A DNA stretch of 64,000 nt from Eubacteriales bacterium (lineage in GTDB: Bacteria > Bacillota > Clostridia > Oscillospirales > CAG-272), in NCBI GenBank assembly GCA_045533775.1, contig JAZSIK010000003.1, forward strand, positions 468 to 64,467. The letters run 5' to 3'. A program made the translations under genes and the position numbers. Shown here one piece after another: positions 1 through 64,000 of the stretch. The notes under the pieces were generated by a model, which was given only the letters and a program-made list of their open reading frames with translations, did not search any database and was not told the origin of the DNA. Position 1 is the first letter of the stretch, and each line of letters starts with the position of its first letter.

Positions 1-9356: not shown

Positions 9357-10616
9357 ATGTATTACGGATACAAAATCAGCGACTATACTGCCGATCTCGC
9401 CAGACGAGCGGAGGCAGATTGTAAAGAAATATTTGCAAAAATAGAGGAAAACGCCTTAATTTGCTCGGCTAAAGTCCTTTCCGCCTTCCAGGAATGCATG
9501 GTATCTACCGCCGACTTTATTGAGGTGACAGGCTACGGATTTACCGACTCGGGCAGAGACAAGCTTGAGCAAATATACGCCCGTGTGTTTGGCGCGGAGG
9601 ATGCTCTGGTACGCCCCCAGCTTATGTCAGGCACTCACGCCCTTGCCGTTACTCTCGGCGGTCTGTGCAAGCCAAATGACACTCTGCTCTACATTACGGG
9701 AACTCCCTACGACACTCTGCAGACGGTTATCGGCATTGCAGGCGGCAGCCGCAACTCGCTGATGGCGTACGGGGTAAAGTATGAGGAGATTGATCTGAAG
9801 GGTGGAGATTTTGACCTTGAAGCAATCAAGGAAAGACTGTCAAAATCCTATGTCAAGGTGGCGGCAATTCAGCGTAGCCGCGGCTATGCTCAGCGCAAGA
9901 GTCTGACTATTGATCAGATTGAGCGTGCGGTAAAGGCTATCAAGGAGGTCTCTCCCGAGACTATCATTATGGTAGACAACTGCTACGGTGAGTTTACCGA
10001 GGACAGAGAGCCCACCGATGTTGGCGCAGATGTTTTCGTCGGCTCTATGATGAAGAATCTCGGCGCCGGCTTTGCAGTTTCGGGTGCTTACTGCGTTGGT
10101 ACAAAGGCTGCTATTGAGGATATAGCCGATAGATTTACCGCCCCCTGTATCGGAAAGGATCTGGGAGCAAACTTCAATCAGCTTGCCTCATTCTATAAGG
10201 GATTCTTTATGGCTCCTGCCTGTGTGGCGTCCACTATGAAGTCTATGGTATTTGCGGCGAGAATGCTGGAGCTGGCAGGCTTTAACGAGGTAGACCCTCG
10301 CTATGACGAAAAGCGTACCGACATCGTACAGACGGTAAATCTCCACTCGGCAGACAAGCTTATCAAGTTCTGCAAGGGAATACAGATGGGCTCTCCCGTA
10401 GAGGCATACTGCATCCCTGAGCCCGGCGATATGCCCGGCTATCCTCACCCCGAGATCATGGCGGCAGGCACATTTATCACAGGCGCGACCAACGAGCTCA
10501 GCTGTGACGGCCCCGTCACTCCTCCCTACACCGCCTATATGCAGGGCGGCCTTACCTACGAGTACGGCAAGCTTGGCATTATGAAGGCGATTGATATGAT
10601 GCTGGATCTTATATAA
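9357..10616 (+). CDS. YnbB-like PLP-dependent enzyme (methionine gamma-lyase / aluminium-resistance protein family)
   Basis: Family-typical N-terminal half (VLSAFQECMVSTADFIEVTGYGFTDSGRDKLEQIYARVFGAEDALVRPQLMSGTHA) and a length of about 420 aa. Confidence 0.7.
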   Translation: MYYGYKISDYTADLARRAEADCKEIFAKIEENALICSAKVLSAFQECMVSTADFIEVTGYGFTDSGRDKLEQIYARVFGAEDALVRPQLMSGTHALAVTLGGLCKPNDTLLYITGTPYDTLQTVIGIAGGSRNSLMAYGVKYEEIDLKGGDFDLEAIKERLSKSYVKVAAIQRSRGYAQRKSLTIDQIERAVKAIKEVSPETIIMVDNCYGEFTEDREPTDVGADVFVGSMMKNLGAGFAVSGAYCVGTKAAIEDIADRFTAPCIGKDLGANFNQLASFYKGFFMAPACVASTMKSMVFAARMLELAGFNEVDPRYDEKRTDIVQTVNLHSADKLIKFCKGIQMGSPVEAYCIPEPGDMPGYPHPEIMAAGTFITGATNELSCDGPVTPPYTAYMQGGLTYEYGKLGIMKAIDMMLDLI

Positions 10617-10631
10617 ATCACAGGATTGGTA

Positions 10632-10660
10632 TTGACAAAAACATAATAAAGTGATATAAT
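10632..10660 (+). promoter_or_regulatory. Putative sigma-A promoter of the thiT leader
   Basis: TTGACA (10632-10637), 17 nt spacer, TATAAT (10655-10660) with an upstream TG. Confidence 0.55.
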
Positions 10661-10677
10661 TATCACGAACCGAACAG

Positions 10678-10768
10678 AATATACATCAGGGGTGCGTTTT
10701 GCTGAGATGACGAGAGTCAAACCCTTTAACCTGATACGGATAATGCCGTCGTAGGAAGAATGGATTGG
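10678..10768 (+). promoter_or_regulatory. TPP (THI-box) riboswitch
   Basis: GGGGTGC...CTGAGA...ACCCTTTAACCTGATACGGATAATGCCGTCGTAGGAAG is a near-perfect match to the conserved THI element core. Confidence 0.85.
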
Positions 10769-10786
10769 TAATATAGCCATTATATG

Positions 10787-10821
10787 CCGCGCGGATGTGT
10801 TTATCTGCGCGGTATTTTTTT
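10787..10821 (+). terminator. Riboswitch expression-platform terminator
   Basis: CCGCGCGG (10787-10794) pairs with CTGCGCGG (10805-10812), followed by TATTTTTTT. Confidence 0.7.
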
Positions 10822-10857
10822 GCGGAGTCTTCTGCCGCTTCCAAAGGAGGAATAAAA

Positions 10858-11667
10858 ATGAAGAAAAATACTCTTGCGCTGTGCGAGGCGGGTATTATGA
10901 TCGCCCTCTCCACAGTATTGGCTATGCTGAAGCTTATTGATATGCCTTACGGCGGTTCGGTTACCTTCGCGCAGATGCTGCCTATCCTTATTTTTGCATA
11001 CCGTCACGGCCCAAAACTCGGTATGGGCGCGGCACTTGTCGCATCACTGATCCAGCTGCTGCTCGGTCTTGAGAACTTCTCTTACCTGCCGCTGGTGAAC
11101 TGGTACTCTATCGTTGTGCTTGCTCTGTTTGATTATATCATAGCATACTCTGCCTTTGGCATTGTGGGCTTCCTTAAGAAAAAGCTCGGCTACCGTCAGG
11201 CTATGCTGATAGGAGCTGCATCTGCCTCGGTCATCAGATATCTCTGCCACGTGATCTCCGGCTTTACCGCCTGGGCGGCCTTTGAGCTTCCCACCGCGGC
11301 TGTGCTGCTCTACTCTGTGGGCTACAACGCCACATATATGATTCCCGAGACCATCGTGCTTGTGGCGGCGACCTACTACATCACCTCGGCAATAGACTTT
11401 TCCCACGACTCTCCCGCAAGGGTCAAGAAGCAGGAGGCGTCGGTTTCCTCGCTGCAGATCTTCTCAGGTCTTGCTATCTTTGCCGGAGTAATTGCAGATA
11501 CGGTCATCATCTTCTCAGAGCTGCAGGACGCGGAGACGGGTGACTTTGCCATCTCGGGACTTGCAAATGTAGACTGGATCTCCTTTGCGGTTGTGAGTGC
11601 CGTATGCATCGGTGCGGCAATCGTACTGCGCGTGGTTGATAAGAACAAGAGTGAAAAGGAAAGCTGA
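10858..11667 (+). CDS. thiT: ECF-type thiamine transporter S component ThiT with C-terminal extension
   Basis: ThiT/YuaJ signature MPYGGSVTFAQMLPILIFAYRHG and the TPP riboswitch upstream. ATG 10858 follows AAAGGAGG. There are about 75 extra C-terminal residues with two further hydrophobic helices. Confidence 0.8.
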   Translation: MKKNTLALCEAGIMIALSTVLAMLKLIDMPYGGSVTFAQMLPILIFAYRHGPKLGMGAALVASLIQLLLGLENFSYLPLVNWYSIVVLALFDYIIAYSAFGIVGFLKKKLGYRQAMLIGAASASVIRYLCHVISGFTAWAAFELPTAAVLLYSVGYNATYMIPETIVLVAATYYITSAIDFSHDSPARVKKQEASVSSLQIFSGLAIFAGVIADTVIIFSELQDAETGDFAISGLANVDWISFAVVSAVCIGAAIVLRVVDKNKSEKES

Positions 11668-11692
11668 TCCCCTCTGAATAGAAAACAAAGAC

Positions 11693-11731
11693 AAAAAAAT
11701 AACCGCTACTAACGGTAGCGGTTATTTTTTA
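11693..11731. terminator. Bidirectional terminator between thiT and the exonuclease gene
   Basis: AACCGCTAC (11701-11709) pairs with GTAGCGGTT (11715-11723). It is flanked by an A tract upstream and a T tract downstream. Confidence 0.75.
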
Positions 11732-12709
11732 TTTAGAGGCGCCGTCAGCGTGGATGCGTCTCTTAGGCTTCGGTCTTCTTCTCCTCAGCGTCTTGCGGCG
11801 GATGTTTGCGCGCTCAAGTGCCTCTCGGTATTCGGCGAGAGATGCGGCATCTGCCAGTCTGACCGTACGCCTTGCGCGCCAGGTCTCATTAAAGTTCCTA
11901 TGTAGTTTCAAGGAGAGAAGCATATCGCCGTGCTTTTTGCAAAAGAAATGCATAGTATATTTCTGTCCCTTAGAGTGCAGGAGCTTATCCTCCTCACGCA
12001 TTTCCTTTTTACACATGGGACAGGCGGGGTGCTTAACAACATCGTCATCAAGCAGCTCGGAAATGGTGACATATCCGTCTCCACCGGCATCGGCATCACC
12101 GATTACAGAGTCCTCAAGGAACTCGCCGCGAACCGAAGAATAATTTTTTATGCCTGCGGGAACATCCAGCTCCTTTGCCACCAGGGCGGTAAAGTAAGCA
12201 TCATTCAGCGCATCGTGGGCAGGCAGATGCTGGCGAAGGCCAAAATACTCCATAGCGTATTCCAGCGAACGCTGCTTTGAGGAATCGTCGGTCTGGCGGT
12301 TGAAGATCACCTGCAGGTCATAGACCTTGTCCAGCCACTCGGAGGGCATACCGTGAACATTGAAGTTCTCCTTGAGCATCGGGATATCGTCAGGGCCCCA
12401 GGTGAGGAAGCAAAAGTCCTTGCCACACCATTTCTTAAATCGCTCTGCCGCCTCGGGCAGCGGGGTGCCCATATCCATCTGACTCTGAGTGATGCCTGTA
12501 AGCTCGCTCACGTGTCTGTGAAGCTTCTTGAAGTGCTGGGGCTTTACAATAATCTGATAAGAGCCGCAGATATTCATCCGCGAGTCCATCTTGACCGCGC
12601 CGATCTGAATTACCTCGCCGCGCAGACGGCAGGCGAGACGGCGCTGTACTGCAAGAGCCTTTTGCGCATAGGCCTGATTCCACTCCAAATCAAGTGTAAT
12701 ATAGTACAT
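11729..12709 (-). CDS. DEDDh 3'-5' exonuclease (ERI-1/KapD-like) with C-terminal Cys-rich region and basic tail
   Basis: ExoI motif ITLDLEW, ExoII motif TWGPDD, ExoIII motif AHDALNDA. C-terminal CPMCKK...FFCKKHG is followed by an Arg/Lys-rich tail (RRKTLRRRRPKPKRR). Confidence 0.75.
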   Translation of the reverse strand: MYYITLDLEWNQAYAQKALAVQRRLACRLRGEVIQIGAVKMDSRMNICGSYQIIVKPQHFKKLHRHVSELTGITQSQMDMGTPLPEAAERFKKWCGKDFCFLTWGPDDIPMLKENFNVHGMPSEWLDKVYDLQVIFNRQTDDSSKQRSLEYAMEYFGLRQHLPAHDALNDAYFTALVAKELDVPAGIKNYSSVRGEFLEDSVIGDADAGGDGYVTISELLDDDVVKHPACPMCKKEMREEDKLLHSKGQKYTMHFFCKKHGDMLLSLKLHRNFNETWRARRTVRLADAASLAEYREALERANIRRKTLRRRRPKPKRRIHADGASK

Positions 12710-12807
12710 TAAATATTCCTTTATCTGTTTTTTACATATATCTTCAGTATAATTATATCACCCAAAAGTCTAAAAGTCAACAACCCCGATAAAATAAATA
12801 AAAGAAA

Positions 12808-12831
12808 AGAGCAAAAGATATCTTTTGCTCT
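12808..12831 (-). terminator. Terminator downstream of serC
   Basis: On the minus strand AGAGCAAAAGA-TA-TCTTTTGCTCT is followed by TTTCTTTTATTT. Confidence 0.6.
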
Positions 12832-12842
12832 TTTTGCCGAGA

Positions 12843-13952
12843 TTATCTCTGGATCTTCGGGTTGTTTCTGAGAAACTCCTTCATATACTCAACGAGCATC
12901 TCAACACCCTCATAGGGCATGGAGTTATAGAGGCAGGCACACATACCGCCAACGCTGGGGTCACCGCCCAGATTGATAAGTCCGCGCTCTGCCGCGCCCG
13001 CAATAAACTGTCTGTCCAGCTCGCCGTCACCGGTGGTGAACGCCACGTTCATCATACTGCGGTACTTCTTGTCCACGGGAGAGGTGTAATATGCCTGTCG
13101 GGTATCAAGGAAGTCATAAAGCAGGCTCGCCTTCTTTTCATTGCGGCGCTTCATCTCCTCAAGACCGCCAATAGAAAGCATCCACTCCATAACAAGCTTT
13201 GCAATATATACAGACCAGATAGGCGCGGTGTTACCCACAGAGCCCAGCTCAACAAGATGCTTATAATCCAGGATGGCGGGAGTATCCTTACGGGCAGAGC
13301 CGATAAGGTCGTTTCTCACGATAACAACGGTCAGACCGACCGAGGACAGATTTATCTGTCCGTCTGCATATACGATACCGAACTTAGTAATATCAATAGG
13401 CTCAGAGCAAAAGCAGGAGGTCATATCACAGACCAGCGGAATGTTGCCCGTATCGGGCACATCGTGAAATCTGGTGCCGTACACCGAGTTGTTGTAGCAG
13501 ATATGCACATAGTCGGCGTCGGGACGGAAGTCAGAGCGCCCTGTGATGGGAACGGTGGAATAGGGAGGAGATGATCCGCCCGAGGAGGCGGCAATAACGA
13601 TGTCACCGTACTTCTTTGCCTCATCGCAGGCGCGCTTGGAATACTTTCCCGACACGATATAGTCGGCGCATCTGTGAGAGGAGAGCAGGTTCATAGGTAT
13701 GGCGGCATACTGACCTGTGGCATCCCCCTTAAGGAACAAAATCTTATAGTTTGCAGGGATATTCATAAGGCTACGCAAAGCCTCCTCCGCGCCGCTGAGT
13801 ATATCAAGGTACTCGGGCGAGCGACGGTGCAGCTCCATAACCGAGAGTCCTGTGTTGCGGTAGGAGAGCATCTCTGCCTGCGCGCGCTCCAGGATCTCCA
13901 GGGGTAGCATTGAGGGTCCCTGAGAAAAATTATATATATTATCTCTTTCCAT
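12843..13952 (-). CDS. serC: Phosphoserine aminotransferase
   Basis: N-terminus YNFSQGPSMLPLEILERAQAEM and overall SerC length. I chose the start at 13952 (MERDN...) rather than ORF-track 14018, which would overlap the upstream gene. Confidence 0.9.
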   Translation of the reverse strand: MERDNIYNFSQGPSMLPLEILERAQAEMLSYRNTGLSVMELHRRSPEYLDILSGAEEALRSLMNIPANYKILFLKGDATGQYAAIPMNLLSSHRCADYIVSGKYSKRACDEAKKYGDIVIAASSGGSSPPYSTVPITGRSDFRPDADYVHICYNNSVYGTRFHDVPDTGNIPLVCDMTSCFCSEPIDITKFGIVYADGQINLSSVGLTVVIVRNDLIGSARKDTPAILDYKHLVELGSVGNTAPIWSVYIAKLVMEWMLSIGGLEEMKRRNEKKASLLYDFLDTRQAYYTSPVDKKYRSMMNVAFTTGDGELDRQFIAGAAERGLINLGGDPSVGGMCACLYNSMPYEGVEMLVEYMKEFLRNNPKIQR

Positions 13953-14014
13953 ACGGTATCTACCTTTCGTAAGATAGTCTATCCTAATTATTATACTACT
14001 ATTTGCGCCCTTTG

Positions 14015-14716
14015 TCAAGAGTTAGGGATCAGCGAAAGCAAAAGGCTTCTCATCTCGGCGTGATCCTTTACGGTATAGTCGGGGCTCGGGAGATCAATCT
14101 CAGGATAGCTACCCGACTGGGCGGTGTGAATATATACCGTCCTCATACCCGCAAGAGATGCGCCAAGGATATCGTCGCGCATATCGTTGCCCACATAGAC
14201 AGAGTTGGCGGCGGTTATGCCAAATCGGCTGAAGGCTATATCAAAAATCTTGACAGAGGGCTTCTTTACCCCCACGTCAGAGGAGATCAGTATACCGTCA
14301 AAGAGGTCATAGAGCTCTGTCATTTTCAGCTCATCAACAGTAAAGCAGCTCTGTGCATTAGATACAAGGTATACTCCCCCGCCCGCCTGACGAAGCTGAC
14401 GGAGCATAACGTCAACACCGGGGAATCTGCCGATACGAATCATAGACAGACGGCGGAACTCACTTGCCAAAGATTGAGCGACAGAGGTATCCACCCCCCT
14501 GGCAGATAACAGAGCGCAAAATACCGAGAGCAGATCTATCTCGTGATCCTCTCCTCGCTTTGCCTCGCGGCAGAGAGCAAGATATTCCCGCCTTACATCT
14601 GCTGCGCGCTCCTCACCGTCACCGAGCAGCAAGGCAACGCCCTCCCAAAGCTCAACCTGACTCTCATCGGTCCATATATCCACCAGCGTGCCGTATAAAT
14701 CAAAAACAAAGTTCAT
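14015..14716 (-). CDS. HAD-superfamily hydrolase (candidate phosphatase, substrate unknown)
   Basis: Motif I FVFDLYGTLVD, followed later by LVSNAQS and YVGNDMRDDILGA motifs. It lies immediately upstream of serC on the same strand. Confidence 0.75.
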   Translation of the reverse strand: MNFVFDLYGTLVDIWTDESQVELWEGVALLLGDGEERAADVRREYLALCREAKRGEDHEIDLLSVFCALLSARGVDTSVAQSLASEFRRLSMIRIGRFPGVDVMLRQLRQAGGGVYLVSNAQSCFTVDELKMTELYDLFDGILISSDVGVKKPSVKIFDIAFSRFGITAANSVYVGNDMRDDILGASLAGMRTVYIHTAQSGSYPEIDLPSPDYTVKDHAEMRSLLLSLIPNS

Positions 14717-14776
14717 AGCATTCTCCTTGCATTTTCTAAGGATATTTTACTACAAATCAAGGCTTATGTCAAGAGA

Positions 14777-14804
14777 AAAGGCTATCTCCGCAGAGATAGC
14801 CTTT
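14777..14804 (-). terminator. Terminator after the 1328-aa gene
   Basis: AAGGCTATCTC pairs with GAGATAGCCTT in a hairpin. On the minus strand it is followed by TTCTCTT. Confidence 0.55.
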
Positions 14805-14817
14805 AATAAAGGATAAA

Positions 14818-17800
14818 TTAATCAATCGTGGTCGGATGGAAAACAGCAATATTATTTTGCTTATCGTTAAGCGTTGTGCTGTTTATCATACTGTACTCAA
14901 CATATCCAAGCTTTTCGTTATAAAGACCGATGGTAGCATTGGAATTATGTATCTTATTGTACCTTCCGTAGTATATATTGACGGTTGAAGATCTTCTGCA
15001 GCTTGCCTCACCGTTACCGTTGGTAAGCGGGTTGGTTGCAATAGAAGCACTGCTACCGTTCATCACGACCGTACTAACATAGTCGTTGGCTGTATTGCCC
15101 GCGATCTCGCCCGAAGCACCGAATACAACATAGGAGTAGTCGTAAACATTGAATGCGTCAAAGTTACTTCCGTCACCAAACTCACCGGCATAAACATAGA
15201 CCTGCGCCTGATTGCCCGAGCTGGATCTATAATCATAAGCGCTGTTAAATGTATCAATACCCGTTACGAAGGCTCCGCCGTTACCGCCGTTAAAGGTTCC
15301 ACCGTAGATATTAACAACGGCTCCTCCGATAACCTTAAGTCCATAATATGCGCCGGGACCGGATTTGCCTACAAAGAAGGTGTCTCTATATCCGTTTGCA
15401 GCCGAGTTCGTGTCCTTATATGTCATTTTACCGTCAAAGTTACCGCCGTAAACATCAATTGTTCCTCGGCCGTTGGCGGCAATTCCATTACCGTAATAAG
15501 CTACATAGTTTCCGTTATACACGGTAATATTTCCGCCATTCAGCTCTATTGCGTGTCCGCCGGTAATACTTCTCTTACACTGCCATCCGCCAAGTCCGCT
15601 AAAATATCCAACGGGATCGTATGCTGTGTTGTAATACTCCTGTCCGCTGGCAAGAACCGAAATGTCAGAGTCAGAGCCGCCCTCTGTACCGAGGAAGATG
15701 TTTCCGTTGGATGCATCAGAGCCGGAGCCGCCCTCAATACTGGAGCAGCACACGCCGCCGCCCGCCTTGTTTTCAATGGTAGCCTTTGTAATTGTTACGT
15801 TACCGCCAACCACGCGAACGGCATAGCTGGTAACCTCAAGAGTGTTATAGTAATAGGTAGCCTGATTGTAAACATTCTGCAGACCCGTATGAGTGATGTT
15901 GGTAACTCCCTCAGAAACGAAGTTTCCGCCCGACACATAAATACCGTCGGTATTCTGATAATCAACATATCTGTTGTCGGTTACGTCATCAAACAAAAGA
16001 GGCAGCTGAATGGTATAGCTGTTTGTGGGGCTGTCTGTTCTTGTGTTATTAGAAACAATAGTATAATTACTGCCCTCGGCAAAGGTTATGTCACCATCTG
16101 CAACCGCAACGGCAGAAGCATAAGAGGTTTTTATACTACCCGTGCCGTAAAAGTCAAGCTTGCCGCCGCAAAGTGACGCGCCTACCTCGTGACAGGTAAT
16201 ATCAGCATTTGTCAGAGAAACGCTGGAGATATCAGACTCAGCGCCGTCGGTCATAAGCGTTACACCCGTACAGGCTCTGTATGTCCTGTTAGCGGTCTTG
16301 AGGGGTTTGCCTGCACCGACACTGACGTCTGCACCATCAAGAGAAATGTGGAATCCAACATCTCCAACCGAGATGGCGTAAATACCGTGGCAGTTAAGAT
16401 TTCCGTCAAGGGTAATATTACCGCCCGTCATCTGAACAGAACCGCCCGAGGAGTAGATGCCCGTAGAGTTGTCCTTTGTCAGTCTGTATTGGTATCCTGT
16501 AGAAAGCACCGAACCGCCGTCCAGCGCATAAATGCCCGTAGAGGCATCACTTGTAATGTTGATGGTACAGGGATCGTTCGTCGGATCTGTGGAATCAAGC
16601 TTAACCTGTCCGTTGGCGGCATAGATGCCTACCTGTCGTCCCGTACCGTTCGTTGTGATCTCAGCGAGATCGCCGAGGGTAAGATTGGTATCGGTAATAT
16701 TAAACTTACCAACACCGGTAACGGTAGAGTAAATACCCATTGCTCCGAAGCCGTTAAGAGTGAGATTTGAGGTATAGAGGTCAAACTGACCGTTGTTCAT
16801 CACGATGCCTCGCGAGCTGTCGCCGTTCAGCGTAAAGGTTCCGCCCTCAATATAAAGGGCACCGTTTGCCATATCAATACCGTGGGAGCTCTCACCTGTA
16901 AGACTGAGCGTAGCGCCAAAAACATCAAGCTCTCCGTCGGTCATCTGTATGCCTAAGCAGGCAGAGCCCGCAAGAGTGAATACACCGTCAGTTACCGTAA
17001 GATTACCGTTTTTCATCTCAATGCCCTTTGCATTTTCACCGATAACCTCAAAGTCTCCGTCCTCAATATTCAGCGTACCGTTGGCAATCTGAATACCCTT
17101 GGAATTATCGCCTTCAATGTCAAAGTCTGCGAAGTCAATTGCCAGAACACCGTCAGTCATAAGAATACCTACGGTGCCGTCACCTGTAATGTAAATATCT
17201 CCGTCATCAACAGAGAGCTCACCGTTTACCATATGGATACCGGTGTTGAACTGTCCGTCAATAACGTACTTTGCCGCACCGATATTCATAGTACCCTGCT
17301 CCATATAAATGCAAGCGGTTTTATCGTTTATAGCGGTGGGCACAGAAGCCGGTATCTTAATGTTCTGCTGCTTTGTAAAGCTTCCGCCGCCTACGTTAAG
17401 ACTGCCACCGTTCATATGAGCGTTATTGTTATTAGATGAGTAGAACTCACCGTTATCTATCTTAAGAGTAGCATTACCTTTATTAAGTATACAGTATGCC
17501 TCGCCGGCCATAGCTAATGCGCCGTTGGGCTCCGCCACGTTCCAGCGGTATCTGTCAAAGTAAACCTGTCCAAACGCCAGCGTATCATCCTCTTTTTCCA
17601 TAAGGGTGTTGTCATTGGTGGCAAGATTTCCATTTTGAATAGTGCTGTTTGCGTTGGGAATACGGGAGGAAAACTGACCGTTTACGACATTAATAGTACC
17701 ACCGGTAGAGTTAACGCAGGCAGTATTGGGAAGTCCAAAGTAACAGTAGAAGCTGCCGTTCTGAACCTCAAGACTGCCGCTGGACATCTGAATTGCGGCA

Positions 17801-18804
17801 TAGTAATTCTTTGTTTCGTTGATTGTTGAAGCATGCTCTATTACGTTTTCGTATCCATAGATCGCTATTTCAATAGCATCATCTGCCGTAAGACCGAAAT
17901 CAGCAAGCTCTGCCTCGCTGGCACAAAGATAATTATATTCCTGGTCAACCCAATAGGTATAGTACCAGTTGCAGGAAAGACCCAATCTCTCCTGTCCCTC
18001 ATCAATAACGTCCTTACTGGTACGGTAGTAGCAGTAGGTATCAACGGGAATAGTCAGATCACCGCCTGTATATTCCTTGTCAAAATACAGGTTGCCGTGA
18101 GTGTAAACAATGTCGCCCTCCTGCTGGGGATAGGACTTTATTATAGGAGCATCGGTAATGGTCGCAGATACCTCGTAGCCACCTCCGCTACTCCGAGAGT
18201 GGAAAATTACCTGCTCGGGATCAGGCTCTACGATAGTTTTCTTAGCATCCTGAGAGGTGGAAACGATCTCGGTGTTATAGGAAAAATACTCGGAGTATCT
18301 GGGGCCGGACTCAAAGTGTCCGGTAGCAATGGTAAGGGTACCGCCGTTGATATTAAATACCGATCCAACGGGGTTGTAGAGACCGCCTGTACCCTCCTCC
18401 GAGGTGTCAACAACGGTAAGACGAACGCCCGACTTAATATTAAGAATGGGCTCGTAGCCGTTACGCTGAATCTCAATGCCGTTCAGATCAAGAATAAGGT
18501 CGGTATCAAGCGTCTCGGCCTTCTGTGTTACGATGAGGGGGTTCTCAATATCATCAGAAAGACGGATGAAGGAGTATCCCTGATTTATTGCAGCGAACAA
18601 CTCGGTCTGGTTGCGAACCTCAAATACCGAGTTTACCGAGAAATCAAGGTGATCATAAATGATACCGCCATCGGTAAAGATCGCATCGCTCTCACTGACA
18701 TAACGAGAAAGAGTTGCGCCAACAAGGCTGAACAAAAGTATAACGAGAGCGAGAGTGAGTATGCTCAGGTGTTTTATGTTAAAGCTTTTCTTTTCGCCGT
18801 CCAT
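14818..18804 (-). CDS. Giant secreted beta-helix protein (putative adhesin) with SipW-type signal motif
   Basis: RBS AAAGGAG. N-terminus basic-hydrophobic-GATLSRYVSESDA. Pectate-lyase-like beta-helix N-terminal region (LDLNGIEIQ...GVRLTVVD...INGGTLTIATGHF), then an array with 24-residue periodicity. No LPXTG motif. Confidence 0.8.
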   Translation of the reverse strand: MDGEKKSFNIKHLSILTLALVILLFSLVGATLSRYVSESDAIFTDGGIIYDHLDFSVNSVFEVRNQTELFAAINQGYSFIRLSDDIENPLIVTQKAETLDTDLILDLNGIEIQRNGYEPILNIKSGVRLTVVDTSEEGTGGLYNPVGSVFNINGGTLTIATGHFESGPRYSEYFSYNTEIVSTSQDAKKTIVEPDPEQVIFHSRSSGGGYEVSATITDAPIIKSYPQQEGDIVYTHGNLYFDKEYTGGDLTIPVDTYCYYRTSKDVIDEGQERLGLSCNWYYTYWVDQEYNYLCASEAELADFGLTADDAIEIAIYGYENVIEHASTINETKNYYAAIQMSSGSLEVQNGSFYCYFGLPNTACVNSTGGTINVVNGQFSSRIPNANSTIQNGNLATNDNTLMEKEDDTLAFGQVYFDRYRWNVAEPNGALAMAGEAYCILNKGNATLKIDNGEFYSSNNNNAHMNGGSLNVGGGSFTKQQNIKIPASVPTAINDKTACIYMEQGTMNIGAAKYVIDGQFNTGIHMVNGELSVDDGDIYITGDGTVGILMTDGVLAIDFADFDIEGDNSKGIQIANGTLNIEDGDFEVIGENAKGIEMKNGNLTVTDGVFTLAGSACLGIQMTDGELDVFGATLSLTGESSHGIDMANGALYIEGGTFTLNGDSSRGIVMNNGQFDLYTSNLTLNGFGAMGIYSTVTGVGKFNITDTNLTLGDLAEITTNGTGRQVGIYAANGQVKLDSTDPTNDPCTINITSDASTGIYALDGGSVLSTGYQYRLTKDNSTGIYSSGGSVQMTGGNITLDGNLNCHGIYAISVGDVGFHISLDGADVSVGAGKPLKTANRTYRACTGVTLMTDGAESDISSVSLTNADITCHEVGASLCGGKLDFYGTGSIKTSYASAVAVADGDITFAEGSNYTIVSNNTRTDSPTNSYTIQLPLLFDDVTDNRYVDYQNTDGIYVSGGNFVSEGVTNITHTGLQNVYNQATYYYNTLEVTSYAVRVVGGNVTITKATIENKAGGGVCCSSIEGGSGSDASNGNIFLGTEGGSDSDISVLASGQEYYNTAYDPVGYFSGLGGWQCKRSITGGHAIELNGGNITVYNGNYVAYYGNGIAANGRGTIDVYGGNFDGKMTYKDTNSAANGYRDTFFVGKSGPGAYYGLKVIGGAVVNIYGGTFNGGNGGAFVTGIDTFNSAYDYRSSSGNQAQVYVYAGEFGDGSNFDAFNVYDYSYVVFGASGEIAGNTANDYVSTVVMNGSSASIATNPLTNGNGEASCRRSSTVNIYYGRYNKIHNSNATIGLYNEKLGYVEYSMINSTTLNDKQNNIAVFHPTTID
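16369..17241 (-). repeat. In-frame 24-residue periodic coil repeats (GI-x-M-x-N/D-G-x-L...G-x-F...G) in the 1328-aa protein
   Basis: About 7 regular units (GILMTDGVLAIDFADFDIEGDNSK / GIQIANGTLNIEDGDFEVIGENAK / GIEMKNGNLTVTDGVFTLAGSACL ...) followed by looser GIY-type units. Confidence 0.75.
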
Positions 18805-18825
18805 AGCGCGCTCCTTTCTGTTTTT

Positions 18826-20871
18826 TTACTGTATCTGTCGGAATGTAACCTTGGTGTAGAGAGGATATTCCTTTGAATAACAAGGGGATAAGAATAGAAC
18901 CTGAATCTCCTTGCCGCCTACGGTAGCAAAGAAGTCAAGCGTCTCGCCATCCTTATATATTACATCATAGGGGTTGCCCTCCGCGTCAAACATACGCTGG
19001 GAAAGCCCTGTAAGAATAGCATTATTATCTTTGTCGGAATCTCTTTCGCGGACAAACTTCTGGTAGCTGGTCGTTCGGGAAAGCTCGCCTGCAGGAGTAA
19101 CCTCCCTGTCAGGAATGGAAATCGGATCGCTATCGGTAGTGTTATTGTGATACTGAGCAATTATGCTGGTGGCAGCTTCGCTCATACCATAATAACTATT
19201 AATTCCACTATTCTGCTCTTGCCAAGAATATCTATTTCCTTGTCTGTTTACCCGATAAATACTATAGTCGTTAATGGTATATGTTACAGTTTCAGTCTTT
19301 ACTACGGTCAGATTGGTGTATCTGCACGCCGTCTCGGTTTTGGTAGTAACAACCTCAACAATATAGTTTTGTCCGTCAACAGCCTGTACGGTTTTAATAG
19401 TTTTTTCCGTTCCGGAGGAAACCCGATCACCCGATGCATAAGCACTGTAAGTGGTAACAGTATTTTTGGTTATGCTCTCAATTTCAAGCTTATAAAAATT
19501 ATTATTGTTGTACAATCTGTACGCCTGGTCGGCTGCAAGATATTCGTTATCATAGTTTGTCTGGCGAACATACGATGAATTTGAGCTTCTGAAATACAGT
19601 ATATACTCTGTTGCACCATCGGTAGTATCCGGGTTGGTGAGAGGGGAAATTGTTTCCGTGATAGTACTGTTCTCAAAAAAGTGTTCCACATTTGTAATGG
19701 TTGTGACGATCGGCGGATAACGCTTGGTTCGTGTATCATCATCCTCAATAGACTCGCCCACATTATATACCTTGATTGAAGCGATATGATACTCATCATC
19801 GGGTTTATCTGCCCAATATGCATCAAGACCCAGGTTGGTGTCGCTGTTATATACTTTCTCCTTAATGGCGGAGAAATAAACCTTATCGCCCTGCTTAAGG
19901 TTGTTAGGGGATACAAGGGCGCCGACATTATCAGAGTCCTCAACCATAATAAATGCGCCAAGGTGATCGTCAACCAACATCTCGGTAGGCGCAATGGTAA
20001 GGCGGTATCTATGTGTAACCGCCTCGCCCGCCTCAAAGACAAACAGGGGCAGATGAATAGATATCCTATACATTTCAACCGTGGTAGAGATGCTTGCACG
20101 CAGAGGCGGCAGAAGCTCTCCCATCTCGCTGTCAATAGTCTCCTTGCCAAACTCGGAGGTATCCCACGCACGGAACAGGATAACCTGCTCTATGGGCATA
20201 GCAACCTTCTCTATACGGATAGTAAGAGGAGCTGTGACATCGGGATCATCCTCATCAAGCTTAGGCAGCTTATACTCAGTCGTACAAGTGATCACACTCT
20301 CGTCGGCATTGCTCTCAAAGGTAAATGTGTGATCGTGGTCTACGTCAACACCGTTGTAAAGAGCCTTGCCCGATGCGACATGCGACTCGTGGTTGTGCGC
20401 TGAATCAATAAAGTGGCCAAGATTCATCTGCGTGGTTATGGGGTGACCGTCCATAGCAAGAAGCTGGAACGCCAGCTTCTCGGTAAAGCCCTTAGGAGCA
20501 AGGAAATTAATATCATACTCCATACGGACATCCGTCGGTATCCTGTTGCCCTCATCATCGGTCTCAAAGCTGTTTATCACAAAGTCAATAGAACGAAGGC
20601 TGTTAAGGGCAATATCGTCCTCGCCGCCGTCTCCGCCCCAGAAAGCAGTGTTGGAGAACGACAGCGCGCTTACGCCATCAATAACCGCAGAGCCGCGCAT
20701 GGCAGCGGCATTCGGACGCTTGTTGACGGTGTCGCCGGATACATACTTTGCAAAGGAAGCAGTTCCTGTCAGTGCGACAAGAGAGGCTAAAAGGAAGCAA
20801 ACGCAGGACACGAGATTTTTCTTTACAAAATCGCGTGTGTAATCAAATATCTTTTTGATTTTTTCTTTCAT
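18826..20871 (-). CDS. 681-aa secreted protein with SipW-type signal motif and TasA-like terminal strand
   Basis: RBS AAAGGAGG. N-terminus hydrophobic-GTASFAKYVSGDT. C-terminus YTKVTFRQIQ resembles the C-termini of the 241- and 247-aa proteins (DLTVTVQQVQE, DLTVTATQIN). Confidence 0.75.
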   Translation of the reverse strand: MKEKIKKIFDYTRDFVKKNLVSCVCFLLASLVALTGTASFAKYVSGDTVNKRPNAAAMRGSAVIDGVSALSFSNTAFWGGDGGEDDIALNSLRSIDFVINSFETDDEGNRIPTDVRMEYDINFLAPKGFTEKLAFQLLAMDGHPITTQMNLGHFIDSAHNHESHVASGKALYNGVDVDHDHTFTFESNADESVITCTTEYKLPKLDEDDPDVTAPLTIRIEKVAMPIEQVILFRAWDTSEFGKETIDSEMGELLPPLRASISTTVEMYRISIHLPLFVFEAGEAVTHRYRLTIAPTEMLVDDHLGAFIMVEDSDNVGALVSPNNLKQGDKVYFSAIKEKVYNSDTNLGLDAYWADKPDDEYHIASIKVYNVGESIEDDDTRTKRYPPIVTTITNVEHFFENSTITETISPLTNPDTTDGATEYILYFRSSNSSYVRQTNYDNEYLAADQAYRLYNNNNFYKLEIESITKNTVTTYSAYASGDRVSSGTEKTIKTVQAVDGQNYIVEVVTTKTETACRYTNLTVVKTETVTYTINDYSIYRVNRQGNRYSWQEQNSGINSYYGMSEAATSIIAQYHNNTTDSDPISIPDREVTPAGELSRTTSYQKFVRERDSDKDNNAILTGLSQRMFDAEGNPYDVIYKDGETLDFFATVGGKEIQVLFLSPCYSKEYPLYTKVTFRQIQ

Positions 20872-20909
20872 ATTTGCCTCCTTTCATAAGATTTTCTACC
20901 TATTATTTA

Positions 20910-21608
20910 TTATTTATCAGTATTTTCTGTATTATCGTTGTTTGTTTCTTGGTTTGTGTTTCCCTGCTCTTCCTCGGTGGCAGCAGGGGTGTTAGCATCT
21001 ATATTTTCGTCTTTTGGTTCGTTATTTTCTTCGTTGTTTTCCTGATTTTCCTCAGCCTGATTTTCCTCGGGCTTGACTATAAAGGATCCGAGTGCAATAA
21101 TCACAAGGCAGGCTACAATATATAGCCACCCCTCCTCCTGCACCCAGGTTGCGAATACGCCAACCTTTGGGAATACATGTATAACCTCACCAATAATAAT
21201 ATCTGAGGTTACATCCTCGGTGTCCTTTGTATTGTTGTTGTCACCCTTGGTGACAAATCCATCATCTGTGTAATTAATAATACGGTGTGTAGTGGGAATT
21301 GTATCTCCCTCGTGCAGATAGGTGATAATATCACCGATCTTATAATCATCGGTCTTCTTAATGAGAATCATATCGCCGATCATCAGCTCGCTCTCCATGC
21401 TTCCGGTATCAACGATCAGCGTCGCGTAGCCAAAGGCGGAGGGCACGGGGCTCTGCAATATGAACTTGTCAATCGCGAGCCAGGCAACCAGCGCAACAAG
21501 TGCGCCGAAAATTGTCAAAACAATTCCCCAGAGGACTTTTTTTATGATTATAAAAGGACGGCTCGTGAAGATCGCCTTTATTTTTGATACAAAGCCTTTT
21601 TCTGTCAT
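20910..21608 (-). CDS. sipW: SipW-type (ER/archaeal-type, S26B) signal peptidase I, copy 2
   Basis: Motifs VDTGSMES, TTHRII and TKGDNNN, an N-terminal TM, and a C-terminal TM followed by an acidic Asn/Glu-rich tail. I chose ATG 21608, after GGAGGC, rather than the TTG at 21626. Confidence 0.8.
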   Translation of the reverse strand: MTEKGFVSKIKAIFTSRPFIIIKKVLWGIVLTIFGALVALVAWLAIDKFILQSPVPSAFGYATLIVDTGSMESELMIGDMILIKKTDDYKIGDIITYLHEGDTIPTTHRIINYTDDGFVTKGDNNNTKDTEDVTSDIIIGEVIHVFPKVGVFATWVQEEGWLYIVACLVIIALGSFIVKPEENQAEENQENNEENNEPKDENIDANTPAATEEEQGNTNQETNNDNTENTDK

Positions 21609-21660
21609 TTCAGCCTCCAAAACCAATAGGTTTTTCTAAAGAATTGTTGAAAAGTTTTTT

Positions 21661-21685
21661 CTCCCCTCCCCTTTTGGGAGGGGAG
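21661..21685. other. Intercistronic GC hairpin downstream of the 241-aa gene
   Basis: CTCCCCTCCC (21661-21670) pairs with GGGAGGGGAG (21676-21685), a perfect 10-bp stem. There is no U tract on the coding (minus) strand side. Confidence 0.6.
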
Positions 21686-21719
21686 AAGTGTGTTAGTTTA
21701 GAATTAACTCTAAAGCGAA

Positions 21720-22445
21720 TTATTCCTGAACCTGCTGTACGGTTACAGTAAGGTCAAACGTAAGTGTGCTGCTGATCTCTTCAAGAGAATTAAGCGCATT
21801 TGCAGGACCAAGAACGGAATTGATTGCATCAAGAGTTGTCTTGCCTGCCGCATGTGCACCGATCACAGTATCATACTTGTTATTAGCGCCGTTATCAAAT
21901 GCCCAACGCCAGTAGAGGGTGTAGGTCTTATTATTAAGATTTGTACCTGCATCTATATCAAGAGTTACATCGGAAAGAGCAGAAGATGCCTTCCAATCGC
22001 CCTCCTCAGGTGCATCATTACCTTCAATAAGAGCCCACTGAATGGGATAATAAGTAGTGCCGTAGTGAATATCAGAGTCAAAATTAATATCAAGAGCAAG
22101 CTGCGCCTTAACCTCGGTAATACCGTTGATTACAATAGTGGTAGAGCCGGTGGTGCCGGGAGCTACAACATTATTTGCAGAGGCGGTAGCATGAACCGCT
22201 ACGCCATTGTTAGCAACCTTGGTTGCATAAGCACCAGCATCCTTGGTATAGTCCTTAGAGAAAAGATCGCTGGTGTTGGCAGTAATTACGATACCCCACT
22301 GAGCTGCGGTAGCAGTTGTATCATTTACCTGCGCAGAGCTAACATATCTTGAATAAGTCATTGCGCCCATACCAACAACGAGTGCCACCATAAGCACCAT
22401 TGCTATGATAACGAGTGACTTTTTCTTTGTTTCATTCATTTTCAT
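21720..22445 (-). CDS. TasA/camelysin-like secreted protein, paralogue B (candidate fibre subunit)
   Basis: RBS AAGGAG. Signal plus GAMTYSRYVSSAQ. Motifs NVVAPGTTGSTTIVINGITEV, YTLYWRWAFDNGANNKYDTVIG and a C-terminal FDLTVTVQQVQE. Clearly homologous to the 247-aa protein. Confidence 0.75.
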   Translation of the reverse strand: MKMNETKKKSLVIIAMVLMVALVVGMGAMTYSRYVSSAQVNDTTATAAQWGIVITANTSDLFSKDYTKDAGAYATKVANNGVAVHATASANNVVAPGTTGSTTIVINGITEVKAQLALDINFDSDIHYGTTYYPIQWALIEGNDAPEEGDWKASSALSDVTLDIDAGTNLNNKTYTLYWRWAFDNGANNKYDTVIGAHAAGKTTLDAINSVLGPANALNSLEEISSTLTFDLTVTVQQVQE

Positions 22446-22461
22446 AATTAGAAATCTCCTT

Positions 22462-23334
22462 CTAATCTTCTTTTTTATCGTGAAGTCGTTTGTTCATAAG
22501 CCACGCTATGTAGAATACAATAACGCCCGCGTTCGCCATAAGCAGGATAAGCCATAACCAGCGGATCGTACCGCCGTACTCCTGACTTCTGTCGTCATCG
22601 GCGCTGATGGCTATTCCGCCCTGCGCCTTCGGGTCATTATGCTCTGCTGCATAGGTGTTAATTCCCATAGTGAGCGATACGCCCTTTTCTGCAGCGAGAT
22701 CGCCGTAGAGTGTATCAAGCTCATCATTTCCTCCGTGGAACTGCCAACGGAGCTGAAGCTCATACTCCTCATAAGAGGATGCGCCAAGCTGGCTTGAATA
22801 CTGATTAAGTGTGGCATCGCTTACGCGAACCCACTCGCTCTCGCCGCCGATGATGTATTCGCCGCGGGAATTAAGCATACGAACCTGTAAGGGAAAGTCC
22901 TTACTATCCTTGACCTCGTCGCCTACCTTCAAGGAGAAGAAGAGATCGGTAGAATAATAGACCGCCATATTTCCGCTGTTGTACATTGAAAATCTATATG
23001 TGGTCTCTGTACCGGGAGCGATAACCTTGTCACCATCAAGTGATGATACGGTCACCCTGCCCTCGCCGTTCTCATAATCTGCCTTGAATATGTCAATCTG
23101 TCTACCCTTGGTCCAGGCACCCTTATGGTCGTCGGTATAGAACTCAGGCTCTTTACTTACGATAAACAGGATATCGGTGTCCTCGGGAAGAACATTGTTC
23201 ACACGGAGGGCAACAAGTCCTACGGTGAGAAACAGAAGTATAAAGACTATGTTGGTCATAAACATGATCCAGACCCAACCCTTTCTGTCAAAGGGATGAG
23301 CTTTCGGCTTTTTTTCCGCGCCATTGTCAGACAT
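22462..23334 (-). CDS. TasA-like paralogue with TM segments at both termini (candidate membrane anchor/base)
   Basis: ATG 23334 follows AAAGGAGGT. N-terminal TM WVWIMFMTNIVFILLFLTVGLVAL lacks the RY motif. The core motifs VIAPGTETTYRFSMYNSGNMAV and YELQLRWQFHGGNDELDTLYGDLAA align with the 241- and 247-aa proteins. C-terminal TM WLWLILLMANAGVIVFYIAWLM is followed by NKRLHDKKED. Confidence 0.7.
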   Translation of the reverse strand: MSDNGAEKKPKAHPFDRKGWVWIMFMTNIVFILLFLTVGLVALRVNNVLPEDTDILFIVSKEPEFYTDDHKGAWTKGRQIDIFKADYENGEGRVTVSSLDGDKVIAPGTETTYRFSMYNSGNMAVYYSTDLFFSLKVGDEVKDSKDFPLQVRMLNSRGEYIIGGESEWVRVSDATLNQYSSQLGASSYEEYELQLRWQFHGGNDELDTLYGDLAAEKGVSLTMGINTYAAEHNDPKAQGGIAISADDDRSQEYGGTIRWLWLILLMANAGVIVFYIAWLMNKRLHDKKED

Positions 23335-23406
23335 TGTTGCACCTCCTTTGTGAGTCAATTTTCAGCATTCTTCTTAAGTGTCTTTACTTTGCCTTCGGCA
23401 ATTTAA

Positions 23407-24150
23407 TTAGTTGATCTGAGTTGCGGTAACTGTGAGATCGTAGTGAATGGTAAGGTTGTAATCTGTGCCTGCAACCTTAGCGGAGTTTTCGCTGCTGCCT
23501 GCTGCGAGGTTACCGAGAACGGTATCAGCAAGATCGTTACCACCCTCGTATACCCACTCCCAAGAAAGCTCAAAGGTAGCTGCAAGGTCGGTGGTGGGAT
23601 CATAGTTAGCGGTGGTGTTGTAATTTGCATCAACCCAAGCCTTGATCTCTGCGAGAGTACCGGAGATGGGAGCACCAAGCACGCCGGTAGCGCTGGAGGT
23701 CTGAGTAAGGGTGAATCTTACAGGATAGTAGTCTTCAGCAAGAGTGAAGGTGTCACCTGTATCAGCAGTGCACTCGTTGAAGTAAGTACCTGCCTTAAGA
23801 ACAACATCCTGAACGTTCTCAAAGAGAACATTGATGTTAACTGCTACCTCGGGAGTGCCGCTGATCGCAAATCTTGCAACAGAGGACTCGGTGCTGCTGG
23901 TACCGGGAGCTACTACATTAGCAGCGTCGTGGGACTTAACAGTAACACCATTGGTAACATTAGAGTACTGGTTAGAGAAGTTGGAATCGCCATCAACCTC
24001 AATTCTAACACCCCAGTGTGCAACTCTGGCAGTATCAGATGCGCTGTCAGAGGTTGTGTATCTTGCAAGAGTTGTGCCGATCACACAAGTGGTGAGGAGT
24101 ACAAGTACAAGCAAGCCGCACATAACTTTTACATTCTTGTTGTTTTTCAT
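23407..24150 (-). CDS. TasA/camelysin-like secreted protein, paralogue A (candidate major fibre subunit)
   Basis: RBS AAGGAG. Signal plus GTTLARYTTSDSA. Motifs NVVAPGTSSTESSVARFAISGTPEV, FELSWEWVYEGGNDLADTVLG and a C-terminal YDLTVTATQIN. Confidence 0.75.
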   Translation of the reverse strand: MKNNKNVKVMCGLLVLVLLTTCVIGTTLARYTTSDSASDTARVAHWGVRIEVDGDSNFSNQYSNVTNGVTVKSHDAANVVAPGTSSTESSVARFAISGTPEVAVNINVLFENVQDVVLKAGTYFNECTADTGDTFTLAEDYYPVRFTLTQTSSATGVLGAPISGTLAEIKAWVDANYNTTANYDPTTDLAATFELSWEWVYEGGNDLADTVLGNLAAGSSENSAKVAGTDYNLTIHYDLTVTATQIN

Positions 24151-24241
24151 TGTTTTTCTCCTTATGTAAAATAAATTACTTTTATAAAATGCCGCCCATT
24201 ATGGCTATAAGCGGAAAATATAAAACACTGTAAACGAGGAA

Positions 24242-25015
24242 TTACTCCTCGGACTTACTCTCTGAGAGCTCAGGGTCTGTCGGGGCTGCGGACTCTTCCG
24301 CGCCGACGGGCTCCGTAGGCTTTTCCTCAGTAGATTCGGTAGCGGGCTGCTCATTTTCCTTTGCCTGAGCGGCCTTCATAGCCTCAAGCTCGGCGCGGAG
24401 AGCGTCTATGTCGCCCTGCTTTTCCTGATTCTGCTTTTCCTTCTTTTTCATCTCAAGGATGATAAGGGCAGCTACGACCAGGATAATGGGAATAATAACC
24501 ACATATGAGTACTGACTGGTGAAGAGCAGAACCTGACCAAGCTGCCAGATATGTACTCCCGTCCAGAGTCCGACCACGTTCTCCGCGGGAACGGACAGTC
24601 TATCCTCTATGTTGTTATAATCTCCCTTGGTACGGTAAGAAACATCTCCCGTAACATCGTCAATAATAATAGAAACAATTCGGTGTGTTACCACACTCTT
24701 GCCGCTGCTGTCGGGGTCAAAGAATGAAATTACATCTCCTACCTTAAGATCAGCTGTATCTACCTCTTCACAAAAAATCAGGTCACCCTTATTAATTTCG
24801 GGACTCATAGAGTCGGTAAGTACGATGAGCGGTATTTTGCCGAAAAAGCTTGGTACCTTATCAGGATTGATGATACCCTGAACAATAAGCACACAGTTGA
24901 AAATTAAAATGGGGATCAGCAAAACGCAGACAACAACAGCGACAATATTAACGACCTTCTGTGCCTTATTAAGCTTTACCTCGTCGTTACTTGTCTTAGT
25001 CTCAACGTTAAACAT
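24242..25015 (-). CDS. sipW: SipW-type (ER/archaeal-type, S26B) signal peptidase I, copy 1
   Basis: Motifs VLTDSMSP, VVTHRIV and TKGDYNN, an N-terminal TM, and a C-terminal TM followed by a long coiled/acidic tail of about 80 aa. The start overlaps the stop of the upstream gene by 8 nt. Confidence 0.8.
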   Translation of the reverse strand: MFNVETKTSNDEVKLNKAQKVVNIVAVVVCVLLIPILIFNCVLIVQGIINPDKVPSFFGKIPLIVLTDSMSPEINKGDLIFCEEVDTADLKVGDVISFFDPDSSGKSVVTHRIVSIIIDDVTGDVSYRTKGDYNNIEDRLSVPAENVVGLWTGVHIWQLGQVLLFTSQYSYVVIIPIILVVAALIILEMKKKEKQNQEKQGDIDALRAELEAMKAAQAKENEQPATESTEEKPTEPVGAEESAAPTDPELSESKSEE

Positions 25016-33122: not shown

Positions 33123-33790
33123 TTTATCACCGCCTTATATCCCAGACCGTGAACGGTAAGTATCTCAAAGGAGTCGCACTCCGAGAGCTTGGAGCGGAGC
33201 TTTGTCATATAGACATCCACCGTTCTGGTGCTTGCCTGTGTGTCCACGTCCCAGAACTCATCCATCAGCTGAGTGCGGGTAAAGGTCTTTTTCGGATAGG
33301 AGAGCAGCTTGTAGAGCAAGTCAAACTCCCTTGCGGTAAGCGATATTTCCTCGCCTCTCAGGGTTGCGCTTCTCTCATCGGTATCCATTATGAACTCGCC
33401 TACCTCAAGGCGACGGCTGGAGGCAATTTTTGCCCGTCTCAGCAAAGCGCCGATGCGGAGAAAGAGCTCGTCAAGGTCAATAGGCTTTACCATATAATCG
33501 TCAATGCCTATCCTGTATCCTCTCTGCTTCGCGGCAAAGTCATCTCTCGCGGTCATAAAGAGGATGGGAATGTCGCTGTTCAGCGAGCGCACAGTCTTTG
33601 CCAGCTCAAAGCCGTCAATATCCGGCATCATAATATCAGATACGATAAGGTCAAAGGTGGTCTTATACATCTCGTCATAGGCGGCCTCTGCGCAAAAGCA
33701 GCCTACAGCCTCATATCCCGAGCTGTTAAGAAATGAGCATACACTGCGGTTAAGCTCTCTGTCATCCTCCACAACCAATATTTTGAACAT
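33119..33790 (-). CDS. OmpR-family response regulator
   Basis: Receiver domain (ILVVEDD...DLIVSDIMMPDIDG) and a winged-helix C-terminus (LTAREFDLLYKLL...VDVYMTKLRSKL). Confidence 0.9.
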   Translation of the reverse strand: MFKILVVEDDRELNRSVCSFLNSSGYEAVGCFCAEAAYDEMYKTTFDLIVSDIMMPDIDGFELAKTVRSLNSDIPILFMTARDDFAAKQRGYRIGIDDYMVKPIDLDELFLRIGALLRRAKIASSRRLEVGEFIMDTDERSATLRGEEISLTAREFDLLYKLLSYPKKTFTRTQLMDEFWDVDTQASTRTVDVYMTKLRSKLSECDSFEILTVHGLGYKAVIK

Positions 33791-33912
33791 ATTTTTCCTC
33801 CGAAGGGCAGTTTTTCTTATATTATAGCACAGTTTAGCACAAAAATGTTAAGATTTTGTTGCTGTTTTGCCCTTTTTACCTCAAAAACGCCAACCGAAAG
33901 CCCCCCAAGATC

Positions 33913-34230
33913 TTATACCATGCTTGTTTTCTTCAGTACGGTATTGCTGATAGCACCGAGACCGAAGGCAAACATAGCGCCACCTGCTATACATAGCATA
34001 AGATTTATATGTGTGGAGCCGAGGGGTGTTATCATTGACACCATCATAAAGATCTCGCCACCGTCGGGAACCAGGTGTCCGCAGATCAGCTTTTCGGTAG
34101 TGGATTTGCCCGAGCCGTTCTCACCGATAAAGCCGTATATAGCCCCCTTTGGAACGGTCATATTCAAATGATCCACCGCATACATACCGCGAAAGCTCTT
34201 GGACAGATTTCTGATTTCAATAGCGTTCAT
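33913..34230 (-). pseudogene. Remnant of an ABC transporter: ATPase N-terminus fused to a hydrophobic tail
   Basis: The first roughly 60 aa are a normal ABC ATPase start with Walker A (IEIRNLSKSF...GFIGENGSGKSTT...PDGGEI). The ORF then switches to a hydrophobic, permease-like 45 aa and stops. The Q-loop, signature and Walker B motifs are all missing. Confidence 0.65.
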
Positions 34231-34360
34231 TTTGTCTCCTTTGGTTGAGTTTTTTTGGTTTTGTGCTTGTAGTATACACCCCTTTTGTTTTTGAGCTTTT
34301 TATGAAATGTTTTTGTTTTGTTAATTCTGCATTTTTTTGGAATCGGGTCGGTTCGGTAAA

Positions 34361-34392
34361 AAGAAAAGCACCGCAAAAGCGGTGCTTTTCTA
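34361..34392. terminator. Bidirectional terminator downstream of the serpin gene
   Basis: AAAAGCACCGC (34364-34374), loop AAAA, GCGGTGCTTTT (34379-34389). Confidence 0.75.
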
Positions 34393-34402
34393 TAATGCTT
34401 AT

Positions 34403-35719
34403 TTATTTTATGCTATTGATAACGCCTGAGAAGAGTACCACCCCGTAGGCATCGGTGAGGATAAAGCCAAAGGCACCGTCTACCGCGTAATCGTGGTAAA
34501 CATCGGTATAGGGACCGGGTCCTGCCGCACCTGCCCCGGGAATAACGGTGACAGCCGCACCCTCAATACCTCTGGCGTTTACATCTATGCTGCACTTATG
34601 GATAACTCCCTCGCAGGCGATCTCGGCGTCGGTGATACCCGAAAAGTCGCATCTCTTAATATCAAAGAGCGACTCTATACCAAAGTCCTCGCGAAGAATA
34701 TCGGCAATATCTCCGTCATAATCTGCCTTGTACTCGGGGAACAGGACTCTTGTGTGGTGGAGGAGCATATTTTCGTCATCCTTATAGCCCCAATCGGTGA
34801 AATTATTTACGGTATAAATATTCTCGGGAGTGAACACCTCATCAAGCGTGCGTCCCTCGCTCGGGAGAATGAACTTAATGTCAAATCCGTGGTTTGTGCG
34901 TGTGAAGAAGGAGGTAAAGCCATCTCCCTCGTATGCCTTGCCGTTGAAGTAATAGCCTCTGAGCAGGAAGGTCTTTTTTACGCTGCCGTCAGCATTTCTG
35001 AAATCGTATACATCGTCGGCAAATCTCAGCTCATCACCAAAGGCGTTCCATATTTCCTTAAGATAGAAGGTGTTGATAAGGGTTATCAGCGTCTCAGGAG
35101 AAAGATCAAGTCCTGCGTCAATCACGCCGTGAGTTTTGTCCTTGATGTAAGCGTTGATAGCGCGGCTCGCATTGCTGCTCATAAAATCCACGCGGAAGAG
35201 ATCGCAGTTAAAGTTTTGCGCCAGGTTGTCAATACCCGATCGGTGAAGCTCTACCCCGTCGTCAGCCCAGATGGAGTTGGAAAGCTCCTCAAAGGCGGAT
35301 ACCCTCTTGTTTTCCAGCATATCGGTGTAGTAGAACTCGCGGTTGGAAAAGGCGTAGAGGTACTTGGTAAAGTCACGCACCTCCTCATAGCCGACACCGA
35401 CAGCCCTCAGCATCTCCTCTCTTGTTTCTCCACCGCTACATTCGGTGGCAAGAGCCAGCGCCATATATACAGAAACAGGAGAAATGCAAATATTTGTTTG
35501 CATTTCGCTATCAAAACAGATCTCATATGTAAGCTTTGCGGCAAATCGCTCAAGCTTATCAATAAACTGAACATAGTCCTCAGCGCGGGCATCATTATAG
35601 CTAACGCTGATTTTTTCGGCAGCGGGAGCAAGCATATCCTTCTCATACTCCGCGTCAAAGCAGGACATAAGCGACAGACATAGCGACAGGACAAGAGCGA
35701 GCGAAACGATCTTCTTCAT
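34403..35719 (-). CDS. Serpin-family lipoprotein (serine protease inhibitor)
   Basis: Lipobox LSLMSC. Serpin motifs ICISPVSVYMALALATECSGGETREEM and NTFYLKEIW, hinge-like RGIEGAAVTV, then a Gly/Ala/Pro-rich loop and AVDGAFGFIL. Confidence 0.8.
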   Translation of the reverse strand: MKKIVSLALVLSLCLSLMSCFDAEYEKDMLAPAAEKISVSYNDARAEDYVQFIDKLERFAAKLTYEICFDSEMQTNICISPVSVYMALALATECSGGETREEMLRAVGVGYEEVRDFTKYLYAFSNREFYYTDMLENKRVSAFEELSNSIWADDGVELHRSGIDNLAQNFNCDLFRVDFMSSNASRAINAYIKDKTHGVIDAGLDLSPETLITLINTFYLKEIWNAFGDELRFADDVYDFRNADGSVKKTFLLRGYYFNGKAYEGDGFTSFFTRTNHGFDIKFILPSEGRTLDEVFTPENIYTVNNFTDWGYKDDENMLLHHTRVLFPEYKADYDGDIADILREDFGIESLFDIKRCDFSGITDAEIACEGVIHKCSIDVNARGIEGAAVTVIPGAGAAGPGPYTDVYHDYAVDGAFGFILTDAYGVVLFSGVINSIK

Positions 35720-35904
35720 ATGAAAAACCTCCTTTTGATTTATTATACAGAAAAAGCGACATCAAGTCAATAGCCTTCACTATATATGACACCGCCAATT
35801 AATAAAAGGTTACACGAAAAAACTTTTTTCTTACACTGATAAGGTCAAAGCGTCAACGATAAGTCCGATCGTCCATTGGTGCATATGCAAAAGCGCAGAC
35901 GTTG

Positions 35905-35953
35905 TTATTTTTTACAAAAAATCCCCGAGGCTTGCATAGGCTTGCCTCGGGGG
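35905..35953 (-). terminator. Terminator ending the fructan locus
   Basis: CCCCGAGGC (35923-35931) pairs with GCCTCGGGG (35944-35952). On the minus strand it is followed by ATTTTTTGT. Confidence 0.65.
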
Positions 35954-36005
35954 TTATTAAGCTGTTATCAATGCTTTTACCTTTGATAATGCTTTTTTTG
36001 TGCCA

Positions 36006-37367
36006 TCAGGCCTTTGTAATTACATCTGCTCTTTCATAAGTGCAGCTCTCGGCATTTACAGAAAGCTCTAAGCTCTCTGCCCCGTCGGGCGGATAGATGG
36101 TTGCCGACAGGACTCTGCCATCCTCAAATATCTCTACCGAGAAGTCGTCCATAACGACAGTAAGTGTCACTTCTCTCTCACCGGAGTAGGGCATACGGCG
36201 TATGCCATTCAGAGAATCGGCATCCTTTTCCACACCGACGATCGCCTCGCCGGATCTTGAGCGATCAAGCACCCACTCTCCGTCCTTTAATGTCAGAGAG
36301 GTATAGCTCTCTCCGTCGGAGCGCAGCTTCAGCTCCAGGGCGTCAAGCTCGGTTGCCTTGATAGTAACAACGCCTCTCGTGACCCGATCGGTGAGCCTGT
36401 CGGATACGGCAGCCTTATAAGCCTCGGCACAATTAACAACGGGCTCCTGACAGAGTCTGTCACCCTTAAGGGAGACTGCTCTCGGTACTGTCAGCATACC
36501 TGCAAAGCCGTATTTTGCCGAGGGAACATTTCTGTCCCACATATTAAGCCATCCCATTATCACAGGTCTGCCCGCGAAGGTCTGGGGAGCGTAATGATCA
36601 AATCCCCAGTCGGTAATACCGCGGAAGGACTCACAGAATCTGCCCGTAGAATAATCAATTCTACCGATTGCCCAGCGGCTGGTATGCACATTAAGATGGG
36701 TGCCGTTCTCACTGGGCTGATACTGCTCGCAGAATAGAAGATATCCCAGCTCCTCATTATAATCGGGGCACTCTATCATCGTGCCGGCAGAATCGCTGTC
36801 AAAGAGGTCGCCAACAAACTCCCAGCTGAACAGATCCGCCGATTTGAACATAAGTATTCTGCCCCTGCCCGAAATCTTTCTCGCCGCAACGATACACCAG
36901 AAAAAGCCGTCGTGCCGCCAGACCTTAGGGTCGCGAAAGTCACAGGGCGCATATCCCTCGGGCAAAAGCTCCTCGCCGATAATAATACCGTGCTTCTTGA
37001 AGCTGATGCCATCCGAGCTTTCTGCCAGGCACTGAACCTGTCTTATGCTGTCGCCGCCCTGATTCTCTATAAAACCGGTGTACACGAGCCACAGTCTGTC
37101 GTCGTGAACTATCGCGCTGCCCGAAAAGCAACCGTCCTTATCACAGTCATCACCCGGTATCAGGGCCACGGGCAGATACTCCCAGCTTGTCAGATCGTTG
37201 CTGACAACGTGTCCCCAATGCATCGGACCCCACTTGGTATCATATGGATGATACTGGAAAAAGGCGTGGTACTGACCCTTATAAAAAATCAAGCCGTTCG
37301 GATCGTTTATCCAGCCTCTTTCTCCCGTTATATGAAAAGCAGGCTCTTTTATTTTGGTAATTGCCAT
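36006..37367 (-). CDS. Cytoplasmic GH32 beta-fructofuranosidase / sucrose-6-phosphate hydrolase-like
   Basis: No signal peptide. GH32 motifs WINDPNG, FRDPKV and IECPD. Confidence 0.85.
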   Translation of the reverse strand: MAITKIKEPAFHITGERGWINDPNGLIFYKGQYHAFFQYHPYDTKWGPMHWGHVVSNDLTSWEYLPVALIPGDDCDKDGCFSGSAIVHDDRLWLVYTGFIENQGGDSIRQVQCLAESSDGISFKKHGIIIGEELLPEGYAPCDFRDPKVWRHDGFFWCIVAARKISGRGRILMFKSADLFSWEFVGDLFDSDSAGTMIECPDYNEELGYLLFCEQYQPSENGTHLNVHTSRWAIGRIDYSTGRFCESFRGITDWGFDHYAPQTFAGRPVIMGWLNMWDRNVPSAKYGFAGMLTVPRAVSLKGDRLCQEPVVNCAEAYKAAVSDRLTDRVTRGVVTIKATELDALELKLRSDGESYTSLTLKDGEWVLDRSRSGEAIVGVEKDADSLNGIRRMPYSGEREVTLTVVMDDFSVEIFEDGRVLSATIYPPDGAESLELSVNAESCTYERADVITKA

Positions 37368-37388
37368 ATTAGTTTCTCGCTTCTTTGC

Positions 37389-37408
37389 CCCCGCCCGTTT
37401 GGGCGGGG
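37389..37408. other. Intercistronic GC hairpin
   Basis: CCCCGCCC-GTTT-GGGCGGGG, located between the 1319-aa gene and the GH32 gene. Confidence 0.55.
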
Positions 37409-37432
37409 TATATGTTTACTGTTTTCGTTTGT

Positions 37433-40400
37433 TTACTGGATCGCCGCGATAAAGCCCTCGGGAGCCGACTCAAGATTTACTTTGAAGTCGTCAACAACGA
37501 AGCAGCCGTAGTCTGCGGTAGAGTTGTCAACCACTCTGAAGAAGCAGTTAACCTCTACACCCTGATACTGATAGTAGTAAGCGTTCATTCTGGTGTTAGC
37601 CTTACCCTCAGCGTCATTGTAGAATCTCGCGATAACAGAGCCGTCTGCTCTGCAAAGCTCAATGTACACATCGTGGTTCCGACCGCCACCTGCACCGCCG
37701 AATCTGAAGGATACGAAGGCGCCCTGCTTTAAGCTGAAGGTGGAGCTCTGAAGAGTACCCTTGGAGCTCTCGCAGTTTATGTCACCGGGCTGTACGAAGG
37801 TCATAAGGTAGTCGCCGTCCTTGGTATCGCCGTTCCGGGTGTACCAGTCAACCTCAATCTCGCTATTCTGTACCCAGCCGAGAGTATTATGTGCGCCCGC
37901 CTCGGTAATGTTCATAGTCCAGCCGTCAAGGTTGCCGCTCTCAAAGCTGCCGTTGTCAACAGTATATTTAAGGTCGCCCTTAATATCATTTGCAACGATT
38001 CCCTCGGGGAGCTTATCAAGGCTTGCATAGTAGGTCACAACGTTATCAAAGGATACGCAGCCCCAGTTATTCTCAGCCTGGTCAACAACCTGGAGTCTGA
38101 GAGTTCTGCCAATGTATGCGGAAAGGTCTGCAACATAGAGCTTGAGAACTGCGTCCTGCATCTCCTGCTGATGATATCTTGCAAGCATCTCGCCTGTAAC
38201 GGCATCAATAACCTGAACATAACAAAGCTCGTTGCCACCGCCACCGAGCATAAAGGTAATGTAACCTGTGCCGCCGAGCTCAAAGATAGAGCTGGTGAGC
38301 ACACCGCGGTTGCCCTCTCTGCCGTTGCCGAGCTTGATAAGATTGCCCTCTTCATCAAGTCTTGCATCCTCAACGCCGCTGTAAAGGAAGCCGCCGTCCT
38401 TGCCGTAATCCACGCCGCTGAAGAACTTATCTGCGTTGGTTACTGCGCCGGGCTGACCGTCATTCCACCAGCCCTGAACGTCGCCCATCTCAAAGCCGCC
38501 GTTGAAGATGTCGTAAATTGTATCGGGAAGCTCATAGCTTACCGCGCAGGCCTCATTGAAGCCGTCGGGCTCGCTCTCATAATAGGTAACGAAGCTATCT
38601 GCGAAGAAGAGGCCGTAGCCGCTGTCCGCGTTATCGCTGATGCGGAAGAATACCTCTTTGCCCATAAACTCGGAGAGATCTGCCTTGTATGCCACAAGGG
38701 TGCATCCGCTCTTTACATCATTGGTGCGATCCGCCCAGAGTCCGTTGTAGAAGCGGGCAAGGATCTCCTTTGTCTCTGCGTCAACCACATCAACATAGAC
38801 ATAGTTCTCGTCTCTCATTGCGCCAACCTTGAAGGTTACAAAGCCACAACCGCCAACCTTGAAGCTTGCGGAGGTGAGAGAGCCTACATTCTTCTCAAGA
38901 TCAGGGGACGCATATGCGGAGAACATTTTCTCACCGTCAAGACCGAACTCAAAGCCTGCCTCGGACTCGGGGTCATTTACCCAATAGTGTGTATCGGAGC
39001 TTACGCCACCGATGTTGCCAACCTGGGTCCAGCCCTCAAGACCGTTCTCAAAGCCGCCGTTCTCAAGTCTGCACTCGCTGGAATCCATAAGACCAAGCTT
39101 GTAGATATAGGAGACAGACTTATCGCTGCCGTTTACGGTATAGGAAACGGTTACGGTAAGGCTCACATATGTAACCTTATCGGTATACTTACCGAGAGTG
39201 TAGGTGTAGGTAGAGCCCTCAAGGGACTGTCCGTTTACAGAATATGTAAGGTTAAGCTTGCCTACATTATCAATATTCTCGGAGAGGTCAAGGGTGATAT
39301 TTTCCTTGTTTGCAAGGTTAAAGAGATCATAGCTCTTTACAAGCTCCTCGCTAAGCACGATAGGAGCGGTATCGTTGGTGATCTGGAGGGACAGCTCAAC
39401 GGTAAGCTTCTCTGCTCCGTCATAGGAGGCAGTGATAGATACGGTCACAGCGGTGGTCTCCTCCACATCGCCCGCGGTAATAGTAAATCTGCCGTCAGCA
39501 ACAGAGCTGAGAGCTACAACAGAACTGCTCGCCTTTACGGAATAGCTGATCTTGCTGAGTCCGTCGGCATTGATATAGTCGGAGATGTTGATCTCCTTTG
39601 TCTCACCGGAGGTCACTCTGAAGGACTTGTCAGCGTCCAAAACCTCGGTGATAGGTCTTACCTCAAGGGCAAGACGGGCATCGGTAAGAGCCGAGGTAGC
39701 CGCGTCAACGGTTGCCTGGGTTACTGCGATGTTGGAAAGAAGAGCCTTTGCCTCACCGAGCTTTGCAAGATATGCCTCATAGGAAGCGAGAGTGTAGTCA
39801 CCCTGCTCTGCAAGCTCAAGAGCAAGCTCTGCGAGAAGTGCGGACTTATCCGCGAGAAGATTCTCTGCGAGAACTGCACCCTCGGGAAGCTCATCGGAGG
39901 ACTCATAGTAGGTAACGAGCTCGTCAAAGAATACGACGCCCCAGCCCTCAGATGCATAGTCATGGATTACAAGTCTGATCTGCTGTCCTTTGAAGGCAGT
40001 AAGATCAATCTTATAGGTTACAAGGTTTGCAAGGAAGATCTCCTTGCCGAGAAGCTCGCGCTGTGCCTCAAAGTCGGTCACATCCGCGGGAATGTCAGCA
40101 AACTTGGTGTTGCGGTAAAGTGCAAGCACCTCGCCGTCCTTGCTCTCAATGGTGATAAATACGTTGGGGTTACCCGCACCGCCCAGCATATAAGTAGCAT
40201 AATCGCTGTTTACGGTGAAGAGGGAGGATGCCAGAGTACCCTGGGAGCCCTCAGATGCACCGTCTGCATAGGAGGAGAAGTACTTACCTACATTGAAAAT
40301 GGGGAAGTTCTGTGCGTCGGGCCAGAAATGAGTCTTTTCATCAATACCTGCGAAGGGAGCCTCGCCAAGAGTGTTGTTGAACTCCCAGCCCTCAAGTCCG

Positions 40401-41392
40401 TTCTCAAAGCTGCCGTTTACAACACTGTATTTACCTGTGTCGCGAAGGCCGAGCTTATAGGTATATTCAAGAGACGCGGGTACACCGTTCACGCTGAAGG
40501 AAACAGTTACTGTATAGGTCTCATAGGAAAGCTCCTCGGTATAGCTGCCGAGAGTGAGTGTGTACTTTGAGCCCTCAAGTGTCAGCTCGGTATCACCCTG
40601 CTTTACAGAATAAGTAAGAGGAAGATCGCCGATATTATTTACATTCTCGGAGAAGTCAAGTACAAGACTCTCCTTATTGGGGAGCAGAGCCACGTCATAC
40701 TCCTTAACAAGCTCCTCACCCTTAAGAATGGGAGCGACGTCGTTGGTAACTGTACAGGAAAGCTCAAGAGCGAGCTTTGCCTTATTGTTATAGTAAACAT
40801 TGATGGATACCTTTGCGGTAACCTTGCCGTTTACCTCGCCTGCGGTAATAGTGAACTTACCGTCTGCTACGGGGCTGAGAGATACAGCATCGCTGCTGGA
40901 CATAACCTTGTAGGTAATGCCGCTCAGACCGTTAGTGTTAATATAATCTGCCAGGACAACCTCAAGGCTGGCACCCGACATAAGATAAAGCTCTCTGTCT
41001 GCGCCCTCAACTGCCAGAACGGGTCTGACTGTAAGAGCAAGGCGAGCTGCGCTGAGAGCCGCACAGGCATTGTCAACGCTGAGCTGAGTTGCAGACTCGT
41101 CGGAGGCAACAGCCTTTGCCTCGTTAAGCTTTGTCTGATATGCGCTGAAGGAATCAGCGGTATAGTCGCCCATCTCCTTTACTTCCAATGCGATCTCCGC
41201 ATTGAGAGCGGTCTTGTCCACTGTGACAACATTGGTGTTTCCGCCGTCGCCATCGCCGCCGATGTCGGTATTGCCGCCACCATTGCCATTGTTAAAGATC
41301 TTGTCTATATACTCACAACCGACAGCAGACATACTGAAAATAAAGATGATAAGGATAGCGATTATGCCCTTTAATATAAATGTTTTCTTCAT
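37433..41392 (-). CDS. 1319-aa surface lipoprotein: 2x(FIVAR-like helical domain, Ig-like domains, NGxFE module) plus 2 further NGxFE modules
   Basis: Lipobox SAVGC. FIVAR-like segments (YTADSFSAYQTKLNEAKAV...ATQLSVDNACAALSAARLAL). Four modules starting NGSFENGLEGW, NGGFENGLEGW, NGGFEMGDVQGW and NGSFESGNLDGW. Paralogous to the C-terminal part of the 2108-aa protein. Confidence 0.8.
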   Translation of the reverse strand: MKKTFILKGIIAILIIFIFSMSAVGCEYIDKIFNNGNGGGNTDIGGDGDGGNTNVVTVDKTALNAEIALEVKEMGDYTADSFSAYQTKLNEAKAVASDESATQLSVDNACAALSAARLALTVRPVLAVEGADRELYLMSGASLEVVLADYINTNGLSGITYKVMSSSDAVSLSPVADGKFTITAGEVNGKVTAKVSINVYYNNKAKLALELSCTVTNDVAPILKGEELVKEYDVALLPNKESLVLDFSENVNNIGDLPLTYSVKQGDTELTLEGSKYTLTLGSYTEELSYETYTVTVSFSVNGVPASLEYTYKLGLRDTGKYSVVNGSFENGLEGWEFNNTLGEAPFAGIDEKTHFWPDAQNFPIFNVGKYFSSYADGASEGSQGTLASSLFTVNSDYATYMLGGAGNPNVFITIESKDGEVLALYRNTKFADIPADVTDFEAQRELLGKEIFLANLVTYKIDLTAFKGQQIRLVIHDYASEGWGVVFFDELVTYYESSDELPEGAVLAENLLADKSALLAELALELAEQGDYTLASYEAYLAKLGEAKALLSNIAVTQATVDAATSALTDARLALEVRPITEVLDADKSFRVTSGETKEINISDYINADGLSKISYSVKASSSVVALSSVADGRFTITAGDVEETTAVTVSITASYDGAEKLTVELSLQITNDTAPIVLSEELVKSYDLFNLANKENITLDLSENIDNVGKLNLTYSVNGQSLEGSTYTYTLGKYTDKVTYVSLTVTVSYTVNGSDKSVSYIYKLGLMDSSECRLENGGFENGLEGWTQVGNIGGVSSDTHYWVNDPESEAGFEFGLDGEKMFSAYASPDLEKNVGSLTSASFKVGGCGFVTFKVGAMRDENYVYVDVVDAETKEILARFYNGLWADRTNDVKSGCTLVAYKADLSEFMGKEVFFRISDNADSGYGLFFADSFVTYYESEPDGFNEACAVSYELPDTIYDIFNGGFEMGDVQGWWNDGQPGAVTNADKFFSGVDYGKDGGFLYSGVEDARLDEEGNLIKLGNGREGNRGVLTSSIFELGGTGYITFMLGGGGNELCYVQVIDAVTGEMLARYHQQEMQDAVLKLYVADLSAYIGRTLRLQVVDQAENNWGCVSFDNVVTYYASLDKLPEGIVANDIKGDLKYTVDNGSFESGNLDGWTMNITEAGAHNTLGWVQNSEIEVDWYTRNGDTKDGDYLMTFVQPGDINCESSKGTLQSSTFSLKQGAFVSFRFGGAGGGRNHDVYIELCRADGSVIARFYNDAEGKANTRMNAYYYQYQGVEVNCFFRVVDNSTADYGCFVVDDFKVNLESAPEGFIAAIQ

Positions 41393-41443
41393 TTTATATG
41401 TTCCTTATTTTGTTTTGTATTAGAGTCGTTAACGGTTTTTCTC

Positions 41444-41467
41444 TCCCCCACCGCAATGGGTGGGGGA
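41444..41467. other. Intercistronic GC hairpin
   Basis: TCCCCCACC (41444-41452) pairs with GGTGGGGGA (41459-41467). Confidence 0.55.
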
Positions 41468-41499
41468 TTTTTAGTTTTGCTGATAGTGTTTGCTAAGGA

Positions 41500-44400
41500 T
41501 TACTGAATAGCTGCCATATAGCCCTCGGGGGCAGACTCAAGGTTTACTCTGAAGTCGTCAATAACGAAGCAGCCGTAAGGACCGTTGTTTGTATCATCCA
41601 CTACTCTGAAGTAGAAGTCTGCACTCTCGCCGGTGTACTGATAGAAGTAGGAATAAAGCTGGGTGTTTACTTTATCCGCGGGCTCGTTATAGAAGGTAGC
41701 AATTACAGTACCGTCGGCTCTTACGAGCTCAATGCGTACCTCACGCTTGCCTGCAGCACCGAACTTGAAGGATACAAATCCATTCTTCTTGAGGGTGAAG
41801 GTAGAGCTGGTGAGAGTACCTCTGCTGCTTTCACAGTTTTCTACATCATTGGGCTTAACGAAGGTCATAAGATATACGCCGTCTTTTCTATCGTTGTTGG
41901 GAGTATACCAATCTGCCGAATGCTCAGAGCTTATTACATGACCTAAGGTATTGTGAGCTCCTGCCTCGGTGATATTCATATTCCAACCGTCAAGGTTACC
42001 GGTCTCAAAGCTACCGTTTACAATATTATAGCTGCCGTTGTATATGTTGTTTGCAGTAATAGCGCCCTCGGGTAATGCCTTGCCCTCAGAATAGTAGGTC
42101 ACAACATTATCAAAGGATACGCAGCCCCAACCGGAAGATGCATAGTCAACAACCTGAACTCTTGCGAATATACCCTTATTTGCATATGCAGAGAGATCTG
42201 CAACATACTGGATAAGGACAGCTTCCTGCTGTGCTTGCTGATGATATCTTGCGAGAACCTCGCCGGTAGCCACATTAACTATCTGAATGTAGCACTGGTC
42301 GCTGCCGCCGCCGCCAAGCATGAAGGAAATGTAACCTGTGCCGCCGATCTCAAAGATAGAGCTGCTGAGCACACCGCGGTTACCCTCTCTCATTGTATCA
42401 GCGCCGTTACTCTCTACACCGGTGAAGAGGAAATCACCGTGCTTGCCATAGGGCTTGTTCTCTGCCCAATAGCCGTTTGCATTTGTAACGAGACCGATCT
42501 CACCCTGGTTCCACCAGCCCTGAACGTCGCCCATCTCAAAGCCGCCGTTGAACAGGTCGTAAATGGTGCCGGGAAGCTGGTAATCTGCTGCGGTTGCTGC
42601 GTTGAAGCCCTCGGGCTCGTTCTCATAGTAAGTAACGAAGCTGTCCGCGAAGAAGAGGCCGTAGCCGCTATCTGCGTTATCGCTGATGCGGAAGAATACT
42701 TCCTTGCCCTTGAAGGCGGAGAGGTCTGCCTTATAAGCAACGAGCTTACAGCCGCTAAGATCTGCCTCTACCCAAAGACCGTTGTAGAAGCGGGCGAGTA
42801 TCTGCTTTGTCTCTGCGTCAACTACATCTACATAGACATAGTTCTTGTCTCTCATTGCGCCAACCTTGAAGGTTACGAAGCCGCTACCGCCAACCTTGAA
42901 GCTGGAGGAGGTAAGAGTACCAACCGCAGCCTCTGTTGCGCCGGGTGCATATGCGGAGAACATCTTGTCACCGTCAAGACCGAACTCAATCTGTTCTGCC
43001 CAATAGGTTCTGTCAGAGCTTATGCCGCCGATGTTACCAACCTGAGTCCAGCCCTCAAGACCGTTCTCAAAGCCGCCGTTCTCAAGTCTGTATTCGGTGC
43101 TATCCTTAAGGTTAAGCTTATAGGTGTAAGAAATTGTGCCTGCCTCACCGTTTGCAGTATAGGAAACGGTTACGGTAAAGCTTACCTCGGTAGCCTCATC
43201 GGTGTACTTACCGAAGGTATGAGTGTAGGTAGAGCCGGAGATTGCATTTCCGTTTACGGAATATGCAAGAGGAAGCTTGCCGGAGTTGTCAATATTCTCG
43301 GAGAAGTCAATGGTGATATCTGTCTTGTTGTCAAGCTCAAAGATATCGTAGTTCTTAGTGATTTCGCTCTCATATACGACGGGAGCAAGATCGTTGGAGA
43401 TCTGAACTGTCAGATCAACGGTGAGCTTTGCCTCGCCCTTATAAGAAACGGTGATAGATACGGTCGCCTCGGTAGCCTGGCTCACTGTACCTGCGGTAAG
43501 AGTGAACTTGCCGCCTGCAACAGAGCCGCAGGTCACGAAGGGATTCATTGTCTGAACCTGATAGGTGATGCCGCTAAGACCGTTGGTGTTGATGTAATCG
43601 GCAAGAACGATGTCTCTGGTTTTGCCGGATACGAGTCTGATAGTCTTGTTAGCACCGGCAACCTCCTCAACGATTCTTACCTCAAGGGCAAGACGGGCAT
43701 CGGTAAGAGCCGCGGTAGCCGCGTCAACGGTTGCCTGGGTTACTGCGATATCAGAAAGGAGAGCCTGTGCCTCGGCAAATCTTGCGCGATATGCCTCGTA
43801 GGAAGCGAGAGTGTAGTCACCCTGCTCTGCGATCTCAAGAGCAAGCTCTGCCACAAGAGCGTCCTTGTTTGCAAGGAGATTCTCTGCGAGAATTGCGCCC
43901 TCGGGAAGCTTGTCGGAGGACTCATAATAGGTGATGAGCTCGTCAAAGAATACAACGCCCCAGCCCGCAGATGCGTGGTCGTGGATTACGAATCTGATCT
44001 GCTGTCCTGCGAAGGCAGTAAGATCAATCTTATAGGTTACGAGGTTTGCAAGGAAGACTTCCTTACCAATAAGCTCGCGCTTCTGATCAACGCTGAGAGC
44101 ATTGTGCTCAGCGGTAAAGTCAGCGAACCTGGTGTTGCGGTAAAGTGCGAGCACCTCGCCGTCCTCGTTCTCAATTGTGATATAAACATTGTGGTTTCCG
44201 CCACCGCCAAGCATATATGTAGCATAATCGCTGTTTACGGTGAAGAGGGAGGATGCCAGAGTACCCTGAGACGCCTCGTTGGAATCGGAGGCATAGGATG
44301 CGAAGTACTTACCTACGTTGAATATGGGATAGCCCTCGCCCCAGAAGGTAGCCTTATCATCGGCACCGCCGAAGTGAGCATCACCGGAAATGTCAACACG

Positions 44401-47400
44401 GTTCCAGCCCTCAAGGTCCTTGTTAAAGCTCTCGTTCTCAACTCTGTACGCGCTTGTGTCGTAAAGACCGAGCTTCAGAGTATACTCAAGAGTCTGTGCC
44501 TCACCGTTTACGCTGAAGGAAATGGTTACGGTGTAGGTCTCATAAACGGTATTCTCGTTATAGTCACCAAGAGCAAGTGTGTAAGAGGTGCCGTCAAGTG
44601 TAAGCTCCTCCTCACCGCGCTTTACGGAATAAGCAAGCTCAAGGTTGCTGATATTATTTACGTTTGCTGCAAAATCAAGTACAAGGCTGTCCTTGTTATC
44701 AAGATAGTAGATATCGTGAACGCGGTCAATCTCAGCAGAGTTAAGCTTGGGTGCTACCTCTCTGATCGCGCCGCACTCGTTACAGCTTGTGTCGGTGTCA
44801 TCGTCATACTTATGACCCTCGGTCGCTCTCTCTGCATCACAGATGTTACACTTAGCGTCACAGGCGTTGTCGTAAACGTGATTGCCTACCTCTCTCTCTG
44901 CATCACAGATGTTACACTTAGCGTCGCAATCGTTGTCATATACGTGATCGCCTACTTTTCTCTCTGCCTGACAGATATTACACTTAGCGTCGCAGGCGTT
45001 GTCGTATACGTGATCGCCTACTTCTCTCTCGGTGCTGCATACGTTACAGTCTGCATCACAAGCGTGGTCATACTTATGGCCTGCTGCATCTATATAATCG
45101 GCAACCTTGGATGTACTACATACCGAACAGGTATAGGTGGTATAGCCCTGCTCTGTACAGGTGGGAGCGGTCACCTTGGACTCAAAGGAGTGACCGTTTG
45201 CATTTACATAGGAATCCTTGTAGCTGTCGCCGCAAGCCGAGCAGGTATGGGTGGTATAGCCCTGCTCAAGACAGGTGGGAGCGGTTACCTCGGATACGTA
45301 GCTATGATCCTTCGCTTCTACATAGGAATCAACTACAACATAGTCACACTTGGTACAGCTGTGGGTGGTATAGCCCTGCTCTGTACAGGTGGGAGCGGTC
45401 ACAACAGAGTTATAGGAGTGACCCTGGCTCTTAATAGTCTCACGCTTGGTTGCGCCACATACGCAAGCAAGAACATAATAACCGTCCTCGGTACAGGTAG
45501 CCTCTACCCTCTCGGTTTCGGTGGTATAGTCGTGATCGGCAAGATCTGCCTTGGCACCGCAAGAGCAAGCGTGCCAGTGCTGAGTATCGGTCACTTTCCA
45601 ATCCTTGGAATAGCTATGACCGGGTGCGGGAATAGGAACAGACTTGGTCGCGCCACACTCACACTCCAGGATATAGTAGCCCTCTGCGGTACAGGTAGGC
45701 TCCTTTCTGCCTGTCTCATTGGTGAAGGCGTGGTCGGATACATCGGATCTTGCACCGCAAGCGGTACAAGCGTGCCAGTGCTGGGTCTCACCCTTGGTAA
45801 GCTCCTCGGAATAGCTGTGATCCAGCATAGGAATAACCTTCTGCTCAACGAGGGTCTCGTTACATACAGAGCACTTCTTACCCTCGGTCTTACCCTCCTC
45901 GGTACAGCTGGGCTCTGATGCAGCGAGAATCTGCTCGGTGTGTCCCTTTGCGTCCAATTCGGTGGGCTTAACGATAACGGCACCACAGGTATAGCACTTA
46001 ACGCCCTCGGTAGCACCCTTCTCGGTACAGGTGGGAGCTACTGCGGGGATCTTAACCTGGTTCTTATGACCGGTTGCGGGAATAACCTTCTGAGCAACTA
46101 TGGTATCGCCGCAGATCTTACAGTTAGTACCTGCCTCAAGGCCTGCCTCAGTACAGGTAGGAGCCTTGCCGGGAACGCTTACAGTCTCGGCGTGCAGACA
46201 AGCTCTCTCTGTGTTACATACATTACAGATCAGGTCGGAATCGTTGTCATAGGTGTGAGCAGCCTTGGGAATAGAGGTCTGAGCGATGAATGTCTCACCG
46301 CACTCAAAGCAATACTTACCCTCGGTCTTACCCTCCTTGATACAGGTAGCCTCCTCAGCCTCAAGAATACGAATGTCGTGATCCTGAACGGGAATAACCT
46401 CCTGCGCCAGAAGCTCAGCGTTACATACAGAGCACTTCTTACCGTCGGTAAGACCTGTAGCGCTACAGGAAGCAGGCTTGCCGGGAATAACGCTCTCGGT
46501 ATGACCAAGCGCAGCAACAATCTCCTGAGCTACGATAACCTCTTTACATACGGAGCAGTGCTTACCGCTGCTAAGACCTGTTTCAGTACAGGTGGGAGCT
46601 ACTGCCGCGACGGTAACCTCGGTATGTGCCTTCTTTGCAATGGTCTCGGTCTTTCTGGAAACCTCCTCGCCACATACGGAGCAATAAACTACATTCTCAT
46701 AAGAACCCTCTGCAGAGCAGGTAGAATCCTTAATATTTTCCTTTACAACAACAGAGTTTATGTGGCCCTTTGCCTTTATAGTCTCCTGAGGGTCGGTAAC
46801 GGTGTTACAAACTGTACACTGCTTACCCTCGGTAAGACCTGTCTCGGTACAGGTAGGAGCTACTGCGGAAAGAGTTTTCTCGCTATGGCCCTTTGCCTTT
46901 ATAGTCTCCTGAGGAACGGTAACGATGTTACAAACTGTACACTGCTTACCCTCGGTAAGACCTGCTTCGGTACAGGTAGCCGCCTTGCCTGCAAGAGTTT
47001 TCTCGCTGTGGCCCTTTGCCGTTATAGTCTCCTGAGGAACGGTAACGGTGTTACAAACTGTACACTGCTTACCCTCGGTAAGACCTGTCTCGGTACAGGT
47101 AGCTGCCTTGCCTGCAAGAGTCTTCTCGCTATGTCCTGTTGCCGCTACCTCATCATCCTTGTAGCTGTCACCACAAACAGAGCAGGTATATGTGGTATAT
47201 CCGCCCTCGGTACAGGTGGGAGCGGTAACGGTGGGAGCATACTTATGTCCCAGAGCATCAACGCTCTCGGGCTCTACAAGAACTACCTCACAGTCCTTAC
47301 ACCTCTCACCCTCGGTGAGACCTGCGGTAGCACAGGTGGGTGCTACGGCAGGAATAATCTCTTTGTTGGTATGACGGCAATCTGCATCGCGAACATAGTC

Positions 47401-47826
47401 ACAGCCCTCGTTGTTACAGGTTGCGTCATAGTTGTCATCAAACTTGTGTCCTGTTGCGTCAACAGGCTGCTGAGCGGTCAGCACTGTGCCACAGGCAGAG
47501 CACTTCTTACCCTCGGTAAGACCTGCCTCGGTACAAGTGGGAGCTTTTGCTGCCAGAGTTTCCTCGGTGTGAGGAAGCTTTGCAACTGGCTCGGTATAAG
47601 TGGGCTTGTCACAGCCCTCAACCGAACAGGTAAATGTCTTTACGCCCTCCTCGGTACAGGTGGGAGCCTTGGTTATCTCCTCGCTGTATGCGTGGGTGTG
47701 TGTGTCGCCTGCGCCGCCGTCACCTGTGCCGTTATCGGGCTTGGTGAAAAGATCACAGCCAACAATTGCCATCACAAGAGAAGAGATTAATAAGACTAAA
47801 GCTATTCTAAGAAATACTTTTTTCAT
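41500..47826 (-). CDS. 2108-aa surface lipoprotein: array of about 980 aa of Cys3-His mini-modules followed by Ig-like/FIVAR-like domains and 4 NGxFE modules
   Basis: RBS AAGGAGAG and lipobox MAIVGC. Repeated PTCTE.G.TEGK.C..C...GH modules, and a C-terminal half collinear with the 1319-aa protein. Confidence 0.8.
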   Translation of the reverse strand: MKKVFLRIALVLLISSLVMAIVGCDLFTKPDNGTGDGGAGDTHTHAYSEEITKAPTCTEEGVKTFTCSVEGCDKPTYTEPVAKLPHTEETLAAKAPTCTEAGLTEGKKCSACGTVLTAQQPVDATGHKFDDNYDATCNNEGCDYVRDADCRHTNKEIIPAVAPTCATAGLTEGERCKDCEVVLVEPESVDALGHKYAPTVTAPTCTEGGYTTYTCSVCGDSYKDDEVAATGHSEKTLAGKAATCTETGLTEGKQCTVCNTVTVPQETITAKGHSEKTLAGKAATCTEAGLTEGKQCTVCNIVTVPQETIKAKGHSEKTLSAVAPTCTETGLTEGKQCTVCNTVTDPQETIKAKGHINSVVVKENIKDSTCSAEGSYENVVYCSVCGEEVSRKTETIAKKAHTEVTVAAVAPTCTETGLSSGKHCSVCKEVIVAQEIVAALGHTESVIPGKPASCSATGLTDGKKCSVCNAELLAQEVIPVQDHDIRILEAEEATCIKEGKTEGKYCFECGETFIAQTSIPKAAHTYDNDSDLICNVCNTERACLHAETVSVPGKAPTCTEAGLEAGTNCKICGDTIVAQKVIPATGHKNQVKIPAVAPTCTEKGATEGVKCYTCGAVIVKPTELDAKGHTEQILAASEPSCTEEGKTEGKKCSVCNETLVEQKVIPMLDHSYSEELTKGETQHWHACTACGARSDVSDHAFTNETGRKEPTCTAEGYYILECECGATKSVPIPAPGHSYSKDWKVTDTQHWHACSCGAKADLADHDYTTETERVEATCTEDGYYVLACVCGATKRETIKSQGHSYNSVVTAPTCTEQGYTTHSCTKCDYVVVDSYVEAKDHSYVSEVTAPTCLEQGYTTHTCSACGDSYKDSYVNANGHSFESKVTAPTCTEQGYTTYTCSVCSTSKVADYIDAAGHKYDHACDADCNVCSTEREVGDHVYDNACDAKCNICQAERKVGDHVYDNDCDAKCNICDAEREVGNHVYDNACDAKCNICDAERATEGHKYDDDTDTSCNECGAIREVAPKLNSAEIDRVHDIYYLDNKDSLVLDFAANVNNISNLELAYSVKRGEEELTLDGTSYTLALGDYNENTVYETYTVTISFSVNGEAQTLEYTLKLGLYDTSAYRVENESFNKDLEGWNRVDISGDAHFGGADDKATFWGEGYPIFNVGKYFASYASDSNEASQGTLASSLFTVNSDYATYMLGGGGNHNVYITIENEDGEVLALYRNTRFADFTAEHNALSVDQKRELIGKEVFLANLVTYKIDLTAFAGQQIRFVIHDHASAGWGVVFFDELITYYESSDKLPEGAILAENLLANKDALVAELALEIAEQGDYTLASYEAYRARFAEAQALLSDIAVTQATVDAATAALTDARLALEVRIVEEVAGANKTIRLVSGKTRDIVLADYINTNGLSGITYQVQTMNPFVTCGSVAGGKFTLTAGTVSQATEATVSITVSYKGEAKLTVDLTVQISNDLAPVVYESEITKNYDIFELDNKTDITIDFSENIDNSGKLPLAYSVNGNAISGSTYTHTFGKYTDEATEVSFTVTVSYTANGEAGTISYTYKLNLKDSTEYRLENGGFENGLEGWTQVGNIGGISSDRTYWAEQIEFGLDGDKMFSAYAPGATEAAVGTLTSSSFKVGGSGFVTFKVGAMRDKNYVYVDVVDAETKQILARFYNGLWVEADLSGCKLVAYKADLSAFKGKEVFFRISDNADSGYGLFFADSFVTYYENEPEGFNAATAADYQLPGTIYDLFNGGFEMGDVQGWWNQGEIGLVTNANGYWAENKPYGKHGDFLFTGVESNGADTMREGNRGVLSSSIFEIGGTGYISFMLGGGGSDQCYIQIVNVATGEVLARYHQQAQQEAVLIQYVADLSAYANKGIFARVQVVDYASSGWGCVSFDNVVTYYSEGKALPEGAITANNIYNGSYNIVNGSFETGNLDGWNMNITEAGAHNTLGHVISSEHSADWYTPNNDRKDGVYLMTFVKPNDVENCESSRGTLTSSTFTLKKNGFVSFKFGAAGKREVRIELVRADGTVIATFYNEPADKVNTQLYSYFYQYTGESADFYFRVVDDTNNGPYGCFVIDDFRVNLESAPEGYMAAIQ
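44758..45084 (-). repeat. Five in-frame 66-bp (22-aa) tandem repeats
   Basis: The GDHVYDNACDAKCNICQAERKV-type unit occurs about five times (aa 915-1023). The three central copies are nearly identical. Confidence 0.85.
46768..47136 (-). repeat. Three near-identical in-frame 123-bp (41-aa) tandem repeats
   Basis: They encode GHSEKTLAGKAATCTE(T/A)GLTEGKQCTVCN(T/I)VTVPQETI(T/K)AK three times (aa 231-353). The DNA copies differ at only a few positions. Confidence 0.85.
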
Positions 47827-47845
47827 TTTGCTCTCCTTCGGTTAA

Positions 47846-50329
47846 TTAATTGATTTTATTTTCAATCAGAGTTGCCTCGGGCAAATCCTCAACTGATTTA
47901 TAATGAGTGATAAAGCTGTCTACCGCAAGGCATCCCCAGTCTGCAGACGCATTGTCAACCACTCTGATGTAAACATTTGTTCCCATAAACGCGCTAAGAT
48001 CAGCCTTGAACAGGAACATACGGCCCTCGTTGTGACCCTCGTTATCGTTGTGGTATTTCGCTATCACAAGATCGGTATCTGCATCAACTATCTCAATGTA
48101 GCACTCGGGATTATAGCCACCGCCGAGCTTGAAGGTGATGAAGCCCGAGCCGCCGATGGTGAATGTGGAGCTGGTAAGGCTGCCGTGAGCTGCCTCCATA
48201 CTGCCCATTACATCCTCAATACCTGTAAAGAGATATCTGCCGTCCTTGTTATAGGGCTTATCCGCGTTCTTCCAGAAAACATCCTGGCCGGATACATAGC
48301 CAATCTCTGTGGTGCCGCTGGTTTTGTTGAGTGTCCAGCCGGTGAGATCGCCACTCTCAAAGTCGCCGTTAAGAACCTGATAAGGATCGTTCTCACCAAG
48401 CAAGGTGTCGGGCTTGGGCTGGGGCTTGATGTCCACAGCCTCATTTGCCTTTGCGGGTACGCTCACACCGTCCTTGTAGTAGGTTACGAAGCTGTCCACG
48501 GTGATAAGACCCCAACCGGAGGAGGCGTTATCTACCACGCGGATCTTCAGGCTTCTGCCCATAAACTCGGACAGATCTGCCTTATACATAACCATATTTG
48601 CAAGGTTACTGCCGTTGTTGATTATACCAATGCCCTTGTCGTTGAAGAGTCTGTTTGCATAGCGTGCCAGCTCCTCCTCGGTCTCGGCATCAATTATAGA
48701 AATATAGCACTCAAGGGGATTTCCGCCGCCGCCGAGCATAAATGTGATGTAGCCCGAGCCACCAACGGTAAATGCGGAGCTGGTCAGAGTACCTCTGCCT
48801 GCCTCGTCGGAAATACCGGAGAACAGATATGCGCCCTTCTTGTTATAAGGAAGGTTCTCTGCCCACCAGCCGGTAGCGTTTGTTACCTGGCCGATCTTAT
48901 CTCCGCCGGTTGTCCAGCCTGTAAGGTCGCCTGTCTCAAAGCCGCCGTTTGCTATCTGGAACTCGTTCTCAATCATAATATCGGGCTCATACTTAACAAG
49001 GAAGGACTCGCTGTCAATCCAGAGAGGCTTCTCCTCCCAGTAGGTCTGAACGCTGTCAAGAACGATACAGCCAAGCTCCTCGTTTGAGGGGTTGGCATCT
49101 ACTACCTCAATATACATAGTCTCGCCGATGTATGCTGAGAAGTCTGCATAATACTGTACCATATTTAGAAGGCGCATTCCGTTCTGAACATAGGGGAACT
49201 GGTAGTTCCAATACTTGAAGTTGGAGTATCTCGCTACCTCTACTGCCTCGTCGCCCTGCTTTACCATAAATCTCAGGTAGGTCTTGCTGTTATCAGAGCA
49301 GCCACCCAGCTTGTAGCTGATGTAGCCCGAGCCGCCGAGAACGAACTCGGAGGAGCGCATAACGCCTGTGGCAGAGGGCATATACTTGCCGTAATGATAA
49401 TCTCCGTCGCGGGAATAGGTAATGTTCTCATTCCACCAGACGCTCTCGGTATTTACACCCTCGTTGGAGAAGGCGTCACCCTCAACGACAGTCCAGCCCG
49501 CCAGCGAGCCGCACTCAAAGCCGCCGTTTGCGATCTCATACTGCGAGGGAGCCTCAACCTCGGTCACATAATCTGTCACCTTAGTGAAGAATGTACCCTC
49601 CGCCTGAGATTCTCCGCCGTCGCCTATTCTGATATCGTCTACTGCGATGTAGCCGTAGTAATAGCTCTCGTCGTTGTCTACTATTCTGATGTAGACCTCC
49701 TCGCCTGCATACTCGGACAGGTCAAGGTAATACTCATAGAAGTTGTCGGTATTATATACACCTGCGGCATATCTCTCGGGAATAATATACTCCTCGGTAT
49801 GCTCGTGGAAATACTCATTGGTCTGCATTGCGATCATCTTATCATTCTCTGCAAGATAGAATCCAACGAAGCAAAGTCTTTCCCTTGCCTTCTGAGGCGC
49901 GCCCGTGCCCTTGCCAACGGTGAGCGAGCCGCCAGCCAGCTTCAGACTTACCGTACCGTCCTGGGGAACGATAAAGCTCTCAGAACGGATAGCACCCGTT
50001 CTTGCGCCTGCGTACTTGCCGTGGTAGCCCTTACCTGTAAGGTACCAGTTGCCTGTGTGGTTGATGGAGAGGATGTTGTTGTTCGCATCATTCTCAAACA
50101 TAAAGGTCTTCTGAGAGGATACGCAGTCATCGTCAAAGGCATCTCCCCACTCAACAGTCCAGCCGGACAGATCAGCAGACTCAAAGCCGCCGTTCAACAG
50201 GGTGTCAACCGTACCGTCACCGGGCTGAGGCTTAGGATTATCAGGCTGATCGGGTTTGCAGCTGATCAATCCCGCGCACAAAAATATTACACATAAAATG
50301 CTTAAAAATATAGTTGTTATTTTACGCAT
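47846..50329 (-). CDS. 827-aa surface lipoprotein made of four NGxFE-type beta-sandwich modules
   Basis: RBS AAGGGGG and lipobox AGLISC. Modules start NGGFESADLSGW, NGGFECGSLAGW, NGGFETGDLTGW and NGDFESGDLTGW, and each ends ...R(I/V)VDN......G......D(D/S)(I/F/V).... Confidence 0.8.
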   Translation of the reverse strand: MRKITTIFLSILCVIFLCAGLISCKPDQPDNPKPQPGDGTVDTLLNGGFESADLSGWTVEWGDAFDDDCVSSQKTFMFENDANNNILSINHTGNWYLTGKGYHGKYAGARTGAIRSESFIVPQDGTVSLKLAGGSLTVGKGTGAPQKARERLCFVGFYLAENDKMIAMQTNEYFHEHTEEYIIPERYAAGVYNTDNFYEYYLDLSEYAGEEVYIRIVDNDESYYYGYIAVDDIRIGDGGESQAEGTFFTKVTDYVTEVEAPSQYEIANGGFECGSLAGWTVVEGDAFSNEGVNTESVWWNENITYSRDGDYHYGKYMPSATGVMRSSEFVLGGSGYISYKLGGCSDNSKTYLRFMVKQGDEAVEVARYSNFKYWNYQFPYVQNGMRLLNMVQYYADFSAYIGETMYIEVVDANPSNEELGCIVLDSVQTYWEEKPLWIDSESFLVKYEPDIMIENEFQIANGGFETGDLTGWTTGGDKIGQVTNATGWWAENLPYNKKGAYLFSGISDEAGRGTLTSSAFTVGGSGYITFMLGGGGNPLECYISIIDAETEEELARYANRLFNDKGIGIINNGSNLANMVMYKADLSEFMGRSLKIRVVDNASSGWGLITVDSFVTYYKDGVSVPAKANEAVDIKPQPKPDTLLGENDPYQVLNGDFESGDLTGWTLNKTSGTTEIGYVSGQDVFWKNADKPYNKDGRYLFTGIEDVMGSMEAAHGSLTSSTFTIGGSGFITFKLGGGYNPECYIEIVDADTDLVIAKYHNDNEGHNEGRMFLFKADLSAFMGTNVYIRVVDNASADWGCLAVDSFITHYKSVEDLPEATLIENKIN

Positions 50330-50338
50330 ATTGCCCCC

Positions 50339-52885
50339 TTAGTCACCTAAGTTTCCCATATTTCCGTAGTAGGGAGGAGTTACAGTGTCGCTGTATGCAC
50401 TGCCCATACGGTAGATGTAAAGCTCGGTAAACTTAATGTTTGCATTGTTGTCAAATATTCTGATGTAATCAGAGTCGCCGTATCTGGGATAGATTCTTGT
50501 TGTATAGCTGATAACGCCGTCAACATAAACCTCTAACATAGAACGGTCTAAGAGAATGGTCACCTCGTACTCGTTCTTTACGCGGTCCCAGTTATGGCTG
50601 GGCTGACGGTTTACATAGTCAAGCAGCGAGGACTGGTTTCTCTCAACCAGGACGCCTGTGTTGGAGAATCTGATCTCACTTCTCTCTGTTCTGCCGTCAA
50701 TATTGTTGGGGTTGAATCTTACGAAGATGCCCGCAGAGTACTCGGGGCTTGTGGGAGCGAGCTCAATCTTTGCTCTGATCTCCAGCATATCGCCGCGGAT
50801 ATCCGAGATCTCGCTGTTGATCTCGTCTGCAGTCTTGCCCTCTCCGCTGTAAGAGTAAAGCACCTCGTCTCTGAGGCTCTCAATCTCCTTAACAGGCTCG
50901 CGGATTACCTCGGTGCCGTCATCGGAGAGCCAGAGCTCAAGCGGAAATGCGAAGTTGTGCGCCCAGCCTGCGGTGTAGTTCTGCGCAGTGCCTGCGTCCT
51001 TACCCTGAGCAATGGCGTAGAGAATAGTTCTGCCCTGCTCGTAGGTCTTGCCTGCTGCTATATCCTCCTCGGTGAGGAAGCAGAAGCCGTTCTGACCTGT
51101 ATATACGCCTCTGCCCAGATCAAAGAGCTTAGGCTTGTCATCATCTGCAATAAATCTGCAGGTGGTCTTATCAAATGTACCTATCCAATAGTAGCACTCA
51201 ACGATGTAGCCGTCTACGGTGTACTGAGGACAGTCAAAGAGGATGTACTTTGTCTGGGATCCGTCCTTTGTGCTGATGGGCAGCATTACAACGCACTCCC
51301 AATGGGCGCCCTGCTCAGGGTATTTGCCATAGTCACACTGATACAGGTAGCCTCGGTGATCCCACTCTCTCATATTCTCGGAGGTGTAGACAACTGCAGA
51401 GCCGCCCGCGCCGGGAATAGAGGTGGATACCATCATATAATATGTTCCGTCGTCATACCAAACGAAGGGATCGCGGAACTGCTCTCTCTCACCCTGGGTA
51501 TTATCGTTGGGCTGAGTGATAACCAGCTTATCCTCAACTACCCAGTCAACAAGGTAGGGATCGTTGGGGTCTGCCGCGTGGGCGAACGCCACATTCTGTC
51601 CGCCGTGTTTGGGATTACCGTACAGATTTGTACCCGCTGTAATTGCCAGCCAGGGTGTGCCGTCGGGACCTATGCAAGCGCCACCCGTCCAGATACCCTC
51701 GGGACAGATGCCCGCGGTAGGAACGACTGCGTCCTTAACATACTCCCAGTGAACCATATCCTTACTTACGATATGCGCCCAACGGATCTGTGACCAGTAG
51801 GGGCCCGCGGGGTTGTGCTGATAGAACACGTGGTACATACCCTTGTAGTAGAAGGGAGAATGAGGCTCATTCATCCATACTGCAGGAGGCAGTGCGTGAT
51901 ACTGGGGACGGTAGCGGTCTCCCTCGTAAACCGAGGAATCAAGCGCGATGTCCTTCCAATCAAGCTGAGGATGCTCATCCTCTGTATCTGTGTCATTGTA
52001 GATCTCGCCGATCTCCTTGGGATCAAGGGCGGAGGAATATACCTGAACCTCGTCAAGAAGTCCCGAGATCATCTGTCTCCTGATACCGAACTCAATCTGA
52101 GGGCTTACATATGCACCTACACGGAGGGGCTCCTCGGTATAGATGATGCTGGTAGCCACAAGCTCGGGGATAATAGCCTCATATGCCTTCTCACCGTTAA
52201 AGAAAAGTCCGATATAGCCGGTCTTGCCGTCAAAGGAAACTGCAACGTGCGACCACTCGTAGAGAGGAAGCGCGTTGATCGGATCGTAGAAGCCGACTAC
52301 GAAGTCCTCGCCTGTTTCCTCGCTGTGAAGCGCGAGCTGGATACCCCAGAGACCAAGTCTGCCGTAGCCAAGCAGGAAGCCCTCGCACATCTCAATATCA
52401 CCCTTGTTGAGGATAGAGGTCATACGGGTATGTCCTGCGGCTTCAGATCCGCCGTCATAATAAACGATGTTCTCAAAAACTCTGGGTGCTACCCAGGCGG
52501 ACATTGTGAACGCCGTAGAGGGAGTCTCAAAATCTCTGTTTACGATATTGTTTGAGAAGCCGTCCATATAGAGAGCGTTGCCCTTTACACCGGGGCGTCT
52601 CAGAGGATCGTTGGGCTCCTTGAAGAGATCGGCAGCATTCTGCTCGTTAAACACATAGTTAATAGTGTAGTCGTTGCCGCTTACCGATTCCTTTGTAAGA
52701 CTGCCGGTGGCTTCGTCAAGCGAATAGTTAAGCACCAGGGTGCTCTTGCCCTCGTTATCTGTGCCGGAACCGTTTCCTGTGCCATCGCCGTTACCCGAGT
52801 TGTTCTGGGGCGGCTGGCAAGCCGAAACAGTGCTGACAAGCATAACCAAGAGTAAAAATAATGCTATAAGTCTGTTTAATTTCAT
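50339..52885 (-). CDS. Surface lipoprotein GH32 fructanase with N-terminal LamG/ConA-like domain and an endo-inulinase-like nucleophile motif
   Basis: Lipobox TVSAC. LamG-like region (GNALYMDGF...FTMSAWV...WSHVAVSFDG...GLLDEVQVYSSAL). GH32 motifs are WMNEPHS (Glu codon at 51866-51868), FRDPFV and HWECV. Confidence 0.8.
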   Translation of the reverse strand: MKLNRLIALFLLLVMLVSTVSACQPPQNNSGNGDGTGNGSGTDNEGKSTLVLNYSLDEATGSLTKESVSGNDYTINYVFNEQNAADLFKEPNDPLRRPGVKGNALYMDGFSNNIVNRDFETPSTAFTMSAWVAPRVFENIVYYDGGSEAAGHTRMTSILNKGDIEMCEGFLLGYGRLGLWGIQLALHSEETGEDFVVGFYDPINALPLYEWSHVAVSFDGKTGYIGLFFNGEKAYEAIIPELVATSIIYTEEPLRVGAYVSPQIEFGIRRQMISGLLDEVQVYSSALDPKEIGEIYNDTDTEDEHPQLDWKDIALDSSVYEGDRYRPQYHALPPAVWMNEPHSPFYYKGMYHVFYQHNPAGPYWSQIRWAHIVSKDMVHWEYVKDAVVPTAGICPEGIWTGGACIGPDGTPWLAITAGTNLYGNPKHGGQNVAFAHAADPNDPYLVDWVVEDKLVITQPNDNTQGEREQFRDPFVWYDDGTYYMMVSTSIPGAGGSAVVYTSENMREWDHRGYLYQCDYGKYPEQGAHWECVVMLPISTKDGSQTKYILFDCPQYTVDGYIVECYYWIGTFDKTTCRFIADDDKPKLFDLGRGVYTGQNGFCFLTEEDIAAGKTYEQGRTILYAIAQGKDAGTAQNYTAGWAHNFAFPLELWLSDDGTEVIREPVKEIESLRDEVLYSYSGEGKTADEINSEISDIRGDMLEIRAKIELAPTSPEYSAGIFVRFNPNNIDGRTERSEIRFSNTGVLVERNQSSLLDYVNRQPSHNWDRVKNEYEVTILLDRSMLEVYVDGVISYTTRIYPRYGDSDYIRIFDNNANIKFTELYIYRMGSAYSDTVTPPYYGNMGNLGD

Positions 52886-52891
52886 AAGTCC

Positions 52892-53809
52892 TCACATCTT
52901 CAGCCCGGATGTGCCAAAGCCTTGTACAATGTATTTTTGTGCCGCAACATAGGTTACGAAAATCGGTATACTCGTAATAACCAGCGATGCCATTATCTCA
53001 CCGGTGGTAATACCTTCAATGCTCTTTATTGTTATGAGTGCTGTCTGTATAGGTAAGAGCGACCAGGATCCGTCGTCAGCAGCCGGCAGTATCATTGACG
53101 GCCAGAGATAATCGTTCCATACACCGATAAAGCAGAATACTGCTACGGTTGCAAGTATGGGCTTTGACAGAGGCATAATCACCTTGAAGAATACATCCAG
53201 CGTGTTTGCGCCGTCCATACGCGCAGCCTCCTCATACTCCTTGGGAATATTCTGGAAGAACTGCATAAACAGGAATATGTTGAATATACTGATCGCCGCA
53301 GGTAGAATAACGCCAAGCACCGACATCTGCTGCTTTAACCCAAGCATTATTTTAACGATTGAGTAAAGAGGGATGATTGAGGTCTCAACGGGTACGACGA
53401 TCAGGAAAATGATCATAAAGGACAACAGCCTCTTACCGGGGAAGGTAAGCTTTGCCATAGCGTATCCTGCAAGACCGTTGATAAGTATGTTAAGCACTAT
53501 AACGATCGCCGCGTAGATAAAGCTGTTAAGCGCATATTTCCATATGTCGTAATTTACCAGAACGCTCTCGTAGTTATCAAAGGCAACTCCCAGATTAGCA
53601 AAGTCGGGCAGGAACATATTAAGCGTTCCCACGCTCTCTGCGTATGAGGACTCGCCCTTGGTGGAGGTAGCCAGCATATAAAGTATGGGCAGTATAAATA
53701 TTAAGGATAAAACTATTCCGACAATGTAATAGATGACCTCTTTCACGGTCTTCTTGACGGGTGTTTTATTCGGTCTGAAATTAGGTAATTCTTTTATACG
53801 TTCGTCCAT
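52892..53809 (-). CDS. Carbohydrate ABC transporter permease (MalG-like)
   Basis: 6 TM, EAA-loop motif EYEEAARMDGANTLDVFFKVIMPL. Confidence 0.85.
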   Translation of the reverse strand: MDERIKELPNFRPNKTPVKKTVKEVIYYIVGIVLSLIFILPILYMLATSTKGESSYAESVGTLNMFLPDFANLGVAFDNYESVLVNYDIWKYALNSFIYAAIVIVLNILINGLAGYAMAKLTFPGKRLLSFMIIFLIVVPVETSIIPLYSIVKIMLGLKQQMSVLGVILPAAISIFNIFLFMQFFQNIPKEYEEAARMDGANTLDVFFKVIMPLSKPILATVAVFCFIGVWNDYLWPSMILPAADDGSWSLLPIQTALITIKSIEGITTGEIMASLVITSIPIFVTYVAAQKYIVQGFGTSGLKM

Positions 53810-53810
53810 A

Positions 53811-54782
53811 TTACTTCTCCCTGAACATTCTGCGCTGTATAAGCGTTACGCCACCGATGAATATAGTCATAAGCAGTGCAACTGCCGAGGACTCACCTAC
53901 CCAACGCTCGGTATAACCGCTGTTATACATATAGTAGGACAATGTTACCGTATGGCTCATATATCCCGTCATCAGCATAGGCTGAGTAAGTATTCTGCAG
54001 GCACCGATGAACACGGTGATAAGTATGTATACAAAGGTGGAGCGGAGTCCGACCCAGGTAACATTCCAGAACTTGTGCCAACCGTTTGCTCCGTCAAGGG
54101 ATGCTGCCTCGTACAGATCCTTTCTGATATTGGAAAGACCTGAGAGGAAGATCAGCATCTGATATCCGCAGCCCTGCCATGCGCTGAGCACTATGATACA
54201 GGGCATCGCCGTCTCGGGATCACGAAGCCAGTCGTGAGGAGGAACGCCGAACATAGCCAAAAGCGAGTTCAGCAGGCCGCCCTCACCGGGAGCCAGGATC
54301 TGTTCCCACAGGAACGCCGTGACAGACAGCGAGATTACAACGGGAGCGAAGAAGCAAACCTTGAATATCTTACTTCCGAAGCAGGGGCGGTTTACAAAGA
54401 GGGCAAGCGCAAGGGCAAGTCCGATCTGTAAGGGCACGACTCCCACAACGAAGGTTATGGTATTGATTATGGCGTTATAGAGCATTCCCTTAGCCGAGAT
54501 CTCTTTGAACAGCTCGGCAAAATTGTCAAGGAATACAAAGTTTATTTCATTGGGTCTGAGCAGATAGTAGTCGGTAAACGCGTAGCCTAACGAATATAAT
54601 ATAGGTAATAATATAAACAGGAAGGCAAGGCCCACCGCAGGCAGCAGCATAAGATACGCCGTCACCGTGGATTTTGCTCTGTAGACCTCCTTGTGCTTCT
54701 TTGCCGTGGCAAGGTCGTAGATGACAAAGCCGGCAAAGGCACAGGCGAACAATCCTAAAATTATTAATGAAGTTGTAGTCAT
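53811..54782 (-). CDS. Carbohydrate ABC transporter permease (MalF/UgpA-like)
   Basis: 6 TM, EAA-loop motif LYEAASLDGANGWHKFWNVTW. Confidence 0.85.
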   Translation of the reverse strand: MTTTSLIILGLFACAFAGFVIYDLATAKKHKEVYRAKSTVTAYLMLLPAVGLAFLFILLPILYSLGYAFTDYYLLRPNEINFVFLDNFAELFKEISAKGMLYNAIINTITFVVGVVPLQIGLALALALFVNRPCFGSKIFKVCFFAPVVISLSVTAFLWEQILAPGEGGLLNSLLAMFGVPPHDWLRDPETAMPCIIVLSAWQGCGYQMLIFLSGLSNIRKDLYEAASLDGANGWHKFWNVTWVGLRSTFVYILITVFIGACRILTQPMLMTGYMSHTVTLSYYMYNSGYTERWVGESSAVALLMTIFIGGVTLIQRRMFREK

Positions 54783-54812
54783 TTTTTCATTTAGTCGGTT
54801 TGTTTGGTCGGT

Positions 54813-56144
54813 TTATTTTTTAACCTTATCCATTGCATCCTGCAATGTGTTTGTTGCATTGTTGAGAAGGTCCTCTACTCTGCCGTTGCCGAGACCGTAG
54901 ATGATCTGGTTGAAGGTGGTGGAGAAGGTGGGATATGCAACGGTTACGGGACGCTCTCTGCCGCTGAGCTCAAGCTGCTTGAGAAGAGTGTACTCGGGAG
55001 AGCCTACCTCGTAATTCTTAACCACGTCTCTGCGGGCGGGGATCATACCTGTTGCGGTGGTGATAGCCTCAGAGCTCTCTGCGGAGGTCATCCACTTAAG
55101 AAGCTCAAGAGTTGCGGTCTTGTCGCTGTGGTGGTTGTTGGTGATCGCGTAGGACCAGCTACCTGTTGCACTTGCTGCCTCAGCGCCCTTGGGATAAGGA
55201 AGCAGACCCCAGTCATCGCGGGATGCGAACTGATCTCTGTACTTGTTATCAAGATCGGGAATAGTCCAACCGGAGGAGAGGTACATACCAACCTTGCCGG
55301 TGAAGAAGTCGGTTGCACCGATGGAGTAGGAGGTGTAGCCGGAGGTGATCAGATCCTTGAGGAACTGGAAGCCGCGAGCGGTCTCGGTGGAGTTGTAATA
55401 GCCTCTTGCAGTATAGCCGTCAGCAGAAACAAACTCGCCGCCTGCCGCGTAGATGAAGGGATAGAGGAGGTAGGGCGCGGTCTCGTCCTTGGTAGCGTCA
55501 AGACGCATATCTACCGCATACTCAACGCCGTGTGCCTTAAGTCTTGCACATACATCCTTGAACTGCTCAAAGGTCCAGGGATTCTCTGCGGTGTAGCCGC
55601 TTACATCAATGCCTGCCGCACGGAAGATCTTCTTGTTGTAGAAGAAGCCTGCGCTGGACTCCTGGATGGGAAGACCGTAGAGTCTGCCGTTGTACATATT
55701 GAGAGAGAAGAACTTATCCTGCTCCTCTGCGGAAATAAGGTCGGTGATATCATAGAGCAGACCTGCGCTTGCGTATGCAGCGGTGTTGGGTGCGTCAAAG
55801 GTGATGATATCTGCCAGAGTGCCCTCAATCTTGTTGTTCTGAAGCTCGGTCTCATAGCCGGAAGCACCTGCGGAACGAGCCTTGAAAATAGCCTGAGCCT
55901 TAATCTTCTGATCCTTGTAGGCTGCGTTAAACGCCTGGATTCTCTTCTGATAAGCCTGACCCTCGGTGGAGGACTTATCAACGTGGAACATGATCTTTAC
56001 GATGGTGTTGCCTTCTGCATCGGTAGCGGGAGCATCGCCACCTGCGCCGCCTGCTCCGCCGTTGTCATCAACGCACGCGGTCATACCGAATAACATAATT
56101 ACCGCAAGTAAAAGTGAAGTAATTGAGGTTAAAATCTTTTTCAT
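54813..56144 (-). CDS. Carbohydrate ABC transporter substrate-binding lipoprotein
   Basis: ATG 56144 follows AAGGAGA, lipobox FGMTAC, family-1 solute-binding protein length and composition. Confidence 0.85.
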   Translation of the reverse strand: MKKILTSITSLLLAVIMLFGMTACVDDNGGAGGAGGDAPATDAEGNTIVKIMFHVDKSSTEGQAYQKRIQAFNAAYKDQKIKAQAIFKARSAGASGYETELQNNKIEGTLADIITFDAPNTAAYASAGLLYDITDLISAEEQDKFFSLNMYNGRLYGLPIQESSAGFFYNKKIFRAAGIDVSGYTAENPWTFEQFKDVCARLKAHGVEYAVDMRLDATKDETAPYLLYPFIYAAGGEFVSADGYTARGYYNSTETARGFQFLKDLITSGYTSYSIGATDFFTGKVGMYLSSGWTIPDLDNKYRDQFASRDDWGLLPYPKGAEAASATGSWSYAITNNHHSDKTATLELLKWMTSAESSEAITTATGMIPARRDVVKNYEVGSPEYTLLKQLELSGRERPVTVAYPTFSTTFNQIIYGLGNGRVEDLLNNATNTLQDAMDKVKK

Positions 56145-56199
56145 TTTCTTTCTCCTTACATACAACTCTTAGTTGTTTATTTTTATTTTTTATTATTTC

Positions 56200-57168
56200 T
56201 TACTTAGTGGTTGTGCCGAGCACAAACTGTGTTTTCAGCACCGTTCTCTGACAGGTCTGCTCACCGTGTATCTTCTTGATGAGCAATCTTACTACCTGTC
56301 TTGCCATTTCCTCAATGGGCTGCTCAACGCTGGTGATGTTGCTGATGCCCCACTGCTTGAAAATGCCGTCGTAGGAAACGATCTGAAGATCATCGGGGAT
56401 TTTTATACCCCGCTTTGTCGCTGCCTCATAGAAATATTGAGACAGAGTGTATCCCGAGACAAAGACACCGTCTGCATCGGGATGCTTTTCCATAAAGTCC
56501 GCAACAACGCTCGTCTCGTCGCCGTGCTGGATTACTTTATTGACTACGCGAGGGGTCATACCGTATTCTTCCATAGTGTCAAGGTATGCGCGCTCCCTCT
56601 CCAGAACCTCTGATGCCACAAGCGGCTTTGAGCCGATAAAGCCCAGCCTCTTCGCGCCGCGCTCAATCATAAAGCTCAGCGCCTTTTTAGTAGCGTCGTA
56701 GTTGTCGCTTGTAACGTAGGGGATATTCTCGCCAAAGGTTCTGTCTATTGAAACGATGGGACAGCCGCGGAGCTCCTCCTCCTCGTGCATATAGTGGGTA
56801 ACGAAAACTGCTCCGTCAACCTCTCTCTGCTTGATCTTGGTAATGATCTCGGCTTCCTTTTCAACCCTCTGCTGCGAGGAGACCAGGATCACCGAATAGC
56901 CAAAGCGGCTTGCCTCATCTTCTATATAATATGTAAGCTTTGCAAAGAAGGGGTGGTTTACGACGGGAACGAGGAGAGCGATGATTTTTGTCTCATTTTT
57001 TCTTAACCGAAACGCCATATTATTGCGCGAGTAGTTAAGCTCCCTCATCGCCTCCAGGACCTTTTTCCTGGTCTTTTCTCCCACCGACTTCTCGTTGTTG
57101 ATAACTCTTGATACCGTACCAACTCCGACGCCTGCATATTTTGCTACATCTTTAATTGTTGTTTCCAT
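56200..57168 (-). CDS. LacI-family transcriptional regulator
   Basis: N-terminal HTH TIKDVAKYAGVGVGTVSRVINN followed by a periplasmic-binding-protein-like sugar-binding core. Confidence 0.9.
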   Translation of the reverse strand: METTIKDVAKYAGVGVGTVSRVINNEKSVGEKTRKKVLEAMRELNYSRNNMAFRLRKNETKIIALLVPVVNHPFFAKLTYYIEDEASRFGYSVILVSSQQRVEKEAEIITKIKQREVDGAVFVTHYMHEEEELRGCPIVSIDRTFGENIPYVTSDNYDATKKALSFMIERGAKRLGFIGSKPLVASEVLERERAYLDTMEEYGMTPRVVNKVIQHGDETSVVADFMEKHPDADGVFVSGYTLSQYFYEAATKRGIKIPDDLQIVSYDGIFKQWGISNITSVEQPIEEMARQVVRLLIKKIHGEQTCQRTVLKTQFVLGTTTK

Positions 57169-57222
57169 AATATACCTCTCGGTTTAGGATTTCCGTTGGG
57201 TATTCAGCAAACACCCTTGCTG

Positions 57223-60200
57223 TCAATCAACGAGTGTTACAACGACCGTTTTTTCTCCATTGATTATAATTTCATTCGTGTCTGCTGTTAAAAGCTCTTC
57301 TCCGATTATCAGCATATAGTTCTCTACTCTGTACTGCTCCTCGGTAAGAGCTGTGCCGTTAAGCTTCACAGAGCCTACCTCCACGTTTCCGAGGTAGATG
57401 ACTGCGTTGCAGCCTCTCTGAAGCGTGAGATCCTTAAGAGTTGTCTCGGTCACTGCAGTCACATCTACTGTGAACTCATATGCACCGAAGCCGCTGTACG
57501 CCTTGAAGGTGTAGCTGCCCACCGGCAGAAGCTCAAAGTATGTGGCGTCTATCACGAGATTTCTGCCCTCTGTCTTATAGAAAGCTCTGTCAACCTTTGT
57601 ATTTGCCAGGGTCTTGTTGTAGAGGGCGGTGATCATCTGCTTGGAGTCGCCCGCAACGGTCAGACTGCCTGTGCCGTTATAAGTGTATTTATCTTTGAAG
57701 TTTGTAACCGACTTGAAGGTTGCGGTACCCGAATAGATATTCAGACCAAGCAGACCCTCGGTGGGCTCGCTCTCGCTCAGCACGGTGTCAATAACCAATC
57801 TGCCGTTGATATAAGCCTTGATAGAGGAGCCGGTGGCATCTACTCTCAATACGATGTTGCTTGTGTTAACGTCGGGTGCTGCCGCTCTCGCGATCTCACC
57901 TCTGGGCGACCACATCTTAACTACCTTCTCGTTGTTGTCGTAGTTGAAGATGATATAATCGCTCATATCCTCGGTCGCTCTGAAGATGAACGCCGCAGCA
58001 ACCGCCTCAAGGGAGAAGGATACCGAGCATCTGAAGTCGGATGCGCTCTTGCTTGAGAGAAGGTAGCCGTCGCCTGCGGGGCTGATCGCAACGATCTCAG
58101 AGCCCTTTGCGATCCAGTTACCCGAGATAATGCCGTCGGCGGTGAATGGGATCTCGCTCTCGGGGTCGCTCTCGTGTACTGTCACGTCAATAACCTTTTT
58201 CTGATTTCCGCAGGTGGCGATGAGAGTTGCCTTACCTGCCTTAAGAGTCTTAACCTTAACTCCGCCTGTGATGTTTTCAAGAGCAACCACATCCTCGCCT
58301 GCCGCAAGTGTCCAGAGGATCTCCTGACCGGAGGTGGAATATGCGGTCACCTGCTTCTCGGTTGCAAGAGAGGTGTCAAGCTCAATCGCCTCGTCGCTGA
58401 TGTAAAGAACGGTCTCGCCGTCTACGACCTCGCCTGTGCGCCATACGGATGCGATCTCATTGAGCTCAAGATTCTTCACCGTAGCCTCGCCGCCAACCGA
58501 CAGCTCTGCCTTCACCGAGTAGGGTGATGCAAGGGTCAGTACGAAGAAGGGGATCTTGAAGTCGTCGCAGAATACCTCAACGCCGCCGTTATCGGAAAGG
58601 ATGTAGAAGTCCTGAGCGCCGAAATCTCTGGGGCCGGAGGTAAACTTGAAGTGATAATCTCTGATACTGAGACCTGCGGAGGAGGTGAATCTACGGTCTA
58701 CATAGTAGCCGTCATCCTTGTTCCAGCCGATCTCGGTGTACTCATCAGCGCTGACATTGATCTTGAGGGAAATGGGCTCATTGTTCGGGTTGTCAATGCT
58801 GAGAAGCATTTCAAATATATGTGTATTCACATCAGCAAGAAGATTCTCGCTGTTCTTGTCAATCTTTATATCCTTGATAGTGAGGAGATTCTCCTTATCA
58901 AAGGCTGTGCTGTCCTTGGTGATGGGAGTCTGGGTAAGTCTGTATCCGTCACCGTCTTTAGCAAGTCCGTATATAACGGGAATAGTCATACCGCTACCGT
59001 TCCAGATCTTTCTCGCATTTGCGTAAATGCCGCTGTCGGTATCTGCGGGAACGCCTGCAAACCAGTGGATAGCTACGGTCTTGCCGAAGTAGTCGCTCTG
59101 CTCATCTCTGATGCTGAAGGTCTGTGCCGCGTAGGAATCGGGACCGAAGTCCATTCTCTGAATGTCAGAGGGATCAATTGCGCCGCCGTCCTTGTCGGTG
59201 AATACGATGGAGTTGCCGTCGTAATTCAGATGACCTACTATGTACTCTCTGGAGGTCAGGGTCATAACGTTGAACACCTTGCCGTCGTCGGCGGTCAATG
59301 TCAGAACGTCGGGACACTCGGGAACGTTGATAGCGTACTGACCTGCATAGGACCAATCCCAGAGGTTAGTGGACTTCAAGAACCATACTCTGTTCTCCTG
59401 CTGGCCTGTGAGAGCCATACCCCAGGCGGTAGTCTTGCCGTTTTCATCGGTCGCTACGGGGAATACCTTGGGGTCACGGCAGGCAACCTTGTGGAAGATG
59501 CCGTCAATACCCGTCGCCACATCCTGAGGAATGAGCTTACGCTTTGTCCAGGTCATACCGCCGTCATCACTTGACATGATCATCTGGTCCTGTCTGCCAC
59601 CGTCACGGGTGTAGAAGGCGATAATGCCGTTGCCCTCGCCATTCGGGAACCAGTTGAAGCTGTCAATAGTCGCGCTGTCACCCTTTCTGTACTCATAAGC
59701 AGAGCCCGACCACATATATCCTGCGCCCTCGCCCCAATCCTCATCGGGGAAGAGACAGATGGGAAGCAGCTCCCAATGTGCCAGGTCCTTACTTCTTGCG
59801 TGACCCCAGTACATATCGCCCCAATAGTTGTTATAGGGGTGGTGCTGGTAGTACAGGTGATAGTAGCCGTCGTAATAAATCAGACCGTTAGGGTCGTTGT
59901 TCCAGTGTGCGTACTGGGAGAAGTGATACTGGTTACGGTAGAGCTCGGTGTAGAAGGAATAGTCGCTCTTGCCGTAATAGATGCTGTCAAACTTAACCTT
60001 GGAGCTGAAGCAGTTGAAGCCAAGCTTACCGCCCTCGTAGGTTACATCCTCGGGCAGCTTCTCAAGAGAGTTAAGCTCTATTGTTCTGTCAATGCCGAAT
60101 CTGCGGATGTTATCTGCATAGAACTCTGCGTATACGCCATCCTCCTCGGGAGTGATAACCACCTTGAGCTGAACCTTCTCAATGTGAGCCACCTTAGAGC

Positions 60201-60741
60201 CTACAAGGCGTCTTTCGCTATCGGTCATCTTGTCGTTACCGATAAAGTAGTCGGTCAGAAGCTCTGTGGCGGTAGTCTTACCGTCAGATACGCTGAAGTA
60301 AAGCAGCTTTACCAGATTGGCAGCTCTGTCCACGTTGAATACCCAGTAGTGAGAGCCGTCCTCTGCGCCGAAAGCAAGGCCTGCCGCTACGCCGTTTTCA
60401 AAGGAAACCATTGCGGTATAAACAAATCTTTCGTCTGTGCCGTAGGTTACCTCGGAGAGATTAAAGCTGTCGCCGCCGCTCTCCATAGTCACATTGCTTG
60501 CGATCTCCTCGTAGTCGGTGACATCCTCAAACGTAACATCGCTGCTGTCAGAGCCGACCTGTGAGCCTACCTCCTTATCCACCGCGCCAATGTCGGTGCT
60601 TGTTAAACTGTTGGATGCATCAGCCCCACCGTTCTTTGCATCGGTATTCTCAGCCGAGCCGCCGGTAAAGCTGCACGCTACTAATGAAAAACTCATGATG
60701 ACAATCAATGTCAAGCATAGGATCTTGTTCCAAGTCTTCAT
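57223..60741 (-). CDS. 1172-aa surface lipoprotein GH32 fructanase with accessory beta-sandwich and Ig-like (Big_2-like) domains
   Basis: Lipobox FSLVAC. GH32 motifs WNNDPNG, CRDPKV and PECPD. Big_2-like segment (VKVKTLKAGKATLIATCGNQKKVIDVTV). A LamG/CBM-like domain near aa 860-1000. Confidence 0.85.
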   Translation of the reverse strand: MKTWNKILCLTLIVIMSFSLVACSFTGGSAENTDAKNGGADASNSLTSTDIGAVDKEVGSQVGSDSSDVTFEDVTDYEEIASNVTMESGGDSFNLSEVTYGTDERFVYTAMVSFENGVAAGLAFGAEDGSHYWVFNVDRAANLVKLLYFSVSDGKTTATELLTDYFIGNDKMTDSERRLVGSKVAHIEKVQLKVVITPEEDGVYAEFYADNIRRFGIDRTIELNSLEKLPEDVTYEGGKLGFNCFSSKVKFDSIYYGKSDYSFYTELYRNQYHFSQYAHWNNDPNGLIYYDGYYHLYYQHHPYNNYWGDMYWGHARSKDLAHWELLPICLFPDEDWGEGAGYMWSGSAYEYRKGDSATIDSFNWFPNGEGNGIIAFYTRDGGRQDQMIMSSDDGGMTWTKRKLIPQDVATGIDGIFHKVACRDPKVFPVATDENGKTTAWGMALTGQQENRVWFLKSTNLWDWSYAGQYAINVPECPDVLTLTADDGKVFNVMTLTSREYIVGHLNYDGNSIVFTDKDGGAIDPSDIQRMDFGPDSYAAQTFSIRDEQSDYFGKTVAIHWFAGVPADTDSGIYANARKIWNGSGMTIPVIYGLAKDGDGYRLTQTPITKDSTAFDKENLLTIKDIKIDKNSENLLADVNTHIFEMLLSIDNPNNEPISLKINVSADEYTEIGWNKDDGYYVDRRFTSSAGLSIRDYHFKFTSGPRDFGAQDFYILSDNGGVEVFCDDFKIPFFVLTLASPYSVKAELSVGGEATVKNLELNEIASVWRTGEVVDGETVLYISDEAIELDTSLATEKQVTAYSTSGQEILWTLAAGEDVVALENITGGVKVKTLKAGKATLIATCGNQKKVIDVTVHESDPESEIPFTADGIISGNWIAKGSEIVAISPAGDGYLLSSKSASDFRCSVSFSLEAVAAAFIFRATEDMSDYIIFNYDNNEKVVKMWSPRGEIARAAAPDVNTSNIVLRVDATGSSIKAYINGRLVIDTVLSESEPTEGLLGLNIYSGTATFKSVTNFKDKYTYNGTGSLTVAGDSKQMITALYNKTLANTKVDRAFYKTEGRNLVIDATYFELLPVGSYTFKAYSGFGAYEFTVDVTAVTETTLKDLTLQRGCNAVIYLGNVEVGSVKLNGTALTEEQYRVENYMLIIGEELLTADTNEIIINGEKTVVVTLVD

Positions 60742-61658
60742 TATTGCTCCTCCCTTTTATTTAGATATGTATTTATAGTGTCTGTGTCAGGCAGGCTGTC
60801 TATGGCGCCGCGACCTGTGGTGTTGAGCGCACCTGCTATATTTCCAAAGCTCAGGGCTTCGGTCAGGAGCTCCTCGGTAAGAGGATTTCCTACATTATTA
60901 TTAAGAACCGAGAGCGCGCCCGCGAAGAAGGCGTCTCCCGCGCCGGTGGTATCAACCGGCTGTACCTTGATGGTGGGCGCTCTGCCCGCCTTGCCCTTAT
61001 ATCTCCACTCGCTGCCCTCTTTACCCAAGGTGATAAGCACAAGCTTATCTGTCAGAGAGGATACATATTCCTCACCGAAGGTCTCAACCTCGTCCTCAGA
61101 GAACTTTACGATATCCGCCGCAGCGAGTATTCTCTTGTAGGTTTTCACCGCGCTCTCTCTGTCTCTGAAAATATCGGTGCGGTAGTTGACGTCAAAGGCA
61201 ACCGTCTTGCCAAAGGAGTGGGCGCGCTCAATTATCTCCAGCGCGTACTCTACGCATCCGGGGTCAGAGAGCATCAGCGAGCCGATGCAAACTATATCAG
61301 CCGAGCTGATCAGCTCGTCGCTTACCGCGGGCATACAGTAGTCTGCCGTATTCTTACGGTAGAAGCAGAAGGATCTGTCTCCCCCCTCGTCAAGCTCCAC
61401 AAATGCCAGCGTCGTATTGCGCTCGCGGCTTGTGTGAATATAGCTGACGTCCATACCGAAGTCACGGGCGTATTTTATTAAAAACTGTCCTATAAGATCA
61501 TCTCCGACGCTGCCGACGAACTTAACGTCCGCGCCGAACCTTTTTAATCCGCAGGCAACGTTGAAGGGCGCGCCGCCCGCCTTTCTCTCATAGGTTATAA
61601 TTCCGTTTTTCTCCTCACCGATCATATCGGCAAGGATCTCACCAATGCAAATTAACAA
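60741..61658 (-). CDS. PfkB-family sugar kinase (fructokinase)
   Basis: N-terminal GEILADM...GGAPFNVA and C-terminal DTTGAGDAFFAGAL motifs. The stop overlaps the next ATG (TAATG). Confidence 0.8.
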   Translation of the reverse strand: MLICIGEILADMIGEEKNGIITYERKAGGAPFNVACGLKRFGADVKFVGSVGDDLIGQFLIKYARDFGMDVSYIHTSRERNTTLAFVELDEGGDRSFCFYRKNTADYCMPAVSDELISSADIVCIGSLMLSDPGCVEYALEIIERAHSFGKTVAFDVNYRTDIFRDRESAVKTYKRILAAADIVKFSEDEVETFGEEYVSSLTDKLVLITLGKEGSEWRYKGKAGRAPTIKVQPVDTTGAGDAFFAGALSVLNNNVGNPLTEELLTEALSFGNIAGALNTTGRGAIDSLPDTDTINTYLNKREEQ

Positions 61659-61659
61659 T

Positions 61660-62982
61660 TTACACCTCCGCCTCCTTGGCTTTTTGTTCTGACTGTAATT
61701 TATGTTGTTTGTTTTCTATAATAATGAATACTGCCGACCTTATCAGAAGCGCCACGAAGAACAGCACTAAGATCAGCGCGGTAATAATACTGCGATCTGC
61801 AAGGAAGGAGATAATAACGGCGCAGACAGCCGCCACAACTCCCGAAAACCAGGCGAAGGAGCCAACCACCTTAAGCATTGCGCCCAGGGAGGATACGCTC
61901 TCCACACCGAGAAGCCTCAGCACAGAATATGCAAGCAGCGCGGCTACCATAAGCATCAGGGCTATGAAGGGCGCCAGCGAAAGAATATTCAGCAGGTGGG
62001 AGTAGACGGTCAGAAACAGGTTGGCACCGAAGGAGGACTTGATAAATCTGTCGGTCATCCCTCTCGCCTCGCTCTCGCTCGCTCCCTCGCTCACGACAGC
62101 ACCGCCCTGAATATTACTGTAAAAGCCGTAGAACTGAACATCCACGCCGCCCTCGGTAACAAAGGAGCCTGTCATATAGTCATCAAAGATGAAGAGATAT
62201 TTGTCAGCCCCCTGACTGATGTACTGATGATAGTAGTAGTTTCTCAGCAGCGGAACGGCTGATGTGCTTTCATAGGCGGTGATCTGTGGGTAGTAGTTAA
62301 CAAAATAAAGCTCATATATCGCTCTGTTATACTCTGCCTCGGTGATCTTCCCCGACGAAAGCTTCTCTGTAAGACTCTCAGCCTGTGCCCTGCTCTCCTC
62401 GCCCACGCTCTTTGCATAGGCAAGATACTCTGCCACCTTATCATCGGTGAGTACAAGCTCATTGCCTGTGTATCTTAGCTTAAAGTCAAAGTTGAGCCTT
62501 GCCACCTCACTGAGCGTGAGGTATTCCTCATATGTTATCTCGGTATTCTTGCCGTCGTTTGACAGGCAGTATGCCTCAAAATCGGCGAGAGTGCCCGCGG
62601 GCCGTGAGTCAACCACCACATTGTAGCCTCCCACCGAATAGCTCTGTCTGTCAAGCTCGTTTTCAAAGGTGTTTATGAGCTGCGCCGCGGTATATTCACC
62701 GCCCGCCTTTTTCAGCCTGAGATCACCGTCTGCGATCTCCGCCGCGATCCGCTTATCCCCGTCGGCATTGGCAAACACCCTGTGGGCTGTCGCGCTGAAA
62801 TCGGGGGAGGAGGCGTAGTGGACATCAAAGGGGAGCATCTCCCCTGCCACAAGACCCGAGAAGAGAAATGTCAGAGCCAGAAGAAAGCTGAGAAAGACAT
62901 TTCCATATCCTCGCTTGACGCCCCCGCGGGCTTCCCTTTGTGAAAAGAAGCTGAGGAAGAAAAATCTAAGCCATTTTTTCAT
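61660..62982 (-). CDS. Membrane protein of unknown function (N-terminal TM, extracytoplasmic domain of about 290 aa, 3-4 C-terminal TMs)
   Basis: Hydrophobicity pattern only. Tightly packed between the ATPase gene and the fructokinase gene. Confidence 0.6.
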   Translation of the reverse strand: MKKWLRFFFLSFFSQREARGGVKRGYGNVFLSFLLALTFLFSGLVAGEMLPFDVHYASSPDFSATAHRVFANADGDKRIAAEIADGDLRLKKAGGEYTAAQLINTFENELDRQSYSVGGYNVVVDSRPAGTLADFEAYCLSNDGKNTEITYEEYLTLSEVARLNFDFKLRYTGNELVLTDDKVAEYLAYAKSVGEESRAQAESLTEKLSSGKITEAEYNRAIYELYFVNYYPQITAYESTSAVPLLRNYYYHQYISQGADKYLFIFDDYMTGSFVTEGGVDVQFYGFYSNIQGGAVVSEGASESEARGMTDRFIKSSFGANLFLTVYSHLLNILSLAPFIALMLMVAALLAYSVLRLLGVESVSSLGAMLKVVGSFAWFSGVVAAVCAVIISFLADRSIITALILVLFFVALLIRSAVFIIIENKQHKLQSEQKAKEAEV

Positions 62983-62985
62983 ACA

Positions 62986-64000
62986 TTACTTATTTCCAAT
63001 CTCTCTTGACATAATGGAAAGCTCGCTCTCCTTGTCAAAGAGATGAATGTGAGACTCGCTGAAGCTAACGCCCACGGTGTCACCGGGAAGGAAGCCGTTT
63101 CTGTCAGGCACGCTGACGATGAAGTCCTGATCGTTGTCGCAAAGGCGAACGAACAGCTGAGTTGTGTTGCCCAGCACCTCTTTAATGGAGAGGGTCGCCT
63201 TGATGCCGTCGTCGCTGAGCTTGATATTCTCGCCTCTGATACCGAGATAAACGCTGTGAGATGCGCCGTCAAGATACTCTTCCCTAATGGTACGCAGATT
63301 TGCGAGAGTCAGACGGATGGTCTGTCCGTCGTGGAGAGTAACGTTGAGATACTCGCCGTCGCGCCGGATCTGTACATCAAAGAAGTTCATCTGAGGTGTG
63401 CCGATAAAGCCTGCCACAAACTTGTTATCCGGGTAGTCAAAGAGGTTTGTAGGTGTATCTATCTGCTGAATAACACCCAGCTTCATAACAACGATGCGCG
63501 TACCCATCGTCATAGCCTCTATCTGATCGTGAGTTACATAGATAAAGGTGGTCTTGAGCTGATTGTGTAATTTTACGATCTCGGCTCTCATCGCCGTTCT
63601 CAGCTTTGCATCCAGGTTTGAGAGAGGCTCGTCAAGAAGGAACACCTTGGGACCGCGCACCATTGCACGACCGAGGGCTATACGCTGACGCTGACCGCCA
63701 GACATCTCCGCGGGCTTGGAGTCAAGAAGCTCTTCAATACCAAGCACCGTGGCTGCCCACTGCACCTTCTCATCAATCTCCGCCTTGCTCATATGCACGT
63801 AGCTCATAATCTGCACGGGATTCTGGGAATAATAATTAAAATCTCTCTCTGTGTCCTCAATGCGCTTATCAAGCAGCGAGGTCTTCTCGGAATAATAGAG
63901 TTTGTTCTCCTCAAGCGATGCGGCGTCAAGAGAGGATATCTCCTTCTGAAGATAGAGCTTTTCCTTGTTCAGCTTCTTAAGTCTTGCCTCAAGCTCTCTT
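62986..64000 (-). CDS. MalK/MsmK-like sugar ABC transporter ATP-binding protein (5' end outside the window), with an atypical coiled-coil-like segment
   Basis: MSGGQRQRIALGRAM signature, Walker B VFLLDEPLSNLD, H-loop YVTHDQ and a TOBE-like C-terminus. The reading frame stays open from 63816 to the window edge (RELEARLKKLNKEKLYLQKEISSLD...), so the ORF-track GTG at 63816 is not the start. Confidence 0.75.
   Translation of the reverse strand, partial: RELEARLKKLNKEKLYLQKEISSLDAASLEENKLYYSEKTSLLDKRIEDTERDFNYYSQNPVQIMSYVHMSKAEIDEKVQWAATVLGIEELLDSKPAEMSGGQRQRIALGRAMVRGPKVFLLDEPLSNLDAKLRTAMRAEIVKLHNQLKTTFIYVTHDQIEAMTMGTRIVVMKLGVIQQIDTPTNLFDYPDNKFVAGFIGTPQMNFFDVQIRRDGEYLNVTLHDGQTIRLTLANLRTIREEYLDGASHSVYLGIRGENIKLSDDGIKATLSIKEVLGNTTQLFVRLCDNDQDFIVSVPDRNGFLPGDTVGVSFSESHIHLFDKESELSIMSREIGNK

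Follow-up and report, generated by a model that had tools for sequence, protein, structure and literature searches.

How TasA-type fibers are attached to the cell is still debated: the role of TapA is disputed, and the archaeal anchors have been modeled only. In the Tafi fibers of Haloarcula hispanica and Natrinema, TafF combines a pilin-like domain, a beta-sandwich, with transmembrane (TM) helices, and it has been proposed to be the membrane anchor that accepts the donor strand of TafA and terminates the fiber (PMC11821415, PMC12337348). Encoded along with TafF are an adaptor and a tip protein, as well as the major pilin and a dedicated signal peptidase. Bacterial AbpX loci (e.g., Clostridium amylolyticum, Natronincola) encode envelope-anchored pilin-like proteins beside fiber subunits and a signal peptidase; these proteins carry LPXTG or SLH anchors, and AF3 predicts their strand complementation with the fibrils (bioRxiv 10.64898/2026.01.04.697558). 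BsaA oligomers of C. perfringens are membrane-anchored by unknown means, and an LPXTG-bearing BsaB homologue from this species is the same kind of envelope-anchored pilin-like protein (PMC11580942). In Bacillus subtilis, TapA is an accessory protein of a SipW-dependent fiber operon that links the fiber to the cell and acts by strand complementation (PMC10151520); it has a macroglobulin-like beta-sandwich (PMC9245690) and is secreted after SipW cleavage, with no TM anchor.

Here, we describe a gene cluster in which a 290-amino-acid (aa) pilin-like protein is probably the base subunit that anchors a surface fiber made of TasA-superfamily pilin-like proteins to the cell. Its features are given in Table 1 in coordinates of the window, the whole 64-kb stretch of DNA that we analyzed. 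TafF and the LPXTG and SLH proteins of AbpX loci are earlier proposals for such an anchor, of which the 290-aa protein is a further variant. Its likeness to TafF is one of design only, set by description: a pilin-like ectodomain, TM helices, and a cluster with pilin, peptidase, and tip genes. TafF is archaeal and has three C-terminal TM helices (in Natrinema, one N-terminal helix) rather than one at each end, its C-terminus does not stem from a sortase signal, and the Tafi pilins use the Tat pathway. Distant relatives of the 290-aa protein carry the LPXTG and SLH anchor types of the AbpX loci, a likeness to the published proteins that is likewise by description. The 290-aa protein itself differs from the AbpX and BsaB anchors in having neither LPXTG nor SLH; it has only the TM helix and tail of a sorting signal, and its N-terminal helix is apparently uncleaved. 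Membership of the TapA/YqxM family found no support, as the protein has no Pfam or NCBIfam match to any model at E ≤ 1 and is a paralogue of its own pilins. TasA (8aur) and AbpA (7ueg), unlike the 290-aa protein, are fully secreted and have no membrane helices, and no sequence similarity to them is detectable.

Table 1. Features of the cluster, listed by gene and, for the 290-aa protein, by protein segment.
Feature	Position in window	Strand	Evidence or remark
255-aa protein, first gene of the cluster	25008..25775	-	N-terminal TM and acidic linker, then a conserved domain and a basic tail
SipW-type (archaeal/ER-type) signal peptidase I, first copy	24242..25015	-	TIGR02228, E = 2.8e-26
247-aa pilin-like paralogue	23407..24150	-	signal GTTLA/RY, conserved ARVAxWG N-terminal segment
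290-aa pilin-like protein, TM helix at each end	22462..23334	-	proposed fiber anchor
TM1, residues 20-43	23206..23277	-	hydropathy, AF2 helix 17-46, residue statistics
Membrane-proximal conserved motif LPEDTDILFIVSKEP, residues 49-63	23146..23190	-	
Beta-rich core, residues 106-231	22642..23019	-	hhalign, invariant columns, AF2, Foldseek
SQEYG, residues 250-254, degenerate LPXTG position	22573..22587	-	MAFFT columns
TM2 (residues 259-281, with Asn268) and basic tail KRLHDKKED	22465..22560	-	hydropathy, AF2, alignment
241-aa pilin-like paralogue	21720..22445	-	signal MTYS/RY, GC-rich hairpin after the gene
GC-rich hairpin, 13 pairs	21658..21688		in the spacer between the 241-aa pilin and second SipW genes
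SipW-type signal peptidase I, second copy	20910..21608	-	TIGR02228, E = 2.6e-23
681-aa secreted protein	18826..20871	-	signal SFA/KY
1328-aa repeat-rich secreted protein	14818..18804	-	signal TLS/RY, no C-terminal anchor

The paralogy of the 290-aa protein with the neighboring 247- and 241-aa pilins, proposed in a first-pass annotation of the sequence, is firm because profile-profile comparison with hhalign gives a probability of 99.5% for the 247 family (E = 2.8e-23, 184 columns) and 99.0% for the 241 family (E = 6e-18). Both alignments quoted in that annotation are real. With BLASTP, the protein aligns with the 247-aa pilin over 166 columns at 30% identity (E = 4e-10), and this alignment includes VIAPGTETT/VVAPGTSST and YELQLRWQFHGGNDELDTLYGDLAA/FELSWEWVYEGGNDLADTVLGNLAA; only the C-terminal motif aligns with the 241-aa pilin (E = 8e-4). 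The hhalign alignment makes the core of the 290-aa protein homologous to the entire mature 247-aa pilin, and the residues A106, P107, G108, N119, P148, W197, and D207 within this core are invariant across the family.

The description of the system as TasA-like, with a jelly-roll or beta-sandwich core, may hold at the level of predicted fold only. AlphaFold2 (AF2) run with a deep alignment produced a model of the 290-aa protein with a pLDDT of 81.4 and a pTM of 0.70, with pLDDT above 90 in the core; a run with 24 close sequences (pLDDT 60.8) was too poor to use. The top PDB fold matches of this model in Foldseek are the TasA fiber 8aur (probability 0.99, E = 4.9e-4) and the AbpA pilus 7ueg (probability 0.98), with low TM-scores of 0.30 to 0.42. 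No sequence model ties the system to TasA in Pfam, NCBIfam, PDB-profile, and 247-family profile searches. Specifically, neither the 290-aa protein nor the 241- or 247-aa pilin matches Pfam Peptidase_M73/TasA (PF12389) or NCBIfam at E ≤ 1; in sequence-profile searches of the PDB with alignments A2, A4, and A5, no match was significant (AbpX 9rhp, E = 0.56); and the matches of the 247-family profile search are all unannotated, none with a Pfam domain. A trait of the TasA superfamily is present in the form of a dedicated SipW-type peptidase, of which the cluster has two TIGR02228 copies (the first scores 92 bits, the cutoff being 51.85).

We then considered how the 290-aa protein is placed in the membrane. 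Its gene starts with the ATG at 23334, 7 nt after an AAGGAGG Shine-Dalgarno sequence. In line with the two terminal TM helices described in the first-pass annotation, hydropathy scanning detects two TM segments and no others, with peaks at residues 23-41 and 262-280, and AF2 models helices at residues 17-46 and 259-289. TM1 is preceded by the basic DRKG, contains a conserved mid-membrane Asn28, and is followed by L43-R44 and an acidic stretch, and NKRLHDKK follows TM2. By the positive-inside rule, these charges fit an N-in/core-out/C-in topology; a cytoplasmic core, named in the annotation as an outcome that would count against its proposal, is not what the flanking residues predict. Beyond TM1, residues L49, P50, D54, F57, V59, K61, and P63 of the motif LPEDTDILFIVSKEP are invariant in the alignment of the clade of the 290-aa protein (A1), and column identity over residues 44-63 is 0.75, with pLDDT below 50 at residues 46-58 of the AF2 monomer model. 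The equivalents of this motif in distant relatives are the strands AISLVP and ADMVIGVG, and we regard the motif as a candidate donor or docking strand. W74 aligns with the AKW of the pilins in hhalign, and the N-terminal segment ahead of it is longer in the 290-aa protein than in the pilins.

The proposal of an anchoring role is strengthened by the wider family, which comprises 211 close homologues (53-82% identity) and, in a family profile search at E ≤ 1e-30, 134 clusters at 50% identity. Scans of the 290-aa protein at E ≤ 1 show no Pfam or NCBIfam model for this family. Among distant relatives, the core is constant and the C-terminal anchor varies: it is mostly LPXTG, in some cases three SLH domains, and in the 290-aa protein a TM helix. 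LPXTG is found in 45 (strict) or 84 (loose) of 146 family sequences, and two members (P0178 and P0199) pass the cutoff of Pfam Gram_pos_anchor. Three SLH domains are present in P0274 and P0275; the SLH-type members came from the profile search with the LPXTG clade (at least 9 matches). The same core, encoded at the same gene position, thus bears LPXTG or SLH in homologues instead of TM2, and on these sequence comparisons an anchor role for the 290-aa protein is well supported. The first-pass annotation had also stated that the protein has no LPXTG motif and is not a sortase substrate. Both statements hold for this protein, but its C-terminal helix and basic tail share ancestry with a sortase sorting signal, because SQEYG aligns with IPQTG; column for column in MAFFT, it also matches LPNTG and PPKTG, and PVTGG, PITGG, and PQTGG are intermediates. 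The most likely origin of the helix and tail, in our view, is a sortase signal that decayed and was retained to anchor the protein in the membrane. SQEYG sits inside a clade-conserved E-x-G-G-T-I-R-W. Mere motif decay leaves this conservation unexplained, which counts against a decayed signal.

The gene order p255-SipW-247-type pilin-290-aa protein-[241]-SipW-681-1328 is kept, at 47-64% identity, in Christensenellales-type loci with enough flank. Where the flank suffices in close loci, the anchor gene is preceded by the 247-type pilin gene and the 255-aa gene is syntenic; a promoter-like site is found at 25823-25851, by the 255-aa gene. In every related locus that was examined and has enough flank, the family gene adjoins a peptidase gene. 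Even in distant loci, a SipW-type peptidase gene lies directly 3' of the family gene (7 of 7) and the two genes overlap in four (L033, L035, L036, and L038). A 247-type pilin gene is upstream in five distant loci (L034-L036, L038, and L039, where the contig extends to the upstream gene), and minor pilins with A[RK]Y are downstream in five (L033-L037 and L039, except at contig ends). The 290-aa protein is the most conserved protein of the cluster, with a mean column identity of 0.546 versus 0.36-0.49 for the others. The second SipW copy starts with the ATG at 21608, preceded by GGAGG, and the hairpin ahead of it is possibly an attenuator or mRNA stabilizer. Further downstream, the 681-aa protein has only its signal and about 20 N-terminal residues in common with the pilins and is a candidate adaptor or minor subunit, and the 1328-aa protein, judged by eye to be beta-helix-like, is a candidate tip adhesin.

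These observations led us to propose how the fiber could be held at the cell surface. The 247- and 241-aa pilins would be exported by the Sec pathway and then processed by the two dedicated SipW-type peptidases of the operon. The pilin-like core of the 290-aa protein (residues ~64-240) would lie outside the membrane, in which the protein would be held by its C-terminal helix and KR tail; TM2 would act as a stop-transfer anchor, having formerly been the hydrophobic part of a cell-wall sorting signal whose LPXTG decayed to SQEYG. The core may join the fiber by beta-strand complementation, as TasA, AbpA, and Tafi fibers do. If the last pilin inserts its N-terminal strand into the groove of the core, the 290-aa protein would be both terminator and anchor, like archaeal TafF. 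We find this acceptor arrangement more likely, because the 1328- and 681-aa proteins have only a pilin-type signal and N-terminal strand and no anchor, which would suit the tip.

The N-terminal helix probably also holds the 290-aa protein in the membrane, because the [AS]/[RK]Y site of the pilins is replaced by L-R-V. As the first-pass annotation had noticed, the RY cleavage motif is absent: the four neighboring secreted proteins all have [TS]-x-[AS] and then [RK]-Y, whereas the 290-aa protein has V-A-L and then R-V. Across 141 family members, A, G, or S precedes the first polar residue past TM1 in only 30%, and the same position is A or S in 38 of 38 listed pilin N-termini showing the site. 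The stretch from the N-terminus to W74 has a median length of 101.5 aa in LPXTG forms versus 73 aa in TM forms, and a longer linker in LPXTG forms is what one would expect of a protein with a membrane-bound N-terminus and a wall-attached C-terminus. Asn28 of TM1 and Asn268 of TM2 are both present in 113, both missing in 24, and single in 9 of 146 sequences, a co-occurrence that suggests contact between TM1 and TM2 and may reflect few evolutionary events only. On balance, these patterns favor retention of TM1, although only to a fair degree.

A tether at the C-terminal end alone is a tentative alternative to retention of both helices. In this case, the N-terminal helix would be an ordinary signal peptide cleaved by SipW or a general peptidase, the C-terminal helix alone would hold the mature protein, and the freed N-terminal strand would be donated to the first pilin; the protein would then be a nucleator like TapA, which nucleates TasA through strand donation (PMC10151520). 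A42/L43 formally satisfies the -3/-1 rule, with A42 at -1 and L/I at -3 fitting von Heijne's rule, and in the SLH-type relatives a canonical AxA/AD site, in the context AxA/AD[ML]VI, exposes the equivalent strand as the new N-terminus. Conservation of TM1 does not decide the matter and was set aside as proof of retention: the cleaved signal peptides of the pilins are equally conserved (0.53-0.70 versus 0.30-0.35 for the mature parts). However, the A-L-R of the 290-aa protein is not shared by the wider clade (V-I-R, T-L-R, V-V-K), a 24-residue h-region is long for a signal peptide, and both the coupling of Asn28 with Asn268 and the correlation of linker length with anchor type point to retention. 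A different cleavage site past the conserved strand, at I-V-[GS]/K, was rejected, as relatives have Pro at -1.

We also considered whether the 290-aa protein is an assembly platform and not a structural subunit, which appears unlikely. Its uncleavable N-terminus and the strand LPEDTDILFIVSK would dock into the adjacent SipW, holding the peptidase beside the pilin-like core, so that precursor cleavage is coupled to strand exchange in an usher- or chaperone-like manner. Such a role would agree with the pairing of family and peptidase genes, a feature that is better conserved across all loci than any other and includes overlap in 4 of 7 distant loci, and with the rank of the 290-aa protein as the best conserved of the cluster. 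The N-terminus is homologous to pilin signal peptides yet has a bulky residue at -1, and the longer-than-pilin N-terminal segment contains a conserved strand modeled with low confidence in the monomer. Against this role, the swapping of LPXTG, SLH, and TM anchors is explained more simply if something has to be attached to the envelope, and SLH-type relatives, whose signal peptide is apparently removed, would no longer be tied to a membrane-bound peptidase. Somewhat less likely still is the specific form in which the family is the Gram-positive counterpart of the usher, with the N-terminus and strand filling the groove of the translationally coupled SipW. If this were true, each pilin precursor would be cleaved at the base of the fiber and its new N-terminal strand passed straight into the growing fiber, and the conserved E-x-G-G-T-I-R-W and the Asn pair in mid-membrane would bind TM1, TM2, and SipW into one complex.

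It is very improbable that the 290-aa protein is still processed at E-x-G-G-T by an unrecognized transpeptidase or protease (a variant sortase, a rhombosortase-like enzyme, or one SipW copy) and becomes covalently wall-linked or released: E252, G254, G255, R258, and W259 are near-invariant in its clade, beyond what a dead motif would lead one to expect, and the motif, TM2 (259-281), and KRLHDKKED at the extreme C-terminus reproduce the layout of known C-terminal sorting signals, but the position of the cleaved Thr varies within the clade (Y, T, F, H, K, or A; Y in the 290-aa protein), motif scans found no TLxTC sortase signature in the window and 39 loci and no LPXTG-type protein in the window and 32 close loci, and GlyGly-CTERM, Firmicu-CTERM, and PEP-CTERM sorting domains were rejected for want of an NCBIfam match at E ≤ 1.

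An anchor subunit at the base of the fiber remains the reading we prefer, and the family offers a natural experiment on fiber attachment, with one conserved pilin-like core, always beside SipW, that carries three interchangeable anchors (LPXTG, SLH, and TM). Because these anchors are interchangeable on one core, the anchoring hypothesis is directly testable by module swap or deletion. Christensenellales and other gut Clostridia are noted for their association with the host, and our analysis defines a previously unannotated fiber system in these bacteria. The 290-aa protein is also a case in which a sortase signal seems to have become a simple membrane anchor.

The target of this analysis, a 290-aa protein, is encoded by the fourth of eight minus-strand genes that follow a promoter-like site, and its ATG is preceded by AAGGAGG 7 bases upstream. 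The 247-, 241-, 681- and 1328-aa products of the cluster have a common signal peptide ending in [TS]-x-[AS] and followed by [RK]-Y. This [AS]-[RK]Y-type site occurs in all 38 listed orthologue N-termini that show the position, and unrelated Clostridia have it in the form GL[LY]A[RK]Y; neither these four proteins nor their relatives have an informative name or a family in Pfam or NCBIfam. The two SipW-type peptidases (archaeal/ER-type signal peptidase I) share only about 30% identity, and separate sets of orthologues recur across the loci, those of sipW1 ahead of the 247-type pilin and those of sipW2 following either the anchor or the 241-type pilin. In the first gene product (p255), an N-terminal TM helix is followed by an acidic linker rich in Ala, Glu and Pro, then by a conserved domain of ~130 aa, and last by a tail rich in Lys, Arg and Glu. 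The protein is without a match in Pfam or NCBIfam, is syntenic in related loci with enough upstream flank (column identity 0.49) and may have an accessory or regulatory role. Two hairpins in the cluster may control how much pilin transcript is made relative to transcripts of the minor subunits.

Features of the fibre cluster and its surroundings (window coordinates)
Feature	Coordinates	Strand	Remark
Promoter-like site	25823-25851		11 of 12 consensus positions; upstream of the eight genes
Gene 1, 255-aa membrane protein (p255)	25008-25775	-	
Gene 2, SipW-type peptidase (sipW1)	24242-25015	-	TIGR02228, E=2.8e-26
Weaker terminator-like hairpin	24192-24214		between sipW1 and 247-aa pilin gene
Gene 3, 247-aa pilin-like protein		-	
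Gene 4, target, 290 aa	22462-23334	-	
Gene 5, 241-aa pilin-like protein		-	
Strong GC-rich hairpin	21658-21688		13 pairs; just 3' of gene 5
Gene 6, second SipW-type peptidase (sipW2)	20910-21608	-	E=2.6e-23
Gene 7, 681-aa protein		-	
Gene 8, 1328-aa repeat-rich protein		-	
Two genes upstream of the cluster	26163-27386; 27383-29887		
Two-component system	32058-33790		adjoins serpin gene
Bacterial serpin gene	34403-35719		Pfam Serpin, E=1.6e-40
Fructan-utilisation region	36006-60741		
Three GH32 enzymes	36006-37367; 50339-52885; 57223-60741		fructan region
Two ABC permease genes	52892-54782		fructan region
Giant protein, 1319 aa			fructan region; FIVAR domain
Giant protein, 2108 aa			fructan region; no Pfam match

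The first-pass annotation had proposed that the core of the target is paralogous to both pilin-like neighbors. By BLASTP, the target matches the 247-aa protein at E=4e-10 (30% identity, 166 columns), in an alignment that includes both motif pairs quoted in that annotation. Its match to the 241-aa protein (E=8e-4) is limited to a C-terminal W-x-W...GND..DT..G motif, and the two pilins match each other at E=2e-13. Profile-profile comparison with hhalign settled the question, aligning the target family with the 247 family (probability 99.5%, E=2.8e-23, 184 columns, from TM1 to the pilin's last strand) and with the 241 family (99.0%, E=6e-18). The anchor family and both pilin families have a small set of invariant residues in common, namely A106, P107, G108, N119, P148, W197, D204, D207, T208 and G211 in target numbering (APGT; W-x-W-x-F/[EGN]..D..DT.[LI]G). 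Its Asp/Thr cluster resembles a metal-binding or other functional site, and the invariant set contains no conserved Lys that would suggest a BsaA-like isopeptide triad.

The target has 211 close homologues (53-82% identity, 280-300 aa) from gut MAGs. A profile built from 24 of them retrieved 134 clusters (50% identity) at E<=1e-30 and 863 at E<=1e-3, the weaker of which may include pilin paralogues; 125 of the best 150 matches have a hydrophobic segment at both ends. Scanning one genome per species yielded 32 related loci from sheep, goat, deer, cattle and other gut samples. Where a locus is labeled to family level, the label is mostly Christensenellaceae; three loci bear other names, and the rest are labeled no more closely than Clostridia or Eubacteriales. 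Wherever the flank is long enough, the order is p255, SipW, 247-type pilin (1-2 copies), target (47-64% identity), optional 241-type pilin, SipW, 681, 1328, and pairing of the family gene with a SipW gene is obligatory. Column identity is highest in the cluster for the target (0.546, against 0.36-0.49 for the other proteins), which fits a hub in contact with several partners better than it fits an exposed fibre subunit.

Compared with a related locus in MAG RGIG6173 (L001, JAFWXZ010000011.1), window positions 14800-26100 show mosaic identity. Nucleotide identity is 93-99% over the whole fibre cluster (~11 kb, p255 through the 1328-aa gene), and both syntenic flanks fall to 61-80%, with breakpoints at ~14.8 kb and 26.0-26.2 kb. 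The pattern suggests that two diverged lineages recently exchanged the complete cluster at one and the same chromosomal site. The two upstream genes encode a 407-aa protein with tandem repeats rich in Gly, Asn, Gln and Pro (GGDNNQGGNDQPGG...) and an 834-aa multi-TM protein whose long acidic stretches are rich in Ala, Glu and Pro; neither matches Pfam, and at 66-69% amino acid identity to L001 both are far more diverged than the fibre cluster.

The strongest evidence that the target fixes something to the envelope is the swapping of its C-terminal anchor: core and gene position stay constant while three alternative envelope-binding modules are exchanged. In the closest clade, E-x-G-G-T-[IVF]-R-W stands ahead of TM2 (residues 259-281). 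A majority of the distant members (E ~1e-30 to 1e-45) instead carry LPNTGD, IPQTGD, PPKTGD, APQTGD or similar, directly after a conserved DPNAxGG and ahead of a helix and basic tail; two of 10 members tested reach the Pfam Gram_pos_anchor cut-off, and PVTGG, PITGG or PQTGG is found in relatives of intermediate distance. Two further proteins, P0274 (Oscillibacter) and P0275, join the same core to three SLH domains. The LPXTG-type loci L033-L038 and the SLH-type locus L039 repeat the window's layout (SipW, 247-type pilin ending ...TVTQ[IV][DN], family gene, SipW, small A[RK]Y pilins, giant protein), and the downstream SipW gene overlaps the family gene in four of these seven. At the position of the 1328-aa gene, L038 (1-6403, minus strand) encodes a protein of >4000 aa with LRR repeats and L039 (13336-19908) a 2190-aa Cys/His-rich protein, which suggests that tip adhesins are interchangeable on a conserved fibre chassis.

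In a 146-sequence alignment, the target's S-Q-E-Y-G occupies the columns of I-P-Q-T-G. By motif, the earlier statement that the target is not a sortase substrate holds, yet its C-terminal helix and tail are most likely the remnant of a decayed sortase signal, kept in this clade as a stop-transfer anchor. We found neither a sortase signature nor an LPXTG protein in the window or the 32 close loci, and the other large exported proteins of the window are lipoproteins. Those of the fructan region have lipoprotein-type signals (…VGC, …ISC, …SAC, …VAC) and no LPXTG ends.

Hydropathy identifies two TM segments, and the AlphaFold2 model places helices at residues 17-46 and 259-289, bearing out the annotated helix at each end and the basic tail. 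The flanking charges (basic DRKG before TM1, an acidic stretch behind it, NKRLHDKK behind TM2) fit an N-in, core-out, C-in topology. TM1 (residues 20-43) aligns with pilin signal peptides, and W74 with the pilins' conserved ...AKW. As had been noted, the RY cleavage motif is missing: Leu precedes R44, at the place where the R/K of the pilins follows Ala or Ser. Among 141 family members, A, G or S precedes the first polar residue after TM1 in 30%, and the residue following that position is L, V or I in 67%, whereas every listed pilin showing the site has A/S and Y there, which argues that TM1 acts as a signal anchor and is not cleaved off. Two observations likewise point to this: the median length from N-terminus to W74 is 73 residues where the anchor is a TM helix and 101.5 where it is of the LPXTG type, the surplus being low-complexity linker, and Asn28 (TM1) and Asn268 (TM2) are found as a pair in 113 of 146 sequences, with neither in 24 and only one of them in 9. 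Against retention, the bond between A42 and L43 formally satisfies the -3/-1 rule; a canonical site, AxA followed by AD[ML]VI, is also present in SLH-type members. On balance we lean toward TM1 being kept in the mature protein. The column identity of TM1 (0.70) was discarded as an argument for retention because pilin signal peptides also reach 0.53-0.70, against 0.30-0.35 for the mature parts.

The description "TasA-like" is carried by predicted fold and SipW context, since PDB sequence-profile searches found no solved relative. AlphaFold2 performed poorly with 24 close sequences (pLDDT 60.8) and better with 146 diverse ones (pLDDT 81.4, pTM 0.70, core >90). Foldseek ranked the TasA fibre first in the PDB (8aur, E=4.9e-4, probability 0.99), the AbpA bundling pilus second (7ueg, 0.98) and a Sulfolobus thread ninth (7pnb, 0.90), at low TM-scores of 0.28-0.42.

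The target has an extracytoplasmic pilin-like core, paralogous to the neighboring pilins, with membrane-anchoring signals at both ends. Its core would join the fibre through strand complementation. The 681- and 1328-aa proteins have only the signal and ~20 following residues in common with the pilins and lack a C-terminal anchor; they would sit distally, only donating a strand toward the cell. That would leave the target as the last acceptor, terminating the fibre as archaeal TafF is proposed to do (PMC11821415). In the opposite arrangement, that of the nucleator TapA (PMC10151520), the target would donate its own N-terminal strand, a reading that cleavage of TM1 would favor. The segment between R44 and W74, a candidate donor or docking strand, is longer than in pilins and holds a nearly invariant LPExTD[IV]LF[IV]V[GS]KxP, with residues 46-58 below pLDDT 50 in the monomer model. 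It is improbable that the target docks SipW through its uncleavable signal-like N-terminus, coupling cleavage to assembly.

In design, the target resembles haloarchaeal TafF, for which the same combination of pilin-like domain and membrane helices has been proposed and which is likewise encoded with pilin, adaptor, tip protein and peptidase (PMC11821415, PMC12337348). It is not TapA, to which the first-pass annotation had already denied homology: it gives no family match and is a homologue of its own pilins. Anchors of the LPXTG and SLH types have been described from bacterial AbpX loci, where AF3 supports strand complementation (bioRxiv 10.64898/2026.01.04.697558). In C. perfringens, BsaA oligomers are membrane-bound by unknown means, and an LPXTG-bearing BsaB homologue was suggested as anchor (PMC11580942). 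The idea of anchoring is thus not new, and an anchor of such design has so far only been proposed. The target is best regarded as a bacterial anchor that TM helices tether at both ends and that apparently descends from a sortase-anchored ancestor. It belongs to a large unnamed family whose anchor swapping makes the attachment of TasA-type fibres directly testable.
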